From an uncultured Candidatus Saccharimonadales bacterium (GTDB taxonomy: Bacteria; Patescibacteriota; Saccharimonadia; UBA4664): a stretch of 64,000 nt of DNA. A model generated the notes under the pieces. It made no database searches and was not told the origin of the DNA. It was given only the letters and a program-made list of their open reading frames with translations. The translations under genes and the position numbers were made by a program. This document shows positions 1-64,000 of the stretch, in pieces; position 1 is the stretch's first letter, and each line of letters starts with the position of its first letter. The stretch spans positions 287,290 to 351,289 of the forward strand of contig CAZSRA010000001.1 in NCBI GenBank assembly GCA_964609585.1, written 5' to 3'.

Positions 1-850
1 GTCCATGGGCCTTTAAGGCTTTAATGACGCCACCGGCAGTACCATCGTTGGCGGCAATGACGGCGTCGAGCTTACCGCCTTTGGTCAAGAAGTTGTCGAT
101 GCTGGTGAAGGCGGCATCGGCGCTCCAGTCGGGGGTGTATTGGTCGTAGACGATTCTGGCTTTGCCGCTAGTGACGAGTGGGTTTAGCACGCCCATGACG
201 CCTTGATGAACGAGGACGGCATTATTGTCGGTGTCGGAGCCACCGACGAGGGCGACATTGGGCGTTTTAATGCTTGAAGAGATGGCCTTCATGACATACT
301 GAGCTTGGTATTTGCCGATGAGCGTGCTGTCGAAGGTCACATAGGCGTCGAGGTCGCTGTCTAGGATAAGCCGGTCGTAGGCAATGACTTTAATGCCGGC
401 TTTGTGGGCTTCGGCAATGGTGGGGGCGACAGCATTTGCATCGTGAGGAACTATGATGAGCACATCAACTTTTTGAGCGATGAGGTTTTCAATTTGGGCG
501 ACTTGGGTTTTGTCATCGCTGTCGGCAACGAGTGTGGTGACAGCGCCCCCGAGTGATTTGGCCCGAGCGGCGATGAGATCACGGTCGTGAGCCCAACGGA
601 GTTCTTTGTAGGTGTCGAGCGAGAGGCCAATGCGGAATGTGGGCGTTACGTCTGCTGCTTTATTGGATGCTGGTCTGCTTGCCATCGTCCACCAAATGCC
701 GGCTATGACAACTGCTGCGACAATTATGGCCGTGGACAGCCATAATTTACTTAGCCCCGACTTCTTCGGGGAAACGCTTCGACCTGCTGGTGTTTTTGAT
801 TTGGTGATAGCGGGTTTTCTCGTTGACTTTGAAGCTCGGCTTCCTGGCAT
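1..850 (-). CDS. Sugar ABC transporter substrate-binding protein (periplasmic-binding-protein type I fold) with N-terminal membrane anchor; 3' end lies beyond the window start
   Basis: My own minus-strand translation from ATG at 848-850 gives MPGSRASKSTRKPAITKSK...AIIVAAVVIAGIWW (TM anchor), then a PBP1-type sugar-binding fold (TFRIGLSLDTYKELRWAHDRDL...DVLIIVPHDANAV...KVIAYDRLI...ANDGTAGGVIKALKAHG). There is no stop before position 1; the ORF track omits it because it runs off the edge. Confidence 0.6.
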   Translation of the reverse strand, partial: MPGSRASKSTRKPAITKSKTPAGRSVSPKKSGLSKLWLSTAIIVAAVVIAGIWWTMASRPASNKAADVTPTFRIGLSLDTYKELRWAHDRDLIAARAKSLGGAVTTLVADSDDKTQVAQIENLIAQKVDVLIIVPHDANAVAPTIAEAHKAGIKVIAYDRLILDSDLDAYVTFDSTLIGKYQAQYVMKAISSSIKTPNVALVGGSDTDNNAVLVHQGVMGVLNPLVTSGKARIVYDQYTPDWSADAAFTSIDNFLTKGGKLDAVIAANDGTAGGVIKALKAHG

Positions 851-1009
851 AATGTGAACCCTTTCGATAGTATGTTTGGTTTTTATCATAACACTTATGC
901 TTTACTTTTTATTGCATAATTTTTTTCTTGGTTGGACGACTCATAGATTTACAATAATGTCCAAATCAGGCGAATGTACTGTTTGTTTTGGACCGAGTAA
1001 GATAACAAC

Positions 1010-1585
1010 ATGCCCGCCCAGATACCAGTCGATCAAATTCAGACATTTCGCGACAATACGCCAAATGTCCTGGCCTTGCGCATGCAGGAGCAAGAAGTGT
1101 GTCAGTACTGGAGTGTAATCTTTTCGCCACGTGGGATCTCGACACTCACGAAGCAAGATATGACGGGCTTTCTTAGCTACCGCCAAAATCACCGCTGGCG
1201 CGAGATTAGTCGGGACGATGTGACTCTTGATATGGAACGTCTGCGACAAGCGCTGCTTGTGCTCATAGATGAATCGAGACCAGTGGCGGAACGGCTCAAT
1301 ATGCTCGAACCGGGCCGAGGAGAATTTGCAGTACCACACTTGGGAAAGGCAAAGCTTACTCCCCTACTGCTTGTTACCCATCCGAAATCGTATGGCGTAT
1401 GGAACGACTATGCTGAGCGGGCCTTGCGCGGGATGGGGTTGATGCCAGAATTTACTGAAGGAATGAAGCTGGGCGACCAGTATACACTCGTAAATGAGGT
1501 ACTTTTGGAACTTTCGACGAAGTACCGCGTAAGTTTGTGGTGGCTGGATGTTATTTTGGAGCGGATTGCTCGGCTTGTGCGCTAG
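1010..1585 (+). CDS. Hypothetical protein (191 aa)
   Basis: Long ORF between two minus-strand genes with plausible composition; its 3' end overlaps the zwf 3' end convergently by 35 nt. No recognisable motif and no strong RBS. Confidence 0.35.
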   Translation: MPAQIPVDQIQTFRDNTPNVLALRMQEQEVCQYWSVIFSPRGISTLTKQDMTGFLSYRQNHRWREISRDDVTLDMERLRQALLVLIDESRPVAERLNMLEPGRGEFAVPHLGKAKLTPLLLVTHPKSYGVWNDYAERALRGMGLMPEFTEGMKLGDQYTLVNEVLLELSTKYRVSLWWLDVILERIARLVR

Positions 1586-3029
1586 CTTCGTGGCTTGATA
1601 CCCACTCGCAGCCGTAGTTTTCGGCAAGTTTGGTGGCTGACGTAGGCCCCCAGCTGCCCATTTCGTAGGTTTCGGGTGGCTGCTTGCGGCTCTGCCAGGT
1701 GTCGAGAATGGGCTGGAGCAAGCGCCAACTCGCAAGCACTTCGGCGCTGGTGGCAAACAGTGATTGGTCGCCGCGCATAGCATCGATGAGAACGCGCTGG
1801 TAGGCATCGGGCTGGTGGCCATCGAAGACGCCAGAGTAGTTAAATTCCATTTCTACGGGTTGGAATTCGTTGCCAAATCCGGGTTTTTTGGCTAGGAGTT
1901 TGAGAGAAATGCCTTCGTTGGGTTGGATGCGAATGATGAGAAGGTTGTCGGCGAGCGATCTGCGCGTACGGTCTTTAAAAATAATTGATATTTCCGTGGC
2001 TTTTTCGGCCAGGGCTTTGCCGGTGCGCAAAAGTACCGGTACTCCGCCCCAGCGGGAGTTTGCGACTTCGAGTTTGACGGCAGCGAAAGTTTCGGTAGTG
2101 GAGTTTGGGTTTTCGACCTCGTCTTGATAGCCGGCATATTGTCCTCGGGTCGCGACGTCGTCGACATGTTTTTCGGCGATGGGTTCGATGCTTTCAAGCA
2201 GAAGCAATTTTTCTTTATGAATGGCAACAGGCGAAAGGCCTTCTGGATATTCCATCATGATGAGCGCCATCAGCTGCATGAGGTGGCTTTGGACGAAATC
2301 GCGCAAGGCGCCCATATCTTCGTAGAAAGCGGCTCGTCCTTGTATGCCAATTTTTTCGATGGCGGTGATTTGGATGTGATCGATGAACTGCCGGCTCCAG
2401 ATCCCTTCGATAAGCGGATTGTTGAAACGGAAGGTTAGGATGTTTTGAGCGGTTTCTTTGGCGAGGTAGTGATCGATCCGAAAAATTTGGCTTTCGTCGA
2501 AATGCTTGGACATATCTTCGATGAGGGAAGTAGCGGAGGTGAGATCGTAGCCGAAGGGTTTTTCGATTAAGATGCGGCTTTCGCGCTCATCACAAGAATT
2601 TAGCCCGCAGTCAGCAAGATTGCCGATGACTTTTTTGAAAATGTTGGGCGGGATGGCGAGGTAGAAAAGATGGTTTAGCTTTGTGCCAGCGGCAAGGTCG
2701 AGTTCGCGCAGGAGGCTTTTTAGTTTCTTGAAATCATCGGGGTCGGTGCTGTTCATTTTGATGGAGTGGATGCGGTTTTTGAGCTTGTCCAGAACGGTTC
2801 CATCAACTTCTTGGTGGGTGCGGAGAATTTGGATCTCGGCTTCTTTGAGCAGGGCGTCGACATCGGGTTCGCGCCGGAAGATGCCGACGATTACAAATTT
2901 GTCGGGAAGGAGATTTTGGGCTTCGAGGTGGTAAAGCGCGGGAAGAAGCATATGCTGCGAGAGATTACCGGTGATGCCAAAAATAACCAGAGCTGATGGG
3001 GTGGTGACGTGCTTCATAGGCATTATCAT
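1551..3029 (-). CDS. zwf: Glucose-6-phosphate 1-dehydrogenase
   Basis: 492-aa ORF with N-terminal Rossmann region LVIFGITGNLSQ and the diagnostic G6PD motif RIDHYLAKE. The start could be M1, M3 or M5. Confidence 0.9.
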   Translation of the reverse strand: MIMPMKHVTTPSALVIFGITGNLSQHMLLPALYHLEAQNLLPDKFVIVGIFRREPDVDALLKEAEIQILRTHQEVDGTVLDKLKNRIHSIKMNSTDPDDFKKLKSLLRELDLAAGTKLNHLFYLAIPPNIFKKVIGNLADCGLNSCDERESRILIEKPFGYDLTSATSLIEDMSKHFDESQIFRIDHYLAKETAQNILTFRFNNPLIEGIWSRQFIDHIQITAIEKIGIQGRAAFYEDMGALRDFVQSHLMQLMALIMMEYPEGLSPVAIHKEKLLLLESIEPIAEKHVDDVATRGQYAGYQDEVENPNSTTETFAAVKLEVANSRWGGVPVLLRTGKALAEKATEISIIFKDRTRRSLADNLLIIRIQPNEGISLKLLAKKPGFGNEFQPVEMEFNYSGVFDGHQPDAYQRVLIDAMRGDQSLFATSAEVLASWRLLQPILDTWQSRKQPPETYEMGSWGPTSATKLAENYGCEWVSSHEASAQAEQSAPK

Positions 3030-3062
3030 ACACGATCAAACCCATTCTGCACGCAGGTGATG

Positions 3063-3068
3063 TATAAT
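3063..3068 (+). promoter_or_regulatory. Perfect -10 hexamer TATAAT, 9 nt upstream of the following gene's ATG; possible leaderless or very short-leader transcript
   Basis: tgTATAATgg at 3061-3070 inside the 47-nt divergent zwf/methyltransferase intergenic region. No SD between it and the ATG at 3077. Confidence 0.3.
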
Positions 3069-3076
3069 GGTGGCTT

Positions 3077-4336
3077 ATGCAAGCCAATATTGTTTTTGAG
3101 AAAATTGTGGGTGGGGGTAAGGCCCTTGGGTATTTGGATGGCCGGCCGTGTTTTGCGGTGGGGCCGCTTCCAGGGGAGGCAGCAGATGTGCGAGTGGTGC
3201 GAGAGAAGCCGGGCTTTGTGGAGGCGAATGTGGTGCAGTTTACGACTGTATCGGAGCATCGCGGGGAGCCGGTGGAGGCGCATTTTTTGGAGTGTTCGCC
3301 GTGGCAGGGTGTGAAGTACGACTACCAGCTAGGACTGAAAAAGCAAATGCTTGCTGAGGCGTTCGGACGGCTGAAGATGCCGGTAACTGAGATGGTGGGG
3401 GCGAGTGCGCAGTTGGGGTACCGCAATAAATTGGAATTTTCGCTGGTAAAGTCTAGTGACGAGGTGAGCCTGGCCTTTCACGGACGCGGTAGTTATGAGG
3501 ATTTGGTGGCGTTGCCGCAAGGGTGCGCGTTGGGGTCTGCGGCCATGAACACTTCAGCACTGGCTTTAGTGGAGCGTGTACAGGCGCTGAAACTGGCCGG
3601 TTATGTGGAAACGGTGACGGTGCGGCAAAGCGTGTTGACGGGCCAAGTTTTGGGAGTTGTGGCGTTGCATCAAGTGCCAAAGCGAGATTTTAGGGAGCTC
3701 ATGGGCCCGGAACTGGCTGGTTTGGTGGTGGCCAGAGTGCGGCACCGAGATGCTTATGAAATGGTGTGGCATGAAGGTATTACGCAGCTGACCGAACGAA
3801 CTGGTGGCCTGGATCTTGTATATCCTTATAACAGTTTTTTCCAGACTAATCCGGCAATGTTTGAACTGGCCTTGGAGCGGATTTTGAAGCATGTGCCGAG
3901 TGGCGTTCGGCTTGCGGATCTGTATGGTGGCGTGGGTACGATTGGGCTAGCAGCGGCCGGCACTGCGCGCGAAGTTATTGGAGTGGAGGTGAACGCGGAT
4001 AGTGTGGCGCTTGCAAATGCTAACGCGGATCGGAATGGAATTTTGAATTACACAGCAGAGTGTGTGCCGGCCGAAGGTATGGACATGCGAGTTTTGCGAG
4101 GCGCGGATTGCGTGGTAGTGGATCCGCCGCGAGCTGGCTTGCACCGGCGGGTTGTGGAGGCGCTGCTCGAAGCGCGACCGGAACGGATTATTTATTTGTC
4201 TTGTAATCCGGCGACGCAGGTTCGGGATGTTGCGTTGCTGCTTGAGGGATATGCGGCGAAAGGTGTTACGGGGTTTGATTTTTATCCTGGTACTTTGCAC
4301 CTCGAATCACTGGTGGTACTAGACCGGATCACGTAG
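3077..4336 (+). CDS. 23S rRNA (uracil-5-)-methyltransferase, RumA/RlmD family (TRAM domain + SAM MTase)
   Basis: 419 aa with an N-terminal TRAM-like region and a C-terminal class I MTase fold including the DPPRAGL motif typical of the RumA/TrmA family. Confidence 0.8.
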   Translation: MQANIVFEKIVGGGKALGYLDGRPCFAVGPLPGEAADVRVVREKPGFVEANVVQFTTVSEHRGEPVEAHFLECSPWQGVKYDYQLGLKKQMLAEAFGRLKMPVTEMVGASAQLGYRNKLEFSLVKSSDEVSLAFHGRGSYEDLVALPQGCALGSAAMNTSALALVERVQALKLAGYVETVTVRQSVLTGQVLGVVALHQVPKRDFRELMGPELAGLVVARVRHRDAYEMVWHEGITQLTERTGGLDLVYPYNSFFQTNPAMFELALERILKHVPSGVRLADLYGGVGTIGLAAAGTAREVIGVEVNADSVALANANADRNGILNYTAECVPAEGMDMRVLRGADCVVVDPPRAGLHRRVVEALLEARPERIIYLSCNPATQVRDVALLLEGYAAKGVTGFDFYPGTLHLESLVVLDRIT

Positions 4337-4631
4337 AGCGGGCCTACACAAAAAGACCGAGAATGAGGAGAGGGTTTCTCGGCAAGGCGGCTTCCAGGGC
4401 CGGCTCAGAGTTCATGTAAACCCAAAGCCGACCCTATCCTAAATGCAAGCCCGCTATCGCTTTGCTATCGTTTTTGGGGCCTCGGCCGCGAAACGGTGTT
4501 GCTGTGGCTCGGGGCGGCATTTAGGTTCGTAATGCCATGTTGCTCCTTTCAGATAGGGCTTCGCTATAGCGATAATTCTAATTTGCAAGCGGTATGGGTG
4601 TTGTTGTTTTGACATTTTTGTTTTTAGATAC

Positions 4632-4665
4632 CAAAAAAGCCCCATTGCTGGGGCGTTTTTGGTGC
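4632..4665. terminator. Bidirectional rho-independent terminator
   Basis: aaaaaaGCCCCAttgcTGGGGCgttttt: GC stem with an A-tract 5' and a T-tract 3', so it works on either strand. It sits 14 nt downstream of the RRM gene stop. Confidence 0.6.
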
Positions 4666-4678
4666 TAACCAAGTAAAA

Positions 4679-4963
4679 TTAGTAGCGGTTTGGGCGAGGG
4701 CTGCGCTCAGGCATTGGCTTGGCAATGTTGACCGTGAGGCGGCGGCCGTCGAGCTCTTGGTCACCCAGCATCTGGATGGCTTTCTGAGCTTCTTCGTCCG
4801 TACTCATCTCGACAAAGCCGAAGCCCTTCGAGCGACCGGAGTCGCGGTCCATGATAACTTTGGCACTTACAACAGTACCGGCTTGCGCAAAGTGAGCAGC
4901 CAGAGTTTCATCAGTGGTACCAAACGATAGTGAACCAACGAACAGTTTATTGGCGGGGGTCAT
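4679..4963 (-). CDS. RRM-type RNA-binding protein (glycine-poor, single RRM)
   Basis: RNP-2 LFVGSLSF and RNP-1 KGFGFVEM motifs; AGGAGA SD 7 nt upstream of the ATG. Confidence 0.85.
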   Translation of the reverse strand: MTPANKLFVGSLSFGTTDETLAAHFAQAGTVVSAKVIMDRDSGRSKGFGFVEMSTDEEAQKAIQMLGDQELDGRRLTVNIAKPMPERSPRPNRY

Positions 4964-5266
4964 TAATATAATTCTCCTTGGGCGTTCGGTTTTACGAATA
5001 ATTCCGAGAGTCCTTAATATTGTGCTCTGGAATAAGATTCGCGTGGTTGCAGCATTGGCCGCTCGACTAAAACCGACAGGCTTTCACCTGCTTCAAGATT
5101 AAGTGGAGTATAGCATGTTTTAGTGGTGAATACCAGGGTAATGTGATTTTGGTGGTTATCGTTCCAAAACTTCAGATTATATCCTGAAGGCTTGGAGCGA
5201 TGCCGGGGTCCTTACCCGGCTCCTTGCATCTGGCTGATGCAAGAGGCTCCGTTCGAGATGGAGTTC

Positions 5267-6607
5267 TTATTCGCCTGGCTTTATGATTCGGCCAGCAGCT
5301 CGGCAGCGCTCGGCGAATTCCCGTGCTACTGTGAGCGATACCGGTAGCGTGCCAGCATAGTTGGCGAGACCGTTGATGTAGGAAATGGGGTACGTCCGGT
5401 TGGTACGCTGTTCGTTGATAGGAGGCCCAGGGTAGAAGGGTAGAATTCTCCTTCGGTTCCAAGCCCGCAAGAGTCCGGGAGTAATTCCGAGCTTACGTGC
5501 GGTCCTGTTCTGGACATATGTCCGCTTGTGACTAACGAACTGCGATAGCCACTCAAACTCTGGATTAAGCTTCTCCATTTGAGCCTTGAGTTCTGGGACT
5601 TCGTTGGCGTCATAAATGTAAACACGACCAATAGTCCGAAGTAGAGTCAGTTTTCCACAGTCATGGAGTTTTCTGACAACGCTCTCGGAACAACCAAGCT
5701 CCTGCTGGATTTGTCGAGAAGTCCACTCGTGTGACTGGAGAGTCTGCTGTCGGTCTCGTTTGATTTTGAGCCGTTCGACTTCCTCGGCGTCAAAACTTTT
5801 ACCGCGAGTGTTTCTAGGCGAATTGAGGATCCCTTCTTTTGCTAACGCCCAGACGGTTATTTGCGATACTCCGAGTCGATCAGCCGCCTCTTGGGCAGTC
5901 AATCTGGTGAGAGCTGCGGCATGAGTATGCGCATCTTCAGGGAGATAGTGGAGGCGGCGATCGATTTTGACCGCTGGAATCTGTTTGTTTTTCGCCCAGG
6001 TTACCACCTGATCTCGACTGTATCCGCAGAGACTGGCGACCTCTTTTGTGCCCCAAACTTCACCGGCCTCTCGGAATTGGCTGAGGAGGACGCGGGCTTG
6101 CTTTTGATGTTCGGGCGTTCCGTGCTCTATAAGCCAACTAAGATTACAAAGGTTGGCTTGGCTTTGAGTGGGTTGCCTGTTTTTTGTGAAGTCCAAGACG
6201 AGTACGATGTAACTCTCCGGTACCCGAGGTGCTGAGCCCTCCACTATGACAGGCACGCATTTTTCACGAATCCAGTGAATCATCAAGGAATCCGATACCT
6301 GAAGTCGCTCAGCCGCGATTGGGATGTCTAGGTATCTATGTTCTTGAGCCTCTCTGGCTCTTGCTTGCTCTTCTGGGGTTCCGTGCCGCCTTAACCAGGC
6401 CAACCGACATCTGTCTGCCTGATCGAGAGTTGGTTTTTTGCCTTTGCTGAAGCTCAAAACTAGCAAGATGTAGCTCTTGGGAATCTTGGGCCAGGCTTCC
6501 TTTGAGGTGCAGGGTACCCAGTCGTGATTGACCCAGCGGCGCATTTCAAGGTCGGTAATATGAAACAGTCGTGCAGCGTTCGCTAGGCCCACGAGCTCTT
6601 CGGACAT
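5267..6607 (-). CDS. Multi-HTH DNA-binding protein: about six excisionase/MerR-type (HTH_17-like) helix-turn-helix units with an internal tandem duplication
   Basis: Repeated segments such as LFHITDLEMRRWVNHDWVP, LQVSDSLMIHWIREKCVPV, LCGYSRDQVVTWAKNKQIPAVKIDRRL, LGVSQITVWALAKEGIL, LGCSESVVRKLHDCGKLT and LGITPGLLRAWNRRRILP. There is also a duplicated ~50-aa block (KIPKSYILLVLSFSKGKKPTLDQADRCRLAWLRRHGTPEEQ vs RVPESYIVLVLDFTKNRQPTQSQANLCNLSWLIEHGTPEHQ). AGGAGA SD upstream. Confidence 0.7.
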   Translation of the reverse strand: MSEELVGLANAARLFHITDLEMRRWVNHDWVPCTSKEAWPKIPKSYILLVLSFSKGKKPTLDQADRCRLAWLRRHGTPEEQARAREAQEHRYLDIPIAAERLQVSDSLMIHWIREKCVPVIVEGSAPRVPESYIVLVLDFTKNRQPTQSQANLCNLSWLIEHGTPEHQKQARVLLSQFREAGEVWGTKEVASLCGYSRDQVVTWAKNKQIPAVKIDRRLHYLPEDAHTHAAALTRLTAQEAADRLGVSQITVWALAKEGILNSPRNTRGKSFDAEEVERLKIKRDRQQTLQSHEWTSRQIQQELGCSESVVRKLHDCGKLTLLRTIGRVYIYDANEVPELKAQMEKLNPEFEWLSQFVSHKRTYVQNRTARKLGITPGLLRAWNRRRILPFYPGPPINEQRTNRTYPISYINGLANYAGTLPVSLTVAREFAERCRAAGRIIKPGE

Positions 6608-6691
6608 GAGTGATCTCCTAATTGTCTGGGTGCCCTCATTGTGAGATGAAAATACGTTAGCATGTGATGCGGTGCAGGTTCAATTTTGGAG

Positions 6692-7369
6692 CTAAGCTGG
6701 TGGTGGTGTGGTATCGAGATGGAGAGTGGTTTTGCTGGTAACGACACCGCCCTGGTCGAATTCATAGACTATGAGTACGCCAAAGGGCATCTCGAGGTGT
6801 TCCACGGCTTCATTCGAGAGATGCTCGATGTATTTCATGAGGGCACGAATGGTGTTGCCGTGGGCGGTAAGGAGGACGGTTTGGTCCGCTGTGAGCTTGG
6901 GCAAGACGTGGTCTTGAAAATACGGCACAGCTCTTTCATAGACGTCTTTTAGGGTTTCACCGTGCGGCACGGGTTCGTTCCAGCCGCGGCGCCAGCGAGT
7001 GAATTGGTCTTTGCCGTATTTTTCCTCGACTTCCCATTTATTGAGGCCGGTAAGCTGGCCGTAATCGCGTTCATTGAACTCGTGGGCGTGACGTACAGGC
7101 ACCTTCCAATTGTTCGTATGCAGGATGATTTCGAGTGTATCCTTGGCTCTTATAAGTGCCGAGGAATAAGCGATGTTTGGATGATAGTTTGTGAGCGCTT
7201 CGGCCATTTGTTTGGCATCGTGGCGGCCTTTTTTGGTGAGCGGAATGTCCCAAATGCCGGTCCAAAGGCTTTTGGCATTGAATTCTGATTCTCCGTGTCG
7301 AGCAAGGATTAACGTACCCACAAATAGTTGCTCTTTCGTGTTAGTAATCGGGTTGGTTATAGTTATCAT
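6692..7369 (-). CDS. gpmA: 2,3-bisphosphoglycerate-dependent phosphoglycerate mutase (histidine phosphatase superfamily)
   Basis: LILARHGESEFNAKSLWTGIWDIPLTKKGRHDA matches the RHGE catalytic motif of dPGM. I place the start at internal M45 of the tracked ORF (MITITNP...), because the upstream 44 aa are low-complexity. Confidence 0.8.
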   Translation of the reverse strand: MITITNPITNTKEQLFVGTLILARHGESEFNAKSLWTGIWDIPLTKKGRHDAKQMAEALTNYHPNIAYSSALIRAKDTLEIILHTNNWKVPVRHAHEFNERDYGQLTGLNKWEVEEKYGKDQFTRWRRGWNEPVPHGETLKDVYERAVPYFQDHVLPKLTADQTVLLTAHGNTIRALMKYIEHLSNEAVEHLEMPFGVLIVYEFDQGGVVTSKTTLHLDTTPPPA

Positions 7370-7449
7370 AATACACCGCAGGCAAGGGGTGGCCGTTGTA
7401 GAAGTTGGAGTTGACAGGGTCTGTATGTAGTATCGTATACTCAGCTTAA

Positions 7450-7465
7450 GCACTATATGTTGTGT
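7450..7465 (+). promoter_or_regulatory. Candidate NrdR box upstream of the RNR operon
   Basis: gCACTATATgTTGTGt matches 14 of 16 positions of the palindromic NrdR consensus acaCwAtATaTwGtgt; it lies ~180 nt upstream of the nrdA start. Confidence 0.35.
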
Positions 7466-7641
7466 ATGTGCTAGGAGATACCGGAGATGAGACGCCGGCA
7501 ATTATTCGGGGGGATACGGCCCGAATCTCCTCATTTCTTGAGCCCAGAAGCTTCTTTCGGCAGCATTAGTCGGTGAAACTTCCGCCTACTCTTGAGGTGG
7601 CTTTTTATTTCTTAAAATTTCAAAAAAATGAGAGGGGCCGA

Positions 7642-10029
7642 ATGGATATCACCGTTACAAAGCGTGATGGCACAAAACAGCCATATGACGCAAATAAAAT
7701 CAACACAGCGCTGGAGCGAGCCAGTCGTGGACTCGATGACCAAATTGGTATGGTGGTTCAGGTAGCTACCGAGGTGAGCTTGACGCTGTTTGACGGCATT
7801 ACCACGGAGGAGCTCGATGAAGCTGTTATTCAAACAGCTTTGCAGAATGTAAAAGAAGATCCGGCGTTTGATACGATTGCCGCTCGACTGCTGCTTAAAA
7901 CCATATACAAGCGAGTACTGGGTGATTACGAGACAGACGCGGAGCTCAAGAAACTGCATGCCGACAAGTTTGTGAGCTATGTGCGAGCTGGCGTGAAGAG
8001 TGGTCTTTTGGACGAGCGGATGGCGCAGGCCAGCTTCGACTTGAAGAAGTTGGCGGCGGCGATTGATCCGAAACGGGATGATTTGCTGCGGTACCTGGGG
8101 GTGGTGACGACGCGTAATCGCTATAGCCTGCGCAGCACAGACGGTGAACTGCTTGAGGTGCCACAATTTAGTTTGATGCGCGTGGCTATGGGTCTTGCTT
8201 ACAATGAAGCCGATCCGACGACGGTGGCTCTAGGTTTTTATGACAAGATGAGCCGGCTCGACTATTTGCCGGGTGGATCGACGCGGGTGAACGCGGGTAC
8301 GAAGTTTCCTCAGCTTGCCAACTGTTTCCTGATGGAGATGCAAGACGATATTGAGCATATCGCCAAATCCAACCGCGACATTATGTGGATGACTAAAGGT
8401 ACGGGCGGCATTGGCCTGTCGGTGACGAAGTTGCGGGCGGAAGGTTCACCGGTACATAGCAACAATACGTATTCGAGCGGCCCAATCCCCTTCATGCATA
8501 CGGTGGACTCGATTTTGCGAGCGATTTCGCGCAACGGGAAGAAGTTTGGCGCTCTGTGCTTCTATATGGAAAACTGGCACATCGATTTCCCGCAATTTTT
8601 GGACCTGAAACAAAACTCGGGTGATCCGTACCGACGTACTCGTACGGCCAACACCGCGGTGTGGATTTCCGATGAGTTTATGAAGCGGGTCAAAAATGAT
8701 GAAGCTTGGTACTTGTTTGATCCAGCTGAAACGCCCGATCTTAACGAGCTATATGGTGCGGCTTTCAGCAAGCGTTACGCGGAGTACGTGAAGCTGGCGG
8801 AAAGCGGTAAGATGCGCTTATTTAAGAAGATGGGCGCACGTGAGCAATTTAAGGCCATTTTGATCTCGCTGCAGACCACTTCGCACCCATGGCTTACCTG
8901 GAAAGACACGGTGAATAACCGGGCTCTCAACAACAACACGGGCACGATTCACATGAGTAATTTGTGCACAGAGATTTGTTTGCCGCAGGACCGCGAAAAT
9001 ATTGCGGTGTGCAACTTGGCCTCGATTAACTTGTCGGCGCATTTGGTGGAAGAGGCGCGCGATTTTGACTGGCAGCGGCTTGAAGCCAGTGTGCGATCGG
9101 CAGTGCGACAGCTCGACAATTTGATCGACATTACGGTGTCGAACATTGAAGAGGCGACACACTCAAACTTGCAAAACCGCGCGGTGGGCCTGGGGCTCAT
9201 GGGCTTTACGGACGTGACCGAACGGCTAGGAATGGCTTATGAGAGCGACGAAGCTTACGCGCTCATCGATAAGCTTGCTGAATTCATTAGCTACTATGCG
9301 ATTGATGAGAGTGCGAATTTGGCCAAGGAGCGTGGATCGTACCCTATGTACAAGGGCTCGCGGTGGAGTATGGGGCTGGTGCCGTTCGATACTCTTGCGG
9401 AAACAGCCAAGGATCGGCGTGTCAAAATTACGGTGGACCAAAAAGCCAGGCTCGATTGGGACAAGCTGCGGATAAAAGTAAAGAAGGGTGTGCGCAACGC
9501 TACGCTCATGGCGGTGGCGCCGACGGCCAATATGGCTCACACGGCCGGTACGACTCCGGGGATTGATCCGCAGTTTTCGCAAATCTTTAGCCGGGCGACA
9601 CTGAGCGGCAAATTTTTGGAAGTAAACGTGAACTTGGTGGCGGCGCTCAAGAAGCTAGGACTATGGGCTCAGGTGCGCGAGGACATTTTGCGAGCGCAGG
9701 GCGACATTCAGGACATTGAAGCGATTCCGGACGTGATTAAAGCAGTGTACAAGACATCGTTTCAGCTCTCGCCCTATGCGTTCATTGAGGTGGCGGCGCG
9801 CGCGCAGAAATGGATCGACCAGGCGCTGTCGCGCAATATGTATCTTGAAACACGCGACGTAGATGAGATGATGAAGATCTATTCTACGGCCTGGGAGAAG
9901 GGTCTTAAAACCACCTATTACCTGCATGTAAAGCCCAGACATACGGCGGAGCAGAGCACGGTGAAGGTAAATAAGTCGGAGGACATTGTAGCGCGCAAAC
10001 CTGGTTTTGGCTTCGGATTCGGTAAATAG
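7642..10029 (+). CDS. nrdA: Ribonucleoside-diphosphate reductase class I alpha subunit with N-terminal ATP-cone
   Basis: ATP-cone VTKRDGTKQPYDANKI at the N-terminus and a class I large-subunit core (795 aa). GAGAGGGG SD 6 nt upstream of the ATG at 7642; the tracked ORF extends upstream in frame through non-coding-looking sequence. Confidence 0.9.
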   Translation: MDITVTKRDGTKQPYDANKINTALERASRGLDDQIGMVVQVATEVSLTLFDGITTEELDEAVIQTALQNVKEDPAFDTIAARLLLKTIYKRVLGDYETDAELKKLHADKFVSYVRAGVKSGLLDERMAQASFDLKKLAAAIDPKRDDLLRYLGVVTTRNRYSLRSTDGELLEVPQFSLMRVAMGLAYNEADPTTVALGFYDKMSRLDYLPGGSTRVNAGTKFPQLANCFLMEMQDDIEHIAKSNRDIMWMTKGTGGIGLSVTKLRAEGSPVHSNNTYSSGPIPFMHTVDSILRAISRNGKKFGALCFYMENWHIDFPQFLDLKQNSGDPYRRTRTANTAVWISDEFMKRVKNDEAWYLFDPAETPDLNELYGAAFSKRYAEYVKLAESGKMRLFKKMGAREQFKAILISLQTTSHPWLTWKDTVNNRALNNNTGTIHMSNLCTEICLPQDRENIAVCNLASINLSAHLVEEARDFDWQRLEASVRSAVRQLDNLIDITVSNIEEATHSNLQNRAVGLGLMGFTDVTERLGMAYESDEAYALIDKLAEFISYYAIDESANLAKERGSYPMYKGSRWSMGLVPFDTLAETAKDRRVKITVDQKARLDWDKLRIKVKKGVRNATLMAVAPTANMAHTAGTTPGIDPQFSQIFSRATLSGKFLEVNVNLVAALKKLGLWAQVREDILRAQGDIQDIEAIPDVIKAVYKTSFQLSPYAFIEVAARAQKWIDQALSRNMYLETRDVDEMMKIYSTAWEKGLKTTYYLHVKPRHTAEQSTVKVNKSEDIVARKPGFGFGFGK

Positions 10030-10063
10030 TTTTTAAAACGTATATAAGAGGGAGATTATTGCG

Positions 10064-10270
10064 ATGGGATTTAACAACAATGCTGTAGCTGAGGCGGATG
10101 TAACGACTGAGGCAACCGATGAAGTGGCTGCTAGGCTTGCTGCTATTGCCGAGGCGGTAGCGGCCCGCACGCAGGGTATGACCGACAATGCACCAGCACG
10201 CAATTTGAGCGAGGGCATGGCTTGCCCGGTAGATCCAGCTGAACGCGCGCTGTGCGATAGCTGCCAGTAG
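10064..10270 (+). CDS. Small acidic Ala-rich protein (68 aa) with C-terminal Cys cluster, between nrdA and nrdB
   Basis: Strong SD AAGAGGGAG 9 nt upstream of the ATG; C-terminus ...MACPVDPAERALCDSCQ. The antisense ORF covering the same span is low-complexity. Confidence 0.4.
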   Translation: MGFNNNAVAEADVTTEATDEVAARLAAIAEAVAARTQGMTDNAPARNLSEGMACPVDPAERALCDSCQ

Positions 10271-10303
10271 AACATATTAACTAGTAGGGGCGACAAGAGA
10301 TTT

Positions 10304-11320
10304 ATGAAGATTTTAGGATCAGGTATTCAAGACGGATTACTTTTAAAACCCATACATTATCAATGGGCCTACGATTTGTATAACCAGGCCGTGGCAAATA
10401 CTTGGTTTCCTAACGAGATTCAGTTGGGCGAAGATCTGGCCGACTGGAAGAAGATGAGCGATGAGGAGCGGCACGCACTCACCTTTCTTATGAGTTACTT
10501 CAACCCGAATGAGCTCTTGGTGAACAAAGCGCTAGCGTTTGGCGTATATCCGTACATTAATGCGGCTGAGTGCCATTTGTATCTGGCTAAGCAAATGTGG
10601 GAAGAGGCCAACCACTGCATGAGCTTTGAATATGTGCTGGAGACATTTCCGATTGACCGCGAGCAAGCATATGCGGCGCATGTGGACACGCCAAGCATGG
10701 CGCGCAAGGAAGCGTTTGAGGTTAAATACATCAAACGTATGACGGAGCAGACGCTTGATATTGCGACGACCGAAGGCAAAAAAGATTTTGTGCGCAACTT
10801 GGTGGCCTACAACATTATCCTAGAGGGCATTTGGTTTTATAGTGGGTTTATGGTGGCGCTTAGCTTCCGTCAGCGCAATCTGCTGCGTAACTTTGGGTCG
10901 CTGATCGACTGGATTGTACGGGATGAGAGCTTGCATTTGAAGTTTGGTATTAATTTGATTTTGACCGTACTTGATGAGAACGAAGATTTGCAGACGCCGG
11001 AATTTGCGGACGAAATTAAGCAGATGATCCTGGACGGTGTCGAGATGGAGACAAAGTACAATGAAGATTTGCTGCCAAACGGAATTTTGGGACTGAATGC
11101 GAGCTACATTAATCAGTACGTGAAATATTTGGCTGATCGCCGCCTGGAAGAGCTTGGTTTTGGATCGCACTACAACGTGAGTAATCCGGCTAAATGGATG
11201 GCGACGGCCAACGATACACTGCAGCTCGTGAATTTCTTTGAGGCTACTAACACGAGTTATGAGGTAAACGCCCAGGCTGGCGGCGCAGGCTCTGGTTCGA
11301 AGGAGCGCAAAGATGGCTAG
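10304..11320 (+). CDS. nrdB: Ribonucleotide reductase class I beta subunit; ligand pattern E70 / E101-x-x-H104 / F108 / E...ESLH suggests a class Ic-like (tyrosyl-radical-free) R2
   Basis: Ferritin-like di-metal motifs WEEANH and RDESLH. With E101/H104 aligned to the canonical ExxH, the residue at the radical-Tyr position (H+4) is Phe (HCMSF). The first ligand, 31 residues upstream, is Glu (NPNE), not Asp. Confidence 0.85.
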   Translation: MKILGSGIQDGLLLKPIHYQWAYDLYNQAVANTWFPNEIQLGEDLADWKKMSDEERHALTFLMSYFNPNELLVNKALAFGVYPYINAAECHLYLAKQMWEEANHCMSFEYVLETFPIDREQAYAAHVDTPSMARKEAFEVKYIKRMTEQTLDIATTEGKKDFVRNLVAYNIILEGIWFYSGFMVALSFRQRNLLRNFGSLIDWIVRDESLHLKFGINLILTVLDENEDLQTPEFADEIKQMILDGVEMETKYNEDLLPNGILGLNASYINQYVKYLADRRLEELGFGSHYNVSNPAKWMATANDTLQLVNFFEATNTSYEVNAQAGGAGSGSKERKDG

Positions 11321-11443
11321 GCGTAGGTTTGGCGTTACGCGTCATACCCCGGGTTCGATGCATGAGCTCATGGAGCTGCCACTGACTCGAGCGGTTGTGA
11401 TGAGCGAGCTTGTGCTTTTGATGTGGGTACTCGTTGTGAAGCG

Positions 11444-12709
11444 ATGAGCCGCAAGGTTTTGGTGCCCGATGGCGCTTCGTTCCTACGGAAGCTGCTAGCG
11501 TTTTCGGGGCCAGGGTATTTGGTGGCGGTTGGGTATATGGATCCGGGCAACTGGGCGACCGATTTGGCGGGTGGATCGGGATTTGGTTATAGCTTGTTGT
11601 TTGTGGTGCTTGTGTCGAGCGTGATGGCGATGTTTTTGCAGTATTTGGCTATCAAGCTCGGTGTGGTTACGGGCAAGAATTTGGCACAGCTGTGCGGTGA
11701 GGTATTTCCAAGGCCAGTGAGGCTGGGATTGTGGGCGATGGCGGAAACAATGATCGTCGCTTGCGACTTGGCGGAAGTGATTGGTACGGCGATCGCGCTT
11801 AATTTACTGTTTCATATTCCGCTAATGATCGGTGTGATTTTGACAGCCGGAGATGTCTTGGTGCTTTTGGTGTTGCAACGAAGAGGCGTGCGATCGCTTG
11901 AGGCACTGGTGATAACACTTGTGATCACAGTACTTGTGTGTTTCGGCTTGGAACTGGTGTTTTCGGCACCTCAGCTTGCGGCATTGTGGGGTGGATTTCT
12001 GCCAACCACCGAGATATTTTCGCGGTCGGATATGCTGTATGTGGCGGTTGGAATTGTGGGGGCTACGGTGATGCCGCACAACTTGTATTTGCACTCGGCC
12101 GTGGTGCAGTCACGCCAGATTGGTTCGAGTGAGGCAGCGAAGCGCGAGGCGATCCGGTTTGCGACGATTGATTCGACGTTAGCCTTAACGCTTGCGGCTT
12201 TTGTAAACATGGCGATTTTGGCCGTAGCGGCAGCTACCTTTTTTGCTCATGGTCGAACGGGAGTAGTGGAGATTGGTGAGGCGTATCGATTGCTTACTCC
12301 CCTACTCGGTGTGGGGGCGGCGAGTGTAGTGTTTGCCGTGGCGTTGCTGGCCTCGGGTCAAACCTCGACTATTACGGGAACGATGGCGGGGCAGGTTATT
12401 ATGGAGGGTTTCCTGCATCTGCACATGCGTCCGTGGATTCGGCGGCTTATTACGCGGGGGCTCGCGATTGTACCGGCGGTGGTAGTTGTGGTTTTGTATG
12501 GAGGTTCGGGACTCTCGAAATTGCTTATTTTGAGCCAAGTGATCTTGAGTGTGCAATTGTCGTTTGCGGTGTGGCCGTTGGTGGTTTTTACGAGTCGAAA
12601 GAAATGGGTGGGGGTGTTTGCAAATTCTAGTCTTATGAGACTAGCAGCGGGCGGCGTGGCGGCGTTGATATCAAGCTTGAATCTGTGGCTAGTATTAAAA
12701 CTCGTTTGA
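11444..12709 (+). CDS. mntH: Nramp-family divalent metal (Mn2+/Fe2+) transporter
   Basis: Signature GPGYLVAVGYMDPGNWATDLAGG (DPGN motif) and 11-12 TM helices. Start is ambiguous: ATG at 11444 (MSRKVL) or GTG at 11423. Confidence 0.8.
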   Translation: MSRKVLVPDGASFLRKLLAFSGPGYLVAVGYMDPGNWATDLAGGSGFGYSLLFVVLVSSVMAMFLQYLAIKLGVVTGKNLAQLCGEVFPRPVRLGLWAMAETMIVACDLAEVIGTAIALNLLFHIPLMIGVILTAGDVLVLLVLQRRGVRSLEALVITLVITVLVCFGLELVFSAPQLAALWGGFLPTTEIFSRSDMLYVAVGIVGATVMPHNLYLHSAVVQSRQIGSSEAAKREAIRFATIDSTLALTLAAFVNMAILAVAAATFFAHGRTGVVEIGEAYRLLTPLLGVGAASVVFAVALLASGQTSTITGTMAGQVIMEGFLHLHMRPWIRRLITRGLAIVPAVVVVVLYGGSGLSKLLILSQVILSVQLSFAVWPLVVFTSRKKWVGVFANSSLMRLAAGGVAALISSLNLWLVLKLV

Positions 12710-12846
12710 TGGGCGAGATCTATTTATTTTTGGCTGTTAATCTGAAAAAAGTATGCTATATTTGTCGGCGGCCTCGGTAACGAGGCCTGTTCTCGCAAAA
12801 AACCATCCCATCCGTTTCCCGAAAGTGCTTGGAGGTGTTCGCACCT

Positions 12847-13971
12847 ATGTCACTACTGATGCTTGGGCATATGTCACACAAGGCAATGCTCTACGGTGCA
12901 ATGTACGCCCTGCTATCCTCGATCCACAAGCCCCTCATCAAGGTAACGAGGAAGAGCCTCGGCCACCCGGCCACGAGGTCCGATCCGCGCAACTTCGTGC
13001 TCATCAACGCTATGTACGCGACGGTGCTCTTGGCCGTCATTACGGGGATTCTACTACTGGTCTTCCCCGTCCCGCACGTGGACCCGATGTTGTTCTTGCT
13101 TCCGGCACTCCTGGCTGGCTGCCTGCAATTCATCGGTGGGACTCAGGGCACGGCGGCATTTGAAGAGGGTAATCTGGGCCTGATCGTGCCGTTTAACGGC
13201 CTGGTTCCCCTGGTTCAATTGTTCATCGTGTGGGGGGTCAAGGGACGGGAACCCAAGATCGTCGGGCTCATTGGCGTGGCGCTCGTGGCGTTTGGGGTTT
13301 TCGTTGCTTACCAGAAGAAGGCGGCTGCGGCCAGCCCTGCTCCGGTGGCTGTGGCGGGGGCTCCTCGTACTTGGCTGGGGCGATCTTTGTATGGCCACCC
13401 AGGTCGACGCTACGGGATTGCGCTGACAGCTTGGACGATCTACGCTTTCCCGCTGACCTCGGCTACGGGGGCTATCACCTCGAAGTTCTACCCGGCGGCG
13501 CAGCACAAGCTGCCGCCAGTCGCGCCGTACCTCACATCGGGTGTGGTGCTGCTCGTGATGACGGTTCTCGGAACGATTCACTGCTACTACAACCGAGTGG
13601 TGGAGCTTCAGGACCTAGCCGTCGCTACCGGTAGCGGTTCTACGGGTTTGCTCAAAGAGGCCTTCATCGAGATGAGACGATCGGTGCGGAGTGGCGCAGT
13701 GGAGCTGCGTCGCCTGTTCGTCATCAGCGCCTCTTTGGTTGCGATCGAGCAGTACTTCGAGCTCACCGGTCTTTGGATCGGGCCGATTCCGGCAGTATCG
13801 GCGCTGTTTAAGCTCTCGATCTTCTTCAACGTGCCGATGAGTTGGCTCGTCTTCTGGTGCTTCTCCAAGTTTGGCCGCAGGAGATGGGGGGTTGAGCCAG
13901 GTGAGCGGCTAACGCTCCGCATCATAGTCACGGCGATCTTGGTCACCTTTGGGGCCATTCTGATCGGCTAA
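12847..13971 (+). CDS. Polytopic membrane protein, function unknown (G+C-rich gene)
   Basis: GGAGGTG SD at 12831-12837, 9 nt before the ATG at 12847 (MSLLMLGH...); the tracked ORF begins at an upstream TTG. Multiple hydrophobic helices; G+C is higher than neighbours by eye. Confidence 0.55.
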   Translation: MSLLMLGHMSHKAMLYGAMYALLSSIHKPLIKVTRKSLGHPATRSDPRNFVLINAMYATVLLAVITGILLLVFPVPHVDPMLFLLPALLAGCLQFIGGTQGTAAFEEGNLGLIVPFNGLVPLVQLFIVWGVKGREPKIVGLIGVALVAFGVFVAYQKKAAAASPAPVAVAGAPRTWLGRSLYGHPGRRYGIALTAWTIYAFPLTSATGAITSKFYPAAQHKLPPVAPYLTSGVVLLVMTVLGTIHCYYNRVVELQDLAVATGSGSTGLLKEAFIEMRRSVRSGAVELRRLFVISASLVAIEQYFELTGLWIGPIPAVSALFKLSIFFNVPMSWLVFWCFSKFGRRRWGVEPGERLTLRIIVTAILVTFGAILIG

Positions 13972-14127
13972 CAGGTTTTTTTGCGGGAGGAGCCGGCCGC
14001 TGGACTTAAGGGTGAGAACTCTAGAGTTTGGCGCGCCGGCTTTTCGCGTTTTTAACTTTGGGCTGGAATTGACGGCTGCATCACTGATTTATCGACGCCG
14101 TAAGAAATTCTTAAGAAGCAAGACACA

Positions 14128-14577
14128 TCATGAACGAGTTGGCTCAACGTTTGGGCCAAGAAAATACTCAAGTCGTTTTGAATGGCCGGCGGATCCTGTG
14201 CGTTCACGTTCTTTGTCGGCTGCGACTGCATCAAACCATGATTGCGGCGACGTGGTGTGTGGATCGAACTTGGCACCCCAGGTTGCAAGTTCTGCGAGAA
14301 TAGGCGCGATTGCCAAGCCCTTTTCGGTTACATAATAGAAGTCTTTGCGCTTATCGGTGTCGTGGGGTCTTTTGGCTACGATCCCCTGCTCTTCTAGGCG
14401 GGCAAGGCGAACGGTGAGTACTTGGGTGGAGATGCCTTCTTTTGAATTTAGGAATTCACCGTAGGTGTGTTTGTCGCGGTCGACAATATCGCGAATGATA
14501 AGCAGTGACCATGGGTCGCCAAATGCTTCGAGGGAGAAATTAATGGGGCAATGAGATTTGGTATCTGTGCGCTTCAT
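14128..14577 (-). CDS. HxlR-family winged-helix transcriptional regulator
   Basis: CPINFSLEAFGDPWSLLIIRDI...YGEF....GISTQVLTVRLARLEEQGIV is the typical HxlR/MarR-like wHTH core. It is divergent from the amidase gene. Confidence 0.7.
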   Translation of the reverse strand: MKRTDTKSHCPINFSLEAFGDPWSLLIIRDIVDRDKHTYGEFLNSKEGISTQVLTVRLARLEEQGIVAKRPHDTDKRKDFYYVTEKGLAIAPILAELATWGAKFDPHTTSPQSWFDAVAADKERERTGSAGHSKRLEYFLGPNVEPTRS

Positions 14578-14631
14578 GGTTTCATTATAGCATAGTTTAC
14601 TTTAATAATCAAAGTATGATATGCTCCCGTT

Positions 14632-15849
14632 ATGAATAAGAACTATCATTTTCAAACTATCAACGATTTAAGCGCCCTGATTCGAGAAGGCAAGGTGTCG
14701 CCGGTAGATCTCGTGAAAGAATGCCTCGATAGGATCGAGAAGCTTAACCCGACTCTTAATGCCTTCATTACGGTGACGGCCGAGCAGGCCTTGGCCGATG
14801 CGAAAATGGCTGAAGAGGAAATTAAGGCTGGCAAGTGGCGCGGACCTTTGCATGGTATTCCAGTGGCGTTTAAGGATTTGTACGACACAGCTGGCATTAA
14901 AACGACAGCAGCTTTTGAGCATTTTCAGAACCGGGTTCCGAAGAAGGATGCTGTCGCCGTTACGAAACTCAAGGAAGCGGGCGCGATTATCGTCGGCAAA
15001 ACCAATATGCATATGCTTGCGATGGGGACTACCTCGAATGTGAGTTTTTATGGGCCGGTGCATAATCCATGGAACGAAGCATATATTGCTGGTGGTTCCT
15101 CGGGTGGTTCGGCGGCCGCGGTGGCTGCTGGTATGTGTTTTGCTACTATCGATACGGACGCGATCGGGTCTTGTCGGTTGCCCGCGGCTTGTTGCGGCGT
15201 TGTAGGCTATAAATGTACCTGGGGTTTGATCGACAACACTGGTATTTTGGACGGAGAGCAGGCGGATCCGATGATTATTAAGCTTGCAACCGTCGGGATT
15301 ACGACGCGGGATGTAGCCGATACGGCATTGGTGGCGGATGTGCTTGCCGGGAAGGCTTTCGCTGAATCTACGATTCAGAGTGAGGCTAAGCCGCGGATTG
15401 GCGTGGTAGTGAACTTTGGCGCGACAGATCCAGTGCGAGCAGCTTTCAACCGAGCCGCCGAGACATTTAAGAAGCTTGGCTATGACTTAACTGAGGTGAG
15501 CGCTCCTTTTAGCGAGAATCCTGACATGCAGGCCATCGACGCGAGCCGCGCTACGGCAAATGCGGACGTTTTTAAAGACGTTGACGTGCTGATTTTGCCC
15601 ACAACCGCAAGCGAAGTGCTCACGGCTTCAGCCGCAGGCGAGAATCCTCAGGCCTTGTCGCCTCAGAATACGTTTTTTGCTAATTACTTGGCTTTGCCTG
15701 CTGTTTCGGTGCCCAACGGCTTTGATGAGACTGGATTGCCAATTGGACTGCAAGTGGTGGGCAAGCAGGACGACGACGCAATGGTACTGAGGGTAGCAGA
15801 AGTATTCCAGAGTGCGACGAAATGGCACGATGAGCACCCGGCGATTTAA
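14632..15849 (+). CDS. Amidase-signature family amidase (GatA-like, short)
   Basis: Amidase signature GGSSGGSAAAVAAG plus catalytic Lys/Ser context (VAFKDLYDTAGIKTT). Confidence 0.8.
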   Translation: MNKNYHFQTINDLSALIREGKVSPVDLVKECLDRIEKLNPTLNAFITVTAEQALADAKMAEEEIKAGKWRGPLHGIPVAFKDLYDTAGIKTTAAFEHFQNRVPKKDAVAVTKLKEAGAIIVGKTNMHMLAMGTTSNVSFYGPVHNPWNEAYIAGGSSGGSAAAVAAGMCFATIDTDAIGSCRLPAACCGVVGYKCTWGLIDNTGILDGEQADPMIIKLATVGITTRDVADTALVADVLAGKAFAESTIQSEAKPRIGVVVNFGATDPVRAAFNRAAETFKKLGYDLTEVSAPFSENPDMQAIDASRATANADVFKDVDVLILPTTASEVLTASAAGENPQALSPQNTFFANYLALPAVSVPNGFDETGLPIGLQVVGKQDDDAMVLRVAEVFQSATKWHDEHPAI

Positions 15850-15856
15850 GGCTTTT

Positions 15857-17377
15857 TTAAGCGTATCCGGAGAAGAAATCAATCTTGATATTGCGACGGT
15901 GCACCCCTAGCTCGGCTAAATTTGTCTTCATGGCTTGTACCATGGAGTAGGTGCCAGAAATGTAGAACGTTCGCTCTAGATAGTCGGGCACTGTTTGCTT
16001 AATGAGCTCTGGTGTGATTCTGCCCGAGATGGTGTATGGGAGTCCTAAGACGTCCGTTTGCTGGGATAGGACATACGTGATATTTAGGCCTAGGGTGATG
16101 CGAGCTTGTTCGAATATCTCTTGGTAGGCAAGATCCTTTTGGTTTTGTGCTGAGTAGAGCATGGTGATAGTTCTGAGCTCGTGCTTATCGAGTAAGTATT
16201 TGGTCATACTCCGGAAGGGGGTGATGCCGATGCCGCCGGCTAAAAAGACAAGCTTTTTGGATTGGTCGTCTGGCATAACGAAATCGCCGGCAAGCTGAGA
16301 GGCCACTATTTGGGTGTCTTGAGTTATGTTTAGAAGTGCTTGCTTGAACGTGCTGCTTGGGTGATAGAATTTGACGCCTATTCGGATATCGGGCTCAGTC
16401 GGTGACGAAGCGAGCGTGAGGTAGCGCCGACTGCCGCGGGCGTCGGCGTGCTTGTGCGGTAACGTCCATTCGAGATATTGGCCAGGTTTGTAGTTGACGG
16501 GTTTGCCGGGCGAAAAGATAAAATCGGCTGTATTGCTGGCGATGGTTAAGCGTTGCTTGAAGGCAGGGAATAATTTGAATTTTGGACTTACGATGTATGC
16601 GAAGACGTTTCCAATGATTAGAGCGAGCTCTGGTGACGAGTAAAATTTGAGAATATGCACTTGAGGCGGGAGTAATGCGGCTACGAGAGCGGCGTACCAA
16701 AGTTGTTTTGTTTGGGTTGGCGGGGAGGTTTGAGGTTCTGTGAGCATAATAAAGCCGAGGAAAAAGACCGGTGAGCTAAGCATCATATTCTGCAAGCTTG
16801 CCAGAATGTTGCCAGAGCTAAAGAAAGAATAGGTAACGGTTGCAATTACTGAGACTGCGAAAAATCCGAGTATCATTGGTTCTTGTCGTAGTTTGCGCAT
16901 TATGAGAATTCCGCCGAGGATGACAAACGGCAACATAATGGCGGTGTCTACCCACCAGCTAGCGGTTTGTTTTGCACCAAGTGCCGTTAAGACGAGAGCT
17001 AGAGCGGCTGGGTTAAACAGATGTTTCTTGTTTATGGTTAAGAGGTATTTTGAAGCGATGGCCAGCCCGGAAGCCGCTAGCATAAAAATAATTCCAAAGC
17101 GGGTTAGGTCCGGTGTGATGATAAGAGCTAGAATCAAACCAGTAATGAGCGAAGATTCGCTATTGATGGGGGCCTCGAATACGTGTGCAAAAACGCGGTT
17201 TATAGCCCAGCAGGCGGCCACCAAAATTACGCTTGAGATGACGATATAGCTTGGGTTGTAGTGAAGATCACCTACGATCGCAAGGCCAACGGCGGCCAGC
17301 AATAGGCCCAAGAGATAGTAAAGGAGCAATCGGTACATCGTGATGGTATCGATAAAAGAATCGATTATTTTATACAT
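15857..17377 (-). CDS. Membrane-anchored FNR-like flavoprotein reductase (N-terminal ~8-TM domain + C-terminal FAD/NAD(P)-binding ferredoxin-reductase fold)
   Basis: C-terminal RRYLTLASSP (RxYS FAD motif) and LVFLAGGIGITPFRSM (NAD(P) GxGxxP motif). The N-terminal 280 aa are polytopic membrane, with no obvious bis-His heme pairs. Confidence 0.75.
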   Translation of the reverse strand: MYKIIDSFIDTITMYRLLLYYLLGLLLAAVGLAIVGDLHYNPSYIVISSVILVAACWAINRVFAHVFEAPINSESSLITGLILALIITPDLTRFGIIFMLAASGLAIASKYLLTINKKHLFNPAALALVLTALGAKQTASWWVDTAIMLPFVILGGILIMRKLRQEPMILGFFAVSVIATVTYSFFSSGNILASLQNMMLSSPVFFLGFIMLTEPQTSPPTQTKQLWYAALVAALLPPQVHILKFYSSPELALIIGNVFAYIVSPKFKLFPAFKQRLTIASNTADFIFSPGKPVNYKPGQYLEWTLPHKHADARGSRRYLTLASSPTEPDIRIGVKFYHPSSTFKQALLNITQDTQIVASQLAGDFVMPDDQSKKLVFLAGGIGITPFRSMTKYLLDKHELRTITMLYSAQNQKDLAYQEIFEQARITLGLNITYVLSQQTDVLGLPYTISGRITPELIKQTVPDYLERTFYISGTYSMVQAMKTNLAELGVHRRNIKIDFFSGYA

Positions 17378-18116
17378 CTGAGCCTACATATTTTTTGAAT
17401 CCACTCGTGAAGGTGGCGATTTTTTTCGAGTCAATCATATAGCCTTCTAGATCTCTCGTTTCCTCGATGAAGGAAATGCTGCGCTCGCTCATGGCAAAGG
17501 CGGCAGTTGCAAAGCGGTCGGCTTCGTAGACGTTTGGACCGATAACGGTAAGGCTTGCGATGTTGGCTAGGGGGTCGTTTTCGTCGAAGGGGTTGTAGAT
17601 GTGACTGCCGCGAATGTAGGTTCCTGACGTGGCCATGCCTTGGTTGTGGAGGTGCACAACTTTGACGATTTCGCCGAGATTAAAGGGGCTGCGGATGCCG
17701 ACGGCCCATGGCTGTCCTTGAGCATTTACGCCGTGAGCCTGGATGTCGCCACCGGCTTCAATGTAGAAGTTGCGGGCGCCGAGTTCTTGAAACTTATTGG
17801 CGGCATTTTGGATGGCCCAGCCTTTTACGAGCCCCGAAGGGTCGAGGCGGCCATTGTGTTCGATATTAAAGTATCCGTGCGTGAGTTTTGAGGTTTCGGC
17901 GCATAGCTTTAAGACGTGGAGCATCTCCTTGCTCCACTGGTTTCTACCGAGGCCATCATTGATTTTTGAGATTTCGCTTGATGGTTTGTAGGTGCTGTAG
18001 CGCTCATCGATAGTCTTAAAGTAGGTAAAAATGTTTTCGATGTCGGCGCCCATGATGTTTCTATCCAGCACTTCGATCGTAATAGGCATTCCCATAATGA
18101 TTTGAGTTTGTTTCAT
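17370..18116 (-). CDS. apbE: ApbE-family FAD:protein FMN transferase
   Basis: 248-aa ApbE fold (…GLVKGWAIQ…, …IEAGGDIQAHG…); overlaps the downstream reductase gene start by 8 nt. Confidence 0.8.
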   Translation of the reverse strand: MKQTQIIMGMPITIEVLDRNIMGADIENIFTYFKTIDERYSTYKPSSEISKINDGLGRNQWSKEMLHVLKLCAETSKLTHGYFNIEHNGRLDPSGLVKGWAIQNAANKFQELGARNFYIEAGGDIQAHGVNAQGQPWAVGIRSPFNLGEIVKVVHLHNQGMATSGTYIRGSHIYNPFDENDPLANIASLTVIGPNVYEADRFATAAFAMSERSISFIEETRDLEGYMIDSKKIATFTSGFKKYVGSDV

Positions 18117-18125
18117 ACTCTTTGT

Positions 18126-18581
18126 TTAGGCCTGCGATAACGCTGAGCTTAGTGATTGAGTGAAAGCTTGAGAGGTAAAGGTGGCTCCGGAAACGACTTG
18201 AACGTCAGCGCTTTGAGCCTGGATGGCTTCTTGCTGCAAATACGGCATGGCTTGGCTATTAATTTCGATAGAGGTTGAGTGCGTATCGGGATATTGCAAG
18301 AAGGTAACATTGGTTAATTTCCCGCCGGAGATCGTAGCCTTCACTTGAACGCTCCCGTAATAAGCATCGGCTACGGTACCGGTATAGGTACCATCTTTAT
18401 ACCGGGCAGCATTGGCTGCAGGCGGAGTTGCTGCGGAATTGTTTGAAATTAGCGGGCTTGGCGAAGCACTGCCTTCTGATAAGGATGCAGGCTTGGGTAA
18501 CGTTGGTGTTTCGTGGCGCATCCCCAAGCTATAGAGCATAAATATGCCAAAAACGCCGGCTGCAACAATAAATCTTTTCAT
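18126..18581 (-). CDS. Membrane-anchored FMN-binding domain protein (predicted flavinylation substrate)
   Basis: N-terminal TM anchor MKRFIVAAGVFGIFMLYSL, then an FMN_bind-type domain with the D-x(4)-SGAT flavinylation motif (DVQVVSGATFTS). Confidence 0.7.
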   Translation of the reverse strand: MKRFIVAAGVFGIFMLYSLGMRHETPTLPKPASLSEGSASPSPLISNNSAATPPAANAARYKDGTYTGTVADAYYGSVQVKATISGGKLTNVTFLQYPDTHSTSIEINSQAMPYLQQEAIQAQSADVQVVSGATFTSQAFTQSLSSALSQA

Positions 18582-18691
18582 TGCGACTAGTTTGTCAGAT
18601 TTTGCTGTAGATTTCCTGAGTTATGAGTGTGGTTGTCTTTCACAGCCGATGCGCGGATACTAAAAACAGTTATGTTGAAGAGTGGTGATTT

Positions 18692-19774
18692 ATGAACCGA
18701 CGTCTGTTTGTTGCTGCGGGTGTTGCCTTAGTACTTGGTATCGGAGTCTGGTCTGGACTAGCTACGAAAACTTATGGGCCTATTATTCAGGTAAGTATGG
18801 CGATTTCGGTCGTGGCGGCTCTGCTCAATATGCTGGCTGTTCCCTTTTTTCTTGGAGGTGTTCGCCAGTTTAAAGCCGAGCTGCAGCGGGCCTACCTCAT
18901 TCTTTGTATCGGTATTGGGATCTTTGGGTTTGCGCAGATTCAGTTACCATTCATCACGCTCTTTGACTGGTGGGGTTGGATTAATTCTGGTGGAATTGCC
19001 GTGCCGTACCTTGTGGGAGTTGTTTGTATGCTTTGGGGTATGCGGGTGTTCGCGGCACTTTTACGAGTAAAGCGATTTGGGACGTCGCCATTTGCGGCAT
19101 TTGGTTTGTCGGTGGTGCTGTCGCTTGCTGCCGTTTTGGTGCCGCATGTTAAGATCGCGACTGATGAGCTTACGTTTCATTTATCGCTTGCGATTAGTAT
19201 TTTTGATTCGGTATTTGTGAGCTTTGCGGCTGTGATTGCTTTTCAAATTCGAAGAATTATCGGCGCGACCTATATCCGGTCAATGAGCTGGCTGTGTGCT
19301 GCACTGGTAGTCGTTTCTGTTGCCGGCTGGCAGTATGTGGCGGTTCAATTAACGTTGCATACTGGTGACTGGTACTACGACTATACGGTTATGGTAGCTC
19401 CGTTTATTTTGGGCGGTTTGCTGTTGGTGGCGGCGGGGTATGCGTTTAGCAATATCAATGTTTGGTCGGGCGGTAGGGCAAGCCAGCGTTCGGCGTTGGA
19501 GCTGGATGTGGTGATGTATGTGGCGGGCTTGGTGTCTAATCCGTCGGAGATAAACTTGGCTTTGGAAGATGTGCGCCGGGTGACCTCGCACATGACGTTT
19601 GGACAGGCTTTATCGGATGAAGGCCGAGCGGTGATGGTGGGAGTATATGCAAAAATAGAGCTTTACCTGGTTGAGAATGATCCCTTGCGGACATTTTCGC
19701 GGGAAGAACTTCGGCACAGAATCGCCAAAGAGTTTGAACTGGGCGATCAGCCGAGCTTGCCATTGTGGGCTTAG
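18692..19774 (+). CDS. Hypothetical polytopic membrane protein (360 aa)
   Basis: Long ORF with ~8 hydrophobic segments; divergent from the FMN-binding/ApbE/reductase operon. Confidence 0.55.
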   Translation: MNRRLFVAAGVALVLGIGVWSGLATKTYGPIIQVSMAISVVAALLNMLAVPFFLGGVRQFKAELQRAYLILCIGIGIFGFAQIQLPFITLFDWWGWINSGGIAVPYLVGVVCMLWGMRVFAALLRVKRFGTSPFAAFGLSVVLSLAAVLVPHVKIATDELTFHLSLAISIFDSVFVSFAAVIAFQIRRIIGATYIRSMSWLCAALVVVSVAGWQYVAVQLTLHTGDWYYDYTVMVAPFILGGLLLVAAGYAFSNINVWSGGRASQRSALELDVVMYVAGLVSNPSEINLALEDVRRVTSHMTFGQALSDEGRAVMVGVYAKIELYLVENDPLRTFSREELRHRIAKEFELGDQPSLPLWA

Positions 19775-19891
19775 GGAAGGCTTTTTGTGTGAGGAGAAAT
19801 TTCCAGAACCTCTTTGATTAGCATATTGCTTTTCCTTGATTTCTGTTTTATAATACTCTTGATAAAATTTATGGAGGGTGTCGGAGTATGT

Positions 19892-20149
19892 ATGAGGATA
19901 GAGCTTTCCCCTGGTGAACTAACGAACGACCTCCAGCAAGTATTTACCGCACGATTTATAAGAGAGTCGGATTTGATTGCCGAGATTAAGAATGCACCGC
20001 ATGATATTGTGACGCGTTGGGCTGAATTAATGCGCGAACTTCATGATGGACTACCGGAAATTAAACGGGTTGGTTTTTGTGCGTATTGTGGTAGCACGAA
20101 TCGCCGAGACCAGTTTTGTGGTGATTGTGATCGCGTCTTTTTGGATTAG
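19892..20149 (+). CDS. Small zinc-ribbon protein (CxxC...CxxC)
   Basis: C-terminal CAYCGSTNRRDQFCGDCDRVF. I place the start at ATG 19892 (MRIELSPGEL); GGAGGGTG lies upstream at 19873-19880. The N-terminal extension in the ORF track looks non-coding. Confidence 0.45.
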   Translation: MRIELSPGELTNDLQQVFTARFIRESDLIAEIKNAPHDIVTRWAELMRELHDGLPEIKRVGFCAYCGSTNRRDQFCGDCDRVFLD

Positions 20150-20243
20150 TAAGCTTGTTTTTTGCGCTTATGTTTGATTAATGCTCTTACTTAGGAGTAT
20201 AACGCTATCACCCTGTCCCCCACTGTGAATGGAGGTGAGCTTA

Positions 20244-21791
20244 GTGCTCACACTCAGAATGAACCGTCTGCGGACGGGTTGTACCTTGGCACTGCGTTGT
20301 TGCGCGGGGCTGCTTGTGATGACGGCGATCTGGTATTTCGTGATCGTCATGATGCTTCGAAGCTTCCCCACCGATAATACCGAGATCCTCGGTGTGCAGA
20401 TCAGCGTCGGGGCTAGAGCGCCAGGCTTTAGCTTCTGCGGACCTGGTCAGTTGATGACCTACGGAAGTGCTGTGGCGATCCGAGCCATCAGCTCTTGCGG
20501 GCTTGTCCGGCCGGCGATCGAGACGCATGCATCGGGTCAGCAGATCGTGGCGGCTACAAAGGTGAAGGCTGCTTCTGGCGAAGCTGGGCACAAGATCGCT
20601 GCGGCTTACGCACATTGGGCGCTTGTGCGTAGCTTGTGGCTCTTGGGCGTGGCCGTTGTTTTGATAGGTGCTTTCGTCTGGTGGCGTCGTTCCCTGGACA
20701 AGGGGAAGGAGCCATTTGCCGCGACACTTCGGCGGGCCGGTCGACTGGGTGTCGTTTTGATGACGGCGCTGGCGTTGATGTGGGGCGGATCTTTGTGGTC
20801 GGCTTATGCTGGCTCACAGAATCTCAAGACTGTCCGGACGGTTGATCAGCTGTTTGGTTATAACGGCGGCCTTCGGGTTTCGCCAGCGCCCGTGGGTCCA
20901 CGTGTAGCCGGCAAGAACCTGGCGGTCATCGGGGACTCGCGAGTCTCCCCGTGGGAAGATCCGAAAACGCCTGGCTTCAAGCCGCTCGATCCGGAGCTCG
21001 TGACGTTCGACGGTCTGGTTTGCGCCAGAGGTAGCGATTCGCTAGCTGCGTTGCTCCAGCAACTCAATGGGGCTTCGCGGGTGCGGGCCGACAACCTGGC
21101 ATGCCCGAGTGCCACGATCGATCACGGATTGTTGGACGCGCAGCCCCGCAGCTACCAGGCTCCCGGCAGTGCGACGCCCGAAACTGTGATGATCGAGCCG
21201 CAGGTCGGTCTGCTCAAGCAGTTGACCGACTTGCAACAGGTGGTTGTAGTGATCGGGCCGAATGATGTTCACTGGTCGTTCCTGATGGGAACGTGTCTCG
21301 TCATCGGATGCGGCAATCCGGCGGCCGATAGCTCTGTGTCGTCGGAGCTGGCGAACTTCCAGACGTCGTACAACGACTTGCTGGCAGAACTCGCGGCTTT
21401 GCCGACTCATCCGGCGGTTGTGATCGTCGGTTCGTACGGACTCTATGACCCGGGGGCAGCTGGAACTACGTGCGCGGATCTGAAGTCGAGCGTGGGCTCG
21501 CACGATATCAATGCCTACGACATCGAGCAGATAGAAAAGTCGCGTACTGAGCTCAACGGCTTGCTCGAAGCTGGTGCCAAGCGCAAGGGGTTCGCGTATG
21601 TGGAGCCGCAACTAGCTCCCTTGTGCGCACCAGACCCAACGGGTGTGGGCGCTCAAATCGTCGGCACCAGCTCTCCCTACCGGTTCCATCCCACGCGGCT
21701 CGGTGAGCTTGTGCTCGCCGGGCAGGTCAACACCGCCCTGGACCACGCAAGGTTGTCGCTTCCCCCAGCCCTTGTGGGCAGCGGTCGCTAA
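20244..21791 (+). CDS. Membrane-anchored SGNH/GDSL-family hydrolase (G+C-rich gene)
   Basis: GGAGGTG SD at 20230-20237, then GTG at 20244. TM segments near the N-terminus, a GDS block (LAVIGDSRVS) and C-terminal HPT(R) consistent with an SGNH catalytic triad. Much higher G+C than flanks by eye. Confidence 0.7.
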   Translation: MLTLRMNRLRTGCTLALRCCAGLLVMTAIWYFVIVMMLRSFPTDNTEILGVQISVGARAPGFSFCGPGQLMTYGSAVAIRAISSCGLVRPAIETHASGQQIVAATKVKAASGEAGHKIAAAYAHWALVRSLWLLGVAVVLIGAFVWWRRSLDKGKEPFAATLRRAGRLGVVLMTALALMWGGSLWSAYAGSQNLKTVRTVDQLFGYNGGLRVSPAPVGPRVAGKNLAVIGDSRVSPWEDPKTPGFKPLDPELVTFDGLVCARGSDSLAALLQQLNGASRVRADNLACPSATIDHGLLDAQPRSYQAPGSATPETVMIEPQVGLLKQLTDLQQVVVVIGPNDVHWSFLMGTCLVIGCGNPAADSSVSSELANFQTSYNDLLAELAALPTHPAVVIVGSYGLYDPGAAGTTCADLKSSVGSHDINAYDIEQIEKSRTELNGLLEAGAKRKGFAYVEPQLAPLCAPDPTGVGAQIVGTSSPYRFHPTRLGELVLAGQVNTALDHARLSLPPALVGSGR

Positions 21792-21853
21792 AGCGATGAT
21801 CCCCGAATGACCCGTTCCTGCACCTTGTGTGTGGGGGCGGGTCCTCAATGTTT

Positions 21854-22396
21854 TTAGAGCAACCCGAGGTGGTGTAATCCGGCGTACCCGAGCGTGGTAT
21901 CGCTCATTTGGCCTGCGAATAGGTTTTCTTTGAATTGGCTGATGGAAAGCAGGGCCAATCGGCCGAACTCCGTTGCGTCTAATTTTGGCTCGGTTGCCGG
22001 TTTTGCGCTGCGACCGATGAACATATGTGATTTTCCGGTTGTATAGGCGTCTCGGTAATATGAGCCCAAATAGGTTAGATCTGCTGTATAGCCGGTTTCT
22101 TCGGCTAATTCTCGTTGGGCTGCAGACGGCGGGTTTTCGCCATTATCGATAGCTCCTCCTGGCAACTCGAACAGTAAGGCTTCGGGTCCGGGACGAAATT
22201 GCGCGAAGCATAGAATTTTGTGCTCTGGAGTTATGGCTAGGATTGCGGCTGCTCCATTTGAAGCGACGACATCGAAGTTGGCCGATTTTCCATTAGGAAG
22301 CGTAAACTCGCGTCGGAGTATCTTGCGATAGCCATCGTACACCAATGTTTCGTTTGTTTTGGTCCATGCGTCAGTTGATTTAGCATGCATTTTCAT
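21854..22396 (-). CDS. NUDIX hydrolase (ADP-ribose pyrophosphatase-like)
   Basis: Nudix box GGAIDNGENPPSAAQRELAEETGY. The start ATG at 22394-22396 overlaps the stop of the upstream DUF1653 gene (ATGA), so I place the start at M20 of the tracked ORF. Confidence 0.8.
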   Translation of the reverse strand: MKMHAKSTDAWTKTNETLVYDGYRKILRREFTLPNGKSANFDVVASNGAAAILAITPEHKILCFAQFRPGPEALLFELPGGAIDNGENPPSAAQRELAEETGYTADLTYLGSYYRDAYTTGKSHMFIGRSAKPATEPKLDATEFGRLALLSISQFKENLFAGQMSDTTLGYAGLHHLGLL

Positions 22397-22680
22397 CCGA
22401 TTCGAGTAAAGCGCTTTTGGAGCTTGCCATTTACTTCGACTTCTTCGATCCAACTTGAAACGGGGCGTATCCAGGTGAGGTTATCCCCGTACTCGGCCTG
22501 GTAGACTACGCAAGGCTCGTTGTCTTCTTCGCGCAGGGCAAGCGCAAGCACCTTGTAGCTAAGCTGTTTATAGTGCAGGTAGTGCGCGCCGACGGTTACT
22601 TGCTGGCTGGCTTCTGCTTGTTTGGCGGAGAGAACGGCTTGAGATGCTTTGGGGTGTTTCATGAACTTATTATAGATCAA
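22393..22680 (-). CDS. DUF1653-family small protein
   Basis: YLHYKQLSYKVLALALREEDNEPCVVYQAEYGDNLTWIRPVSSWIEEVEVNGK matches the DUF1653 pattern (YxHYKG...Y.V...A.H.E......VVY..LYGD...W.RP...F). Confidence 0.65.
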   Translation of the reverse strand: MIYNKFMKHPKASQAVLSAKQAEASQQVTVGAHYLHYKQLSYKVLALALREEDNEPCVVYQAEYGDNLTWIRPVSSWIEEVEVNGKLQKRFTRIG

Positions 22681-22717
22681 AGCCCCACTTGCCTTGTGCG
22701 TGCGGGGCTTTGTGTTT
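22679..22717. terminator. Putative terminator hairpin downstream of SRPBCC gene
   Basis: aaAGCCCCActtgccttgtgcGTGCGGGGCTttgtgttt: imperfect GC stem flanked by an A-tract and a T-tract. Confidence 0.35.
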
Positions 22718-22749
22718 GGGCAGCTAGCAGGTTGCTGCCAGGTATCTCT

Positions 22750-23235
22750 CTATTTCCCGGAAGTCATTGCTTTTTCGTCTTCGGTTGCTGGGCGCCCGGT
22801 TGCATTGGGGTGTCCTTTGCCGGTGACGATTAAATCCTTCATGCTGCTATTAATGTAGGTTGGCCAGGCATTAGAGCAAACTTCGTAGCACTCATAGGCT
22901 GGAACGAGACCTTTGTGGGTGAATTGAAGTTTAGTTTTGCCGTCTTCCTGGGAGATGTCAAAAATCATTTCGGTATCTACCCACTCAGTCTTGTCTTTGA
23001 TGAAACTCATATAGTTTTCAACCACGTGCCAAACGACTTTTTTGCCTGGAACAAATTCAGTTATCTTGATTTTGCAACGGTGAACGTCTTCGAAATGATA
23101 ATCAAACACGCTACCTAGCTTATCGGTGTCGCCTTCAATTTCTTCTGACCACCATCCTCTGGGGTTGGTAACGGCGGCAAAAACCTCTTCCGGGGTTTGG
23201 TCTACGGTAAATGATGTTGTGTAACTTTTATCCAT
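22750..23235 (-). CDS. SRPBCC-superfamily protein (AHSA1/polyketide-cyclase-like), paralog 1
   Basis: 161 aa; 45-50% identical by eye to the adjacent paralog (TTSFTVDQ.PEEVF.A..N.R.WWS....G.TDKLG..F.Y......H.K..ITEFVPGKK.VW...E.......K.EW..TE.IFDI...DGKT...FTHKGLVPA.ECY..CS.AW). Confidence 0.7.
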   Translation of the reverse strand: MDKSYTTSFTVDQTPEEVFAAVTNPRGWWSEEIEGDTDKLGSVFDYHFEDVHRCKIKITEFVPGKKVVWHVVENYMSFIKDKTEWVDTEMIFDISQEDGKTKLQFTHKGLVPAYECYEVCSNAWPTYINSSMKDLIVTGKGHPNATGRPATEDEKAMTSGK

Positions 23236-23254
23236 AATTTTTTAACTCCTGTGT

Positions 23255-23698
23255 TTATAAATCTTTCTGTGGTTTGCCGGTAGTGATGAACTCGCGCAAA
23301 CTAGCAACAGCACTACTCCAGGCGCTTGAGCAATTGTCGTAGCATTCGAAGGCAGGAACGAGTCCTTTGTGGGTGAAGCGAACGTTGGTTTTGCCATCTT
23401 TTTCTTCAATATCAAAGATGACTTCGGTGCCTTTCCACTCGTTTTTGTCTTTCACGAAATTAATGGAAGACTCGATAATGAGCCAAACAATTTTTTTACC
23501 AGGTACAAATTCGGTAATTCTTTGTTTGGTGTAGTGGAACTCTTTGTGGGCGTAGGTAAATTCAGCACCGAGTTTGTCGGTGTCACCTTGTGCGCCTGGG
23601 TCACCGCTCCACCAGCTGCGGACGTCATTTATGGCGTCGAAGACTTCCTTAGGACTTTGATCTACGGTGAATGTAGTAGTGTAGCCTTGATTATTCAT
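23255..23698 (-). CDS. SRPBCC-superfamily protein, paralog 2
   Basis: 147 aa, tandem paralog of 22750-23235. Confidence 0.7.
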   Translation of the reverse strand: MNNQGYTTTFTVDQSPKEVFDAINDVRSWWSGDPGAQGDTDKLGAEFTYAHKEFHYTKQRITEFVPGKKIVWLIIESSINFVKDKNEWKGTEVIFDIEEKDGKTNVRFTHKGLVPAFECYDNCSSAWSSAVASLREFITTGKPQKDL

Positions 23699-23758
23699 GA
23701 TATGTGCATACTCCTTTTGCTTAATTATTTGTCCTATGCCCTGCGGTGTCTAGGGCTT

Positions 23759-24454
23759 CTAGGACGGAATGACGAGTCGATCGACTGGACCAGATAGGAT
23801 TGATTTGATATGGCGACTGAAGTCATCGACGAGGACTTCGGTGTCGCCGCGGTCTAGGCCTTCGAGAGAAATACGGGCGACGTCACGCGGGTCCATTTTG
23901 GGACCGTTGATGATGCCTCGGATCATTTCGGTGTCAATTGGGCCAACGTGAACGCCAATTACGAGCGTACTTTGCGTTTCGAGCTCCTGACGGAGAGAGT
24001 TCGTGACCGACCATAAAGCAGCTTTAGTCGCGGCGTATGAACCTAATGGTAGCCAGGCGGCGACCGAAGTTATGACCATGAGTGTGCCGCCGCCGTTGGT
24101 TTTGAGGACGGGTGCCATAGCCTGTGAGACTTGGATGGGGCCAAAAACATTCGTTTCAAACTGGTTACGAATATTTGGCAAGGTGGCTGTTAAAATGGTG
24201 TCAGGCAAGAATATAGCCGCGTTATTTATGAGAACGTCGACGTCTGGTGCTAGCTCTGGTAGCTTGGCTATGGACGCGCTATCCGTAACATCCAACAAGA
24301 TGTTTACGATTCGGGGGTCTTTAAAATCATGTGGTTTGCGCGAAGTGGCGTACACTTTTGCTGCGCCTTTTGCTAGCAGCTCCTCGACGAGGGCTAAGCC
24401 GAGTCCCCTATTGGCGCCCGTCACTAAGGCGATTGAATCTTTAATGTTTTTCAA
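23759..24454 (-). CDS. Short-chain dehydrogenase/reductase (SDR)
   Basis: TGANRGLGLAL (TGxxxGxG) and YAATKAAL (YxxxK). I place the start at TTG 24452-24454, preceded by a perfect AGGAGT SD 6 nt upstream; the tracked ORF continues upstream in frame. Confidence 0.8.
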   Translation of the reverse strand: MKNIKDSIALVTGANRGLGLALVEELLAKGAAKVYATSRKPHDFKDPRIVNILLDVTDSASIAKLPELAPDVDVLINNAAIFLPDTILTATLPNIRNQFETNVFGPIQVSQAMAPVLKTNGGGTLMVITSVAAWLPLGSYAATKAALWSVTNSLRQELETQSTLVIGVHVGPIDTEMIRGIINGPKMDPRDVARISLEGLDRGDTEVLVDDFSRHIKSILSGPVDRLVIPS

Positions 24455-24538
24455 GTGAATACTCCTAAATTTACCGTTACGAAATAGATAGTACACAGAT
24501 CTGTTTACTTTTGCAAGTACATTTGCTATAATGCCTTT

Positions 24539-25093
24539 ATGAAAGCTTCAACTGCCAGTAAACCAAAAGACCGAATCATTGATGTCTCGGCTAAACTTTT
24601 CTATGGGCACGACGCGCACGCAATTGGCGTGGACCGAGTTTGCGAAGACGCCCACGTATCTAAGCGCACGCTATATAAGTATTTTCCGACCAAAGAGGTT
24701 TTAGTTTCTACGGCTATGGGCACGCTTGGACAAGCCTGGGCTGAGGCTTATATGGGTGCGGACTCAGACGACCCGGTTGAGCGCATTACGTATGTGTTTA
24801 CTTTGCTTGAGAGCAAGGCTGGGCTGGACGACTTTTATGGATGTCACCAAATGAACACGAGTATTGAGCTCAGGGACTCTGATGCTCCCGCAAAGGACAT
24901 GGCTAAAGCTTTGAAGCATGATCTTTACGACTACTTTCGGCAGCAGGCGGTTTTGCTTGCGGTAAAGGATCCCGATGAGCTGGCACAGCAACTGATACTG
25001 CTCTTTGATGGCTGCAGTGCTTGGATTGTGATGCGACGGGCGTTTCCGGCTTCGACTTTTAAGACGTTGGATTTATTGTTGGGTCGAGCGTAG
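24539..25093 (+). CDS. TetR-family transcriptional regulator
   Basis: N-terminal TetR HTH (RIIDVSAKLFYGHDAHAIGVDRVCEDAHVSKRTLYKYFPTKEVL); divergent from the SDR gene. Confidence 0.8.
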   Translation: MKASTASKPKDRIIDVSAKLFYGHDAHAIGVDRVCEDAHVSKRTLYKYFPTKEVLVSTAMGTLGQAWAEAYMGADSDDPVERITYVFTLLESKAGLDDFYGCHQMNTSIELRDSDAPAKDMAKALKHDLYDYFRQQAVLLAVKDPDELAQQLILLFDGCSAWIVMRRAFPASTFKTLDLLLGRA

Positions 25094-25101
25094 CTCGTTT
25101 T

Positions 25102-28100
25102 TTAGTAAGTAGCTACGACTGCGCTGGTCCCAGAAGGGACATTTATGATCGCGTAGTTGACTCCGCTAGCGGTGAACGAAATGGTCGATACTGCTTGGCC
25201 GCCTATTGTTGCGGTAGACAGAGACTGGCCATGGTAGGTGCTTGGGACCATGAGTTGGAGATTGTGAGCGCTCGTACCGAGGGTAAATGTGAGGCTATTT
25301 GCGGCGTAGGTGAGGTTTGTGATGGTTGACGCGTTGCGGGCTGCAAAGAAGGTTTGAGCCTGACGGGCTGAAACCATGGGGATGGTGTTCGATTGAGCCA
25401 CATTTAGGGTATCTGAGGCGCACTGATTGGAGGCGGAGAGGTTATCGAGATGGCAAAGGATCGTAAAGTATCCATAGTAGCCGGTGGATCCGGTAGCGGC
25501 TGTTACGAGGCCGTTGATGGCGGAAAGTGTGGTGGTGGAGGGGTTTTCATCGGTAGCCTGGGTCGTGAATTGCTGTACGCCAGTTGCGTCGCCCGACGGG
25601 TCTGTATATTGCTCGGGGATGCCAGAGCCAGTGAACAAACACTGGCTAACGTTTAAGAACGCATTGGGCCAGCAGGCGCTATTGGTGTCGGCGGTGATGC
25701 CGTGGGCTGCTTCAACGGTGGGGATGGAAGCGTAATCGTTCCACATGCCGTAGCAGTGAAAGCGTTCGGTGAGTGGTGCATAGGCGGAGGAGATGCTGGG
25801 GTAGGACGTGTCCCAGGCATTGATGTCGGAGGTAACGATGGCGTCGAGCTGCGCTGTGGTTTTCCAGTTGCTCGCGCAGGCGCCGGAGCTTGCGATGTGG
25901 GGTGAGACCTCGAAGCCGTTGTCGGTGTAGGGCTTGGCGGAGGCATCCGAGAATGCACCGGCGTAGGCATAGCTCGTGGAGGTGTAGCAGGTCCAGTCGG
26001 CTACGCTGCAGCCTGCGGGGCTCGCTGTGGTTTCGGCGGCGAAGCGACTTAGGGTTTGAGAGCTTCCGGCATGATCGTCACCGGTTAGAACAAGTGCGGC
26101 TTTGGTGACGCCTCCTTGATAGGACGGGAAGTACCAAAGTTTTGGAACGCTACTTGAGGTTTCGATCAGGTTTACGAGCATATGCTGTTGCTCGTCGGCT
26201 TGAGGGATACTGGCTTTACTGACATCAAGCCAACCTTTGCCGAAACGATCCACGAATCGATCTTGATTGTCGGTGGAGACGGTGCTTTGACCGGCTAGAC
26301 CAGGGTTGCCATTTCGGGTATATACAACAGACTTGGCCAGATCGAACATAAACGCGATGGCTTTTCCAGCCCCGACGGTACTTGTAGTGACGGCAGGGTA
26401 TGAAGTGGCGGTTGTTGCATTTGAATAGAGCGTGGCGGTGGCGCCGGCTCCCGACAGTGGGTGCTGGTCGGCTGCCCCATGATATTGCATGGTTTGCGTC
26501 TCGATACCAGGAAATGCCGAAGCGTTGACACCGAAGTAGGCATCGAATAGGGGGCCTTGAGTTTTTGTTCCAATGCCGAGGAAGCTATCTAGATTATCTG
26601 CCGGCTTCATGGCTATGAAGGTGCCGCCGGCGGATGTCCAGGCTGATATTTGTGAGAGTTGCGAGCTGGTGAGTACAACTCCATCTGTCAGGATGATGGT
26701 GCGATATCCCGACAGGTCGAATGAGCTGGTGAGATTGCCGGTGTCCGTGGCGGCACATTCAGGGATTCCTTCGGTCTTGAGAAGCGCACTACAGTAGTCG
26801 TCGGAAAAAGCATTTGTGGGGTCGGTTAATACGAGCAGGGGGCCCGAACCACGAATGCCGGAGCGAGGAGTGGCCTGGGGAGTGGAGGTTGGTGCTTGGT
26901 AATACGTGGTGAAGTCAACGTCAACCCAGTAGTTTGTTGAGTTGTAGGTCGAGTTGGGCCAGACGGGACTAGAGCCATAGGAGTAAACGCCATTTCCCCC
27001 GCTCGCGCTTGAAGCGAGAGCATGGAGTGGCGGGTTATTGACGGCTGTCGCGAGGCCGCCGAGATTAGTCCCGGCATCGTAAGAGTAGTGTCCAACGGGC
27101 GCGAAGTAGGAGGCGGTATAGGTAGTATTTGCAGATACGGGAACTGAGCCGTTAAATTTAACATCTTGCCAGCCAGTGCCGGTTTCATTGGTGAATGTTG
27201 CCTGCGCGAGTAACGAACCGGTGGAGGACCAGAGCTGGCCGATGTGGGTGCCGGAGTTGTAGGACGAACCTTTGTAGAATCGAACACCCGAGATGTAGCC
27301 AGCTGTGTCGGACTGAAACTTCACGCCAACTGACACTGAGTAGGGGTCATTTGAATCGGCATTGGTGGGCGTGGCACTCGATGGCCAAATGGTGGCCGGG
27401 GCGGCCGGAGTGAAGTCGACATCAACCCAGTAGTTGGTGGCCCCGTAGGTGTTTGTGGGGAAGTTGCCGGTCTGATTTGCGGTGTAGAGATAGACACCGT
27501 TTGCACTGACGGAGTTTGCGATGGTGTGAAGCGGAGCGTTGTCGACTGGCGCACTCAGCCCGCCAGAAGTGTAGGAGTAATGACCTTGGGGCGCATAGTA
27601 GCTGGCAACGTAGGTTGTGCCAGCCGTAACGTTCACGGGTGTTGTAAATGTAGCATCCTGCCAGCCAGATGAGGTTTCGTTTGTGAATTGAGCCTGCCCT
27701 AGCTGAGTGCCGTCCGTTGACCACAGGTGTCCATAATGGGTACCGCCGTTAGTGGATCCGCCCTTGAAGAACCGGACGCCGTTTATTTGGCCGTTGGTGT
27801 CACTCGTGAACTTGACTCCGAGTTCGACAGCGTTTGAGTCGGAACCATCGAAGACTGCGGGAGAGGCTTGATTTGACCAGATGTTGTCGAAAGATGAAGA
27901 GCCGCCACTAGAGGCCGAACCTGGCGTGAAGTCGACATCGACCCAGTAATTGGTGGCGTTATAAGAACCGGACGGGAATCCTCCGCCTACGGCGCTTGTG
28001 TATTGATACAGGCCGTTTGTGGTGGTGGAGCTTGATGGCGCGTGGAGAGGCGCGTTGTCGAATGAAGTCGAAAAACCGTTGGAGGTGTAGGAATAGTGAC

Positions 28101-28515
28101 CCTGTGGTGCGTAGTAGCTGGCAACATAAGTTGTGTTCGCGTTGATATTAACGGGGGTGGTAAATGTGACATCTTGCCAACCAGATGTGGTTTCGCTCGT
28201 GAACTGAGCCTCCGCCAGCTGGCTGCCCGAAGTGGTCCAGAGATGGCCGTAGTGGGTGCCGGCATTGGTGGCGTCACCCTTATAAAAACGAACCCCCGTG
28301 ACGGTGCCGGGAGTATCGCTCGTAAATTTGACCCCTAGCTCAACCGCGCCGGAGTCGCCACTTACGGCAACTGCTGGGGTGTCGGTGCTGGAAAAGATAT
28401 TGTTGGAAGCGGCATGGGCGGGAAGTGCCGGTATTACGAATGTGTTAACGACGAGCATGAGAATAGCTGGAATGCCCAACAATTTCCGGCTGACTTTGTT
28501 CAAGATGGATTTCAC
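25102..28515 (-). CDS. Large secreted/surface protein (1137 aa): signal peptide + 3 tandem DUF4082-like ~160-aa repeats + ~600-aa C-terminal domain of unknown function (G+C-rich gene)
   Basis: N-terminus MKSILNKVSRKLLGIPAILMLVVNTFVIPALPAHA is a Sec signal. Three repeats share GVKF(T/Q)SDT.G...GVRF(Y/F)KG...N.GTH.G.LW...G..L..A.FT.ET..GWQD..F..PV.(V/I).A.TTY.ASY(Y/F)AP.GHYSY......NAPLH....NYWVDVDFT. The C-terminal half is Thr/Ser-rich. Confidence 0.8.
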   Translation of the reverse strand: MKSILNKVSRKLLGIPAILMLVVNTFVIPALPAHAASNNIFSSTDTPAVAVSGDSGAVELGVKFTSDTPGTVTGVRFYKGDATNAGTHYGHLWTTSGSQLAEAQFTSETTSGWQDVTFTTPVNINANTTYVASYYAPQGHYSYTSNGFSTSFDNAPLHAPSSSTTTNGLYQYTSAVGGGFPSGSYNATNYWVDVDFTPGSASSGGSSSFDNIWSNQASPAVFDGSDSNAVELGVKFTSDTNGQINGVRFFKGGSTNGGTHYGHLWSTDGTQLGQAQFTNETSSGWQDATFTTPVNVTAGTTYVASYYAPQGHYSYTSGGLSAPVDNAPLHTIANSVSANGVYLYTANQTGNFPTNTYGATNYWVDVDFTPAAPATIWPSSATPTNADSNDPYSVSVGVKFQSDTAGYISGVRFYKGSSYNSGTHIGQLWSSTGSLLAQATFTNETGTGWQDVKFNGSVPVSANTTYTASYFAPVGHYSYDAGTNLGGLATAVNNPPLHALASSASGGNGVYSYGSSPVWPNSTYNSTNYWVDVDFTTYYQAPTSTPQATPRSGIRGSGPLLVLTDPTNAFSDDYCSALLKTEGIPECAATDTGNLTSSFDLSGYRTIILTDGVVLTSSQLSQISAWTSAGGTFIAMKPADNLDSFLGIGTKTQGPLFDAYFGVNASAFPGIETQTMQYHGAADQHPLSGAGATATLYSNATTATSYPAVTTSTVGAGKAIAFMFDLAKSVVYTRNGNPGLAGQSTVSTDNQDRFVDRFGKGWLDVSKASIPQADEQQHMLVNLIETSSSVPKLWYFPSYQGGVTKAALVLTGDDHAGSSQTLSRFAAETTASPAGCSVADWTCYTSTSYAYAGAFSDASAKPYTDNGFEVSPHIASSGACASNWKTTAQLDAIVTSDINAWDTSYPSISSAYAPLTERFHCYGMWNDYASIPTVEAAHGITADTNSACWPNAFLNVSQCLFTGSGIPEQYTDPSGDATGVQQFTTQATDENPSTTTLSAINGLVTAATGSTGYYGYFTILCHLDNLSASNQCASDTLNVAQSNTIPMVSARQAQTFFAARNASTITNLTYAANSLTFTLGTSAHNLQLMVPSTYHGQSLSTATIGGQAVSTISFTASGVNYAIINVPSGTSAVVATY
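26910..28380 (-). repeat. Three tandem ~480-nt coding repeats (DUF4082-like domain units) inside the large surface-protein gene
   Basis: The protein-level triple repeat mapped back to nucleotides; boundaries approximate. Confidence 0.6.
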
Positions 28516-28645
28516 GGGAGCACTCCTGGTTATCAGTAATTCTTAATTCTCAAGCTTCGACTTTAACACACCTATCTACAGATAGGAAAGGCATTAACCA
28601 TCGAACAGGCTTGAGGGGGTATCGAGCCAGAATGAGTAATTCTAA

Positions 28646-29728
28646 TTAATAAATATTTGCTTTATTGAATGCATATCCTGCTCGGAGGAAAAGTAGAGCG
28701 TTGGTGATGAAAGCGACGGCTGCTATGACGAACACGACTCCCCCTTTATTTACGACCCCGAAAAGCAAGATCATGGTGACTGCATAAACTCCGATGAAGA
28801 TGCCGCTTGCGAGTGCTTGCCATAATTTGGAGGCAGCTTGAGCGTAGATCTCGGAGGTAGTTTTTTGGATTCGATACATGAGTATGGCTGTGGCTATCGT
28901 GATAATTGTAATGATGGCCTCAACAGCCAGGGTAACTTTGAATAAGGTTTCGGGAGTAGCGGGAAATGCTTTATGGGGGACGAGCGTAACTATTATTGCT
29001 CCGGCAATGGCGAGTATTGTTGTGAGTTTCCCTGAGCTAGCACGGCTTTTAACTCCGAGGCGTTTCGCATATCCGCGAATTCCGGCATATATAACTATGA
29101 GCGCTGGAATAGTGCAACTGGTAATAATAACCGCCATGTACTGCGATTTTTGGAGATTTAAGATGACAAAAAGTGGCTGTAATAGCTGGGAGGCACCCAT
29201 AATCGTGACTCCTATGCAGATTAAGACATAGTCTTTGCGGACAGGTTTTTGAAGCTCTTTTAGGGCCGCAATGAAGAACCAGGCTGCACCGAGATAAAGC
29301 ATGGCAAAAAATAAGGACGGGCTTAGGAGCTGTTTTAGGTTGTTTTGAGCTGGTCCTAGAGGCAGGAACGATGATATGGCGGTTATGCTTACTGTTAGAG
29401 CCACGACCCCAGCAAGGCTCAGCCGTAGAGTGCCCAACGGATTTTTGCCGCTCATTTTATTTTGTACTCGGAGTCTGAGTGACTCCGTAGTGAGGAGCCG
29501 GATGGTTTCTTTTTCGACGATATAGTGTTCTACTTCTTCTTTCACCTGCTGGAGAGTTTCGAGGTCGGTAGAAGACATTTCAAGCATAGAATCCTGTCGG
29601 GCTGTAATTGCTCGCATGGGATTTAAGATAGTATCTAGCCCCGATAACTGAGTCGCAAGCGAGGCCATGTAAATGATCTCATCGATTAATTGTCGGCCGG
29701 GAGTTGAGATTTTGGATTCATTTAGCAT
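28646..29728 (-). CDS. Hypothetical membrane protein (360 aa; N-terminal soluble region + 6-7 TM C-terminal half)
   Basis: Long ORF with lower G+C than the upstream neighbour; no recognised motif. Confidence 0.55.
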   Translation of the reverse strand: MLNESKISTPGRQLIDEIIYMASLATQLSGLDTILNPMRAITARQDSMLEMSSTDLETLQQVKEEVEHYIVEKETIRLLTTESLRLRVQNKMSGKNPLGTLRLSLAGVVALTVSITAISSFLPLGPAQNNLKQLLSPSLFFAMLYLGAAWFFIAALKELQKPVRKDYVLICIGVTIMGASQLLQPLFVILNLQKSQYMAVIITSCTIPALIVIYAGIRGYAKRLGVKSRASSGKLTTILAIAGAIIVTLVPHKAFPATPETLFKVTLAVEAIITIITIATAILMYRIQKTTSEIYAQAASKLWQALASGIFIGVYAVTMILLFGVVNKGGVVFVIAAVAFITNALLFLRAGYAFNKANIY

Positions 29729-29742
29729 AACGTCGCACTTGT

Positions 29743-30153
29743 TTAAAAAGGCGCGGGATTAAAGTGAATCGCCATCCAGAGGTGGCCATCGAGATCTTTA
29801 AACTCTCCTGCGTAGCCCATAAATTGCCTGCTGGGTTCGGTGACAATTTTAGCCCCGGCATGGCGGGCTTTTTCGAGGAGATCGTCGACTTCTTGGTTGT
29901 TGTTTAAGATGAGGCTTTGAACGACTTCAGACACGCCATTGGCGGCGACATTACTTCCGGGTGCAACAAAGGCGAATCCGTCCCGCGGTACCATCATGAG
30001 TACGCTGTTATCGGTAAGGCGTAGTTCGAGTGGTTCGGGGATTTCGGTTGCCTCAGGGTCGCGGGCTAATTTAAGGCCCAAGGCTTTGTAGAACTCGAAG
30101 GCTTTTTCGCGGTTGTCAGTGGGTAGGGCGATGATTAATTCATTGATTTTCAT
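29743..30153 (-). CDS. VOC/glyoxalase-bleomycin-resistance family protein
   Basis: 136 aa beta-alpha-beta-beta-beta module pattern (MKINELIIALPTDNREKAFEFYKALGLKL...). Confidence 0.7.
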   Translation of the reverse strand: MKINELIIALPTDNREKAFEFYKALGLKLARDPEATEIPEPLELRLTDNSVLMMVPRDGFAFVAPGSNVAANGVSEVVQSLILNNNQEVDDLLEKARHAGAKIVTEPSRQFMGYAGEFKDLDGHLWMAIHFNPAPF

Positions 30154-30225
30154 TGGAAGATTTCTCCTTAAAAGTGTTGTTATCGCAAAAAGACTAGCTA
30201 GAGCACAAGTACTTAAGATGGCTTC

Positions 30226-30678
30226 TTAATGCCACTTGAGCTCATATTTTTTAAGCCCTTCGTCGCCGAGTTTGCCAAAGAGATACCATGTGTTTACCGT
30301 GATTTTATAAAATTGCGCGCCCTCTGGTTGTTTTGACTCTAAAAGAATGTCTTTGGGTATTTGGAGGCGTTCTTTTAAGTAGCTGGCTGCCTGGATTTGG
30401 TCTTTTTCTTGGTTGAGCAGCTGAGCTGTTCCTTCGAAATAAATACCTCGAGGCAGTTCCGTAAGCTCGTGCTGTTTGATAATTGTACCGGCTACGGCTG
30501 GATTGGTGGCGATTTCTAAGCTGTGGCGGCGCGAAGCGAGTGAGCGAAAATAGAGATTTAGGCCATCGTCATAGGCAAAATGAACTTCGCAAACCCACGG
30601 TTTGTTGTCTTTGCTCGTGCCGAGTGATAGATGGACGATTTGAGGGAGATAGTCGCGAATCGCTTGTTCGAGGTTCAT
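30226..30678 (-). CDS. Pyridoxamine 5'-phosphate oxidase-like FMN-binding split-barrel protein
   Basis: 150 aa; general-stress-protein-26-like pattern (…HLSLGTSKDNKPWVCEVHFAYDDGLNLYFRS…). Confidence 0.65.
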   Translation of the reverse strand: MNLEQAIRDYLPQIVHLSLGTSKDNKPWVCEVHFAYDDGLNLYFRSLASRRHSLEIATNPAVAGTIIKQHELTELPRGIYFEGTAQLLNQEKDQIQAASYLKERLQIPKDILLESKQPEGAQFYKITVNTWYLFGKLGDEGLKKYELKWH

Positions 30679-30810
30679 GCTAGACTGGCTTTCGTGAAAT
30701 TAATGTTAGTTTAAGACAATTATACCGCAGGTTTCTCGCGAAAGAGGTTATTTATATTGACAGTGACTTTCATAAGATATTAACTATCAATATAATATGA
30801 GGGTATTGAG

Positions 30811-32361
30811 ATGGACATCGTAAAAGATATTGGCAAGCGTAAATGGCTGGCTTTGATCGCGATGTCTTTGGCGGCCATTGCGTTTAGTCTTGATCTGACG
30901 GTATTAAATCTAGCCCTGCCCACTCTATCCTCGGCCCTAAATGCTTCAACCAACCAGCTTCAGTGGATTGCCGACTCTTATGCTTTGATGCTTGCGGTTC
31001 TAACCTTGCCAGCCGGGCTCATTGGCGACCGTTATGGGCGCAAGAAAATGATGCTTGTGGCTTTAACCCTATTTGGTGCGGCTTCGCTCTTTTGTGCTTA
31101 TTCGACATCGGTTGGCATGCTTATAGGTGCCCGGATAATGCTCGGCATTGGGGCGGCGTTTATTCTTCCTTTGGCGCTATCGGTTTTACCGGTATTTTTT
31201 AGCGACAGCGAACGCCCGAAGGCGATAGCCGTGCTGATGGGAGGTGTGTTTTTGGCTTACCCGCTCGGCCCTATTTTGGGGGGCTGGTTGCTGACTTATT
31301 TTTGGTGGGGTTCGGTTTTTTTAATAAACGTGCCAATTGTGCTTATCGCTCTAGCGGCCGTAGCAATTTTGTTGCCTGAGAGCAAAAGCTCTGAGCAGCA
31401 CAAGCTTGATGTTATGGGTGTTGTCATTTCGAGTTTGGGACTTACGGGTATAACTTATGGGGCGATTCAGGCTGAGTCTAGGGGCTGGAACGATAGCCTG
31501 GTTGTCGCCTCGATTCTTACTGGTGCTATGCTTCTGGTTTTATTTGTAGCGTGGGAAAAGCGGATTATACGGCAAAACCAGCAGCCTCTCGTAGACCTTG
31601 CCCTCTTTCGTTCTGCTGATTTCTCGTGGGGTACGATACTTATGACGTTTGTGAATTTTTCGATGTTTGGTTTATTCTTTGGACTACCACAATACTTTCA
31701 ATCAGTGCGGGGCGAGGATGCTCTGGGGTCGGGCATTCGACTGCTTCCGATGATAGTTGGGCTGATGATTGGATCGATTATAACCAGCAAGTTTGCCAGG
31801 AAGATGGGCGCGAAATATGCCGCAGCGCTTGGTTTTGGCACGATGTCGATCGGGTTGATTCTGGGAACTCGAATTACGCTTTCAACGAGTGATTTTTATA
31901 CGTTTGTGTGGGTTGGGATTGTGGGTTTGGGTTTAGGCCTGGCTGTGCCTGCTACGGCCGATGCGGCGATCGGGACTTTGTCTGCTGAGCGAAGTGGTGC
32001 CGGGAATGCGCTGATTACGGCTATTCGCCAAGTTGGAGGGACTCTTGGCATTGCATTGCTTGGGACGTTTCTTGGAGCTAACTACCGGAGCCAGTTGAGC
32101 CTCGGGAATTTGCCGAGCCGGCTAGCCGACAAAACCCGTGATAGTATTGTTGGCGGAGTCGCAGTTGCCCATAAGCTTAATTCGATAGAACTATTGCACA
32201 ATGTGCGTTTAGCATTTGTGTATGGCCTGGACATCATGTTATTGGTGTGTGCTGGGATCGCAGTAATAGCCGTTGCCCTAGCCTTGCTTTTCCTGCCACG
32301 TCGACATATTATACGATCTTCTACGCCGGGAAAGGCTTTCAAGGATGTTGGGTCTGCGTGA
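30811..32361 (+). CDS. MFS drug:H+ antiporter, DHA2 (14-TMS, EmrB/QacA-like)
   Basis: MFS motif GLIGDRYGRKKMML; 516 aa with ~14 TM; GAGGGT SD upstream. Confidence 0.85.
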   Translation: MDIVKDIGKRKWLALIAMSLAAIAFSLDLTVLNLALPTLSSALNASTNQLQWIADSYALMLAVLTLPAGLIGDRYGRKKMMLVALTLFGAASLFCAYSTSVGMLIGARIMLGIGAAFILPLALSVLPVFFSDSERPKAIAVLMGGVFLAYPLGPILGGWLLTYFWWGSVFLINVPIVLIALAAVAILLPESKSSEQHKLDVMGVVISSLGLTGITYGAIQAESRGWNDSLVVASILTGAMLLVLFVAWEKRIIRQNQQPLVDLALFRSADFSWGTILMTFVNFSMFGLFFGLPQYFQSVRGEDALGSGIRLLPMIVGLMIGSIITSKFARKMGAKYAAALGFGTMSIGLILGTRITLSTSDFYTFVWVGIVGLGLGLAVPATADAAIGTLSAERSGAGNALITAIRQVGGTLGIALLGTFLGANYRSQLSLGNLPSRLADKTRDSIVGGVAVAHKLNSIELLHNVRLAFVYGLDIMLLVCAGIAVIAVALALLFLPRRHIIRSSTPGKAFKDVGSA

Positions 32362-32941
32362 ACGCAAAAAAAATAAGAATAAAATCGTTATTCAAGAGCA
32401 GGCTCTCAAGTTGTTTCTTAAACAAGGGTATGTGGCTACTACTATCGAACAAATAGCCGAAGCTGCAGAGATTTCGCCTAGTACCTTCTTTCGCTACTTT
32501 AAGACAAAAGAATCCGTAATGCTCTATGACAGCTTGGATCCCCTGATAATACAGGTTTTTAAAGAGCAGCCCTCTAACTTGAATGTTATTCAAGCACTAC
32601 GTAGCGCGATCAAAGAAGTTTTTACGAATTTGCCTCGCGAGCGAATGTCGCTCGAAATGAGGAGAGGCGAGCTTATTCGCAGCGTACCTGAGTTGCGGGC
32701 TGGGCTGTTTGACGAGCTAGTTCGCAATATCGATATGTTTGCAGAAATGATTGCCGAGCGGACCGGGCGCAAAGCTAGTGAGCTTGCTGTTCGGAATTTG
32801 GCAGGGGCTATTATTGGGGTGGTAATGGCTTCTTTACTGCAGGTTTATCAGCAAAAATCTAGCGTTGATTACGTACAAACATTTGACGCGGCTTTGGCTC
32901 AGCTCGAGAAAGATCTTGCTTCTTCTTCACTGATAGCCTAG
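32345..32941 (+). CDS. TetR-family transcriptional regulator (likely regulator of the upstream MFS pump)
   Basis: TetR HTH LKLFLKQGYVATTIEQIAEAAEISPSTFFRYFKTKE; overlaps the MFS gene end by 17 nt. Confidence 0.8.
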   Translation: MLGLRERKKNKNKIVIQEQALKLFLKQGYVATTIEQIAEAAEISPSTFFRYFKTKESVMLYDSLDPLIIQVFKEQPSNLNVIQALRSAIKEVFTNLPRERMSLEMRRGELIRSVPELRAGLFDELVRNIDMFAEMIAERTGRKASELAVRNLAGAIIGVVMASLLQVYQQKSSVDYVQTFDAALAQLEKDLASSSLIA

Positions 32942-32944
32942 ATG

Positions 32945-33430
32945 CTATTTTTTAAAATGTGGCTCGACTTGGAGCAAAAGGTAGAAAAATATGGCTGAGA
33001 TGGCTACCATGCCAAAAAGTGGTCCAATACTGCCTTCGGTCGAAAAGATGCGGTCGATGCCGTAGGCGATGTTGAGAAGGGCGCTATAGTACAGCAAATT
33101 CCAGCCTCGCTTTTTTAGCAGGCGCAGATCTGGTAAGGCGAGTATTTGTAAAAGCATCTCAGTGGCCGTGATAACAAAGGCGAGATAGAAAAAGAAGTTG
33201 AGAGTATCCCCGCTTGCGCGTGCTTCGGTCCAATAGCCCCAGCCGATTCCTGGTTGGACGATGATCACAGCGAACAAGATGCACCAAGCCCATTGAGCGA
33301 TGATTTTACTAAACCAGGTTGGCAATTGATAGGGAAATTTGCTGCCGATACTTTTATCGAGGATTGATTGTAACAATAGTTTTTTTGACACGGGGATACC
33401 CTCTTTTTTACAAAATCTAGTTGGATGCAA
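32945..33430 (-). CDS. Hypothetical small membrane protein
   Basis: 161-aa ORF with 3-4 hydrophobic helices; start uncertain (overlaps the upstream ORF by 14 nt). Confidence 0.45.
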   Translation of the reverse strand: MHPTRFCKKEGIPVSKKLLLQSILDKSIGSKFPYQLPTWFSKIIAQWAWCILFAVIIVQPGIGWGYWTEARASGDTLNFFFYLAFVITATEMLLQILALPDLRLLKKRGWNLLYYSALLNIAYGIDRIFSTEGSIGPLFGMVAISAIFFYLLLQVEPHFKK

Positions 33431-33845
33431 AGGCCGACTTTACGTGCTTGCCGTTGATGATAGTAATTACACCAAGAAGTAACAGGCCGCCGACTGCTTC
33501 CTGAAGCTTCATCCACATTGGAAAGCCGCCGGGGATAGCAATGATGACAGCGATGGCTACGAACATAATTGCGGACGTAATGCGCAGGCGAAGATAGTTG
33601 GGCCTAGAACCGCGCGTGGCTCGCATGGCAAAGGAAGCCATGAGTAGGGCTGTGGCTGCGACAATAATCCCGTGAACCCAAGCTTCTGTGGTTGCAAGCT
33701 CTGGATGATGGCTAAGCGCTACAAGTGCGACGATGGCGGCAAGGTTAAGACTTGTATAAGATCCAACCAGAAGTCGTACATTTCGGAATGCAGACTGGGT
33801 CTTCGGGTCTTTTAGTTGTTGTTCGGACAGGTTTGAGGTTGACAT
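33417..33845 (-). CDS. Hypothetical small membrane protein
   Basis: 142 aa with 4 TM helices. Confidence 0.5.
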   Translation of the reverse strand: MSTSNLSEQQLKDPKTQSAFRNVRLLVGSYTSLNLAAIVALVALSHHPELATTEAWVHGIIVAATALLMASFAMRATRGSRPNYLRLRITSAIMFVAIAVIIAIPGGFPMWMKLQEAVGGLLLLGVITIINGKHVKSAFASN

Positions 33846-33902
33846 TGCAACTCCTTGTTTTATTACTTTCTGGCATCTCGTTGGCTTTTAAAGAAAAAGG
33901 AT

Positions 33903-34505
33903 CTATCCGCTTACATCGGGCGCTACTACCTTGTCGAACAGATGAACGATCTCGCGGATATATTGGTTGATATCGAGGGTTGGGTGGGCCACCACATAGA
34001 AGGAGGCGCCGTCTATCGTGAGTCGAATGATCATGGCAGTGATGCGTGGATCAAAGGTTCCTAGTTCTCCGGCCTTTTGACCGTTCTTTAGCATCTGTTC
34101 GAGCCAGTTCACGGGTTCATCATTGCCTCCTGAGGGCGCTACATATTTTTGAATTTGGTGAACGGCTGCGATGTGATTAGCATGCTCCGCTATAAAGGTT
34201 AAGTTTGAGGTGATGTAGGCCTTAAGCTTATCGCGATAGGATTGGGCTGCGACAATGAAGGGCCCCATGTACTTTGCGCCGTCTTCGAAAAGCGTGCCGA
34301 CAAGCGCTTCATTAAGAGCTGTTTTTGACTTGAAGTGGTATAGGACGGTGCTCTTGTTTGTCCCGGCTTGGCTGGCAATTTTTTCGATGGACGAAGAAGC
34401 GTAGCCATCTCGGTTAATCACGGTAATAGCAGCGGAAATGATATCGTCACGCCGGGCTTTTTGGATGCGCGTGAGAGGTGGGTTATGAGAAATAACTGAC
34501 TTCAT
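33903..34505 (-). CDS. TetR-family transcriptional regulator
   Basis: ARRDDIISAAITVINRDGYASSSIEKIASQAGTNKSTVLYHFKSK is a TetR N-terminal HTH. Confidence 0.8.
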   Translation of the reverse strand: MKSVISHNPPLTRIQKARRDDIISAAITVINRDGYASSSIEKIASQAGTNKSTVLYHFKSKTALNEALVGTLFEDGAKYMGPFIVAAQSYRDKLKAYITSNLTFIAEHANHIAAVHQIQKYVAPSGGNDEPVNWLEQMLKNGQKAGELGTFDPRITAMIIRLTIDGASFYVVAHPTLDINQYIREIVHLFDKVVAPDVSG

Positions 34506-34614
34506 GGTTAGATATTATACCATCCGGTCAGCTTTTGCAATAGTTTTTGTAGAATCACTTGAAGTTTTCTTCGGAATAATTTAGTATGTATACATACTAA
34601 ATCTAAGGAGACTC

Positions 34615-35031
34615 ATGAAATCGTTCGCATCCGATACTTTTACTAGTGCGACTGCCGATCAGGCTTGGCGTGCGTGGACCGATTTATCCAAGTGGAACCT
34701 GCATGACCCGACTATTGAATCCATTACTCTTGGAACGTTCGAAAATGGAGTACATGCCAAGCTCAAGAATAAAAAAGGCCCTGGGGCGACGTTGATTATT
34801 GAAGACATCGAGCCAGGCAAGCGCTTTACGATTCGGACTAATTTGCCCTTGTGTACGATGTTGAGTTTTCATGAAGTGGTACCAGAAAAGGGTGGCGCAC
34901 GGTTTGTGTTTCGTACTGAGTTTCGCGGACCGCTTGGCGGCTTGTTCTATGAGATGTTTGGCAAGGATATCGCGAAAGAATCAGAGCCAAATATGAAACG
35001 GCTTTGCAAGCTTGCTGAAACCGAGTATTAA
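34615..35031 (+). CDS. SRPBCC-superfamily protein (polyketide cyclase/dehydrase-like)
   Basis: 138 aa; AAGGAG SD upstream; divergent from the TetR gene. Confidence 0.65.
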   Translation: MKSFASDTFTSATADQAWRAWTDLSKWNLHDPTIESITLGTFENGVHAKLKNKKGPGATLIIEDIEPGKRFTIRTNLPLCTMLSFHEVVPEKGGARFVFRTEFRGPLGGLFYEMFGKDIAKESEPNMKRLCKLAETEY

Positions 35032-35036
35032 CGACT

Positions 35037-35471
35037 GTGGAGGCAAAAACGTATAATCATCCGCATGAAAGCCTGGGATTTTTGCTCCATCAATCGGCTA
35101 TAAATTGGCGCCGGGGACTGGCACGGGAGCTGCGCGAGATTGAACTCACGCCAGTGCAATTTTTTATGCTTGGATCGACTTCGCGCCTGACTACCAAGGA
35201 TGCCCGTGGTCCGATGCAGCGGGAGGTTGTAGATAATACCGGCGTGGATGTGAATGTGGTGTCGCAGGTAGTGCGTCAACTAGCGGTTCGGGGATTAATT
35301 GAACGTGTACGTGACGCGCATGACGGCCGGGCGTTTCGATTGCGTTTGACCGAGGATGGGCGTGTGCAGTTGAAGAAAGCTATTCGACTGGTTCGAGGCG
35401 TAGATGAGCTGTTTTTCCACCATACGCTTCAAAAAGAGATAGTTGCTAGCGAACTCAAGAAACTTATATGA
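35037..35471 (+). CDS. MarR-family transcriptional regulator
   Basis: wHTH core LTPVQFFMLGS...REVVDNTGVDVNVVSQVVRQLAVRGLIERVRDAHDGRAFRLRLTEDG; GTG start. Confidence 0.7.
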   Translation: MEAKTYNHPHESLGFLLHQSAINWRRGLARELREIELTPVQFFMLGSTSRLTTKDARGPMQREVVDNTGVDVNVVSQVVRQLAVRGLIERVRDAHDGRAFRLRLTEDGRVQLKKAIRLVRGVDELFFHHTLQKEIVASELKKLI

Positions 35472-35482
35472 AAGGAGTGATA

Positions 35483-36394
35483 ATGGGGATGTACCCATTT
35501 ACTTTTTGGCCAAAAGGGCCTTTTGATCTTCTCAATCAGAATCAGTACTTTAACGGCTGGCCTACACTGGCGGGTGACGAGACGAGTATCGTTATGGCTT
35601 TTCCAGTGGAAGGCTGGGAGACGTCGGCGGCTGTGACGCTCCAGCAACAACCAGATGGGATGCTAAAGGGAGCTGTCTATGGTGCTTTGGACGAGGAGCA
35701 GGCAAAGCTTGCCCTGGCTCAAGGGCTGGCCGCATTGTCTTTGGATGTTGACGGTTCTGATTGGACCGCAATTGGTGAGAGGGATCCATACATTGGCAAG
35801 CTTCAGCAGGCGTATAAGTATATGCGTCCGACCCTGTTTCACTCCCCTTACGAGGCTGCTTGCGCGTTTGTGATTGGTCACCGGATTCGTCAACAGCAGT
35901 CGCGCAAGATTCGCGCCCAAATGGCCGAGCAATATGGTGAGGCTATTAATGCGCGTGGCCAAGTGGTTCATGCTTTTGTGCAGCCTCAAAAATTGCTCAA
36001 GATCACGAGCTATCCAGGCCTTAGCGAAGCAAAAATCATGCAGTTGCATGCTGTTGCCCAGGCCGCCTTGGATGGTTTGCTGGGGCGGGCATATCTGCGC
36101 TCGTTTGAGCCCGAGGAGGCGCTGGAGAAATTGCAGACGCTGCCGGGCATCGGTCCGTTCTTTTCTCAGGGCATTTTGTATCGTGGCGCTGGTGTGGCTG
36201 ATGGTGTTACTAGCGACGATATTAGCCAATATGCTATTCGCAAAAATTATGGTCTTCCAGATAGTGCTACGCAGGAAGATTTGCTTAACGTTGCCGAGGC
36301 TTGGCATCCCTACCGGATGTGGGCGATCGTGCTTATGCATGTTTGGCAACGCGAGCATAAAGATCTACCTATGCGCAAAGTTAGTAGGAGCTAG
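35483..36394 (+). CDS. DNA-3-methyladenine glycosylase II (AlkA-like), HhH-GPD superfamily
   Basis: HhH-GPD motif LPGIGPFFSQGILYRGAGVAD. I place the start at ATG 35483, with an AAAGGAG SD 5 nt upstream. An alternative ATG at 35468 overlaps the MarR stop (ATGA). Confidence 0.7.
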   Translation: MGMYPFTFWPKGPFDLLNQNQYFNGWPTLAGDETSIVMAFPVEGWETSAAVTLQQQPDGMLKGAVYGALDEEQAKLALAQGLAALSLDVDGSDWTAIGERDPYIGKLQQAYKYMRPTLFHSPYEAACAFVIGHRIRQQQSRKIRAQMAEQYGEAINARGQVVHAFVQPQKLLKITSYPGLSEAKIMQLHAVAQAALDGLLGRAYLRSFEPEEALEKLQTLPGIGPFFSQGILYRGAGVADGVTSDDISQYAIRKNYGLPDSATQEDLLNVAEAWHPYRMWAIVLMHVWQREHKDLPMRKVSRS

Positions 36395-36427
36395 TTTTTG
36401 GCTGGTCCAGATCCGTCGTGGGATAGA

Positions 36428-36742
36428 CTACTGATCTATTTGGCTCGGTTTCACGTTCTTCTGTTGCTTGGCATCATCTTTCCAGTTCCACCACAATAGC
36501 TTGTCTGGACTGGGATTATCTGTCTGAGCGTAATACACGGCGCAGCGAAATACGTACAGGATGCAGCGGTCAATGTGCGTACCAGACTGAGCCATTAGTC
36601 GCTCATACATATTTTCGGGGTCTTCTCCTCGCAGATCAGTTGGCTTTGAGTAGCCAAGGGATTGTAGATCACTTGCGATCGAGGCGCCAACGCCCGGGAT
36701 ATCGGTGAGATGACTGGCGTCGGCAAGGCGTAGGTGTTTCAT
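36428..36742 (-). CDS. Helix-hairpin-helix DNA-binding domain protein (104 aa)
   Basis: HhH motif LTDIPGVGASIASDLQSLGY. Confidence 0.55.
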   Translation of the reverse strand: MKHLRLADASHLTDIPGVGASIASDLQSLGYSKPTDLRGEDPENMYERLMAQSGTHIDRCILYVFRCAVYYAQTDNPSPDKLLWWNWKDDAKQQKNVKPSQIDQ

Positions 36743-36902
36743 AACTTAGTTAGTATACGCTTCTGCACGGGGCAGTCGTATTGGCAAAAATCGTCATTTG
36801 TCGATGTGGGGCTACCTTTTGATTAAAGCCAGATATAATGGATGTTATGAAAGCTATTATGTCTGAGGTGGATGGTTGGTGGGTTTATGCGCATGAAGAT
36901 GT

Positions 36903-37808
36903 GTGCGGGCCGTACTCTTTAGTCCAAAAGACCCGCAGCGCATGATTCTACCAGCACTTATTTTAGTATTTTGCTCAGCAATGTTGCACGTTACCTGGAA
37001 CGTAAAGCTGCAATCAGAAGATGACCCATTAGATACGGCAACAAAAGCAGTGACGTTTGGCATTGTGTTTTTGTTGCCGATTTTCTTTGCGTACTGGCTG
37101 TATCTTGGGATGCCGACTCTGTCGAGTCACGCATTGGTATTTTCTGGACTATCGGGTTTGGCTGAACTCGGCTATTTTTTCTTTTTGTCGTATAGCTACC
37201 GTCACGGGCAACTATCGGTGGTGTATCCACTAGCACGCGGATCGGCGCCGATTTTCTCGTTTGCATTTGGAGTGTTGTTTTTAGGGGAGCATATTAGCCA
37301 GTTGGAAGTTGTGGGTGTGAGCTGTTTGCTTCTGGGTATTTGGGCGGTAAGAGGCGCTGCTCTATCTGGCGGCAGGGGTGCTATTCCGGCTATTGTTACT
37401 GGAATTTTTATTGCTAGCTATACGGTGCTTGATAAGGCGGGGCTTGGAGGTACGAATCCGGTAGTATTTGGTGCTTTTAAGTACTTATTTACAGCTTTAT
37501 GTTTATTGATAATAGTCCCTTTGCGGCTACGATTCGGAGTGGCCGCAAGCTCCAGATCGTTTACGCATTCTTGGAAGAAAATGCTAGTGATGGGTGTGGC
37601 TATAATCGTGACATACCAGCTGGTGTTGTTTGCACTTACTATGGCGCCGGTGGCTATTATTTCGCCGCTACGCGAATCGGCGTCGGTGATGGTAACCATA
37701 TGGGGCATTTGGAAATTGAAGGAACGCGATAGGCTTGCGCAGAAGTTGATCGGTGTTGGAGCTATATTTATCGGAATAATTTTGCTCTCGCTATATGTGA
37801 GTAATTGA
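36903..37808 (+). CDS. EamA/DMT-superfamily transporter
   Basis: Ten hydrophobic helices in two EamA-like halves; the start could be M14 (36942, MILPALILVF). Confidence 0.65.
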   Translation: MRAVLFSPKDPQRMILPALILVFCSAMLHVTWNVKLQSEDDPLDTATKAVTFGIVFLLPIFFAYWLYLGMPTLSSHALVFSGLSGLAELGYFFFLSYSYRHGQLSVVYPLARGSAPIFSFAFGVLFLGEHISQLEVVGVSCLLLGIWAVRGAALSGGRGAIPAIVTGIFIASYTVLDKAGLGGTNPVVFGAFKYLFTALCLLIIVPLRLRFGVAASSRSFTHSWKKMLVMGVAIIVTYQLVLFALTMAPVAIISPLRESASVMVTIWGIWKLKERDRLAQKLIGVGAIFIGIILLSLYVSN

Positions 37809-37874
37809 TGACAAAGTGCATTTAATTTTCTCGGATTAATAGGACATGGTTTTTCGAAGCGATATACTGCGTAT

Positions 37875-38555
37875 ATGAATAAAGCAGAGCTTGTGTGGCG
37901 AGAGCGTCGCTCCAAGTTAGAAGCCATTGCCTCGGTGTGGACGTGTAACGCGTCCGAGGTGGCATCGCGCTCGGTGTTGGCCGATCCCTGCATTTCCCTT
38001 ATTTTCGTAACGGGTGTCGACAGTTCAGAGGTGTTCTTAAGAGGTCCCGAAACTAAACCGCGCGTTGAAATTCTGATGCCCGGCTATACCTGGACGGCTA
38101 TTCGTCTGCAGCCAGGGATACAGCTAAAGAATTTCCCAATCCAGCAATTTATTGATAATTCTTTATCGCTGCCGGCGGACAGCAGTGGACGATTTCAATT
38201 TGAAGGAGCTTGGTTTCAATTTCCTGACTTTAGTAACGCGGAGCTACTCATTGAGCGGATGCAAGCTTTGGGACTCGTGAGTGGCGATGCTTTGGACAGC
38301 CGAGAATCACCTAGACAAGGCATGTCGTCTAAGAGCTATTCTCGATTGGTCAAGGGCAGTACCGGGTTTTCGCCTTATAAGCTCTATCAGATCCAGCGCG
38401 TACACCGGGCATTGCAATTATTAAAACAAGGCACTCCGGCTACTGTCGTTGCCTCTGAGCTGGGGTTTGTCGATCAGGCACATTTAATCCGTGCTGCAAA
38501 GCAGTTTTTAGGGCACACGCCAAAGGAGCTTCTGAATTTGCCTCAAAATCCTTAA
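37875..38555 (+). CDS. AraC-family transcriptional regulator
   Basis: C-terminal AraC-type dual HTH (SYSRLVKGSTGFSPYKLYQIQRVHRALQLL...FVDQAHLIRAAKQFLGHTPKEL). Confidence 0.75.
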   Translation: MNKAELVWRERRSKLEAIASVWTCNASEVASRSVLADPCISLIFVTGVDSSEVFLRGPETKPRVEILMPGYTWTAIRLQPGIQLKNFPIQQFIDNSLSLPADSSGRFQFEGAWFQFPDFSNAELLIERMQALGLVSGDALDSRESPRQGMSSKSYSRLVKGSTGFSPYKLYQIQRVHRALQLLKQGTPATVVASELGFVDQAHLIRAAKQFLGHTPKELLNLPQNP

Positions 38556-38629
38556 ATTGTCCAAAATATCCAATAGTTATGGCTTGTGGTCCTGTAAAGT
38601 GTCCTCGTAAGCTAGGAAGAAGGATAATT

Positions 38630-39214
38630 ATGCGAAAAATAATTGTAGTTGAATTCATTACTCTCGATGGGGTTACGCAAGGACCTGGTGGGCCCGAGGA
38701 GGGCTTCAAATTTGGTGGCTGGAGTGCCCCGTATTATGACGAAGTTCTTGACGGCCTTGCCAACAAATACCAGCATCCAGCAAAAGATCTTCTGCTCGGC
38801 AAAACCACCTATGATGTGTTTGCTTCTTTTTGGCCTGAGCATGGAGACATGTGGCCTGGTATCGATGACGCTACAAAATACGTAATGAGTAGCGATCCTG
38901 TAAAGTCGGACTGGAAAAACACTGTCGTCCTGAAGAATCTTGACGATCTCAAAAAACTTAAGAACTCAGATGGCCCTGCGATTCAGGTGAGTGGTAGTAG
39001 CGTTATGGTCCAGACCCTACTGGAGCATGACTTGGTGGACGAGTTTGTGCTCATGATTCATCCTTTAACTCTCGGGCAGGGCAGGAAGCTGTTCGCCGAA
39101 GGTACTATGCCGGTGGCTTTTAAGCTGATTGAAAGTGCGACAACGCCGAGTGGCGTCATAGTTGCACACTACAAGCGTGCAGGCGAGGTTAAGACCGGAA
39201 TGATGGGAGCCTAA
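38630..39214 (+). CDS. Dihydrofolate-reductase-like protein (RibD C-terminal domain family), tandem paralog 1
   Basis: MRKIIVVEFITLDGVTQGPGGPEEGFKFGGWSAPY...; AGGAAGAAGGA SD-like purine run upstream; start at M18 of the tracked ORF. Confidence 0.75.
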   Translation: MRKIIVVEFITLDGVTQGPGGPEEGFKFGGWSAPYYDEVLDGLANKYQHPAKDLLLGKTTYDVFASFWPEHGDMWPGIDDATKYVMSSDPVKSDWKNTVVLKNLDDLKKLKNSDGPAIQVSGSSVMVQTLLEHDLVDEFVLMIHPLTLGQGRKLFAEGTMPVAFKLIESATTPSGVIVAHYKRAGEVKTGMMGA

Positions 39215-39218
39215 GTTC

Positions 39219-39827
39219 TTGAGACGAATAGTAGTATTTACCATGATCACTTTGGACGGGGTTATGCAGTCGCCTGGTGGACCAAAAGAAGATAATTCAA
39301 ACGGTTTTACTTATGGTGGCTGGACTCCGCCGTTTGCCGACGGGGCCTTACGAGCCATTATCGACAAGGAAGTGAATGAGCCGTTCGACATGTTGCTTGG
39401 AGCCAAGACTTATCGAGATATATTTGCACCGGGTTGGTCGAGGCAATCGGGCACAATTGCTGATGCCTTTAATAAGGCCACAAAATATGTCGTATCTGAT
39501 AGGCCCCTGGACCTTACCTGGAAAGAATCAGTGCTGATTAATGGTGATGTCGTGGCGAAGATCCAGGTTCTGAAGAAAACAGATGGCCCTATGCTGCAAG
39601 TGTGGGGTAGCGGCAATCTCGTTCAGACGTTGCTTAAGCACGATCTGATTGACGAGCTGCGGCTGAGAACATTCCCCATTACTATTGGCACTGGCAAACG
39701 CTTATTTGCCGAGGGGACGATGCCGGCCGCTTTTGAGCTTATAGAAACCGGAGCTTTGTCGAACGGTATTATCATAGCTAACTATAAACGGTCTGGTGAA
39801 TTCAAAACGGGAGCGTTTGACTTTTAA
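39219..39827 (+). CDS. Dihydrofolate-reductase-like protein (RibD C-terminal domain family), tandem paralog 2
   Basis: MRRIVVFTMITLDGVMQSPGGPKEDNSNGFTYGGWTPPF..., clearly homologous to paralog 1 along its length (…LLGKTTYDVFASFWP… vs …LLGAKTYRDIFAPGW…; …LIESATTPSGVIVAHYKRAGE… vs …LIETGALSNGIIIANYKRSGE…). Confidence 0.75.
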   Translation: MRRIVVFTMITLDGVMQSPGGPKEDNSNGFTYGGWTPPFADGALRAIIDKEVNEPFDMLLGAKTYRDIFAPGWSRQSGTIADAFNKATKYVVSDRPLDLTWKESVLINGDVVAKIQVLKKTDGPMLQVWGSGNLVQTLLKHDLIDELRLRTFPITIGTGKRLFAEGTMPAAFELIETGALSNGIIIANYKRSGEFKTGAFDF

Positions 39828-39838
39828 AAAGAGTATAT

Positions 39839-40411
39839 ATGCGCAAAATCATCTCGTTTATTCATAGTTCGTTTAACGGCGTGGTCACCGGCGACCCGGC
39901 CAGAGACAAGACCAATTGGATGGTTTGGGCAACCCCGCCGAATCCCGATTATCTCTCAACCGTTATGGAAACAGTCGATACCATTTTGCTCGGACGTGGT
40001 ACCTATGAGGATCTTGGAGCAGGCTGGCCGAACATGACTTCCCCATTGGCTCACAAAATCAATACTGTGCACAAAGTGGTGGTTACGGGTGACCATCCGC
40101 TTAATGAGCTTCAATGGGGCGATTTCGAGGCCCCGGTTCAGTTAATTGGTGGCCATATTGAAGAGCAAGTTAAAGCTTTGAAGGACCGTAAGGGCGGCGA
40201 CATTTTGATTTTAGGTAGTCCCGTATTGGTGAGAGCGCTTACCGATGCCGATCTCATCGACGAATACCAGATTAAGCTTCATCCAGTGGTCGTAACTGTG
40301 GGTGAGCATTTATTTGACGGTTTGAAGAAGCGGAAAGATTTTCGACTTCTGGAGGTGGAGGCTCTTGGCGATGGTGGCGTGCTCGTGAAGTACGCGAGTC
40401 TGTCAAAGTAG
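39839..40411 (+). CDS. Dihydrofolate-reductase-like protein (RibD C-terminal domain family), divergent paralog 3
   Basis: MRKIISFIHSSFNGVVTGDPA...ILLGRGTYEDL...LHPVVVTVGEHLF; same fold signature but more diverged. Confidence 0.7.
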   Translation: MRKIISFIHSSFNGVVTGDPARDKTNWMVWATPPNPDYLSTVMETVDTILLGRGTYEDLGAGWPNMTSPLAHKINTVHKVVVTGDHPLNELQWGDFEAPVQLIGGHIEEQVKALKDRKGGDILILGSPVLVRALTDADLIDEYQIKLHPVVVTVGEHLFDGLKKRKDFRLLEVEALGDGGVLVKYASLSK

Positions 40412-40469
40412 CTGGTGCGGGATAGTTTGAGGAGTGGGAGATATGTAACGGGTTCGTTACAATATACCC

Positions 40470-41060
40470 ATGAGAACAATTCCCCGATCAAGATTTGATG
40501 CCCTGTCGGACGCTGTATTTGCGATAGCCATGACGATTATGGTACTTGAGTTAAAGGTGCCCCTAGCTCCGGCAAGCCCTGACGGCCACGAGATGGTAAG
40601 GCTCCTGTTTGATCAATTGTCGGTTTTTATTTCGTATGCGGCAAGCTTTCTGATTCTTGCGCAACTATGGATGAGTCACAGTACCTTAACAAAAAACATT
40701 GAACATATTCCATCTCGTACTGCACAACTAAACTTTTTGTTTTTATTCTTCGTATGCCTCGTGCCTTTTCCGACGGCGCTGCTTGGTGAATTTGGTTTGC
40801 GCACGGGCGTAATAGTGCTTTACGCTATTATCCTTTCGTGCGCTGCAACGGCCTTGGGTTTTGTTCGTTTAAGCGTGTTGACCTATGAGTCGGCAAGAAA
40901 AGAACGTTTGCAGCTTCAGCGTCGCCGTATCGTTATATGCCTTTTTGTCTCACTATTCGGCATTGCGATTGCCCTTTTGGGCCAAATATCGGAATGGTTT
41001 TTGATACTTTCGCTTATGTTCGTTGGGGGTTCATCGCTTGCCTATCGATTCATAAAGTAA
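40470..41060 (+). CDS. TMEM175/DUF1211-family membrane protein (putative K+ channel homolog)
   Basis: Signature RFDALSDAVFAIAMTIMVLEL (RxxxFSDGVFAIAITLLVLE-like) at the N-terminus of a 6-TM protein. Confidence 0.7.
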   Translation: MRTIPRSRFDALSDAVFAIAMTIMVLELKVPLAPASPDGHEMVRLLFDQLSVFISYAASFLILAQLWMSHSTLTKNIEHIPSRTAQLNFLFLFFVCLVPFPTALLGEFGLRTGVIVLYAIILSCAATALGFVRLSVLTYESARKERLQLQRRRIVICLFVSLFGIAIALLGQISEWFLILSLMFVGGSSLAYRFIK

Positions 41061-41089
41061 TCCGATAACTGTATCTGTGGGAGGTTTAT

Positions 41090-41161
41090 ATGCGTGCCAT
41101 CCGACATGCGGGTGGTCGCCGAGTGCTTGATGAAGAGGAAGATACAACGATTAAAAAATAA
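41090..41161 (+). CDS. Candidate micro-ORF (23 aa, MRAIRHAGGRRVLDEEEDTTIKK) with strong SD
   Basis: GGGAGG 5 nt upstream of the ATG at 41090; followed by an intrinsic terminator at 41195-41229. Confidence 0.25.
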   Translation: MRAIRHAGGRRVLDEEEDTTIKK

Positions 41162-41194
41162 GCAGAGGGCAGCTATGAATTTCTTTAGACGACT

Positions 41195-41229
41195 ACCCGT
41201 CGACTCCCTCTTGAGTCGACGGGTTTCGT
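41195..41229 (+). terminator. Rho-independent terminator
   Basis: aCCCGTCGACTCcctcttGAGTCGACGGGtttcgt: perfect 11-bp stem followed by a T-rich tract; lies between the convergent TMEM175-like and patatin genes. Confidence 0.55.
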
Positions 41230-41234
41230 AGGTA

Positions 41235-42197
41235 TCAGCGCCAGAATTCGGTGAGACGGGCGGCGAGAGCTTTGCCCTGGTCGTAACCGGCATGTGCGGC
41301 GGGCGCACGTTTTGACGGATTCATGACATTCCCCCCGGAGGCGAATATGTCGCGGGCGCTGCCATCCGGGAAGATGGTTTCGACCCGACTGCCGTGGGTG
41401 CGGAGTTCGTCGACCTGGGTGGCGAGGTGCGTGCGCCACTCCAGCGGTTGCAGTGATTTGCCACTGAACGGCGATAGAACTAGCACGCGAGCGTAGCCGG
41501 CGGCCAGATCGGCATTCTCGGCATTAGAGCGGAAGCCGCCGTCGATGTAGCGGTTGTCACCAATATGATAGGGAAGGCCGCTGGAGCAACTGGCAGCGAC
41601 GGCATCCGCCAGGTTGACCCCGCCGCGAGAGTCGAACACGACTGGCTCGCCGGTTCGGGCATCGACCGCCGCGATCTGCACCGCTTGCTGCGGCCAGTGC
41701 TGGCTGGGTAGCCGCGGTTCAACCATGGCGCGCCACTTCGCCGACCAGGAGCCATCCGACGCCGCATCCATTTCGAGTGCTGCGGCGCCCAGTCGGCGGC
41801 GCATGTCGGCCACATTTTTTGCGGCGCCGATGATTGTGGTCAACCTCTCCAGGTGGTTTTGGCTCGTCGCCGGCTTCACGGGTGCAGATCCGAGGCGAGA
41901 CCCGGTCGGAGCTGTTTGTGGCGGGGGCGCGGCAATGGTGGTGGCATACAGTTCGGCTGGAGTCGCGCCGGTGATCTGGGCTGCGACCGTGGATCCGGCG
42001 GATGTGCCAATGATTAGGTCGGCCTTGGTGACGTCCAGCCCGCCGTCAAACAAGCCGGCGACGACGCCGATGAGCCAGGCGTTGCCGGCCGATCCGCCGC
42101 CACCGAGGACTAATGCCTGTTTGCCCGCCTTAGGTTGGTCGTGTTTATCGTCGGTTGCTTCGGATGTAATGTCCGTAATATTGCTTGTCGGTTTCAT
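41235..42197 (-). CDS. Patatin-like phospholipase (G+C-rich gene)
   Basis: Oxyanion GGGxxG (LVLGGGGSAGNAW), nucleophile elbow GTSAGS, catalytic Asp in YIDGGF. Confidence 0.8.
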   Translation of the reverse strand: MKPTSNITDITSEATDDKHDQPKAGKQALVLGGGGSAGNAWLIGVVAGLFDGGLDVTKADLIIGTSAGSTVAAQITGATPAELYATTIAAPPPQTAPTGSRLGSAPVKPATSQNHLERLTTIIGAAKNVADMRRRLGAAALEMDAASDGSWSAKWRAMVEPRLPSQHWPQQAVQIAAVDARTGEPVVFDSRGGVNLADAVAASCSSGLPYHIGDNRYIDGGFRSNAENADLAAGYARVLVLSPFSGKSLQPLEWRTHLATQVDELRTHGSRVETIFPDGSARDIFASGGNVMNPSKRAPAAHAGYDQGKALAARLTEFWR

Positions 42198-42398
42198 ATA
42201 GGTTCCTAGTAAATAATGTGTTTATGACAGGTTCCTCCCGATTAATTGGTGCAATTATAACAGGCGTGCAAATCAGGTCCTAGGACTATCAGATAAAATC
42301 CGAACTTAATAATGGCTTAACAGAGGTATAAAGCGAGGTTAACAAAAAATGACCCGATATTGGGTCTAAGTTTTGGCTCTGTAGGGCTAATAATTCCA

Positions 42399-42473
42399 TG
42401 GCTGGGACGGAGGGATTCGAACCCCCGAATACCAGGACCAAAACCTGGTGCCTTACCGCTTGGCCACGTCCCA
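42399..42473 (-). tRNA. tRNA-Gln (anticodon UUG), CCA encoded
   Basis: Minus-strand sequence UGGGACGUGGCCAAGCGGUAAGGCACCAGGUUUUGGUCCUGGUAUUCGGGGGUUCGAAUCCCUCCGUCCCAGCCA folds as a cloverleaf with anticodon loop UUUUGGU (UUG at 34-36) and T-loop GGTTCGAATCC. It is near-identical in the D-arm to classical bacterial tRNA-Gln. Confidence 0.85.
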
Positions 42474-42567
42474 TTGTGTGCCTTGATGGATTGGATAACA
42501 AAGATAGATTTTAGCTTATTCGCGTGCCTTGCGCAAACCAGAACTATTATGTCATAATTTTGGCATT

Positions 42568-43593
42568 ATGAACATTTCAACGCGAACGATTTTTAAAGTT
42601 TTGGGTTCGACGGCTCTGTTTGCGGGGGTTTTAATGGCGGCTTATGCGGTTCGGATTCAACTTGTGTGGATTGGTACGGCGTTTTTTTTGAGCATTGCTC
42701 TTAATCCACTCGTAGAAACGTTCCGGAAGGTGCTTCGGAGTCGTCAGCTGGCGGTGGCAAGCGTATTTGTGCTGGCGGGTTCGCTGGTGGCTTTTTTGCT
42801 TGTGGCTTTGGTGCCGCCGCTGGTGCACCAGACTGAGCTTTTGATTCGCAATTCGCCGCATTATACGGACGAGCTGGTGAATGGACAGTCCTGGGTGAGC
42901 GAGCAAATTCGAACTTACCATTTGGTGGACCGAGTAAGAAATAGCCAAAGTGAGCTGCTCAAGTACGCCTCGACGGCTAGCGGATCGTTTTTGTCGATTC
43001 TTCAGCAATTGTTTGCCAGTGTGGCTGCCGGCATAACGATTATCGTACTGACGATCTTTATGCTGCTCGAAGGACCGCATTGGACGGAGGCATTTTGGAA
43101 GATGGTGCCGCAGAAAAGGCGAGTTCATGGACGAGAGTTGGCTGCTGCAATGTATAAAGCGGTGGCGGGTTATGTGGCAGGTTATGTCTTGATGAGCGGC
43201 CTTGCAGGTATGATAACCGCAGTTTTGTTAACGATCTTGGGCGTACCTTATGCGGTGCCGCTGGGAATTTTGGTGAGTATTTTTGACTGGTTGCCGCTGG
43301 TGGGAGCGTCGATTGGGGCTACGATTGTGGTGATTGCGGCGTTGTTTAACTCTGTTTCGGCTGGCGTTGTGATGTTGAGCTTTTTCCTGGTTTACCAGCA
43401 GGTTGAAAATCATATCTTGCAGCCAATAGTGCAAGGACGAACGGTGAAGATGTCTCCCCTTTTGGTGCTAGTGTCGGTGCTTGTGGGGATTGGACTAGGT
43501 GGAATTTTGGGCGCGATCGTAGCGATTCCGGTAGGGGCGAGTTTGCAAATTTTGGCACGAGATGTGGTGCGTCGAAGGCTCGCTAGCAACTAG
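42568..43593 (+). CDS. AI-2E family transporter (PerM/YhhT-like)
   Basis: 8-TM protein with the typical AI-2E N-terminal pattern (…GTAFFLSIALNPLVE…) and conserved C-terminal helices; start at M14 of the tracked ORF. Confidence 0.75.
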   Translation: MNISTRTIFKVLGSTALFAGVLMAAYAVRIQLVWIGTAFFLSIALNPLVETFRKVLRSRQLAVASVFVLAGSLVAFLLVALVPPLVHQTELLIRNSPHYTDELVNGQSWVSEQIRTYHLVDRVRNSQSELLKYASTASGSFLSILQQLFASVAAGITIIVLTIFMLLEGPHWTEAFWKMVPQKRRVHGRELAAAMYKAVAGYVAGYVLMSGLAGMITAVLLTILGVPYAVPLGILVSIFDWLPLVGASIGATIVVIAALFNSVSAGVVMLSFFLVYQQVENHILQPIVQGRTVKMSPLLVLVSVLVGIGLGGILGAIVAIPVGASLQILARDVVRRRLASN

Positions 43594-45047
43594 CTAGCAA
43601 TATTGTTGCGGCGCCACCGGGGTCCGTTGGGGGTGTCACTGATCTCAAGATGGTGTTTGGCGAGTTGGGTGCGGAGTTTGTCGGCTCCAGCCCAGTCTTT
43701 GGCGGCGCGAGCTTGTTCGCGCTTTTCGATGAGGTCTTTTTGATCTGGGGTGATATCGGGGCGGTCGTTTAGCTTTAGGCCTAGTAGGTGGTCGAGGGTG
43801 CTCAGGAGCTGCTCGAAATCTTCGGCGGCGAGCGTCATGCCAGGAGCAAGACTGGTGGTGTAGGCGAAGACTTCGGCGAGGGTGGCACTGGTGGAGAGGT
43901 CGTCTTCGAGGGCAGTTTGAACGCGGGCGAGGAAGTTTTCAATATCGTCTTCGGGGAGGCGGACTTCGGAAAGGTTAGCTTGGTGCTTGAGGTCGGCCCA
44001 AGCATAGAGATTGAGCAGAGTGTTTTGGGCTGCTGCGAGCGAGTCCCAGGTGAAGTTGATTTCGCTGCGGTAGTGGGCCTGGAGGCAGAGCAGACGGTAA
44101 GCTAGTGGATGGACGTCGTGGCTCGTGATGTCTTCGAGCAAGTAAGAATTGCCTTTGGACTTGGACATTTTGGCACCGTCTACGAGCAGGAATTCGTTGT
44201 GGACCCACATGTTGGCGAGCGGATGGCCCTGGGCGGCCTCGGTTTGGGCCATTTCATTGGGATGGTGCGTGCCGATGTGGTCGATGCCGCCTGTGTGGAT
44301 GTCTATCGGATCGCCGAGCGTGGCGTGAATGATAGCCGAGCATTCGAGATGCCAGCCGGGAAAGCCGCGACCCCAAGGGCTATCCCATTGCATAGTGTGG
44401 TCCGCAAAGTGGCCGGTGGCAAAGAACCAAACGGCAAAATCGTGGGGAGAGTGTTTTTCGGGGTCGGTGATGACATCGCTGCGGGCGGCTACGTCTTTGT
44501 CGGCGAGGTTTTGGCCGGAGAGTTGGCCGTAGCTGGGCAATTTGGCGACGTCGAAGTAGATGGCTTGTTTTGTAAGATAAGCGAAGCCTTTTTCGAGAAG
44601 GGCCGCGACCATGTCGATTTGCTCTGGGAGGAAGTCGGTGGCTCTAGCGTAGGGGTCGTGAGGAGCCTTATTTTTGGAACGATCAGGATTTACGCTGGGT
44701 GGGAGGATATTGAGAGCTGTCATGTCGCGCTTGAAGGCTTCGGTGTAGTGATCTGCGACTTCCCAAACGGTCTTGCCCTCGCGGGCAGCGCCTTTTTCGA
44801 GCTTGTCTTCGCCTTCATCGGCGTCGGAGACAAGGTGGCCGACATCGGTGATGTTCATGACATGGTTTACTGTGAGGCCGGTAGCCTCAAGCGTACGGCG
44901 GAGAGTGTCGTTGAAAACGGCGTTGCGAAGGTTGCCGATTTGGTAATAGTTGTAGACGGTGGGGCCGCAGGTGTAGAGGCTAACCTCGCCTGGTTTGATG
45001 GGTTTTAATTCCTCAACGGTACGCGTGAGGGTGTTGTAGAGGCGCAT
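43590..45047 (-). CDS. cysS: Cysteinyl-tRNA synthetase; KMSKS intact, HIGH motif replaced by QIGN
   Basis: MRLYNTLTRTVEELKPIKPGEVSLYTCGPTVYNYYQIGNLR aligns with the CysRS N-terminus (…CGITVYDLCHIGHGR… in the E. coli enzyme). Zn ligands Cys (TCG), ECS, HH...E and KMSKSKGN are all present. AAGGA SD 8 nt upstream of the ATG at 45047. Confidence 0.9.
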   Translation of the reverse strand: MRLYNTLTRTVEELKPIKPGEVSLYTCGPTVYNYYQIGNLRNAVFNDTLRRTLEATGLTVNHVMNITDVGHLVSDADEGEDKLEKGAAREGKTVWEVADHYTEAFKRDMTALNILPPSVNPDRSKNKAPHDPYARATDFLPEQIDMVAALLEKGFAYLTKQAIYFDVAKLPSYGQLSGQNLADKDVAARSDVITDPEKHSPHDFAVWFFATGHFADHTMQWDSPWGRGFPGWHLECSAIIHATLGDPIDIHTGGIDHIGTHHPNEMAQTEAAQGHPLANMWVHNEFLLVDGAKMSKSKGNSYLLEDITSHDVHPLAYRLLCLQAHYRSEINFTWDSLAAAQNTLLNLYAWADLKHQANLSEVRLPEDDIENFLARVQTALEDDLSTSATLAEVFAYTTSLAPGMTLAAEDFEQLLSTLDHLLGLKLNDRPDITPDQKDLIEKREQARAAKDWAGADKLRTQLAKHHLEISDTPNGPRWRRNNIAS

Positions 45048-45051
45048 AGGA

Positions 45052-46041
45052 TTAGTCCTTTTGATGCTCGAGATAATCGTGATAAGTGGACACAAGAGTT
45101 TCGATTTCGTGGCGAATTATGGTGCTTTTACAGCGGTAGGCGGCGGCATTGGGGTGGCCTCCTCCGCCGAAGCTTTCGGCGATGATGCTAGCAGCACCGG
45201 TAGTGGAGCGCAAAGGGACGTTGATCTTGGTGCCATAGTTTTTGAATACGGCGACGAGCTCGACGCCTTTGGTCCACTGCATTTCGCTCAAGATGAGCGT
45301 GTAGGGTTCGGCAATGTCTTTGTAGCGGGCGACCATGTCGGGCGTGATTTCGGCGACGGCGAGACGGCCATCCTCGTAGAATTCGACAGAGGTGAGGAGC
45401 TTGCCTTTGAGGTGAAGGAGGTCTGAGGTGAGAGCGCCGGCCTCGCGTTTGGTTTTGTAGAGCTCGTAGAGGTTGGCGCCACGGCGGGTGAGCTCGGCGA
45501 GAGCCTCGACGCTATCGGCGGTGGTGCCGGAGGTGGTGAGGCCGAGTGAGTCGCTGAGGAGGGCCGAGGCGAGCTTGTTTGCGGCCTGGGGGTTGATGGG
45601 CCATTTGAACTCGAGGCAAAGCTTGGTGATGAGCTCCGAAGTAGCTACGGCTTCCTCGACAATTTGAGTGGTTTCGAAGCCGAAATCTTGACGAGAGGTG
45701 TGATGATCGATGATGAAAAACGGTTTGGCGGTGAGAGCGGCGAAATGATGCTCAAGTGCCGATTTGATAAGTGCGGGAGCGCCGGTGTCGACGAGCACAG
45801 TGAGATCGAAGTGTTTGGGCAGGTTTTGCGATACGCGGTCCCAGCCTTCGAGGCCATGCAGGTAGGGCTCGGGCTCTTTGTAAGAATAGAGAGCAACGGT
45901 TTTGCCGAGGTCGCCAAAAATTTCCTCGAGGCCGAGGGCAGACCCTAGGCTGTCGCCATCGGGGCTATCGGGTTGGAGGATGAGAATGGTTTCGGCCGAA
46001 TCAATGGCGGACGCTAGTTGTTTATGAGGGGATGTGGTCAA
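45052..46041 (-). CDS. nrnA: DHH-DHHA1 phosphoesterase (NrnA-like oligoribonuclease/pAp phosphatase)
   Basis: DHH motifs (ILQPDSPDGDSLGS, FIIDHHTS) and DHHA1 GGGHPNAAAYR. Confidence 0.8.
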   Translation of the reverse strand: MTTSPHKQLASAIDSAETILILQPDSPDGDSLGSALGLEEIFGDLGKTVALYSYKEPEPYLHGLEGWDRVSQNLPKHFDLTVLVDTGAPALIKSALEHHFAALTAKPFFIIDHHTSRQDFGFETTQIVEEAVATSELITKLCLEFKWPINPQAANKLASALLSDSLGLTTSGTTADSVEALAELTRRGANLYELYKTKREAGALTSDLLHLKGKLLTSVEFYEDGRLAVAEITPDMVARYKDIAEPYTLILSEMQWTKGVELVAVFKNYGTKINVPLRSTTGAASIIAESFGGGGHPNAAAYRCKSTIIRHEIETLVSTYHDYLEHQKD

Positions 46042-46637
46042 AATGCCTGCCTTCCTTGCAGTGCTCTTCCGAGCGTAATTTGGTCAGCATACTCGAGATC
46101 GCCCCCTACTGGCAAGCCGCGAGCGAGTCTGGTGAGCGTCACTGGTAGATTTTCGAGCTGTGCGCGAATGTACATGGCGGTAGACTCGCCTTCGAGTGAT
46201 GGGTTGGTGGCGAGGATGATTTCCTGCACTTGCCCGCTTTCCACGCGCTTTAGGAGGCTTGCGATTTCGAGTCGCTCTGGACCAATACCGTCGATGGGTG
46301 AAATAACACCGCCGAGGACGTGGTAAAGGCCCTGGTACATACCAGTTTTTTCGATGGCAACGACATCGAAAGGCTCTTCGACGACGGCAATAGTGGTGCG
46401 GGTACGTTTGGGAGAGGTGCACACATCGCACTCCATATTTTCGGCAAAGTTGAAGCACGTCTGGCAGGTGCGCACGCCGGCATGCAGGCCATCAACGGCA
46501 CTAGCGAGACTAGCGCTGCGGGCCGGGTCTTTTTTGAGCAAGTGGAAGGCTAGGCGCTCGGCAGTGCGCGGTCCCACGCCTGGTAGTTTGGCTAGCTCGG
46601 TGATGAGGCGTTCGACTGATGAAGGGACAATTTGCAT
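46038..46637 (-). CDS. recR: Recombination protein RecR
   Basis: HhH LPGVGPRTAERLAFH, C4 zinc finger CQTCFNFAENMECDVC and Toprim domain; 199 aa. Confidence 0.9.
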   Translation of the reverse strand: MQIVPSSVERLITELAKLPGVGPRTAERLAFHLLKKDPARSASLASAVDGLHAGVRTCQTCFNFAENMECDVCTSPKRTRTTIAVVEEPFDVVAIEKTGMYQGLYHVLGGVISPIDGIGPERLEIASLLKRVESGQVQEIILATNPSLEGESTAMYIRAQLENLPVTLTRLARGLPVGGDLEYADQITLGRALQGRQAF

Positions 46638-46647
46638 AGTTTTTAGC

Positions 46648-47298
46648 TTAAGTAGTAATGGCTAAGATATCGGAAAAGTTATTGATAGTGTAGGTGGGAC
46701 CTAGGGCCTGAAGCGTGGCGAGATCGTAGTAGACTGCATGCCTGGGCGGATAGAAAAGAATTGAGCGAGTGCCGGCATTTTGGGCGGCTTTCACGTCTTT
46801 GTCGGAGTCGCCGATCATGAGAGTGGCGTCTGGACTACCGCCGAGAGCTTCAAGCGCTTTTAGGAGTGGCTCGGGATCGGGTTTATGGCGGGAAACGTCA
46901 TCGCCCGTTATTACCACGTCAAATAAGTCGGTAAGGCGGTGTTTCCTGAGGAGTGGTTCGATGTGCCGGCGATGTGAGGTACTAATGAGAGCCAGTGTCT
47001 TGCCGCGATGATGGAGTTCTTCGAGCGTTTCTTTGGCGCCTGGGTAAAGCTGGACGTCTGGAAGGCCTTGCTCGATTTGCGCGACAACTTCATCAAGTAC
47101 GGTTTGTGGGTTTTCGAGTCCAAGGTCTTTGAAATAGTTGAAGAAATTTCCGAGACTTTCGCCAAGCTGGTAATCGCTTAGATGGTGGCCGTAGTTTGAA
47201 AGAATGAGGCGCTCAGCATTTAGCCAGAGGTCGAGGGTTTGAACGATATTTCCGTCCCAATCGAAAAGGAGATATTGGTTGCTGGTGGTTTTTGGCAT
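46648..47298 (-). CDS. HAD-superfamily hydrolase (phosphoglycolate-phosphatase-like)
   Basis: HAD motif I LLFDWDGNIV, motif II ISTS, motif IV GDSDKD. Confidence 0.75.
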   Translation of the reverse strand: MPKTTSNQYLLFDWDGNIVQTLDLWLNAERLILSNYGHHLSDYQLGESLGNFFNYFKDLGLENPQTVLDEVVAQIEQGLPDVQLYPGAKETLEELHHRGKTLALISTSHRRHIEPLLRKHRLTDLFDVVITGDDVSRHKPDPEPLLKALEALGGSPDATLMIGDSDKDVKAAQNAGTRSILFYPPRHAVYYDLATLQALGPTYTINNFSDILAITT

Positions 47299-47308
47299 TG
47301 AGGGGCAA

Positions 47309-47596
47309 CTACAGTCCGGGAATTCCCAGGCCTCCGGCGACGCTACGCATTTTTTCGGCGGCGAGCTGTTGCGATTTGGTGATAGCCTGGGTGATGGCGG
47401 ATTCGAGCCATTTTTCGACCTTGGCCATTTCGGTATCGCGAATTACGGCTTCATCGAGGCTGATCTTTTGGATTTTTTGTTCGCCATTGATTTTGACTTT
47501 AACGGCGCCATTACCAGCTTCAACCTCGATGGTTTCTTTAGCAAGAGCAGACTGGATCTTCTTTAACTCAAAGAGAGCTTTGCTTTTTTCGAACAT
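47309..47596 (-). CDS. ybaB: Nucleoid-associated protein YbaB/EbfC
   Basis: 95 aa; the typical YbaB coiled-coil N-terminus and conserved C-terminal GGLGIPGL are at the classical position next to recR. Confidence 0.8.
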   Translation of the reverse strand: MFEKSKALFELKKIQSALAKETIEVEAGNGAVKVKINGEQKIQKISLDEAVIRDTEMAKVEKWLESAITQAITKSQQLAAEKMRSVAGGLGIPGL

Positions 47597-47690
47597 GATT
47601 ACTCCTTAAATTTAGCAACCTCTTTTCGAGCTCCACGCAGGCTTAGTTCTTGTGCTAGAATTACTCTGCACAGTACTAAATGGATGGTCT

Positions 47691-49550
47691 ATGAAGAAGT
47701 CTTTGTATAATCGTACCACAAGCTGGCTCAGGCGTTTTATTTGGACGTACCATGGCTGGATGGCGGGTGGTTTGCTTTTGCTCATGGCGGGACTTGGTTT
47801 GGGGAGTATGTTGGGTAATTCGGCGACCTCCGACGAAGTTGCGCATATTCCAGCAGGATACGCGACGGTATATTTGCATGACTACCGGCTTAATCCTGAG
47901 CATCCGCCCTTAATGAAGGACCTCGCTGCTCTGCCGCTTCAGTTTATGCACCTAGCGTTTCCGACAGATTTGCCCACTTGGACAATGCAGGGTAACGGTC
48001 AATGGGATGTGGGTCGGTACTTTTTGTACTACCTAGGCAATAATGCGGATATGATTTTGTTTGCGGCGCGGATGCCCATTTTATTGGTGGCGCTGTTGTT
48101 TGGGGTGTTTTTGTATGAGGTGTGTCGGCGTCATTGGGGTACGGGTGTGGGGCTTTTGACCTTGTTTTTCTATTGTTTGAGTCCAAATATTTTGGCTCAT
48201 GCGACGCTTGTTACTACCGATTTAGGATTGAGCGCATTTGCTTTTGTGGCGATTGTGGCATTTGCCCGGTTTGTCAGGATGCCAACGCGATGGAATTTGG
48301 TATGGCTTTCGCTTGCCCTGGCAGGCGTGGAGCTTGTGAAGTTTTCAGCTTTTATTCTGTATCCTTTGCTCGGGTTGATCGCTGCCGGCTTGGTGTGGGC
48401 GATGGATCGTCCAAAGCGGATGCTTGAACGGTTGCGGGTGCTTGTGGGTGGATTTGTTGCCGCCTCAGCCCTTAGCTGGGTATGGATGTGGTTGTTTTAT
48501 ATGCCTCAAGTATGGCTGATGCCTGAAGATGTGCAGAACCGGCTGATCCAAAGCCAGTTGCCGTATGGGCTGGGACATTCGGTGGCTCAAGTTTTGATTA
48601 GTTTTAATCACGGGCCAGTACTAAAGCCGATTGCGCAGTACTTGCTGGGTCTCGCAATGGTATTTGGGCGGGTTGTAGGCGGTGGGGTGACGTATTTTAA
48701 CGGCCAAGCTTCCACCCAGATCTACCGCCTGTATTTTCCGGAGCTCGTATTGCTCAAAACTCAGGTGGCTTTGCTCATTATGCTCGCGGTGGTCATGGGT
48801 TATGGAATATGGCGAGTCGTCACCGGCGACCAGCGGCGTTTGGGCAGATTTGCGAGCCATGTCCGTACACATGTTTTAGAGTGGACATTGGGAATATTTG
48901 GTATTGTCTACTTTTCGATTGCTGTGGCTGGGAATTTGGAGCTTGGGATTCGTCATATTCTGCCAGTTTATATTCCTCTCTTTGTGCTAGTGGCGATTGG
49001 AGTGGTAAAAACTTTGCGACTTTTGGCGAAGCAGGGACAACTCTTGCCAGCTAGCATTGGGTTTGTTGTGCTGGCTGTATGGTACGGTGCAAGTACGATC
49101 CTGGTGTATCCGAGTTATCTTGCGTATTTTAATGAAATTGCCGGCGGACCAGCTCATGCGGATCGGTATTTCTCTGATTCAAGCGTGGACTGGGGGCAGG
49201 ACCTGAAGCGGCTTAAATCCTATGTGGTTGATCATCCTGAGATTAAGCACATAGCAGTTGATTATTTCGGTGGCGGAGATGTGGCATATTATTTTTGTGG
49301 GCGACGCTATGATGAGGCTGGGCATTTAGTTGCTACGCCAGATGGCTATGATTGTTCACACAGCGTTTATGAGCCGTGGCACGCCGGAAACGGTGAGTAT
49401 ACTGGGCAGTACATCGCCGTTTCGGAAGCATACCTTGAGAGTGACCGGTATTTTTCGGTTGCAGAGCATAATCCCGGATATGGTTATCTGCGAGCCCGCC
49501 AGCCTATAGCGAAGATCGGCGGGAGCATTTACGTTTATAAATTGTTTTAG
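47691..49550 (+). CDS. Polyprenol-phosphate-sugar-dependent glycosyltransferase, GT39/PMT_2 (ArnT/Pmt-like), paralog A
   Basis: ~12 TM N-terminal region with the PMT_2/ArnT-type first periplasmic loop (…ATSDEVAHIPAGY…HPPLMKDL…); start at M14 of the tracked ORF. Confidence 0.75.
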   Translation: MKKSLYNRTTSWLRRFIWTYHGWMAGGLLLLMAGLGLGSMLGNSATSDEVAHIPAGYATVYLHDYRLNPEHPPLMKDLAALPLQFMHLAFPTDLPTWTMQGNGQWDVGRYFLYYLGNNADMILFAARMPILLVALLFGVFLYEVCRRHWGTGVGLLTLFFYCLSPNILAHATLVTTDLGLSAFAFVAIVAFARFVRMPTRWNLVWLSLALAGVELVKFSAFILYPLLGLIAAGLVWAMDRPKRMLERLRVLVGGFVAASALSWVWMWLFYMPQVWLMPEDVQNRLIQSQLPYGLGHSVAQVLISFNHGPVLKPIAQYLLGLAMVFGRVVGGGVTYFNGQASTQIYRLYFPELVLLKTQVALLIMLAVVMGYGIWRVVTGDQRRLGRFASHVRTHVLEWTLGIFGIVYFSIAVAGNLELGIRHILPVYIPLFVLVAIGVVKTLRLLAKQGQLLPASIGFVVLAVWYGASTILVYPSYLAYFNEIAGGPAHADRYFSDSSVDWGQDLKRLKSYVVDHPEIKHIAVDYFGGGDVAYYFCGRRYDEAGHLVATPDGYDCSHSVYEPWHAGNGEYTGQYIAVSEAYLESDRYFSVAEHNPGYGYLRARQPIAKIGGSIYVYKLF

Positions 49551-50329
49551 CTAGAGGCGCGAACAGGGTGATGGGCATAGTGGGGTTTTCGGTAGCGGCC
49601 GGACCAAATATTTAAGCGCATTTTGAAGGGATCGGAAAAGCCTCCGAGTACCACTTTGATCTGAGAATCGCCAACGAGCCCATTTTCACTCGTTTTGGGA
49701 TCGTGCCAATCGGGGGTTTCGATGAAGCTAATGGTGTAGCCAAGCTGGCGAGCAATGGCGAGTACTTCCATGTCGAAACTCCACTGGAGCATGGTCATGC
49801 GGCTAAAGATGGCTTCGGCAGCCGCGGCTTCGAAGACTTTGAACCCGCACTGCGTGTCTTTTATGCCGGGAACGACGAGAGCTTGAGCTGCGAGATTGGC
49901 CGCTTTGGACATGAGCTTGCGCATAAGGCCTTTGTGAATGCGCAGTAGGTCGCGAACCGCAATTGCGACTTGACCATCGTGGTCCATGAACGTTTTGACG
50001 TCGTCCAGGTGGGCAAGAGGAGTGGCGAGGTCTGCATCCATGAAGAGTTTATAGCGACCTTTGGCTTCGTAGATGCCGAGGCGGACGTCTCGGCCCTTGC
50101 CCACTCTTGGACCGGCTGGAATAAGCCTAAAATGCTGAAAAAGATGACTTTGAGATTGTGCGATGCGGGCCGTGCCGTCGGGGCTATCGGCCGTGACTAC
50201 CAATACTTCTACGACTCCATAGTGGCGAGTATTGAGAAATCTTGCGAGTCGGACTAGGGTGTCGCTAATATGATTTGCTTCCATGTAGGCCGGGATGATG
50301 ATACTGAGGTCGACTTGACCGGAATTCAT
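49547..50329 (-). CDS. GT2 polyprenol-monophosphate sugar synthase (Ppm1/DPM1-like)
   Basis: GT-A fold: LSIIIPAYMEANHI, DxD-type motif FMDADLATP, plus QCGFKVF. Confidence 0.8.
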   Translation of the reverse strand: MNSGQVDLSIIIPAYMEANHISDTLVRLARFLNTRHYGVVEVLVVTADSPDGTARIAQSQSHLFQHFRLIPAGPRVGKGRDVRLGIYEAKGRYKLFMDADLATPLAHLDDVKTFMDHDGQVAIAVRDLLRIHKGLMRKLMSKAANLAAQALVVPGIKDTQCGFKVFEAAAAEAIFSRMTMLQWSFDMEVLAIARQLGYTISFIETPDWHDPKTSENGLVGDSQIKVVLGGFSDPFKMRLNIWSGRYRKPHYAHHPVRASS

Positions 50330-51870
50330 TGTGTTACTTCGTAGGTATAGAAGATCTCGGCTTGATTGAACGAGGAATAATGCGGCCTTAACACGCCGCC
50401 GGGAAACTTGGCTTTGAGCACTTTGATGGCATCGTCACGAACGGCGGTTACGATATAGAACTCGCGTTTGGTGTTGCCTGCCAGCGGTAATGATTGAAGT
50501 TGCGGGATCGTGAGCGTGTGATAACGACTTTGGCCGTAGTCTAGATAGTCTATGATGGGCGTTTGGTCGGCTGGCACTACTACAAACCGATCGTTCTTTG
50601 TCGTATCGGTTTGCACGTGAAGTGCAATTTGAGTGGCACCTTCATCATAGGCTAGATAGAGGGCTGTCGAGCCGGCCCAAGCTCTAAAGTATTGAGTGAA
50701 CCCTTGGAGGAGACTTAGGGTAAATAAGATGATGATAGCGGCTTGGCCTGTGGTTCGGGCCGCAGAATTTATGGGGAAGGTAGTGTACCAAAGCTCAAGC
50801 ATATAGGCTACACCGAGCCCGCTGAGGGCAAAAATGAGGGGCAGGGCACCAACGGCCCAGCTTGAATTTGGCACACCGGTGGTGGCGAGGACAGCCGGAA
50901 AGAGCAATAAGCAAAGGGTTGTGAGGAGTATTTGGTAGCGCTTGAGGTGGAGTCTTGAAATAGCCACTAATAGTCCGGCGATGAGCATAATACCGGCGAA
51001 GGCATTGAGCAGCGGCTCGGTGGAGAGATTATGACGATAATTTTCATCGCCGTAGACATTAAACATAAGCAGAACCTTGAGCAGATTGTGACCGAGGGCC
51101 GGGAATGAGCGAGCGATCCCAAGAGTTTGCGGCATGGAAGTGATGATTGATAAGGATTTTCCCATGAGATAAGCAAAAGCGCCGAGACCGAGGACGAAAA
51201 TACCAATGCCAACACCGCCGGTGGGTATGAGTTTTCGGAGCAAGTGGCGCCTGGCGGCTCTCCAGAAACCAAGGATTAGAACCATTCCAACTAAAAGCCA
51301 GCCAATGGGGCCACTAAAAAGGCTTAAGGTGAGGATGGCGCTGAGCGCGAGATAGCTTTGAGGGCCTGGTTTTTTGAGCGCGCGTGAGCAAGCCCATAGT
51401 GCCAACGGAACGAGTAGTGGCGGCAGAGCTGATTCGACGCCGTTGCGCGAGATGGTAACGGCCCAAGGCGAGACGGCCATTAAAACTGCGCTGGCCCAGG
51501 CTGTACGAAGGTCGAACCAGTCTTGAACCCAAAGCCAGGTTGCGACAACGGCGAGCGTCCCAAGTAGTGCCGGCCAAAGCCGTAAAGCAACAGCTGTATG
51601 ACCAAACATATGTATGCTTAGAGACTGCAACCAAATCCACAGAGGAGCGTAGCCGTTGCCTGCACTGAGTGTGGGTAACCAGTGGCCTGCACCAATCTTT
51701 AGGGCTTCGAGACCGATACGGGCTGAGGTGTCATCGAGCGCTGGTGGTAAGGTATTTAGCTGATAAAACCGAAAGAAGGCTGCCACAATCGTGACAACGC
51801 CGAGACCTACGGGCGTCCAGAAACGGCCGAGGAAAGCGAAGGGAGCATGGGGTTTTGGAGCATGTGTCAT
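50326..51870 (-). CDS. Polyprenol-phosphate-sugar-dependent glycosyltransferase, GT39/PMT_2 (ArnT/Pmt-like), paralog B
   Basis: 514 aa, 11-13 TM, same family as paralog A; overlaps the GT2 gene start by 4 nt. Confidence 0.75.
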   Translation of the reverse strand: MTHAPKPHAPFAFLGRFWTPVGLGVVTIVAAFFRFYQLNTLPPALDDTSARIGLEALKIGAGHWLPTLSAGNGYAPLWIWLQSLSIHMFGHTAVALRLWPALLGTLAVVATWLWVQDWFDLRTAWASAVLMAVSPWAVTISRNGVESALPPLLVPLALWACSRALKKPGPQSYLALSAILTLSLFSGPIGWLLVGMVLILGFWRAARRHLLRKLIPTGGVGIGIFVLGLGAFAYLMGKSLSIITSMPQTLGIARSFPALGHNLLKVLLMFNVYGDENYRHNLSTEPLLNAFAGIMLIAGLLVAISRLHLKRYQILLTTLCLLLFPAVLATTGVPNSSWAVGALPLIFALSGLGVAYMLELWYTTFPINSAARTTGQAAIIILFTLSLLQGFTQYFRAWAGSTALYLAYDEGATQIALHVQTDTTKNDRFVVVPADQTPIIDYLDYGQSRYHTLTIPQLQSLPLAGNTKREFYIVTAVRDDAIKVLKAKFPGGVLRPHYSSFNQAEIFYTYEVTQ

Positions 51871-51871
51871 C

Positions 51872-52369
51872 TTAAGAAAATACCACTTTTTTATACATTA
51901 TATAATTCCAGATAAGGCTTAGTATGGTGCCAACAACTTTTGCCCCATTTTTGATGAGGAACTGGTCGTGGCCGGTAAGATGGATGGCGTGGGCAATTGC
52001 GAGCAGAAGCGCAAGGGGCGCAAGCCAGACTTTGGTGAGGAGGTGGATGGTGGTGGTTTGGATTACATACAACCCAAAACCGGTAACGACGAGGAATGTT
52101 GCTGCTTGACGGGCGACGGAACCGTGGTGTTTGCGAAAAACAACCTTTTTATTGGCCACAAAGCTAAAGGCCATGGCGATGGAGGTAGAGATAATGTTGG
52201 ACTGAATCAGTCCGAAGCCGATTTTACTTGAAAGAAGGTTATAGATGGTGAAGTCGATGAGGGTATTGATGACGCCGACGAAACTAAATTTTGTTATACG
52301 AGTTAAACTGGTTCTTCGGGCAGACTGTATGTGTGACACACTTACCTCTTTGTTTGTGTTTTTAAGCAT
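51872..52369 (-). CDS. GtrA-family membrane protein (polyprenol-P-sugar flippase accessory)
   Basis: 4-TM small protein with the GtrA-like signature FSFVGVINTLIDFTIYNLL. Confidence 0.7.
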   Translation of the reverse strand: MLKNTNKEVSVSHIQSARRTSLTRITKFSFVGVINTLIDFTIYNLLSSKIGFGLIQSNIISTSIAMAFSFVANKKVVFRKHHGSVARQAATFLVVTGFGLYVIQTTTIHLLTKVWLAPLALLLAIAHAIHLTGHDQFLIKNGAKVVGTILSLIWNYIMYKKVVFS

Positions 52370-52405
52370 AACGGATTTGGGCTGAATGTGTAAACGGGTG
52401 TCTCC

Positions 52406-53815
52406 TTAGTTTTGACCATGGAATCGTTCAAGATCGGCAAAACGGCGTTGTTCCGGGTGGAAGTAGAGCTCAACGTCGCCGATGGGGCCGTTACGATGTT
52501 TTTTGACCAGGATTTCGGTGATGTTTTCATCGGCTTGTTTGTCGTAATACCAAGGTCGATAAATGAAGGCAACGACGTCGGCATCTTGTTCGATGGAACC
52601 AGAGTCGCGCAAGTCGGAAAGCTGCGGGATTGGCGGGTTACGGGCTTCGACGGCGCGGGAGAGCTGAGACAGGGCAAGCACTGGCACGTTGAGCTCACGG
52701 GCGAGACCTTTGAGGCCACGAGAAATTTCTGAGACTTCTTGCTGGCGACCCTCCATACTGCGAGCACCGCCGGAAATGAGCTGGAGGTAGTCGATAATGA
52801 TGAGTCCGAGGCCGTGTTCAGCCTGGAGGCGACGAGCTTTGGTGCGCATTTCCATGACATTGGTCATGGCGGAGTCGTCGATGTAGAGAGGGGCCTCGGA
52901 GAGCTCGGCCATGGCTTCGTTGATGCGAGGGAAGTCATCATCGTCGAGTGCGCCGGTGCGGAGCTTCCAGGAATCGATGCCGGATTCGATGGCGAGGAGT
53001 TGATCGATGAGCTGCTCTTTGGACACCTCAAGGCTAAAGAAGCCAACGGGTATCCCCTCTTTGGCGGCGACGTGGTGGGCGATGTTCATGACGAGCGTGG
53101 TTTTACCCATAGAGGGGCGAGCAGCGAGGATGAGCAGGTCAGAGTTTTGAAGGCCCGCAAGCAAGTGATCGAGGTCGCGAAAACCGGTGGGGATGCCGCG
53201 GAGTTTGTCGGAGTTGGTGTGCATTTCGTTCAGGCGGTCGAAGGAATCGGCGAGAATGGAGTGTATGGGGATGAAGTTTTGTTTGAGGTTTTTTTGACTG
53301 ACTTCGAAGATGGTTTGCTCGGCTTTATCGAGGAGTTGATCGAGCGGAGTCTGCTCGTCGTAGCCGAAGCCGGTAATGTTCGAAGCGGCGGCGATGAGAC
53401 GACGGAGAGTAGCCTTATGGGCCACGATGCCGGCATAGTGCACGACATGAGCGGCCGTTGGTACGGCGCTGGTGAGATCGGCGATATACGCAGATCCGCC
53501 GATACGTTCGAGTTCACCTGCTTCTGAAAGTTTGTTGGATAGGCTAACGATGTCGATAGGCTGACGGCCTTCGTAGAGGTCCATGATGGCAGCAAAGATG
53601 AGCGCATGGTTTTCGACATAGAAGTCCTCTACGGAAACAATATCCGCGACTTTTATGATGGCATCTTTTTCGATGAGAATAGACCCAAGAAGACTGGTTT
53701 CGGCTTCGAGGTTTTGGGGGGGTACGCGCCCGGCGGCAACTTCTTGGTTTAGGATTTCGCCAATCGTGGGCGTATGCGGCTTTTTGTCGCGTGTTTTGGA
53801 GTTTGTACTTGGCAT
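52406..53815 (-). CDS. dnaB: Replicative DNA helicase DnaB
   Basis: N-terminal DnaB domain (PPQNLEAETSLLGSIL) and RecA-like C-terminal domain with Walker A ILAARPSMGKT and H4 SQLSR motifs; no intein. Confidence 0.9.
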   Translation of the reverse strand: MPSTNSKTRDKKPHTPTIGEILNQEVAAGRVPPQNLEAETSLLGSILIEKDAIIKVADIVSVEDFYVENHALIFAAIMDLYEGRQPIDIVSLSNKLSEAGELERIGGSAYIADLTSAVPTAAHVVHYAGIVAHKATLRRLIAAASNITGFGYDEQTPLDQLLDKAEQTIFEVSQKNLKQNFIPIHSILADSFDRLNEMHTNSDKLRGIPTGFRDLDHLLAGLQNSDLLILAARPSMGKTTLVMNIAHHVAAKEGIPVGFFSLEVSKEQLIDQLLAIESGIDSWKLRTGALDDDDFPRINEAMAELSEAPLYIDDSAMTNVMEMRTKARRLQAEHGLGLIIIDYLQLISGGARSMEGRQQEVSEISRGLKGLARELNVPVLALSQLSRAVEARNPPIPQLSDLRDSGSIEQDADVVAFIYRPWYYDKQADENITEILVKKHRNGPIGDVELYFHPEQRRFADLERFHGQN

Positions 53816-55323
53816 TATTCTACGATCTCTCCACCAAGGATTTCGAGGGCTGACGAGACGAGTTCAGCGGTAGCATCGGGTCGTGCGCGTTTGGTGCGCG
53901 CCGTTTCGTCGGTGCGGGCAGAGATCTTGATTGGGCGTCCGTAGACTTTGGCGGCAGCGGTTTCGATGAGAAGTCGGTTGGCGGGTTTCAAGAAAAGATC
54001 GCGATGAAAATTGAACCGCGGCTTGATGGTGATTTCGTCGGCATCAAAATCGACAGGGTACATTTGCAAGAGGGCAGCGAGTGAGTTGTTTTGAGCCTTG
54101 AGCCCGACCAGTACCTTCGGCCAAAGCTCTGACGTGCTTGGGCTAGGTGTCGAAGGTGCTTGGGGTTTGGTGTCGGCAGAGTTGGGCGAGGGCGAGGTGG
54201 CTTCGACTGCGGATGCTTTGGGAGTGGGGGTATGCTTGTTGGCTGGCCGCACATTTGTTTGTAGGTCTTGTGCGGGAGCTGGATCGGTTGCGGTGAGGCG
54301 AACCAGGGTGGTTTCCAGGGTGAGTTGTGGCCAACTCGAACGCGTGACTTCGAGAAGAGCATTAATGATATTGGCAATTACGGCCGTAGGCACGGCGGCA
54401 ACTAGCTTGCTAATGGTTTCACTGGGGCTGGGGACGGCGTCGGTGCTTGCAAGTAGGACTTGCCGCCAAAGGTTTGCGAGCTGGGTTGCAATGATGCTGG
54501 CTTGGGCGCCGCTATTGCCCAGCCGCGTGGCCACGGCGAGAGCGGACGGGGTATCGCGAGCGGCAACAGCATGCGCTAGGGCTGCGATTTCGGCTTCAGC
54601 CGTGTACCCGAGGAGCTCGCGAACATGATCTGCGTCGACCAAGCTAGAGCTGGCATTTGCTAGTTGGTCGAGAAGACTGATAGCATCGCGAAACCCTCCC
54701 CGGGCTGTCTCGGCGATGATACTCAGAGCATCCGGCGTAATGTGAATATTTTCACTTGCCGCAATGCGCTCGAGTTGCATTATGAGATCGGCGGTGGTGA
54801 TGGGTTTAAAATTAAAAGCTTGGGTGCGGGAAATGATGGTCTCGGGCAATTTGTGGGCTTCGGTTGTGGCTAGAATAAATACGGCGTGGGCAGGAGGCTC
54901 CTCGAGCGTCTTGAGGAGCGCATTGAAGGCCTCAGTGGTGAGCATGTGAACTTCGTCGATGATGTAAACCTTGAAGCGACCGGCGGTGGGGGCGAGGCCG
55001 ACTTTTTCGCGTAGATCGCGGACGGCGTCAATTGAGCGGTTGGAGGCAGCATCCATTTCAATAATGTCGAGCGAGGAGTTTAGTGCGGTTTGGCAGTTGG
55101 CGCATTGATTGCAGGGCTTGGGCTCCCCGGTGCAATTGAGGGCGCGGGCGAGCAGTCGAGCAACGCTGGTTTTTCCGACACCGCGAGGACCGGTAAACAA
55201 ATATGCGTGGCGGAGTCGGCCACTGGCCAGAGCTGCGGTAAGGGTGCGCACAACGTGGTCCTGACCGATAACTTCGGAAAAATCACCACTACGATATTTG
55301 CGGTACAGGGCTAGTTCGGACAC
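53815..55323 (-). CDS. dnaX: DNA polymerase III subunit gamma/tau
   Basis: AAA+ Walker A GPRGVGKTS, zinc module CNQCANCQ and SRC motif; the stop overlaps the dnaB start. Confidence 0.9.
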   Translation of the reverse strand: MSELALYRKYRSGDFSEVIGQDHVVRTLTAALASGRLRHAYLFTGPRGVGKTSVARLLARALNCTGEPKPCNQCANCQTALNSSLDIIEMDAASNRSIDAVRDLREKVGLAPTAGRFKVYIIDEVHMLTTEAFNALLKTLEEPPAHAVFILATTEAHKLPETIISRTQAFNFKPITTADLIMQLERIAASENIHITPDALSIIAETARGGFRDAISLLDQLANASSSLVDADHVRELLGYTAEAEIAALAHAVAARDTPSALAVATRLGNSGAQASIIATQLANLWRQVLLASTDAVPSPSETISKLVAAVPTAVIANIINALLEVTRSSWPQLTLETTLVRLTATDPAPAQDLQTNVRPANKHTPTPKASAVEATSPSPNSADTKPQAPSTPSPSTSELWPKVLVGLKAQNNSLAALLQMYPVDFDADEITIKPRFNFHRDLFLKPANRLLIETAAAKVYGRPIKISARTDETARTKRARPDATAELVSSALEILGGEIVE

Positions 55324-55391
55324 TTCGCTCCACTCATCACGTTAGACTACTATTATATCTGAAGGGGCGCGGGGTTAATAGTGGATAAGGG

Positions 55392-55946
55392 TTATGGTGC
55401 CGGTGTTTTTAGGGTGGATTTGAGGTGGGCGGCGAGCTGGCGTACGGCTTTGCCCCGAGAACTAATGGCGTTTTTTTCGGCGGACGTGAGCTCGGCATTC
55501 GTGCACGTTTGCCCGTCGGCGATGAAGATTGGGTCGAAACCAAAGCCGCCCGTGCCGCGGGGTTTTACGACCTGGCCCGAATATTCACCTAGAAAATAAT
55601 GAATAGTCCCCTGTTCGTCGCGATAGCCGATGGTGGTCCGGACTGTCGCGGTATGGTCGGTATAGTGGTGAACGAGCTCTGACACTTTTTCGACGCCGAG
55701 AGACCCGAGAAACCATTTCATCAGCGTGCCCGGGAGGCCATTTAAGCAGGCGAGTCCAACCGAAGTGTCTTCAACAATAAATGCGCCGTCGTGGTGACTG
55801 GCGGCCTGTGCTAGTTTATGCTCGATGACTTTTTGGGGATCCAGTGTTTGGATTTCGTCGAGATCAAGATCGAGTTGTTTGATATGGGGGATGAGGGCAG
55901 CTACTTCTTTGAATTTGCCTGCGTTGCCGGTAATAAAATATAGCAT
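55392..55946 (-). CDS. rdgB: Non-canonical purine NTP pyrophosphatase (RdgB/HAM1)
   Basis: MLYFITGNAGKFKEV…FGFDPIF motifs. Confidence 0.8.
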   Translation of the reverse strand: MLYFITGNAGKFKEVAALIPHIKQLDLDLDEIQTLDPQKVIEHKLAQAASHHDGAFIVEDTSVGLACLNGLPGTLMKWFLGSLGVEKVSELVHHYTDHTATVRTTIGYRDEQGTIHYFLGEYSGQVVKPRGTGGFGFDPIFIADGQTCTNAELTSAEKNAISSRGKAVRQLAAHLKSTLKTPAP

Positions 55947-56551
55947 TAGTACACCTTTATCTTTCGACGTTTAGTTTTGAGCCAGTCGGGTACCGGGACA
56001 AAGGTAATCTCGCTCCAATGGTTTACCTCGGCCTCAGTTACGTCGTACTCGGCCTGGTAGGCTATCTCAACGCTTCCATGAAGAGCCTGATCCCAGTCTA
56101 GGCCGAGCTGGCTGGCGACGGATTTGAGGGCTGTATCACTCGGGCCTTCGAGCTCAATAAACGGATCGATCCAGGGCCATTGATCAATTTCGACTTCGAC
56201 TTGTCCAAGCTTCCAGCTTTCGCGTTTGGTTTCTTGATAATTTTTGGATTGGAGCCCGATTAGCTCGAGGAAATCGCAGGTGTGCTTGAAGCTACTAACG
56301 GTAATTTCTAACTCGCTTGTGCCGGTGATGGTGCGGTCTTTGAGTTGTTTGTATGATAGGGTGACCTTATCGTTTTCGTCGCGCACCCGCACCCAACCGC
56401 CGCGAGTTTCGAGCGTGCCATCGGGGTAATCAAAATTGCGACGACGCATAGAGCGCTCAGGGGCGCGTAATGTGGCTCCCGCTGCTTTGAGTTTTTGGCG
56501 CAGATTTAGGGGATCGATATGTAAGAACTTGGCTTCAAGTTCTGTCTGCAT
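55946..56551 (-). CDS. CYTH-domain (triphosphate tunnel metalloenzyme) protein
   Basis: N-terminal ExExK (ELEAKF) characteristic of the CYTH fold; 201 aa; translationally coupled to rdgB (ATGA overlap). Confidence 0.7.
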   Translation of the reverse strand: MQTELEAKFLHIDPLNLRQKLKAAGATLRAPERSMRRRNFDYPDGTLETRGGWVRVRDENDKVTLSYKQLKDRTITGTSELEITVSSFKHTCDFLELIGLQSKNYQETKRESWKLGQVEVEIDQWPWIDPFIELEGPSDTALKSVASQLGLDWDQALHGSVEIAYQAEYDVTEAEVNHWSEITFVPVPDWLKTKRRKIKVY

Positions 56552-57069
56552 TAGCCGATAACAGCTTCAATCGCAGCCCACTCGGCCTCTCCCTCTTCGG
56601 GGATGACCATGGTGACCTGGTCACCAGGCTGGGCTTTGAAATAAGTGACACTTGCAAAGAGTACATGGTATTCCTGGCCTCTGGCTTCGACGTAGTAGGC
56701 GCCGTCTTTGAGGTTGAGGGTGCCGATGAGTTTTTTGCGCTCAACAGGACCAATTTGCTTATAAATGAAGGTACCGTCATCGCCGATGATGAGCTTGAGC
56801 TGGTCGCCTTGGACGAGCTTGGACTTGGAGGCGTAGTTGGCGGGAACGGGATAGCTTTTGCCGTCGGGCCCGATCATGTGCTGACCATCGAAGGCGCCTT
56901 CGATGATTTTGCCCGTGCCGGCGGAATCGCTTTTGGTTTCCGAGACGGATACCGTTTCATCTGAACCGACGAGGCTCGTGAGGAGCTCTTTAGCACCGGC
57001 AAGATTAGTTTCAGCCGACTCGATGAGTTTCTTTAGGGTCTTGAGTTGTTTTTCGGTAATATCTGCCAC
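56551..57069 (-). CDS. Hypothetical protein (172 aa), co-operonic with the CYTH protein
   Basis: ATGA overlap with the CYTH gene start; no recognised motif. Confidence 0.55.
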   Translation of the reverse strand: MADITEKQLKTLKKLIESAETNLAGAKELLTSLVGSDETVSVSETKSDSAGTGKIIEGAFDGQHMIGPDGKSYPVPANYASKSKLVQGDQLKLIIGDDGTFIYKQIGPVERKKLIGTLNLKDGAYYVEARGQEYHVLFASVTYFKAQPGDQVTMVIPEEGEAEWAAIEAVIG

Positions 57070-57144
57070 CGGGAAAATCCTTTGGTATTGGTTTCACACT
57101 CTGCTGGCTTTATTCATACTACGCCTGGCGATGAAAGTCAAAAG

Positions 57145-58257
57145 TTAATCAGCTTTAACTTTCATCGTATCTATAAAATCATGCAGGATTTGGTAGGTTT
57201 GGGTGAGGCCACGAATGGTTATATATTCATGACTTGTGTGGTGCCCGCTGCCTTCTGGTGAAAAAACGATAGGGTTTGCACCTGCTCCCGCGAAGAACTG
57301 TGCGTCGGTGGCCCCGTATGAGTTTACTAGAGTGACCTCACGTTTGAGATGACTCGTCATAATAGTCTGCAGGCGCTTCATGTCCGGATGGTCTAGGTTA
57401 TGTCGGAGGGCCGGAATCTGAGTACTTGTTGTGAGTGTGAGATCTAGATCCTGGGCTATGCCGAGAAGCTGTTGTTTGATGGTTTCAGGGGTGTGCGGCG
57501 GCAGAAACCTGATATCCAGTTCAAGAAAAGCATGGTTTGGCACTTGGTTTACCACCTGGCCTCCTCGAATAGTTCCAATGTTTACGGTGGTATCTGTGTA
57601 CGCATGGCCATCACCGGTATGAAGCTCGGATTTAATTCTAGGGATTGCTTTTATTAAGGTTTCGATGGCATTTATGCCTACATCGACGCGCGAAGCGTGG
57701 GCGGCTAGACCGTGTGCCTCCAGTTTGCACCATAGTGTACCTTTGGCCGATGACTCAATCCCCCAGGAAGTTCCGCCGTCGGGTATAATTACGGTTTTTT
57801 CGCTTAATTTGAGTTTGGACGCAAGATACCCAGCACCGGCCTCTCCGGTGTCTTCTTCGTCTGAGACGATTATGATTCCTATGGATGGCGAGGTGGGCGC
57901 TAAATCGACGCAGAGCTGGAGGTACACGGCGATCGCAAATTTCATATCAAAGGTGCCGCGCCCGTAGAGTCTTCCGCGTCTGCGTTGCAAATCAAATTGA
58001 GCTGTATGGCCTTCGACGACATCGAGGTGAGCGTAAAACCAAATCTCGGTATCGGATAGGGACCTAAAATGGGCATAACAATAAGGAAAACTTCCTTGTG
58101 AGCCGGTGGAAACATGTAAACCTAGCTGTTTGAGTTCGCCTGCAATTTCGCCCATCGTTTTTTTGTTTGCTTGTTGGTTTGAAGTAATAGTACGAGATTC
58201 TACGAGACGCGCGAGACGCGATATTAGGGCTTCTGTTTTGGGGGTTTGGGTTGTCAT
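57145..58257 (-). CDS. M20-family metallopeptidase (DapE/ArgE-like)
   Basis: YAHLDVV, GTFDMK and DEE(D)TG metal-ligand motifs. Confidence 0.75.
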   Translation of the reverse strand: MTTQTPKTEALISRLARLVESRTITSNQQANKKTMGEIAGELKQLGLHVSTGSQGSFPYCYAHFRSLSDTEIWFYAHLDVVEGHTAQFDLQRRRGRLYGRGTFDMKFAIAVYLQLCVDLAPTSPSIGIIIVSDEEDTGEAGAGYLASKLKLSEKTVIIPDGGTSWGIESSAKGTLWCKLEAHGLAAHASRVDVGINAIETLIKAIPRIKSELHTGDGHAYTDTTVNIGTIRGGQVVNQVPNHAFLELDIRFLPPHTPETIKQQLLGIAQDLDLTLTTSTQIPALRHNLDHPDMKRLQTIMTSHLKREVTLVNSYGATDAQFFAGAGANPIVFSPEGSGHHTSHEYITIRGLTQTYQILHDFIDTMKVKAD

Positions 58258-58339
58258 GGGGATGGTTCCTTTTTTGAGTTATATGTTGGTTTCTGGCCCC
58301 ATCTGTACTCAGATGGGGCCAGCTTTCTCGCAAAACCAC

Positions 58340-59272
58340 TTACGCGAGAGGTCCGAATATGGTGCCGGAAGTTCCGTGGAGCTTCACGTTTGGATCTATC
58401 AACCACTCTCCCCCACCATAGATCCAGTCTTGGGATCTGATGTCGTAGAAGAAGAAGGGCCGGAGTAGAAGGTGATGCGGCTTCCCCTCGTATACGATGC
58501 GCGTGGGCGGGTGATATGGCTGGCAGTACATTGAGCCGTAGCGCTCTAGCACGCTTACCACCTGACTGCGAGTGGAAGAACCGCGCAGACGTCCATTGGC
58601 CGAGTAGATCGTGATTCCATGCGACTTTGAGCCTTGGACAGGCTTGAGCACGAAGCTCGTGTCCCAAGGTAGATCATCGCTTTGGTTAACCAGCCTCCAC
58701 CATCCGAGATCGATGCCGTAGCGCTTCTGCCCTTCGGTAGTGAGCGTGGAAATGGACCGCGGGATTAGCTCGCTCAAGCCCTCTTCGCCAGTGGCTGATC
58801 GTACGAGCAGCAGTGTATCCGGCGCAACCTCAGCAAGGCGAGAGAGCGGAATCTGAGGGATCCACCCGACGCCGTCGTCTGTACCTCCATCCGCTAGATG
58901 CCTGGGCGTCTCGATTGACACGAAGCTTGGCCAGCTCGCCTGAGCCGCTGCGAGCCGGTCGAGGAAGTATGGATGGTCGTAAAGGAATGCCGACCCGATG
59001 CCTTGAGGCCGTTCCTCGACTTCGTAGATGAAGAGTTCACCTTCTGATCCGATACTGCAGTCAAAGCGCAGCATGAGGGTGGGCAGGCCGTAGTTGCGCG
59101 CCACCCAAGTGTCCTCCGGATGCGGGTTGATGCTCGACCAGAGCGCGATAGTGCTCCTTAGATACCTCTGATGCTGCGAGCTGAGATAGATCGTGTGAGC
59201 CGTGGTGGTAGCTCGCCAATTTCCGGTGCCGATATTCAAGGTGCGGGTCTTCAGGCCGGCGGTGGGTAGCAT
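58340..59272 (-). CDS. ATP-grasp-like hypothetical protein (G+C-rich gene)
   Basis: FVLKPVQGSKSHGITIY resembles the ATP-grasp phosphate-binding strand (as in RimK VVLKxxxGxxGxGV). I place the start at ATG 59272 (MLPTAGLK) with GCGAGG upstream; the tracked N-terminal extension overlaps a perfect hairpin at 59311-59338. Confidence 0.5.
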   Translation of the reverse strand: MLPTAGLKTRTLNIGTGNWRATTTAHTIYLSSQHQRYLRSTIALWSSINPHPEDTWVARNYGLPTLMLRFDCSIGSEGELFIYEVEERPQGIGSAFLYDHPYFLDRLAAAQASWPSFVSIETPRHLADGGTDDGVGWIPQIPLSRLAEVAPDTLLLVRSATGEEGLSELIPRSISTLTTEGQKRYGIDLGWWRLVNQSDDLPWDTSFVLKPVQGSKSHGITIYSANGRLRGSSTRSQVVSVLERYGSMYCQPYHPPTRIVYEGKPHHLLLRPFFFYDIRSQDWIYGGGEWLIDPNVKLHGTSGTIFGPLA

Positions 59273-59348
59273 GATGCCTCGCTTGGTTGAAGGGATTGTG
59301 GTTTGCGTTTCTGCCGAAACCTGAGGTTTTCGGCAGAAGTTAAAACAC

Positions 59349-59373
59349 AAAAAAACCGCCGCATATGCGACGG
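59349..59373 (-). terminator. Rho-independent terminator (minus strand)
   Basis: Minus strand reads CCGTCGCATATGCGGCGGttttttt. Confidence 0.5.
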
Positions 59374-59407
59374 TACAAGGGGGGGTCTGGTATTATTTTT
59401 TATGCAT

Positions 59408-59448
59408 CAAAAAAGGTCCGTCGCATTGCGAAAGCAAAACGACGACGC
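59408..59448 (-). terminator. Hairpin + T7 tract (minus strand), second terminator-like element
   Basis: Minus strand reads gcgtcgtcgttttgctttcgcaatgcgacggaccttttttt. Confidence 0.35.
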
Positions 59449-59563
59449 TTCGAGCTGGAGTTGAGCATAGGGACTTGCATTGCTTTATAAAACCACATTA
59501 GTTGCTTGGTGGTCAAGCGTTTCAGGCCAACTGATAGCTGTTTGAGGTTGGTGGCAGGAATGG

Positions 59564-59591
59564 AAAAAGGATCATAGCCATGATCCTTTTT
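59564..59591. terminator. Bidirectional terminator
   Basis: AAAAAGGATCATagccATGATCCTTTTT: perfect 12-bp stem with A- and T-tracts; 37 nt downstream of the micro-ORF stop. Confidence 0.55.
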
Positions 59592-59627
59592 CTGTAGCGT
59601 CTTATTTTCGAACGTGCGGGAAGCTCT

Positions 59628-59708
59628 TTAGAGCTTGCCCAAGAGCCCGCTTAGCAGGCCGCCGATCAGACCCAGCCCTACGGTTACACCGATGGATAAA
59701 TCTCCCAT
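59628..59708 (-). CDS. Candidate 26-aa hydrophobic glycine-zipper micro-protein (MGDLSIGVTVGLGLIGGLLSGLLGKL)
   Basis: Perfect SD AAGGAGG 6 nt upstream of the ATG (59706-59708); bracketed by terminators on both sides; single predicted TM helix with GxxxG repeats. Confidence 0.4.
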   Translation of the reverse strand: MGDLSIGVTVGLGLIGGLLSGLLGKL

Positions 59709-59908
59709 GTGGTGCCTCCTTATCGTTAGTTTTTTGTGAGTGTCCCGCCCGTCGACGCGACGAAGGCAATCATAGCGGTCATGCTTCTGGGACGCCATCG
59801 TCAAAATGATGCAACCTTTCATAAATAATGCATATAAACTTGGCAGAATACCCTGGAGTTTTACGGATGCATGGAGGCAGAGGCGAAAGCGGCGCTACAG
59901 TTACTATC

Positions 59909-59943
59909 AAAAAAGCTCCTCAGGATTTGAGGAGCTTTTTTTT
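59909..59943. terminator. Bidirectional terminator downstream of rplL
   Basis: aaaaaAGCTCCTCaggatttGAGGAGCTtttttttt. Confidence 0.6.
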
Positions 59944-59960
59944 AACGAGCGTTTGTCCGA

Positions 59961-60377
59961 TTACTGGAGTTCGACGGTAGCGCCAGCAGCTTCGAGCTTA
60001 GACTTGGCTTCTTCTGCCTCAGCTTTGGCTACGTTCTCTTTAACGGCCTTGGGGGCGCCGTCTACGAGGCCTTTGGATTCAGCGAGACCGAGGCCGGTGA
60101 TTTCACGAACAGCCTTGATGACGTTGATCTTCTGGTCGCCAGCAGCGGTGAGCATAACGGTGAAGCTAGACTTCTCTTCGGCAGCTTCAGCGGCTTCGCC
60201 AGCAGCAGCTGGGGCGGCCATAGCCATAGGGGCGGCAGCGGACACGCCGTAGTGCTTCTCGAGGACTTTTACGAGCTCGCTGAGCTTGAGGACGCTCAGT
60301 TTGTCGATTTCGCCAACGAGTTTTTCGAACTCGGCTGGGACTTCAAATTTTTCTTCAGTGGTAGTTTCTTCTGCCAT
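59961..60377 (-). CDS. rplL: 50S ribosomal protein L7/L12
   Basis: C-terminal domain [66 protein letters not shown], plus an Ala-rich hinge. Confidence 0.9.
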
Positions 60378-60388
60378 GATGTTTCTCC

Positions 60389-60919
60389 TTACGCTTTAGC
60401 TTCGCTAAGCGCGTTTAGTACGTTAATGATAGAACGGACGTTGCCTGCCATGACGCCGACAAAACCGGTCAGAGGTGCAGCGATAGTGCCAACCACCTGG
60501 GCGAGCAGCTGCTCGCGTGTCGGTAGGGTGGCCAGGGCTTTTACCTGAGCGGCGGTGAGGATCTGACCGTCGCCAGTGATGGCTCCGACGATTTCAAGGG
60601 CACCATGAGTCTTGGCGAATTGGAAGATAACGCGGGCGGGTGCCACTTCGTCATCAAAACCCATTGCAAGAGCGGTGGGGCCAGTGAAGGTCGCAGGATC
60701 AATCGCAGCGAGGGTGGGGTTGTTTTTGGCGGCGAGACGCAGGAGCGTATTTTTGGTAACACGGTAGGTGATACCTTCAGTACGCAGAACGCCTCGGAGC
60801 TCTTCAACCTCACGCACGGTGAGACCTCGGTAGTCGGTCATGACGGCCAGTTTGATGCGTCCAAGCTCGCTGCCGAGGGTTTCGACGGCTTGCTCTTTGG
60901 CAGTGCGGGAAATGGCCAT
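60389..60919 (-). CDS. rplJ: 50S ribosomal protein L10
   Basis: 176 aa; the L10 N-terminal domain plus the C-terminal L7/L12-binding helix. Confidence 0.9.
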
Positions 60920-61120
60920 ATGACTTTTGCTCCCTTAGTTTTTAAAAAATCTCTTCGGTGTTTACCAAAGAGACATGCGAAGTAATCCTTTTGACGCGAA
61001 AGCTTTTTGTGAAGCTTTAGGTTTCTGGAATCGCCTCGGTAGCAAGTTTTAAGCTCTTTTGGAGCAGCTACTGTCTTTGGTGAACTAGGTTAGTTTAGCA
61101 GGGTTTGGGGGATTTCGTCA
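60920..61120 (-). promoter_or_regulatory. Putative rplJ 5' leader (L10 autoregulatory leader region)
   Basis: ~300-nt untranslated region upstream of rplJ with several stems (e.g. ggtgtttaccaaagagacatgc / gaagctttaggtttc). I did not verify the leader structure. Confidence 0.25.
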
Positions 61121-61237
61121 ATGGTTGGGGGGGTCTTTTGTCCTTAAACTGAAAAAGATTGGTTTTTAAACTCGAGAGTGGTAAGCTTTCGGCGGTCAAA
61201 GTGACTGCTCCATCGAAACAGAAGTAGGCGAAAAGAC

Positions 61238-62785
61238 ATGGTCAATTTGCGCGACAGCTTGGGCTATAGGCCCGAGGAGTTGGGTTTTGGCACATCAGGC
61301 CTGCGTGCGCCGGTGACGGCGATGACGGACCTTGAGTGCTACATCAACACGCGAGGCTTTCTCAAGTGGATGGAAGCTCAGGAGGGTTTGCGTTCTGGAG
61401 AGGAGGTCTATGTCGCCGGTGATCTTCGGGATAGCACTCCTCGCATTATGCGAGCGGTGATCCGGGCGATCACCGACGCCGGGTATCGGGCGGTGAACTG
61501 TGGTTTTATCCCGACGCCGGCTCTTGCATACTATGCCTTCGGGCTGAAGTCGCCGTGTATCATGGTGACAGGGAGTCACATTCCGGCCGATCGCAACGGC
61601 ATCAAGTTCTTCAAGCGTTGTGGTGAGGTGCTCAAGCGTGATGAGGCCGGGATTAAGGCGTGTGTGGCTGCAGTTCGGGTCGAAGTGTACGCACAAGTCT
61701 TCGCGACGGCGGCGTTTGACGCCCACGGCAGTCTGCGGGAAACCGCTGAGCTGCCGCTGGAAGACGACAGGGCGCGCGGGGGTTACTATTGGCGGTATGT
61801 CGACGTCTTTGGTCGCCACGGGTTGGCCGGCCAGACGATCGTAGTCTATCAACACTCTGCGGTTGGGCGTGACGATCTTGTCGAGCTACTGAGAGCTCTG
61901 GGTGCTACGGTAGTGCCAGTGTGCCGGTCGGAGGTCTTTGTGCCGATCGATACCGAGAACGTGACGGCGGCGGATCGGGTCCTGTTCCGGGAACTGGCTT
62001 TGGCTTATCCGGGTCTATTGGCTGTCGTTTCGACTGACGGTGACAGCGACCGTCCGTTCGTGATCGATGCCGACGGCGTTTTCCATTCGGGAGACGTACT
62101 GGGAGCTGTGGTGGCCCGGTGGCTCGAGCTTGATTTCGCAGCCTTTCCAGTGACATCCAGCGATGCCGCAACGGCATTGCTGGATGAGGTTGGCATCCCA
62201 TGGGTCACCACCAAGATCGGCTCGCCCTGGGTGGTGGACGCCATGACCGAAGCGGTGACGAGAGGCTGTCGGGCAGCCGGCGGCTGGGAGGTGAATGGAG
62301 GCATGTTGACTGGTTCGGATTTGATCATCCGTGACAGGCGACTGCTAGCATTGCCCACTCGCGACGCCGTTTTGCCGATCATTGCGGTTTTGATGGCGGC
62401 GCTGCAATCCGATTTGACGGTTGCCGAGCTGTTTGCGGGACTGCTTCCGCGGTTCACGCAATCGGGCTTGCTCGATAACTTCCCGGTGGATGTGTCCAAG
62501 GAGATTATTGCAGCTCTCTCGACGGACGACGAGTCGACTCGGCGGCGGATCGAGAGATTCTTCCCGGGTCACGGCGAAGTGACTCGTCTTGAGACTATCG
62601 ATGGCCTGCGGGTCTACTTCAACGGTGGCTTGATCGTGCACCTGAGGGCTTCGGGGAATGCTCCGCAGCTGCGAGTGTATAGCGTGGCTGACTCGCAGGA
62701 GCTAGCCGACGAGATTGTGGCAGCAGCGCTGGCTGAACCCGACGGGATTCTTCGGCGGATGGAGCGGGAGCTTAGCTCCTGCTAA
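61238..62785 (+). CDS. Alpha-D-phosphohexomutase family (phosphomannomutase/phosphoglucomutase-like; G+C-rich gene)
   Basis: Active-site Ser loop TGSHIPADRNGIKF (variant of the TASHNP motif); four-domain PGM/PMM architecture; 515 aa. Confidence 0.8.
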   Translation: MVNLRDSLGYRPEELGFGTSGLRAPVTAMTDLECYINTRGFLKWMEAQEGLRSGEEVYVAGDLRDSTPRIMRAVIRAITDAGYRAVNCGFIPTPALAYYAFGLKSPCIMVTGSHIPADRNGIKFFKRCGEVLKRDEAGIKACVAAVRVEVYAQVFATAAFDAHGSLRETAELPLEDDRARGGYYWRYVDVFGRHGLAGQTIVVYQHSAVGRDDLVELLRALGATVVPVCRSEVFVPIDTENVTAADRVLFRELALAYPGLLAVVSTDGDSDRPFVIDADGVFHSGDVLGAVVARWLELDFAAFPVTSSDAATALLDEVGIPWVTTKIGSPWVVDAMTEAVTRGCRAAGGWEVNGGMLTGSDLIIRDRRLLALPTRDAVLPIIAVLMAALQSDLTVAELFAGLLPRFTQSGLLDNFPVDVSKEIIAALSTDDESTRRRIERFFPGHGEVTRLETIDGLRVYFNGGLIVHLRASGNAPQLRVYSVADSQELADEIVAAALAEPDGILRRMERELSSC

Positions 62786-62835
62786 CATCAGGGCCCGGCT
62801 ACCTCCAGTAGCCGGGCCAAACCGTTTTTTGAATT

Positions 62836-64000
62836 TTAATAGACGTGGTTGGTGTACCACCAGTTGAGCTTTGATGCGAGGGCGGCGCTTTGCTCTTTTG
62901 CGGCTTCTTCGGTGACCTTACCAAGGGCGAGTTGTCCGATAAGCTGGCCGAGTTCGCTCGCTTGGTTAGTGGTGAGGCCCCGGCTGGTGAGCGCGGCAGT
63001 ACCGAACCGCATGCCGCTTGGGCGCCAAGCCGATTTGGTGTCAAACGGTAGCATGTTGCGGTTGGAAATAATGCCGACGCGTTCGAGTTGTTTTTGAAAC
63101 TCGAGGCTGTCGGTAGTATCTGGGAGTTTTACGAGGCAGAGATGGTTTTGAGTGGGGCTAACGATTTCGAGGCCGGCTTCATGGGCGCCTGTTTCGAGGG
63201 CTTTGCAAGTGTCGAGTACGTTTTGCGAGTAGGTTTTGAAGGTGAGGCCATCGGGGTGCTGGTCTTCACCTAGGATTTCTAGTAGTGCTTGGCCGACGGC
63301 GGCGATGGCGTGGAGATGCGGGCCACCAGAGGTACCGGGGAAGATGGTTTTGTTGATGGTGGGCAGATACTCGGCCTTGGCAAATAACATGGCACTTCTG
63401 GGGCCACGGAAGGTTTTATGGGTGGTCATGGAGATGAAATCGGCACCTTCATCGCCGGCTTTGAACGGGGTGTCATGTAGGCCGGCCGCGACGAGGCCGT
63501 TGATGTGGGCGATATCGGCGAGTACGAGGGCGCCGGCGTCATGAGCCCATTTCGTGAGTTTGGCAAATTCATACTTGCGCGGGTAGGCGGAAAAGCCGAG
63601 AATGACGAGTTTGGGTTTATGGGAGGCGAGCTTGGTCCGATAGTCGTCTTCATCAATATCGAACGTGTCCGTAGCGGTTTCTTTTACGTCGTAGTTGACG
63701 TGTTTGAAAAACTTGAGGTAGTTGGAAGTTGCGTGGAGGTGCGAGAGGTGTCCGCCATTGGCGAGGTTGAGGCTCATGATGGTGTCGCCGGGTTCGAGCA
63801 TTGCCAGGTATACCATGGTATTGGCGGGTGAGCCAGAGAGGACCTGCACGTTTACGCCGTATTCTCCCGTGGTGTCGAAGACTTCGAGAGCCTTTTGCTG
63901 GACGAACATTTCCATGTTGTCGGCGTAGTCATTGCCGGCGTAGTAGCGTTTTCCTGGCGTGCCTTCAGCGTATTTGTTGCTCCAAACGCTGCCCAAGAGG
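62836..64000 (-). CDS. glyA: Serine hydroxymethyltransferase (N-terminal part lies beyond the window end)
   Basis: SVWSNKYAEGTPGKRYYAGNDYAD… and the PLP-lysine region …SMTTHKTFRGPRSAM…; the ORF is open to the window end, and the annotated M at 63996 is internal. Confidence 0.9.
   Translation of the reverse strand, partial: LLGSVWSNKYAEGTPGKRYYAGNDYADNMEMFVQQKALEVFDTTGEYGVNVQVLSGSPANTMVYLAMLEPGDTIMSLNLANGGHLSHLHATSNYLKFFKHVNYDVKETATDTFDIDEDDYRTKLASHKPKLVILGFSAYPRKYEFAKLTKWAHDAGALVLADIAHINGLVAAGLHDTPFKAGDEGADFISMTTHKTFRGPRSAMLFAKAEYLPTINKTIFPGTSGGPHLHAIAAVGQALLEILGEDQHPDGLTFKTYSQNVLDTCKALETGAHEAGLEIVSPTQNHLCLVKLPDTTDSLEFQKQLERVGIISNRNMLPFDTKSAWRPSGMRFGTAALTSRGLTTNQASELGQLIGQLALGKVTEEAAKEQSAALASKLNWWYTNHVY

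Follow-up and report, generated by a model that had tools for sequence, protein, structure and literature searches.

The lack of a hydroxyl group at residue F127 of Chlamydia trachomatis (Ct) R2c is what defines class Ic among the class I RNR small subunits. R2 proteins of this kind, without the radical tyrosine and with glutamate as first metal ligand, were recognised in 2004 with the Ct structure, and more than 150 sequences were known by 2014 (PMC4118035). RNRdb-based work now routinely assigns Tyr-less R2 proteins by the residues applied here (PMC6370689), and within the NrdAz and NrdAq groups class Ic-like sequences are common and scattered (PMC9669993). Maximal activity of Ct R2c needs both Mn and Fe, and its scaffold can mis-metallate (PMC8463856); across R2 proteins, the metal cannot be told from the ligand sphere (PMC4118035). 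Most class I alpha subunits (1737 of 2022 sequences; PMC9531940) carry at their C-terminus a CXXC pair, by which the active site is re-reduced. In the split class II enzyme NrdJa/NrdJb of Pseudomonas aeruginosa, the redox-active C-terminal cysteines are found on a separate polypeptide, the main role of which is thiol-disulfide exchange with the catalytic subunit (PMC4520616).

The window analyzed here is a 64-kb stretch of DNA from a Saccharibacterium, in which nrdA, a small ORF and nrdB follow one another on the forward strand. The nrdB gene (10304..11320, 338 aa) matched Pfam PF00268 (E = 1e-74) and scored 404 bits with the NCBIfam RNR beta model NF007186 (cutoff 237). A direct count placed E70 at the end of the motif NPNE (codon 10511-10513), E101 and H104 in WEEANH (10604-10606 and 10613-10615), F108 in HCMSF (10625-10627), E174 in ILEGIWFY (10823-10825), and E208 and H211 in DESLH (10925-10927 and 10934-10936), all on the forward strand. 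The dimetal site is thus complete, with four Glu and two His ligands and with Glu, not Asp, as the first of them. A tyrosine, Y110, lies two residues past F108, and the radical-pathway residues W34 and Y319 (Y319 codon 11258-11260) are present. A sequence-only reading of this DNA had described a small subunit with Phe at the radical site, Glu as first ligand 31 residues before the first ExxH, and an intact second ExxH and bridging Glu; the count bore out each of these points, including the spacing of 31 residues from E70 to E101.

NrdB was compared with all solved structures, aligned by BLASTP to Ct R2c and to Escherichia coli NrdB, and aligned with E. coli NrdB and NrdF in MAFFT. The top solved match was Ct R2c (1SYY/4D8F, E = 1e-70; its F127Y variant, 2ANI, matched as well), followed by the R2 protein of Saccharopolyspora erythraea (6Y2N, E = 1e-66). 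The next-best solved protein reached 3e-36, giving the two R2c proteins a lead of more than 100 bits. E. coli NrdB matched at 1e-19, the class Id structures 5OLK and 6SF4 at about 1e-13, and class Ib structures at about 1e-9 to 1e-14, with NrdF at about 1e-9. Alignment to the R2 classes had been set beforehand as a test of the class Ic assignment, and it came out in favour of that class. With Ct R2c, BLASTP gave 37% identity over 309 residues and a single gap of two residues near residue 50, distant from the metal site. The ligands E70, E101, H104, E174, E208 and H211 fell on Ct E89, E120, H123, E193, E227 and H230 at a constant offset of +19, and at the same offset F108 fell on F127 and Y110 on Y129. 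In the MAFFT alignment, F108 stood opposite Y122 of E. coli NrdB and Y105 of NrdF, with E70 opposite the Asp ligand, and BLASTP aligned the protein to its E. coli NrdB counterpart without a gap between the positions of E70 and F108. An AlphaFold2 model of NrdB built from 26 close homologues was of low confidence (mean pLDDT 55), because the alignment was too shallow (85-93% identity), and the register at F108 was decided by sequence alignment to solved structures, not by the predicted model.

The published residue table for subclass Ic (NrdBzc) gives ligands E-E-H-E-E-H, a Glu before ligand 2, an Asp before ligand 5 and F, L or V at the radical site (PMC6370689, Table 4). NrdB agrees with this table in its second sphere also, since E100 (WEEANH) precedes ligand 2 and D207 (RDESLH) precedes ligand 5, so that F108, the six ligands, E100 and D207 all follow the Ic pattern. 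The patterns of the other subclasses were absent. Classes Ia and Ib have Asp first and Tyr at the radical site, where NrdB has Glu70 and Phe108. Class Id (NrdBi) keeps the Tyr and has C or S before ligand 2 (PMC6370689; PMC8463856), where NrdB has F108 and E100. Class Ie (NrdFe), with its metal-free DOPA radical, has lost the carboxylate ligands 2, 4 and 5 (Q/V, S/P and K, respectively; PMC6370689, Table 4), and E101, E174 and E208 are all present in NrdB. The proposed subclass "If" (cyanophage Cyano SP clade) is likewise Tyr-less with E-E-H-E-E-H ligands, but has Asp before ligand 2 (PMC6370689, Table 4), a position held by E100 in NrdB. The Chlamydia-type class Ic pattern that had been read from the letters therefore stands, and NrdB is almost certainly, as judged from its residues, a Tyr-less class Ic-type RNR beta subunit.

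The likeness to Ct R2c (PDB 1SYY, 4D8F/4M1I) goes beyond the E/E/H/E/E/H ligands, the Phe at the radical site and the Tyr two residues later: W34 corresponds to W51, F178 to F197 and Y319 to Y338, and the tail past the C-terminal Tyr is short in both. The two differ in that NrdB belongs to another subfamily, has W203 in place of Ct Y222, and comes from a Saccharibacterium, not from Chlamydia. S. erythraea R2 (6Y2N; PMC7467353) has the same ligand and Phe pattern as NrdB, but is only about 36% identical to it and grouped in our NJ tree with Ct R2c, not with the NrdB subfamily.

The 90%-identity cluster that contains NrdB has 589 members. Named homologues, together with 80 genome loci, identify the organism as a Saccharibacterium (TM7). 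The best 120 homologues are 84-95% identical to it, 119 of them identical at all 12 sites examined, and W34 and Y319 do not vary; with conservation this strong, the residue pattern is not a matter of chance. Co-variation was analyzed on a sample of 150 representatives at 50% identity. Among these, a Glu first ligand occurred with Phe in 34 and with Val, Leu or Ile in 10 (44 with F/L/V/I in total) and with Tyr in seven, whereas an Asp first ligand occurred with Tyr in 41 and Cys in one, and never with F/L/V/I. A crude NJ tree placed NrdB in a tight subfamily with EEHF throughout (bootstrap 100/100). An exclusive Tyr-less clade with Ct R2c appeared in only 1 of 100 bootstraps, which leaves room for more than one origin of the Tyr-less state; the deep nodes of this tree have no resolution. 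Such non-exclusive grouping fits the scatter of class Ic-like sequences across NrdAz and NrdAq (PMC9669993). It also means that the assignment of a Mn/Fe centre to NrdB is by analogy with a characterised enzyme and not by close descent from one.

Among 81 loci, the window included, each one that reached far enough upstream has nrdA, encoding the class I RNR large subunit, directly before nrdB. In the window nrdA occupies 7642..10029 on the forward strand (795 aa when counted from the ATG at 7642; the ORF as listed opens with a GTG at 7573). Pfam identified ATP-cone, Ribonuc_red_lgN and Ribonuc_red_lgC domains, and the NCBIfam model NF005101 scored 1433 bits, starting at residue 24 of the GTG ORF, which is the ATG at 7642, and stopping at model position 788 of 822. 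The pairing of NrdB with an ATP-cone NrdA, also part of the earlier reading, held: there is a single N-terminal cone at about 7651..7911 (forward strand; PF03477, E = 5.6e-18). The best solved relative is the class Ia NrdA of P. aeruginosa (5IM3; E = 2.8e-191, aligned over residues 3-781), a member of the NrdAz group, and by its sequence the NrdA of the window belongs to this group, in which class Ic-like enzymes occur (PMC9669993). The catalytic and radical-pathway residues are intact as a set, with C228, N440, C442, E444, C457, Y759 and Y760 corresponding to E. coli C225, N437, C439, E441, C462, Y730 and Y731. The P. aeruginosa enzyme differs in having two ATP-cones and a Tyr-radical beta subunit, and Ct NrdA has three ATP-cones (PMC9669993). 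The NrdA of the window also departs from its P. aeruginosa relative in having no C-terminal cysteine pair: there is no Cys in its last 338 residues, and it ends ...RKPGFGFGFGK. No second nrdA or nrdB was found in the 64-kb window.

A 68-aa ORF on the forward strand between nrdA and nrdB (10064..10270) has its own Shine-Dalgarno-like GAGGGAG and ends ...ACPVDPAERALCDSCQ. The encoded peptide looks like the C-terminal redox tail (CxxC) of an RNR large subunit, made as a separate polypeptide. The motif P-x-D-P-x-[DE]-x3-C-[ED]-[SG]-C-Q-stop was found just before nrdB in 81 of 81 loci, counting the window, with the D, the P and both Cys invariant. It stands as an ORF of its own in 75 of these loci, the call being uncertain for one of them (the Demequina locus L074, whose contig has no nrdA), and is fused to NrdA in six actinobacterial loci, which include Demequina, Mumia and Aeromicrobium. 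The separate ORFs, of about 22-70 aa, come from 39 Saccharibacteria-type and 36 actinobacterial loci, the latter mostly Microbacteriaceae and including complete Leifsonia chromosomes. The split tail is kept in Saccharibacteria and Microbacteriaceae, whereas related Actinobacteria keep the fusion. The separate ORFs lie in varying frames, and a start codon and purine-rich site usually precede them.

A programmed frameshift joining nrdA to the small ORF was considered for the window and rejected, as a stop codon at 10034-10036, just past that of nrdA, interrupts the frame of the small ORF, and no single frameshift fuses the two. Across loci the small ORFs occupy all three frames relative to nrdA. 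A -1 frameshift may apply in most Microbacteriaceae, where the -1 frame is the usual one for the small ORF. The small-ORF peptides matched no family in Pfam or NCBIfam, and the two database copies of the peptide that were found are both without a name. The peptide has no detectable sequence relationship to NrdJa/NrdJb, which it resembles in carrying the redox-active cysteines apart from the catalytic chain; that system is class II and B12-dependent, whereas the split here is in class I and conserved in two phyla.

These findings point to the peptide as a putative redox shuttle acting in trans on NrdA. The class Ic RNR of this locus might then consist of three polypeptides, with an NrdA that lacks its tail and a separate peptide that takes up electrons from thioredoxin or glutaredoxin and passes them on to the disulfide of the active site, an arrangement for and against which we see the balance as even. 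No ORF with a thioredoxin, glutaredoxin/NrdH or NrdR-like motif was found in the 64-kb window. If the reading holds, on which opinion could reasonably divide, this would be the first split of the redox tail in a class I RNR; in the literature searched we found no trans-encoded class I tail, and among searchable papers the sole described precedent was NrdJa/NrdJb. The RNR redox tail would then be able to act as a free peptide, which is relevant to the way in which the tail gains access to the active site, and some of the class I alpha sequences that have no C-terminal CXXC (285 of 2022; PMC9531940) would be accounted for. The separate tail is the most novel item at the locus, beyond the finding on NrdB. 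The latter adds little to the known catalogue: Tyr-less R2 proteins already number in the hundreds, and the NrdB of the window is an added member, from a Saccharibacteria host.

The very next gene after nrdB, as had been stated from the sequence, is a predicted mntH-type NRAMP importer of divalent metal (Mn2+), located at 11423..12709 on the forward strand, 102 nt downstream. It matched Pfam Nramp (E = 4e-126) and scored 589 bits with the NCBIfam MntH model NF001923 (cutoff 430). We examined the neighborhood of nrdB in 80 related loci, 39 of Saccharibacteria type and 41 actinobacterial. In 10 of the 39 Saccharibacteria loci, an NRAMP gene followed nrdB in the same orientation and at a distance of up to about 1.2 kb; these genes were of two types, 60-65% and 34-37% identical to that of the window. 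A ZIP-like permease was found at this place in three further Saccharibacteria loci, and neither an NRAMP nor a ZIP-like gene was found there in any of the 41 actinobacterial loci. The linkage of nrdB to NRAMP is therefore recurrent but not general, about three quarters of the Saccharibacteria loci being without it; the commonest downstream gene in Saccharibacteria looks like zwf (sequence judged by eye). In the 102-nt spacer between nrdB and mntH there is a hairpin with a short U-run behind it, so co-transcription is not to be assumed. The fold of the spacer was no better than that of shuffled sequence (z = -0.67).

Upstream of nrdA there is an NrdR-box-like palindrome, GCACTATATGTTGTGT (7450..7465), 177 nt before the ATG. 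With up to three mismatches allowed, nothing else in the 64-kb window matches ACACWATATWTWGTGT. Of 31 Saccharibacteria loci, 26 have a similar palindrome ahead of nrdA, compared with 57 of 2498 (2.3%) background windows of 350 nt, and the palindrome is a likely operator of the nrd operon. An Rfam search near nrdA, nrdB and mntH (gathering threshold and E <= 1) gave no riboswitch or leader, and hence no Mn or B12 riboswitch; the sole match was a chance snoRNA.

By alignment, F108 is an oxidation-resistant residue at the place where class Ia and Ib proteins hold the tyrosyl radical. We consider a class Ic RNR beta subunit with a Mn/Fe centre, working with NrdA, to be the probable explanation of the locus as a whole, and by analogy with the Ct enzyme a Mn/Fe cofactor is likely for NrdB itself. 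On the model of the Ct enzyme (PMC8463856), NrdB would bind Mn(II) in site 1, beside F108, and Fe(II) in site 2, and their reaction with O2 would give Mn(IV)/Fe(III); this centre, not a tyrosyl radical, would store the oxidising equivalent. On binding of alpha2, it would reversibly oxidise C442 of NrdA to a thiyl radical by way of Y319 in beta and Y759/Y760 in alpha, residues that are kept in a partner subunit catalytically intact by sequence, as is W34 in beta. The C442 thiyl radical would then start nucleotide reduction. The active-site disulfide C228-C457 would be re-reduced by the CxxC of the 68-aa peptide, since NrdA is without C-terminal cysteines of its own. The adjacent MntH-type NRAMP importer may supply the Mn2+, with the ATP-cone giving allosteric control and the NrdR-box-like operator transcriptional control. 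One residue was counted against a Ct-like mechanism, namely W203 at the position of Ct Y222, a residue of the electron relay for cofactor activation.

A Tyr-less R2 could also hold a homodinuclear cofactor, either Fe2(IV/III), which was reportedly the cofactor first proposed for Ct R2c, or Mn2(IV/III) as in class Id. Three observations leave room for it: the six-ligand sphere is identical for Fe2, Mn2 and Mn/Fe proteins (PMC4118035), the NrdB subfamily did not come out as the sister group of the characterised Mn/Fe enzymes in the NJ tree, and a neighboring Mn importer suits a Mn2 cofactor equally well. It is nevertheless unlikely, as the class Id proteins keep their Tyr and carry C or S, where NrdB has E, ahead of the second ligand (PMC6370689, Table 4), their structures 5OLK and 6SF4 match NrdB at about 1e-13 against 1e-70 for R2c, and Ct R2c needs Mn together with Fe for maximal activity (PMC8463856). 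We therefore keep the Mn/Fe centre as the preferred reading.

Two further explanations would take NrdB out of class Ic altogether. It would be an ordinary class Ia subunit if its radical Tyr had been missed by a register shift, and Y110, two residues after F108, is the obvious candidate; this was one condition under which the earlier reading was to be given up. The segment from ExxH to residue 108 aligned without a gap to Ct R2c, S. erythraea R2, E. coli NrdB and NrdF, and Y110 has its counterpart in Y129 of the class Ic prototype itself. In addition, the published table has no combination of a first-ligand Glu with class Ia residues, and the register shift is effectively refuted. The protein might instead be no RNR subunit, but an R2-like ligand-binding oxidase (R2lox) or an inactive partner subunit. 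R2lox shares the all-Glu ligand set without a radical Tyr, and NrdB did give weak matches to the NCBIfam R2lox models; these reached at most 80 bits, below cutoffs of 194 or more, compared with 404 bits against a cutoff of 237 for the RNR beta model. With the pathway residues Y319 and W34 invariant, the gene following nrdA across loci, all ligands intact and no second nrdB in the window, this explanation is extremely improbable, and a class Ic-type beta subunit is what we retain.

No paper on the RNR class of Saccharibacteria was found in the literature searched. From the present locus and its relatives, Saccharibacteria seem to depend on an aerobic RNR of class Ic type, and would thus need Mn as well as Fe, a metal demand for which the recurrent NRAMP or ZIP-like gene beside nrdB offers modest genomic support. 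Their RNR may also be resistant to radical scavengers, for example hydroxyurea or NO. Saccharibacteria are ultra-small epibionts, and Actinobacteria are known as their hosts. Between the two groups, mean identity was 85% for NrdB and 66% for NrdA, and the groups were separate in the NrdA tree, which suggests an old transfer of RNR genes between Saccharibacteria and Actinobacteria.

Between nrdA (7642–10029, plus strand), which encodes the large subunit, and nrdB (10304–11320, plus strand), which encodes the Tyr-less class Ic-type small subunit, lies a 68-residue ORF (10064–10270, plus strand) that has its own ribosome-binding site and ends in an RNR large-subunit redox-tail motif (...ACPVDPAERALCDSCQ). 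The C-terminal cysteines are absent from the NrdA of the window. In 75 of 81 loci (the window and 80 related genome loci), from both Saccharibacteria and Microbacteriaceae, the motif lay just upstream of nrdB in a small ORF of its own; in the other six, all of them actinobacterial, it was fused to NrdA. The 68-residue ORF matched no family in Pfam or NCBIfam, and two copies were found in the database, both without a name. The product is probably a CxxC shuttle encoded in trans.

To compare the two groups, the nrdA-nrdB region of the window (7642–11320) was set against loci L031–L080. NrdB identity between Saccharibacteria and Actinobacteria (Microbacteriaceae and others) was approximately 85% (range 80–89%) and NrdA identity approximately 66%, which is very high for proteins from two different phyla. 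In a neighbor-joining tree of NrdA, the Saccharibacteria stood apart from the Actinobacteria, with the window as an early branch. These data suggest an old horizontal transfer between epibiont and host lineages.

Within NrdB, W203 (codon at 10910–10912, plus strand) is the counterpart of Y222 in the Chlamydia trachomatis class Ic R2, a residue implicated in electron relay in cofactor activation. Trp was invariant at this position throughout the NrdB subfamily of the window, and Y, W, F, L, M or H occurred there among 150 NrdB homologs representative at 50% identity.

Upstream of nrdA, an NrdR-box-like palindrome (GCACTATATGTTGTGT, 7450–7465) lies 177 nt 5' of the start and is the sole such site in the 64-kb window. 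A similar box preceded nrdA in 26/31 Saccharibacteria loci, compared with 2.3% of background windows. Within the nrdA leader, approximately 35 nt 5' of the ATG, is a hairpin resembling a terminator (CCGCCTACTCTTGAGGTGG, with CTTTTTATTT after it; 7582–7609, plus strand); it had no match in Rfam and could be an attenuator. Two genes upstream of nrdA is a gene for a 446-residue protein of unusual architecture (5267–6607, minus strand), with several repeated helix-turn-helix units (HTH_17/MerR-type; Pfam E-values 5e-16 and 1e-11).

Downstream of nrdB, the NRAMP gene mntH (11423–12709) is directly followed by a 380-residue ORF (12829–13971, plus strand), hydrophobic in appearance, to which nothing in Pfam matched. 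At L038, L049, and L066, all Saccharibacteria loci that lack an NRAMP gene, a permease of 267–269 residues is encoded approximately 0.7–0.9 kb 3' of nrdB; by eye, it appears ZIP/ZupT-like from its HNxPEG motifs.

Elsewhere in the window, a 506-residue protein (15857–17377, minus strand) has an NQR2/RnfD-like membrane domain and, at its C terminus, an FNR-like NAD-binding oxidoreductase domain. A tRNA (42402–42473) and an L10 leader (60935–61098) are on the minus strand, and GC skew was positive (0.09–0.28) in all 2-kb bins (1–64000).

Follow-up and report, generated by a model that had tools for sequence, protein, structure and literature searches.

A three-gene flavin module of a Saccharimonadales bacterium belongs to the NQR/RNF-like class and carries an ApbE without an export signal

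Three tightly packed, co-directional minus-strand genes in the window (the whole stretch of 64,000 nucleotides that was analysed, from an uncultured Candidatus Saccharimonadales bacterium) encode an FMN_bind protein, an ApbE-family flavin transferase, and a fusion of an NqrB/RnfD-like membrane domain with a ferredoxin-NADP-reductase (FNR)-type module. We found that the locus is an ordinary member of the already described NQR/RNF-like class, and the main result for this locus is that the published class explains it already. It is probable that the products form a two-subunit, flavin-only transmembrane electron conduit of the NQR/RNF-like type with its own ApbE maturase. The data directly show the identity of the domains, their fold and motifs, the structure of the operon and the conservation of its gene order, on which this reading is built.

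Gene organization and class membership

The locus contains the following features.
18126..18581, minus strand: gene 1, 151-aa membrane-anchored FMN_bind protein, predicted ApbE substrate
18519..18572, minus strand: N-terminal hydrophobic signal anchor of gene 1, residues 4-21, after MKR; predicted N-in/C-out, without lipobox
18390..18518, minus strand: low-complexity tether of gene 1, rich in Ser/Thr/Pro/Ala/Asn, residues 22-64, joining the anchor to the FMN domain
18180..18191, minus strand: SGAT flavinylation motif; FMN is predicted to be bound as a phosphoester at Thr134 (18180..18182)
17370..18116, minus strand: gene 2, 248-aa leaderless ApbE-family FAD:protein FMN transferase
17370..17377, minus strand: 8-nt overlap of the ApbE stop and the gene 3 start, ATGTATAA
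15857..17377, minus strand: gene 3, 506 aa, NqrB/RnfD-like membrane domain fused to an FNR (FAD/NAD(P)H) module
16577..17377, minus strand: NqrB/RnfD-like domain, residues 1-267; about 10 transmembrane (TM) helices, predicted N-in/C-in
15860..16564, minus strand: FNR-type module (PF00175), residues 272-506, predicted to be cytoplasmic
16400..16429, minus strand: FAD motif RRYLTLASSP (RxYS type), residues 317-326
16214..16237, minus strand: nucleotide motif GGIGITPF (GxGxxP), residues 381-388

The three-gene module proposed in a first-pass annotation is real, as an ORF check of the 64-kb window returned exactly these reading frames and all three gave Pfam matches. The TAA stop of the FMN_bind gene is followed by 9 nt and then by the ApbE ATG, the two ORFs lying in the same frame with the TAA and three codons between them. 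A fusion or read-through of FMN_bind and ApbE was rejected on the grounds of this plain TAA stop and of the C-terminal end of the FMN_bind protein, which coincides with the end of the solved domain 8p2a. The fused form was absent from 120 close homologues and 150 representatives, and the few longer ApbE entries were frameshifted or out-of-frame artefacts or had non-hydrophobic extensions. The 8-nt overlap between the ApbE gene and gene 3 suggests translational coupling; a similar arrangement, with the end of the ApbE gene at the start of the next gene or just within it, is seen in other loci.

The class is widespread, with more than 7000 homologues of gene 3 scored; PF03116 and PF00175 occurred together in 111 of the 120 listed, the other nine having PF00175 only. 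Confirmed relatives in GTDB species genomes numbered at least 412. Eighty loci from five phyla were kept, and gene order was judged in 76 species-level loci. The order FMN_bind, ApbE, NqrB/FNR was found in 52 of these 76 (ApbE was adjacent in 9 more), and the syntenic loci came from Patescibacteria, Chloroflexota, Rhizobiales, Spirochaetota and Actinomycetota. Because the same order recurs in different species and phyla, a chance grouping is excluded by far; the three genes are one unit. An Rfam search of the window for an FMN riboswitch or other RNA elements returned a tRNA and an L10 leader only. Promoter and terminator scans of the locus were uninformative.

The definition of the NQR/RNF-like system is due to Méheust et al. 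2021 (eLife, PMC8238504) and a model of it to Huang et al. 2024 (PMC10979944); most of its reported members are from Actinobacteria and the candidate phyla radiation. In the definition a PF03116 membrane domain is fused to PF00175, ApbE and/or FMN_bind are encoded no more than five genes away, and one of these at least carries an export signal (PMC8238504); the NqrB/RnfD-like subunit is described as being without the flavinylated threonine motif (PMC10979944). The locus matches the definition in full and nothing essential differs. PF03116 and PF00175 are on one protein (33.4 and 44.2 bits), and its fold was confirmed. ApbE and FMN_bind are encoded immediately upstream, the FMN_bind protein being anchored as judged from hydropathy and charge bias, and the NqrB/RnfD-like part has no flavinylated Thr motif. 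Within the 64-kb window the cluster holds a partial Nqr/Rnf set, and no further Nqr/Rnf families were found by Pfam scans of 56 window ORFs including all operon neighbours. The closest relatives in the class have a two-component system beside the operon, whereas a tblastn search of the window did not find one here. In the literature searched, we found no biochemical study of any NQR/RNF-like member.

The membrane domain and FNR module of gene 3

The membrane domain, given about eight TM helices and no family in the first-pass annotation, is an NqrB/RnfD homologue, and both the hydropathy/topology estimate and the AlphaFold2 model give about 10 helices. The NQR2_RnfD_RnfE match (PF03116, residues 152-262) was weak at 33.4 bits, above the gathering score of 27.7, and a profile search of the TM domain against the PDB weakly matched RnfD (8ahx_D, E 0.013). 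The AlphaFold2 model of full gene 3 had a mean pLDDT of 84.6. In Foldseek this full-length model returned FNR-type matches only, and a TM-only model of moderate confidence (pLDDT 69.7) was used for the membrane fold. Its top seven matches were RnfD (9eri_D, 8rbq_D, 8ahx_D, 7zc6_D; TM-score about 0.54-0.61), followed by NqrB and then by urea and ammonium channels. The topology of genes 1 and 3 was estimated from hydropathy and charge bias; K/R-rich loops were located at residues 116-118, 161-164 and 266-275 of gene 3, and the N-in/C-in topology with 10 TM helices predicts that the FNR module is on the inside.

Two motifs of the membrane domain are invariant, KH(I/L)FNPAA (119-125) and TEPxTSP (213-219). 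No [ST]GA[ST] flavinylation site was present in the 506-aa protein, and the Thr of the outer-loop segment 136-142 (KQTASWW) is not invariant. The only invariant His residues are H119 and H241, which lie on opposite faces, in agreement with the initial remark that heme-ligating His pairs were not obvious, and the single Cys is non-invariant. A haem-based membrane domain was rejected from the position of these two His residues and from the fold, which is of the NqrB/RnfD and not the ferric-reductase type; an Fe-S relay through gene 3 was rejected from the single non-invariant Cys. NOX-like and MsrQ-like ferric-reductase-domain proteins (e.g. SpNOX) share with gene 3 a membrane domain joined to a cytoplasmic FAD/NAD(P)H dehydrogenase and outward transfer, but they carry two haems at bis-His sites in a 6-TM domain. 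As the NqrB/RnfD fold of gene 3 has 10 TM helices and its only two invariant His are on opposite faces, a flavin wire would take the place of NOX-type haems.

The FAD/NAD(P)H ferredoxin-reductase module with RxYS and GxGxxP motifs was borne out, both motifs being located and NAD_binding_1 (PF00175) matching residues 378-484 at 44.2 bits. The best PDB profile matches were the NqrF FAD domain (7qty, E 2.5e-13) and flavohaemoglobins, and Foldseek matched flavohaemoglobin, GcoB, NqrF and the SpNOX dehydrogenase domain. The protein ends in DFFSGYA, of which Tyr505 is invariant.

That the system is not an Rnf or Nqr complex, as first annotated, holds insofar as no other subunits are present in the window, yet the system is a cut-down Nqr/Rnf relative composed of NqrB/RnfD-like, FMN_bind (NqrC/RnfG family) and NqrF-like FNR parts. 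With the Na+-NQR of V. cholerae it shares the NqrB fold, an FNR module that most resembles the FAD/NADH domain of NqrF, the Pfam domain, N-terminal anchor and SGAT threonine of NqrC, and ApbE as maturase. It differs from Na+-NQR in having three functional modules only, on two polypeptides, without NqrA, NqrD or NqrE in the window, without a 2Fe-2S domain and without a covalent FMN site in the NqrB-like part. In addition, its ApbE is not a lipoprotein, and electrons are predicted to move through it in one direction only, outward, whereas the flow in Na+-NQR is semicircular to quinone. With the Rnf complex it shares a membrane domain whose best structural matches are RnfD chains, but RnfA, RnfB, RnfC and RnfE are absent from the window, as are ferredoxin-linked Fe-S subunits.

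Public pipelines label close relatives of gene 3 'RnfABCDGE type electron transport complex subunit D', as would be expected of pieces of a conventional Rnf or Nqr complex with its other subunits encoded elsewhere in the genome, but such an origin is scarcely credible. Gene 3 scored far under the NCBIfam cut-offs, with 18.7 bits against 207 for rnfD (TIGR01946) and 41.2 bits against 295 for nqrF, placing it outside both Rnf and Na+-NQR. It is without the flavinylated Thr motif of RnfD/NqrB and without the 2Fe-2S domain of NqrF (one Cys), and its FNR module is fused directly to the membrane domain; no other Rnf/Nqr subunit was found in the 64 kb, and the self-contained three-gene unit is kept in five phyla. 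NqrB and RnfD come from ion-translocating complexes, and the urea and ammonium channels that rank next in the fold matches would also fit a redox-driven ion pump, in which the NqrB/RnfD-like domain keeps a Na+/H+ path and NAD(P)H oxidation is coupled to translocation. We consider such a pump very unlikely. The published view of the class (PMC8238504, PMC10979944), in which electrons follow one unidirectional path and the semicircular Nqr/Rnf route is absent, argues against it.

The FMN_bind protein and a leaderless ApbE

Gene 1 matched FMN_bind (PF04205, 43.2 bits, E 6e-11), the Pfam domain family to which NqrC and RnfG belong; no NqrC or RnfG chains were matched in the PDB at E<=1. Its residues 65-151 aligned end to end (E 5e-16) with PDB 8p2a (SaFMN3-D2), in which ApbE-attached FMN has been demonstrated by experiment. 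The segment DVQVVSGATFTS (residues 126-137, 18171..18206) carries the D-x4-[ST]GA[ST] motif as D126-x4-S131-G-A-T134, and its SGAT aligned with the SGAT of 8p2a, so that the FMN_bind domain and D-x4-SGAT motif noticed at first are both present. SGAT was found in 51 of the 52 FMN_bind orthologues listed, among which one locus is entered three times (L001-L003). It is the only [ST]GA[ST] among the three operon proteins, and no further flavinylation substrates, ApbE or NqrB-like genes were found in the window. One other [ST]GA[ST] in the window is in a patatin-like protein, which is chance level.

The description of gene 1 as "lipoprotein-like" was wrong: it cannot be a lipoprotein because it has no cysteine and hence no lipobox, and a Cys within the anchor occurred in only 2 of the 52 orthologues. 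The anchor has a Kyte-Doolittle hydropathy of 1.74 in a 19-residue window and 2.09 in a 17-residue window. Across the 52 orthologues the mean net charge was +2.0 in the N flank and +0.1 in the C flank, with N>C in 46. The tether of the orthologues was 12-178 aa long (median 65), and about 70% of its residues were S, T, P, A, G, N or Q.

Gene 2 is an ApbE flavin transferase, as annotated. It matched PF02424 at 141 bits (E 6e-41) and aligned with the ApbE structures of V. cholerae and E. coli (6nxi, 4xgw), keeping the segments KGW, GGD, TSGxY, SH(I)xxP and ADxxxT, which we take to be the FAD/Mg2+/catalytic segments of ApbE (SHIxxP in the fourth case). It is shorter than the solved ApbEs by about 50 residues, between residues 85 and 91. 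Its N-terminus, MKQTQIIMGMP, is the start of the domain, three codons past the in-frame TAA, and the N-terminal lipoprotein or Sec signal typical of extracytosolic ApbEs is absent. No signal peptide, lipobox or twin-arginine motif was found in the cluster ApbE of about 70 loci (70 cluster orthologues) or in about 270 database relatives (120 close homologues of 235-262 aa and 150 representatives).

A mismatch is conserved here, as ApbE is leaderless whereas its FMN_bind partner has an export-type N-in/C-out anchor. The claim that this ApbE acts on an exported domain stood in part, being supported by the N-in/C-out anchor but not by ApbE, which is without an export signal together with all cluster orthologues. 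We found no mention of leaderless ApbEs of NQR/RNF-like clusters in the available portions of PMC8238504 or PMC10979944. Known leaderless ApbEs serve cytosolic substrates (PMC12052999); the cytosolic ApbE of Klebsiella pneumoniae, likewise without a signal peptide, matures a soluble cytoplasmic fumarate reductase, whereas the sole substrate candidate in this operon has an export-type anchor. Because ApbE is leaderless and the anchor of its partner is N-in/C-out, either flavinylation would precede export or the FMN domain would not be outside. We tentatively suggest as one possibility that the dedicated ApbE is cytoplasmic, a reading based on the lack of a leader across the clade and on the translational coupling with the membrane subunit, and that FMN_bind is flavinylated before translocation or the FMN domain is at the inner face.

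The leaderlessness of ApbE throughout the clade, its translational coupling to the membrane subunit and the action of characterised leaderless ApbEs on cytosolic proteins (PMC12052999) would all agree with an FMN_bind domain that stays inside, is flavinylated by cytosolic ApbE, and shuttles FNR electrons into the NqrB-like domain. The latter would then reduce a membrane or outer-face acceptor (e.g. quinone, as NqrB does), and the whole would be a minimal NAD(P)H:acceptor reductase. This arrangement is unlikely, however, as the anchor charge bias (+2.0 versus +0.1; N>C in 46/52) predicts N-in/C-out, the long S/T/P-rich tether appears typical of exported proteins, and the published AlphaFold-multimer model (PMC10979944) docks the FMN domain on the extracytosolic side. 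A leaderless transferase set against an export-type substrate poses a concrete, testable question on the maturation of covalent flavoproteins. If the FMN domain works at the inner face, the published outward-facing model of NQR/RNF-like complexes would be wrong. If flavinylation precedes translocation, the route would be 'cofactor first, then Sec-type export', which to our knowledge has not been described for covalent flavoproteins.

Proposed electron path and genomic neighbours

In the favoured two-subunit conduit, the FAD of the cytoplasmic FNR module in gene 3 would be reduced by NAD(P)H. The NqrB/RnfD-like domain would then carry the electrons across the membrane, probably on at least one flavin that is bound non-covalently, since haem-type His pairs are absent and there is only one Cys, to FMN held covalently on Thr134 of the membrane-tethered FMN_bind protein at the outer face, and from there to an extracytosolic acceptor. 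ApbE would install this FMN, using FAD. We infer the electron direction, the intramembrane cofactor and the acceptor, and likewise the topology, for which charge bias and hydropathy were used. For this gene-cluster class, PMC8238504 and PMC10979944 propose that electrons from NAD(P)H are delivered to an extracytosolic acceptor. The suggestion in the first-pass annotation of NAD(P)H-driven electron export to an extracytosolic flavoprotein matches that proposal and the predicted topology, although the ApbE step is not straightforward.

The extracellular electron transfer (EET) system of Listeria monocytogenes (Ndh2, EetA/B, FmnB, PplA) is likewise from a monoderm. There, an ApbE-type enzyme attaches flavin to an FMN_bind protein at the surface, through which reducing power from the cytosol is passed outward, as is predicted here. 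The Listeria system uses the quinone pool, the lipoproteins FmnB and PplA, and exported FAD, whereas here electrons from NAD(P)H would go straight to the flavoprotein by way of one NqrB/FNR fusion; neither of the two partners is a lipoprotein, and ApbE is without an export signal.

The genomes of Saccharibacteria and other Patescibacteria are tiny and mostly without respiratory chains, and for this reason an outlet from NAD(P)H to the outside could be a rare redox option. Such a self-contained electron outlet could serve to rebalance redox cofactors, or to reduce substrates such as iron at the surface of the cell, perhaps where it meets its host. In the Saccharibacteria cell the system likely regenerates NAD(P)+ or reduces an external substrate, e.g. 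Fe(III).

Metal genes occur near the operon in some of the loci compared. Nramp is directly downstream in three (L006, L063, L065), VIT1 is within about 2 kb in four and directly downstream in one of them (L028), and heavy-metal P-type ATPases are nearby in five; VIT1 was also reported in six NQR/RNF-like clusters by Méheust et al. (PMC8238504). In the window, an Nramp gene (11423..12709, 421 bits) is 3 kb from the operon, beside an iron-dependent class I ribonucleotide reductase. These neighbours are in line with assimilatory reduction of metal (Fe3+, possibly Mn) by the outward FMN, followed by uptake via a divalent-metal transporter such as this Nramp, a function that we regard as rather doubtful. 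It would refine the conduit explanation and does not exclude it. Against it, metal-gene neighbours were found in about 9 of the 76 loci only, some of which carry more than one of the three, and three unrelated genes on mixed strands separate the window Nramp from the operon. The commonest operon neighbour across loci is a two-component system, which points to no substrate, and no conserved acceptor gene was found beside the operon across the loci compared. Taken as a hint, the Nramp, VIT1 and two-component neighbours fit regulated metal reduction, and the loci with Nramp or VIT1 favour metal reduction in those cases.

Gene content and class assignment of the flavin operon

The three ORFs that the first-pass annotation had grouped as a flavin module were found exactly at its coordinates on the minus strand, with the following Pfam matches.

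18126..18581, minus strand, FMN_bind gene, 151 aa (Pfam PF04205, 43.2 bits)
17370..18116, minus strand, ApbE gene, 248 aa (Pfam PF02424, 141 bits)
15857..17377, minus strand, NqrB/FNR gene, 506 aa (PF00175 NAD_binding_1, 44 bits)

The three genes form a compact unit: 9 nt separate the FMN_bind TAA stop from the ApbE ATG, while an 8-nt overlap joins the end of the ApbE gene to the NqrB/FNR start. All motifs quoted in that annotation were located, namely the flavinylation motif DVQVVSGATFTS at residues 126-137 of the FMN_bind protein, in which Thr134 is predicted to bear the FMN, and RRYLTLASSP (residues 317-326) and GGIGITPF (residues 381-388) in the NqrB/FNR protein.

Three parts make up the FMN_bind protein: a hydrophobic anchor of 18 residues preceded by MKR, a Ser/Thr/Pro/Ala-rich tether of 43 residues and an FMN_bind domain of 87 residues. 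This domain aligned end to end, SGAT motif included, with SaFMN3-D2 of Streptomyces azureus (PDB 8p2a; E 5e-16), which has been shown experimentally to carry ApbE-attached FMN (PMC10339131). Since the protein contains no cysteine, its description as lipoprotein-like was wrong; cysteine is also almost never present in the anchors of 52 orthologues. The tethers of the FMN_bind partners have a median length of 65 residues and are about 70% S/T/P/A/G/N/Q.

The C-terminal half of the NqrB/FNR protein is a standard ferredoxin-reductase-type module. Its top solved relatives in a profile search with 24 family members were the NqrF FAD domain 7qty (E 2.5e-13) and flavohaemoglobins, and Foldseek returned the same FNR families for the AlphaFold2 model of the protein (mean pLDDT 84.6). 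The N-terminal half is distantly homologous to NqrB/RnfD, a relationship that was overlooked in the first reading. The protein matches NQR2_RnfD_RnfE (PF03116) at 33.4 bits, against a Pfam gathering score of 27.7, and A. vinelandii RnfD (8ahx_D, E 0.013) was the single match of the membrane-domain profile among PDB sequences. In addition, when the membrane domain was modelled by itself (pLDDT 69.7, pTM 0.74), the top structural matches were four RnfD chains (9eri_D, 8rbq_D, 8ahx_D and 7zc6_D; TM-scores about 0.54-0.61), followed by three V. cholerae NqrB chains and then urea transporters.

Méheust et al. (2021, eLife, PMC8238504) defined an "NQR/RNF-like system" as a flavinylation-associated gene cluster that encodes a protein with an NqrB/RnfD domain (PF03116) at its N-terminus and an NqrF-type NAD-binding domain (PF00175) at its C-terminus. 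Each testable defining feature of this system was found in the operon, and the full Nqr and Rnf definitions do not apply to it; that it belongs to the class is almost certain. The NqrB/FNR protein scored 18.7 bits with the NCBIfam rnfD model (cut-off 207) and 41.2 bits with nqrF (cut-off 295), and no further Nqr/Rnf family was detected among the window's ORFs, in agreement with the earlier statement that this is not an Rnf or Nqr complex. That the operon is a piece of such a conventional complex, to whose membrane subunits the fusion protein is remotely homologous, is hardly credible at these scores, and that its product is an ion pump is very unlikely. The system is neither orphan nor new, being a further NQR/RNF-like member in a lineage with the class already reported. 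Our search of the literature turned up neither an experimental study of the class nor a paper tying it by name to Saccharibacteria or Patescibacteria. The remaining interest lies in this lack of biochemistry and in a leaderless ApbE shared across the clade.

Proposed electron path and predicted compartment of the FMN domain

Topology was assessed from hydropathy and charge counts. The NqrB/FNR protein has about ten transmembrane helices by hydropathy and predicted helices, and its K/R-rich loops (116-118, 161-164 and 266-275) all lie on the same side, so that both termini, and therefore the FNR module, are predicted to be cytoplasmic. The [ST]GA[ST] motif is absent from all 506 aa, the one cysteine is non-invariant, and the membrane part contains only two invariant histidines, on opposite faces. 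Haem and Fe-S relays are therefore unlikely on sequence grounds, and a flavin-only electron path may reasonably be inferred.

In the mechanism that we favour, the FAD of the cytoplasmic FNR module would be reduced by NAD(P)H, and electrons would traverse the NqrB/RnfD-like domain, probably through a non-covalent flavin by analogy with NqrB, which has FMN and riboflavin sites. They would then arrive at the FMN attached covalently to Thr134 in the tethered FMN_bind partner, which would hand them to an external acceptor. We regard this path as a whole as fairly probable. Such a physiological statement is much less certain than the class membership; the analysis itself shows gene identities, fold, motifs, operon structure and synteny, and from these we infer topology, direction of electron flow, intramembrane cofactor and acceptor. 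The first-pass idea of electron export to an extracytosolic flavoprotein is essentially the published proposal. According to Huang et al. (2024, PMC10979944), who modelled the Ktedonobacter racemifer complex with AlphaFold-multimer, the NqrB/RnfD-like subunit of the class has lost the flavinylated threonine, and the FMN of the NqrC/RnfG-like subunit is suggested to extend into the flavin site left empty by this loss.

Most of the ApbEs characterised so far are exported lipoproteins. The cluster ApbE aligned to the V. cholerae and E. coli enzymes, than which it is about 50 residues shorter internally, and it retains the KGW, GGD, TSGxY, SH(I)xxP and ADxxxT segments that have catalytic roles in known ApbE structures. 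It begins MKQTQIIMGMP at the first conserved strand, and an in-frame TAA three codons upstream leaves no space for a signal peptide. When the window gene (17370..18116) was compared with the ApbE genes of loci L001-L083 from other genomes, all 70 of 70 ORFs adjoining NqrB/FNR genes started at the conserved MG(M/T) strand without a hydrophobic leader, ORF extensions overlapping the upstream gene being discounted. Among database homologues, the closest 120 measure 235-262 aa and comprise the ApbE domain alone. A search of 1.8 billion cluster representatives yielded 153 at E <= 1e-30; among the best 150 of these 153, nearly all full-length entries start within the first ~20 residues, and eight longer entries inspected were frameshift or out-of-frame artefacts or had non-hydrophobic extensions.

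In the 52 FMN_bind orthologues, the mean net charge is +2.0 for the N-terminal flank of the anchor and +0.1 for the C-terminal flank, the former being the higher in 46 of them, and no twin-arginine motif was found in the anchors inspected. By the positive-inside rule, this bias would place the FMN domain outside and leave its leaderless maturase inside. The mismatch is not mentioned in the searchable text of PMC8238504 and PMC10979944. Flavinylation ahead of translocation, an inward-facing FMN domain and an unrecognised export route for ApbE are each possible resolutions. Known leaderless ApbEs act on cytosolic substrates (PMC12052999), as would this one if the whole arrangement lay at the cytoplasmic face; with the anchor charges pointing outward, we consider that arrangement improbable and retain electron transfer to an external FMN domain.

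Distribution and gene neighbourhood

The closest named NqrB/FNR homologues among the matches listed belong to Candidatus Saccharimonadales / Saccharibacteria (61-66% identity), which makes this lineage the most likely source of the window. Scanning a single genome for each GTDB species confirmed at least 412 relatives, and the 80 that were kept span many Patescibacteria classes, Ktedonobacteria and other Chloroflexota, Rhizobiales (Mesorhizobium, Kaistia), Spirochaetota and Microbacteriaceae/Arthrobacter. Among 76 loci with a complete NqrB/FNR gene, the order FMN_bind, ApbE, NqrB/FNR on one strand was conserved in 52. ApbE directly adjoins the NqrB/FNR gene in 9 further loci, FMN_bind alone lies beside it in 4, and neither is present in 11, some of which are at contig ends.

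The most frequent extra neighbour in the 76 loci was a two-component system of the OmpR type (with its histidine kinase in 22 and its regulator in 17), directly upstream in the closest Saccharimonadales and directly downstream and convergent in Rhizobiales; no homologue of it was found in the 64-kb window. Divalent-metal genes occur near the operon in a minority of loci: Nramp directly downstream in three, VIT1 in four and heavy-metal P-type ATPases in five.

L084:5006-6680, two-component system, upstream, Saccharimonadales relative
L085:332-2010, two-component system, upstream, Saccharimonadales relative
L001:4987-6665, two-component system, upstream, Saccharimonadales relative
L031:7491-9625, two-component system, downstream and convergent, Rhizobiales example
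L006:7657-8904, Nramp, directly downstream
L063:7512-8798, Nramp, directly downstream
L065:7512-8798, Nramp, directly downstream
L028:7639-8373, VIT1 gene

These neighbours suggest a possible link to metal reduction. Specialisation as a metal reductase, which is compatible with the export mechanism, is conceivable if doubtful. The window has an Nramp gene of its own (11423..12709), 3 kb from the operon and beside a class I ribonucleotide reductase; its presence fits the iron-assimilation idea put forward by Méheust et al. without establishing it.

An HxlR/MarR-type regulator (14128..14577, minus strand) near the operon had its best NCBIfam similarity to the redox-responsive RrpB, far under the cut-off, and its adjacency is not conserved elsewhere. 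A divergent 360-aa multi-pass membrane protein (18692..19774, plus strand), separated from the operon by 110 bp, had no Pfam or NCBIfam match and no homologue adjoining the operon in the 80 other loci. A gene for glucose-6-phosphate dehydrogenase, which is a source of NADPH, lies about 13 kb from the operon (1551..3029, minus strand); in a Saccharimonadales relative the distance is about 7 kb (L084:16725-17521). This proximity is probably coincidental.

Other features of the window

The sole Rfam and ARAGORN matches were the following.

60935..61098, minus strand, ribosomal protein L10 leader (Rfam RF00557, 61.7 bits)
42399..42473, minus strand, tRNA-Gln(TTG) (Rfam/ARAGORN)

GC skew was positive in all 2-kb bins of 1..64000 (0.085 to 0.28, cumulative 5.36) whatever the gene orientation, which suggests that a single replichore, unusually asymmetric between its strands, contains the entire window. 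Local GC peaks at 20001..22000 and 12001..14000 (0.58 and 0.57, against about 0.48-0.50 nearby) coincide with a 520-aa ORF (20229..21791) and a 380-aa membrane protein (12829..13971), neither with a Pfam match, and the two regions may be acquired DNA. Three DUF4082 repeats (464 bits) and a hydrophobic N-terminus were found in a 1137-aa protein (25102..28515, minus strand), probably a large protein of the cell surface. Three tandem RibD_C-domain (dihydrofolate-reductase-like) paralogues of 190-211 aa each are encoded at 38579..40411 on the plus strand.

What the first reader, a model, noticed from the sequence alone, without database searches (positions are those of the whole stretch)
25102..28515. 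1137-aa secreted protein with three tandem DUF4082-like repeats and a large Thr/Ser-rich C-terminal domain of unknown function
It is the largest gene in the window. It is signal-peptide-bearing, repeat-rich and compositionally foreign. DUF4082-type modules are beta-sandwich carbohydrate-binding or adhesin-like, so this protein is a prime candidate for host-surface or substrate attachment. The ~600-aa C-terminal half has no motif I recognise. Its repetitive DNA (~480-nt units) could also mediate phase or length variation.
Basis: partly seen in the sequence, partly recalled or inferred. Interest (0 to 1): 0.5.

Follow-up and report, generated by a model that had tools for sequence, protein, structure and literature searches.

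The report
Secreted deacetylase-like enzyme with binding repeats
The largest gene in this stretch of a Saccharimonadia (TM7) genome encodes a secreted protein whose "unknown" C-terminal half is predicted to be a polysaccharide-deacetylase-type enzyme, from a large uncatalogued family, hung behind three beta-sandwich repeats; it is probably not a plain adhesin.

Summary
The ORF is real: 25102..28515 on the minus strand, 1137 aa, with a good Shine-Dalgarno and a Sec-type signal peptide. It has three DUF4082 units (Pfam E 9e-141).

Two side claims fail. The repeats are only 57-65% identical at DNA level, with no shared word above 14 nt and no TRF array, so they are no substrate for phase or length variation. 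GC and GC3 lie within 0.5 SD of the other genes, so the gene is not compositionally foreign.

Catalytic-type residues (D813, H815, H873, R918, H920, H1022, D1024) are near-invariant across 148 divergent representatives. The second histidine of the canonical Asp-His-His triad is missing.

A DUF4082 unit models as a PHR-like beta-sandwich (pLDDT 96).

Best reading: a secreted, modular, metal-dependent glycan deacetylase or esterase from an unclassified NodB-fold family. Activity and substrate are untested.

The parts
28523..28527 (-). Shine-Dalgarno AGGAG, 7 nt upstream of the GTG start codon
   Evidence: Read directly from the sequence.
25102..28515 (-). Complete CDS: 1137 aa plus stop codon. 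The mature protein is about 115 kDa with pI 4.55.
   Evidence: The exact protein is also on record on a 369-kb NCBI contig and on a Logan contig.
28411..28515 (-). Sec-type (type I) signal peptide, aa 1-35. Predicted cleavage is AHA|AS. There is no lipobox and no twin-arginine motif.
   Evidence: n-region charge +4; Kyte-Doolittle maximum 2.2 at aa 12-30; the only hydrophobic segment. Homologues have similar N-termini. This is a heuristic; no SignalP run was possible.
27919..28410 (-). DUF4082 repeat 1 (aa 36-199), a PHR-like beta-sandwich
27403..27894 (-). DUF4082 repeat 2 (aa 208-371), 66% aa identity to repeat 1. Like repeat 1, it is of the distal type seen in two-repeat orthologues.
26902..27402 (-). 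DUF4082 repeat 3 (aa 372-538), 54-56% identity to repeats 1 and 2. It is orthologous to the module-proximal repeat of relatives.
26851..26901 (-). Thr/Pro/Gln-rich linker (aa 539-555), low model confidence
   Evidence: pLDDT below 50 for module residues 1-11.
26149..26850 (-). GATase1/ThuA/GH42M-like alpha/beta domain plus linker helices (aa 556-789). It has no conserved nucleophile Cys and contains the invariant PQADE motif (aa 771-775).
25330..26148 (-). NodB-type (beta/alpha)7 deacetylase-like barrel (aa 790-1062)
26071..26079 (-). MT1-like motif D813-D814-H815 at the C-terminal end of barrel strand 1 (TGDDH). D813 is the putative catalytic base.
   Evidence: Conservation: D813 148/148, D814 130/148, H815 146/148. 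Strand position. Motif definition from PMC10967932.
25897..25917 (-). GFEVSPH (aa 867-873), matching the CE4 'GHEVG' strand 3 plus the first MT2 histidine (H873). The second MT2 histidine is absent.
   Evidence: G867, F868, E869 and H873 are conserved in 144-148 of 148; the H+4 column is a gap in 134/148.; PMC10967932.
25753..25764 (-). R918-F-H920-C921, MT3-like. R918 is the putative partner of the catalytic base. H920 is invariant and a candidate replacement metal ligand. C921 is conserved together with C880.
   Evidence: R918 148/148, H920 148/148, C921 146/148.
25444..25452 (-). H1022-L-D1024 within ILCHLD, MT5-like. H1022 is the putative catalytic acid and D1024 its possible activating residue.
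   Evidence: H1022 147/148, D1024 145/148. An Asp directly after MT5 activates the acid in PelA-DA (PMC13254593).
25105..25329 (-). C-terminal beta-sandwich (aa 1063-1137). There is no LPXTG motif and no membrane anchor.
   Evidence: DSSP strands 529-601 of the model, pLDDT about 95. No anchor motif found. Agd3 and PelA also end in beta-rich domains (PMC7229062, PMC12022489).

Best explanation
The gene encodes a secreted, modular carbohydrate-active enzyme of a Candidatus Saccharimonadia (TM7/CPR) bacterium.

Inferred steps:
1. A Sec signal peptide (aa 1-35) directs export and is cleaved after AHA.
2. Three PHR-like DUF4082 beta-sandwiches (aa 36-538) act as spacer or ligand-binding modules that hold the enzyme on a polymeric, probably glycan, substrate.
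3. The C-terminal ~580 aa form one conserved catalytic module: a non-catalytic GATase1-like alpha/beta domain, a NodB-fold (beta/alpha)7 barrel and a beta-sandwich. PelA (CE21) has these in the same order, and the barrel and C-terminal beta-rich part are structurally closest to Agd3 (CE18).
4. The barrel hydrolyses an acetyl group (N-acetyl or O-acetyl) from a polysaccharide by the CE4-type mechanism. D813 acts as base, oriented by R918. A metal-bound water attacks. H1022 acts as acid, tuned by D1024.
5. The metal site is non-canonical. It has H873 plus D814 and/or H815 and H920, in place of Asp-His-His.

Shown: the ORF, the repeats, the signal-like N-terminus, the fold assignments from high-confidence models, the family size and the residue conservation.

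Inferred: export, catalytic activity, residue roles, metal dependence, glycan binding by DUF4082 and the substrate.
For: - The ORF, start signals and signal peptide are in place.
- There are three DUF4082 units.
- The module model has pLDDT 90.7 and pTM 0.91.
- The Foldseek top hit is the Agd3 deacetylase (E 2.2e-14), and PelA scores 6.3e-8.
- The linear order of elements matches the canonical NodB1 order given in PMC10967932: strand-TGDDH, helix, strand, helix, GFEVSPH strand, RFHCYG, ILCH.
- D813, H815, H873, R918, H920, H1022 and D1024 are each conserved in at least 145 of 148 representatives that are no more than 50% identical to each other.
- Conserved Cys pairs occur only in the C-terminal half, and fusion partners in the family are all extracellular modules (Big_5, fn3, Laminin_G_3, T9SS tail).
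- Nineteen of 80 loci in unrelated phyla carry acetamido-sugar or nucleotide-sugar genes within 8 kb.
Against: - There is no sequence-level link to any deacetylase: Pfam, NCBIfam, PDB phmmer or hmmsearch with the whole module or the sub-domain, and hhalign against ArnD all fail.
- The second histidine of the canonical metal triad is absent family-wide, and D814 is only 88% conserved.
- Residue roles could not be checked in 3D because the tools do not return model coordinates.
- No conserved operon exists, and the window neighbours (SDR, TetR, glyoxalase, MFS) give no substrate clue.
- The best DUF4082 structural matches are PHR domains and phage decoration domains, not established CBMs.
- No experimental data exist for any member.
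Confidence: 0.6

Rival explanations
1. It is a non-enzymatic adhesin or attachment protein. The DUF4082 repeats and the C-terminal half only bind a host or substrate surface, and the NodB-like barrel is a catalytically dead binding scaffold (a pseudoenzyme like BA0150 or BA3943).
Against: Seven polar catalytic-type residues at strand ends are conserved in at least 145 of 148 divergent clusters, which is not the pattern expected of decayed active sites. There is no cell-anchoring motif. The module occurs mostly without DUF4082 (79 of 120 homologues) and in free-living bacteria of many phyla.
Confidence: 0.12
2. It is a NodB-fold hydrolase acting on a non-polysaccharide or unusual substrate. Examples would be an amidohydrolase or deformylase acting on a lipid-linked sugar, a small molecule or a peptide, like ArnD or the PuuE allantoinases, which share the fold.
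Against: ArnD and PuuE are small single-domain cytoplasmic or membrane-face enzymes. Here the module is secreted, carries beta-sandwich modules and aligns over 383-407 residues with the multidomain exopolysaccharide deacetylases Agd3 and PelA. Both MT1 aspartates are kept, unlike in PuuE.
Confidence: 0.15
3. It is a glycoside hydrolase and not an esterase. The barrel belongs to the same glycoside hydrolase/deacetylase superfamily as GH38 and GH57, and the GATase-like plus beta-sandwich accessory domains resemble GH42, GH164 and GH151 enzymes.
Against: Those top hits align only 183-260 residues, which is the accessory GATase-like domain and not their TIM-barrel catalytic domains. The conserved set Asp-Asp-His / His / Arg-x-His / His-x-Asp follows deacetylase motif order, not a Glu/Asp nucleophile and acid pair.
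Confidence: 0.08
4. It is a phase-variable or length-variable surface protein whose repeat number changes by recombination or slippage between the ~500-nt units.
For: Copy number differs among homologues: 0, 1, 2 or 3.
Against: DNA identity between units is 57-65%, the longest exact match is 12-14 nt, and TRF finds no array. The extra copy is an old duplication of the distal repeat (66% aa identity). The 90% cluster holds no length variant of the full protein.
Confidence: 0.02

Closest known systems
Agd3 of Aspergillus fumigatus (PDB 6NWZ; founding member of CE18, galactosaminogalactan de-N-acetylase)
   Same: - It is a secreted multidomain enzyme with an N-terminal beta-sandwich binding module.
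- The catalytic base Asp, the Arg that orients it and the acid His have positional counterparts here (D813, R918, H1022).
   Different: - There is no sequence similarity detectable by phmmer, hmmsearch or Pfam.
- Agd3 has CBM87; this protein has DUF4082 repeats and an extra GATase1-like domain.
- Agd3 has HxxxH (H510/H514) and a 64-aa insertion between CM1 and CM2. Here the spacing is CE4-like (about 56 residues) and the second His is missing.
- Agd3 lies in a GAG gene cluster. This gene has no such neighbours.
PelA of Pseudomonas (PDB 9CGY; CE21 deacetylase domain)
   Same: - It has the same order of three domains: a GATase/IFT52-like mixed alpha/beta domain, a (beta/alpha)7 deacetylase and a beta-rich domain (PMC12022489).
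- It also departs from the canonical CE4 motifs near MT1 and MT3.
   Different: - PelA has an N-terminal GH166 hydrolase domain, is periplasmic within the pel operon and keeps the Asp-His-His triad (D530/H600/H604) while lacking the MT3 Arg.
- This family keeps the Arg (R918) and lacks the second His.
- There is no sequence-level similarity.
CE4 / NodB-domain polysaccharide deacetylases (Pfam PF01522), especially the divergent NodB1.2 group (3RXZ, 3QBU)
   Same: - It has the same linear order of MT1 (T-x-D-D), the GHEVG-like strand, the first MT2 His, the MT3 Arg and the MT5 L-x-H (PMC10967932).
- 3RXZ and 3QBU are also the closest CE4 structural relatives of Agd3.
   Different: - It fails the PF01522 HMM entirely.
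- The second MT2 His is absent.
- It has extra invariant H815 and H920.
- The barrel is embedded between two additional domains.
PHR domains (Pfam PF08005; BTBD2 3NO8, MYCBP2 3GBW) and DUF4082 (PF13313)
   Different: PHR domains are eukaryotic intracellular modules of unknown ligand. Here the fold is extracellular, tandemly repeated and fused to an enzyme. No function is established for DUF4082; only two papers mention it, neither of them functional.

Membership tests
DUF4082 (Pfam PF13313) | Match to the family HMM above the gathering score | tested here: met
   463.8 bits against a cut-off of 28.4, in three stretches. Boundaries are aa 36-199, 208-371 and 372-538.
PHR-domain fold | Beta-sandwich superposable on solved PHR domains, and a Pfam PHR match | tested here: met
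   [not shown]
CE4 (NodB, PF01522) | Sequence membership: a match to Polysacc_deac_1 or any CE4 chain | tested here: not met
   No hit even at E <= 10, with the single sequence, 20 sub-domain sequences or profiles. hhalign against ArnD gives probability 0.2%.
CE4 (NodB, PF01522) | Distorted (beta/alpha)7 NodB barrel | tested here: met
   [not shown]
CE4 / CE18 / CE21 | Asp-His-His metal triad (MT1 Asp plus HxxxH of MT2/CM2) | tested here: not met
   The first His is present (H873, 148/148). The H+4 column is a gap or variable in the whole family, and D814 is 130/148. Whether H815 or H920 substitutes could not be tested without coordinates.
CE4 / CE18 | Catalytic base Asp, Arg that orients it, and catalytic acid His | tested here: inconclusive
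   D813 (148/148), R918 (148/148) and H1022 (147/148) sit where MT1, MT3 and MT5 are expected in the strand order. The spatial arrangement was not verifiable.
CE18 (Agd3-like) | Sequence homology to Agd3 across CBM87, the CE domain and the C-terminal domain, and location in an exopolysaccharide cluster | tested here: not met
   6nwz is absent from all PDB sequence searches. The N-terminus is DUF4082, not CBM87. The neighbours are SDR, TetR, glyoxalase and MFS genes.
CE21 (PelA-like) | GH166 hydrolase domain, alpha/beta domain, deacetylase and beta-rich domain, within a pel operon | tested here: not met
   The last three domains are matched at fold level. There is no hydrolase domain and no pel genes. 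The MT1 pattern is DDH, not HxDxD.
Class I glutamine amidotransferase | Cys-His-Glu catalytic triad on the GATase1 fold | tested here: not met
   [not shown]
Sec-dependent secreted protein (type I signal peptide) | Positive n-region, hydrophobic h-region and an AxA cleavage site | tested here: met
   Heuristic only: charge +4, Kyte-Doolittle 2.2 over 19 residues, AHA|AS. Similar N-termini occur in most full-length homologues. No SignalP run or experiment was possible.
Phase- or length-variable repeat protein (contingency locus) | Near-identical tandem DNA repeats or simple-sequence tracts | tested here: not met
   TRF finds 0 arrays. Units are 57-65% identical, with a maximum exact word of 14 nt. 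Only a 41-nt repeat at 76-80% identity is found.
Sortase-anchored (LPXTG) adhesin | C-terminal LPXTG motif, hydrophobic segment and charged tail | tested here: not met
   There is no LPxT[GAS] motif and no hydrophobic segment outside the signal peptide.

The most novel reading that the evidence does not exclude
The ~600-aa C-terminal module defines a new, very large carbohydrate-esterase family. It has at least 4,000 clusters at 50% identity and spans Patescibacteria, Actinomycetota, Acidobacteriota, Chloroflexota, Bacteroidota, Cyanobacteria, Myxococcota and Proteobacteria. Its architecture is PelA-like (GATase-like domain, NodB barrel, beta-sandwich). Its metal site is non-canonical: the second MT2 histidine is replaced by the family-specific invariant H815 and/or H920. 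In the genome-reduced TM7 epibiont it would be a secreted enzyme, targeted by three DUF4082 modules, that de-acetylates a cell-envelope glycan of its actinobacterial host or its own surface polymer, to enable attachment or feeding.
Probability: 0.3. Interest if true: 0.7.

Novelty: new variant of a known kind. Interest (0 to 1): 0.55.

Why it matters
Three founding papers (CE18 in 2020, CE21 in 2025, PelA-DA in 2026) each created a new carbohydrate-esterase family from a NodB-fold enzyme that sequence methods could not classify. Each turned out to control biofilm polysaccharide charge.

The module found here has the same character: fold and motif order are conserved, sequence membership fails and the metal site is altered. 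It is far more widespread, with thousands of clusters, often inside giant surface proteins, yet it has no Pfam model, no name and no literature. A biochemical characterisation would annotate thousands of 'hypothetical' or 'DUF4082/Ig-like domain' proteins at once. It would also give DUF4082 its first functional context.

In Saccharimonadia, whose ~1-Mb genomes retain few large genes, a 3.4-kb secreted glycan-modifying enzyme is a concrete and testable candidate for interaction with the host cell envelope.

Tried and rejected
- Tandem Repeats Finder on the gene found nothing, and the repeat finder found only a 41-nt imperfect repeat. The slippage or recombination idea is rejected.
- PDB sequence searches gave only chance-level hits. 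These used the whole protein, the module profile A1 and the deacetylase sub-domain profile A2.
- Pfam at E <= 10 on the module and on 20 sub-domain sequences found no deacetylase family. NCBIfam found nothing.
- A regex search for canonical CE4 genes (TFDDG...HSxxH) in the 81 fetched loci and the window, to build a CE4 profile, found none.
- All-vs-all clustering of ORFs in 80 loci found no neighbour in more than 11 loci, so no conserved operon exists. Only a minority association with nucleotide-sugar genes appeared.
- The compositional-foreignness claim is rejected by the GC and GC3 comparison.
- The listing of cluster members on the target and on housekeeping proteins returned no organism names and no strain variants. 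Taxonomy was instead obtained from DnaB homologues and synteny with L002.
- Literature: only two papers mention DUF4082, neither of them functional. Nothing was found on this module in Saccharibacteria.
- Model coordinates are not exposed by the tools, so distances between the putative catalytic residues could not be measured.
Full report
OBSERVATION. An AGGAG Shine-Dalgarno sits 7 nt upstream. It is the longest ORF in the window; the next longest is 818 aa. Pfam finds three DUF4082 units (463.8 bits against a gathering score of 28.4, E 9.4e-141) and a weaker but above-threshold PHR match. My own HMM places the units at aa 36-199, 208-371 and 372-538.

The N-terminus reads as a type I Sec signal. 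The n-region is MKSILNKVSRK (net charge +4). The hydrophobic core of 19 residues (Kyte-Doolittle 2.2) is the only hydrophobic segment in the protein. The cleavage site is AHA|AS. There is no lipobox, no LPXTG motif and no C-terminal anchor. The protein is rich in Thr (12.7%), Ser (12.2%) and Ala (11.3%) in both halves. All ten Cys residues lie in the C-terminal half.

Two side observations do not hold:
- The gene is not compositionally foreign at nucleotide level. Its GC is 0.554 and its GC3 is 0.618, against 0.533 +/- 0.043 and 0.589 +/- 0.073 for 30 other ORFs in the window.
- The 'repetitive DNA' is too diverged to matter mechanistically. Unit spacing is 501 and 516 nt. Codon-threaded DNA identity is 57-65%. 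The longest shared exact word is 12-14 nt. TRF reports no array. The only direct repeat is a 41-nt stretch at 76-80% identity, which encodes the conserved NYWVDVDFT strand.

ORGANISM AND CONTEXT. The window is ordinary chromosome. It carries ribonucleotide reductase, G6PD, CysRS, DnaB, DnaX, phosphoglucomutase and two PMT_2 glycosyltransferases. All named relatives of its DnaB, at 72-90% identity, are Candidatus Saccharimonadia, Saccharibacteria or Patescibacteria. A Saccharimonadia MAG locus (L002) shares the target (56%), the adjacent TetR (55%) and an AHSA1-like gene (52%). The exact protein is on record on a 369-kb NCBI contig and on a Logan assembly of SRR9179560. The immediate neighbours are an SDR, two TetR regulators, a Pfam-less 360-aa membrane protein, a glyoxalase-fold protein and an MFS transporter. 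There is no polysaccharide operon and no paralogue elsewhere in the window.

THE C-TERMINAL HALF IS A CONSERVED, UNCATALOGUED MODULE. A search with aa 552-1137 returned hundreds of full-length matches, with E values down to 1e-264. An exhaustive profile search found 4,115 clusters at 50% identity with E <= 1e-3, of which 1,949 have E <= 1e-30. More than 533 GTDB species genomes encode the module. They include cultured Myxococcus, Pyxidicoccus, Kitasatospora, Actinoplanes, Dyadobacter, Hymenobacter, Pontibacter, Calothrix and Chroococcidiopsis.

The module is fused to many extracellular beta-sandwich modules: DUF4082, Big_5, Laminin_G_3, fn3, Big_13 and a T9SS sorting tail. It sometimes sits inside proteins of up to 5,513 aa. 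Sources name these proteins only 'hypothetical', 'DUF4082 domain-containing' or 'Ig-like domain-containing'. Sequence methods see nothing known in it:
- Pfam gives only sub-threshold Glyco_hydro_42M (E 0.006) and DUF4350 (E 0.03).
- NCBIfam gives nothing.
- PDB searches with the single sequence, the module profile or the barrel-only profile give chance-level hits only.

STRUCTURE. AlphaFold2 with a 50-sequence alignment gives a confident model (mean pLDDT 90.7, pTM 0.91).

Foldseek against the PDB ranks the Aspergillus galactosaminogalactan deacetylase Agd3 (6nwz) first at E 2.2e-14, with PelA (9cgy) at 6.3e-8. Many GH42 and GH164 enzymes match only about 200 residues.

A C-terminal beta-sandwich completes the module. 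This three-part order is the one described for PelA minus its hydrolase domain (PMC12022489). 3RXZ and 3QBU are also the closest CE4 structural relatives of Agd3 (PMC10967932).

ACTIVE-SITE LOGIC. In NodB enzymes the active site is built from the C-terminal ends of the barrel strands. The motifs come in a fixed order: strand 1 with LTFDDGP (MT1), helix 1, strand 2, helix 2, GHEVG as strand 3, the H(S/T)xxH loop (MT2), RPPYG (MT3), DW (MT4) and IILMH (MT5) (PMC10967932). The model and sequence here give the following order:

| Canonical NodB1 element | Element in this protein |
|---|---|
| Strand 1 + LTFDDGP (MT1) | Strand + VLT-G-D813-D814-H815 |
| Helix 1, strand 2, helix 2 | Helix, strand, helix |
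| GHEVG (strand 3) + first MT2 His | G-F-E869-V-S-P-H873, as a strand |
| RPPYG (MT3) | R918-F-H920-C-Y-G |
| IILMH (MT5) | I-L-C-H1022-L-D1024 |

I scored 148 representatives from the exhaustive search, which are no more than 50% identical to one another. Conservation is as follows:

| Residue | Conserved |
|---|---|
| D813 | 148/148 |
| H815 | 146/148 |
| E869 | 144/148 |
| H873 | 148/148 |
| R918 | 148/148 |
| H920 | 148/148 |
| H1022 | 147/148 |
| D1024 | 145/148 |
| C880 and C921 | 146/148 each |

The departures from the canon are clear. The second MT2 histidine is absent; that column is a gap in 134 of 148. D814, the canonical metal Asp, is conserved in only 130 of 148. H815 and H920 are invariant additions with no canonical counterpart.

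By analogy with Agd3 (base D377, triad D378/H510/H514, R613, acid H668; PMC7229062), I assign the following roles:
- D813 as base.
- R918 as its partner.
- H873 as a metal ligand.
- H1022 as acid.
- D1024 as its activator, as described for PelA-DA (PMC13254593).
- H815 and/or H920 as replacement ligands.

These roles are inferred. The tools do not expose model coordinates, and profile-profile alignment with ArnD fails. The GATase-like domain has no conserved nucleophile Cys, so it is presumably structural, as in GH42 enzymes and PelA.

All three repeats keep the family's invariant aromatic and polar residues. The literature holds only two passing mentions of DUF4082.

COPY NUMBER. Among the 120 best homologues of the module, 79 have no DUF4082, 15 have one and 26 have two. 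Only the window protein has three. In a repeat tree, the window's repeats 1 and 2 both group with the distal repeat of two-repeat orthologues (62-72% identity). Repeat 3 groups with their module-proximal repeat and with the single repeat of one-repeat proteins (65-72%). The third copy is therefore an old duplication of the distal unit. It reflects domain accretion on an evolutionary time scale, not a switch.

GENOMIC ASSOCIATIONS ELSEWHERE. No neighbour is conserved; the best ORF cluster occurs in 11 of 80 loci. However, 19 of 80 loci from unrelated phyla carry a DegT-type sugar aminotransferase, an NAD epimerase/dehydratase, a hexapeptide acetyltransferase and/or a GFO/IDH/MocA oxidoreductase within 8 kb. 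This is the gene set that makes acetamido sugars for surface polysaccharides. The association is weak and held by a minority of loci, but it is consistent with a role on N-acetylated surface glycans. It is absent in the window itself.

INTERPRETATION. The most likely reading (confidence about 0.6) is a secreted, modular, metal-dependent glycan deacetylase or esterase. The three DUF4082 beta-sandwiches bind or space the enzyme on a polymer, and the NodB barrel removes acetyl groups by the CE4-type mechanism with an altered metal site.

The rivals are:
- A catalytically dead adhesin (0.12). The invariance of the polar constellation argues against it.
- A NodB-fold hydrolase for a non-polysaccharide substrate (0.15).
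- A glycosidase (0.08). The glycosidase hits cover only the accessory domain.
- A phase-variable repeat protein (0.02).

COMPARISON AND NOVELTY. The protein works like Agd3 and PelA, but it fails membership tests for CE4, CE18 and CE21. It has no sequence match, an incomplete Asp-His-His triad, no CBM87, no GH166 domain and no EPS operon. It is a bona fide member of DUF4082 and of the PHR fold. I therefore rate it a new variant of a known kind: an unclassified NodB-fold family with PelA-like architecture. Recent precedents founded CE18, CE21 and the PelA-DA family on the same kind of evidence plus biochemistry. The missing piece here is activity.

I score interest at 0.55. The finding is not a new principle. 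It does expose a very large family that no database describes, it gives DUF4082 its first functional context, and it offers a concrete secreted effector candidate in an epibiotic CPR bacterium.

Noticed in passing
window 1-64000: GC skew is positive in every 1-kb bin across the whole 64 kb, whatever the strand of the genes. Cumulative skew rises monotonically to 10.7. The window presumably lies wholly on one replichore.
   Followed up: no
window 28646-29728 (-): A 360-aa multi-pass membrane ORF with no Pfam hit lies 130 nt upstream of the target and runs in the same direction. It is present on the Logan contig L001, but no homologue lies beside the orthologue in the Saccharimonadia locus L002.
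   Followed up: partly
window 47652-49550 (+) and 50326-51870 (-): Two PMT_2-type (dolichyl-phosphate-mannose-protein mannosyltransferase-like) membrane glycosyltransferases flank a 260-aa ORF, next to DnaB and DnaX. They may be relevant to surface glycan synthesis in this small genome.
   Followed up: no
window 15857-17377 (-): A 506-aa ORF combines an NQR2/RnfD/RnfE-like membrane region with a C-terminal NAD_binding_1 oxidoreductase domain. This is an unusual fusion.
   Followed up: no
window 20229-21791 (+) and 41235-42197 (-): These are the two ORFs with the highest GC in the window (0.607 and 0.639, against a mean of 0.533). The 520-aa ORF has no Pfam hit. They are better candidates for 'compositionally foreign' than the target gene.
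   Followed up: no
L003 (CAWARR010000010.1, 'uncultured Actinomycetota' MAG) 6873-9770: The closest relative of the whole protein outside Saccharimonadia (45-47% identity, two DUF4082 units plus the module) is binned as Actinomycetota, the phylum of the known hosts of cultured Saccharibacteria. This could reflect host-epibiont gene transfer or mis-binning.
   Followed up: no
L005, L006, L035 and 16 other loci (within 8 kb of the module): DegT aminotransferase, NAD epimerase/dehydratase, hexapeptide acetyltransferase and GFO/IDH/MocA oxidoreductase genes recur near the module in 19 of 80 loci from unrelated phyla.
   Followed up: partly
L001 2757-6170 (= window target): The precomputed annotation lists a 'faint' hit to PF27624 'Porph_assoc' on the target protein. 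My Pfam-A copy did not reproduce it, even at E <= 10.
   Followed up: no
L002-L081: The ORF cluster containing the module has 115 members in 74 loci. Many genomes may therefore carry two or more adjacent copies, or my ORF caller may have split some genes. I did not resolve which.
   Followed up: no
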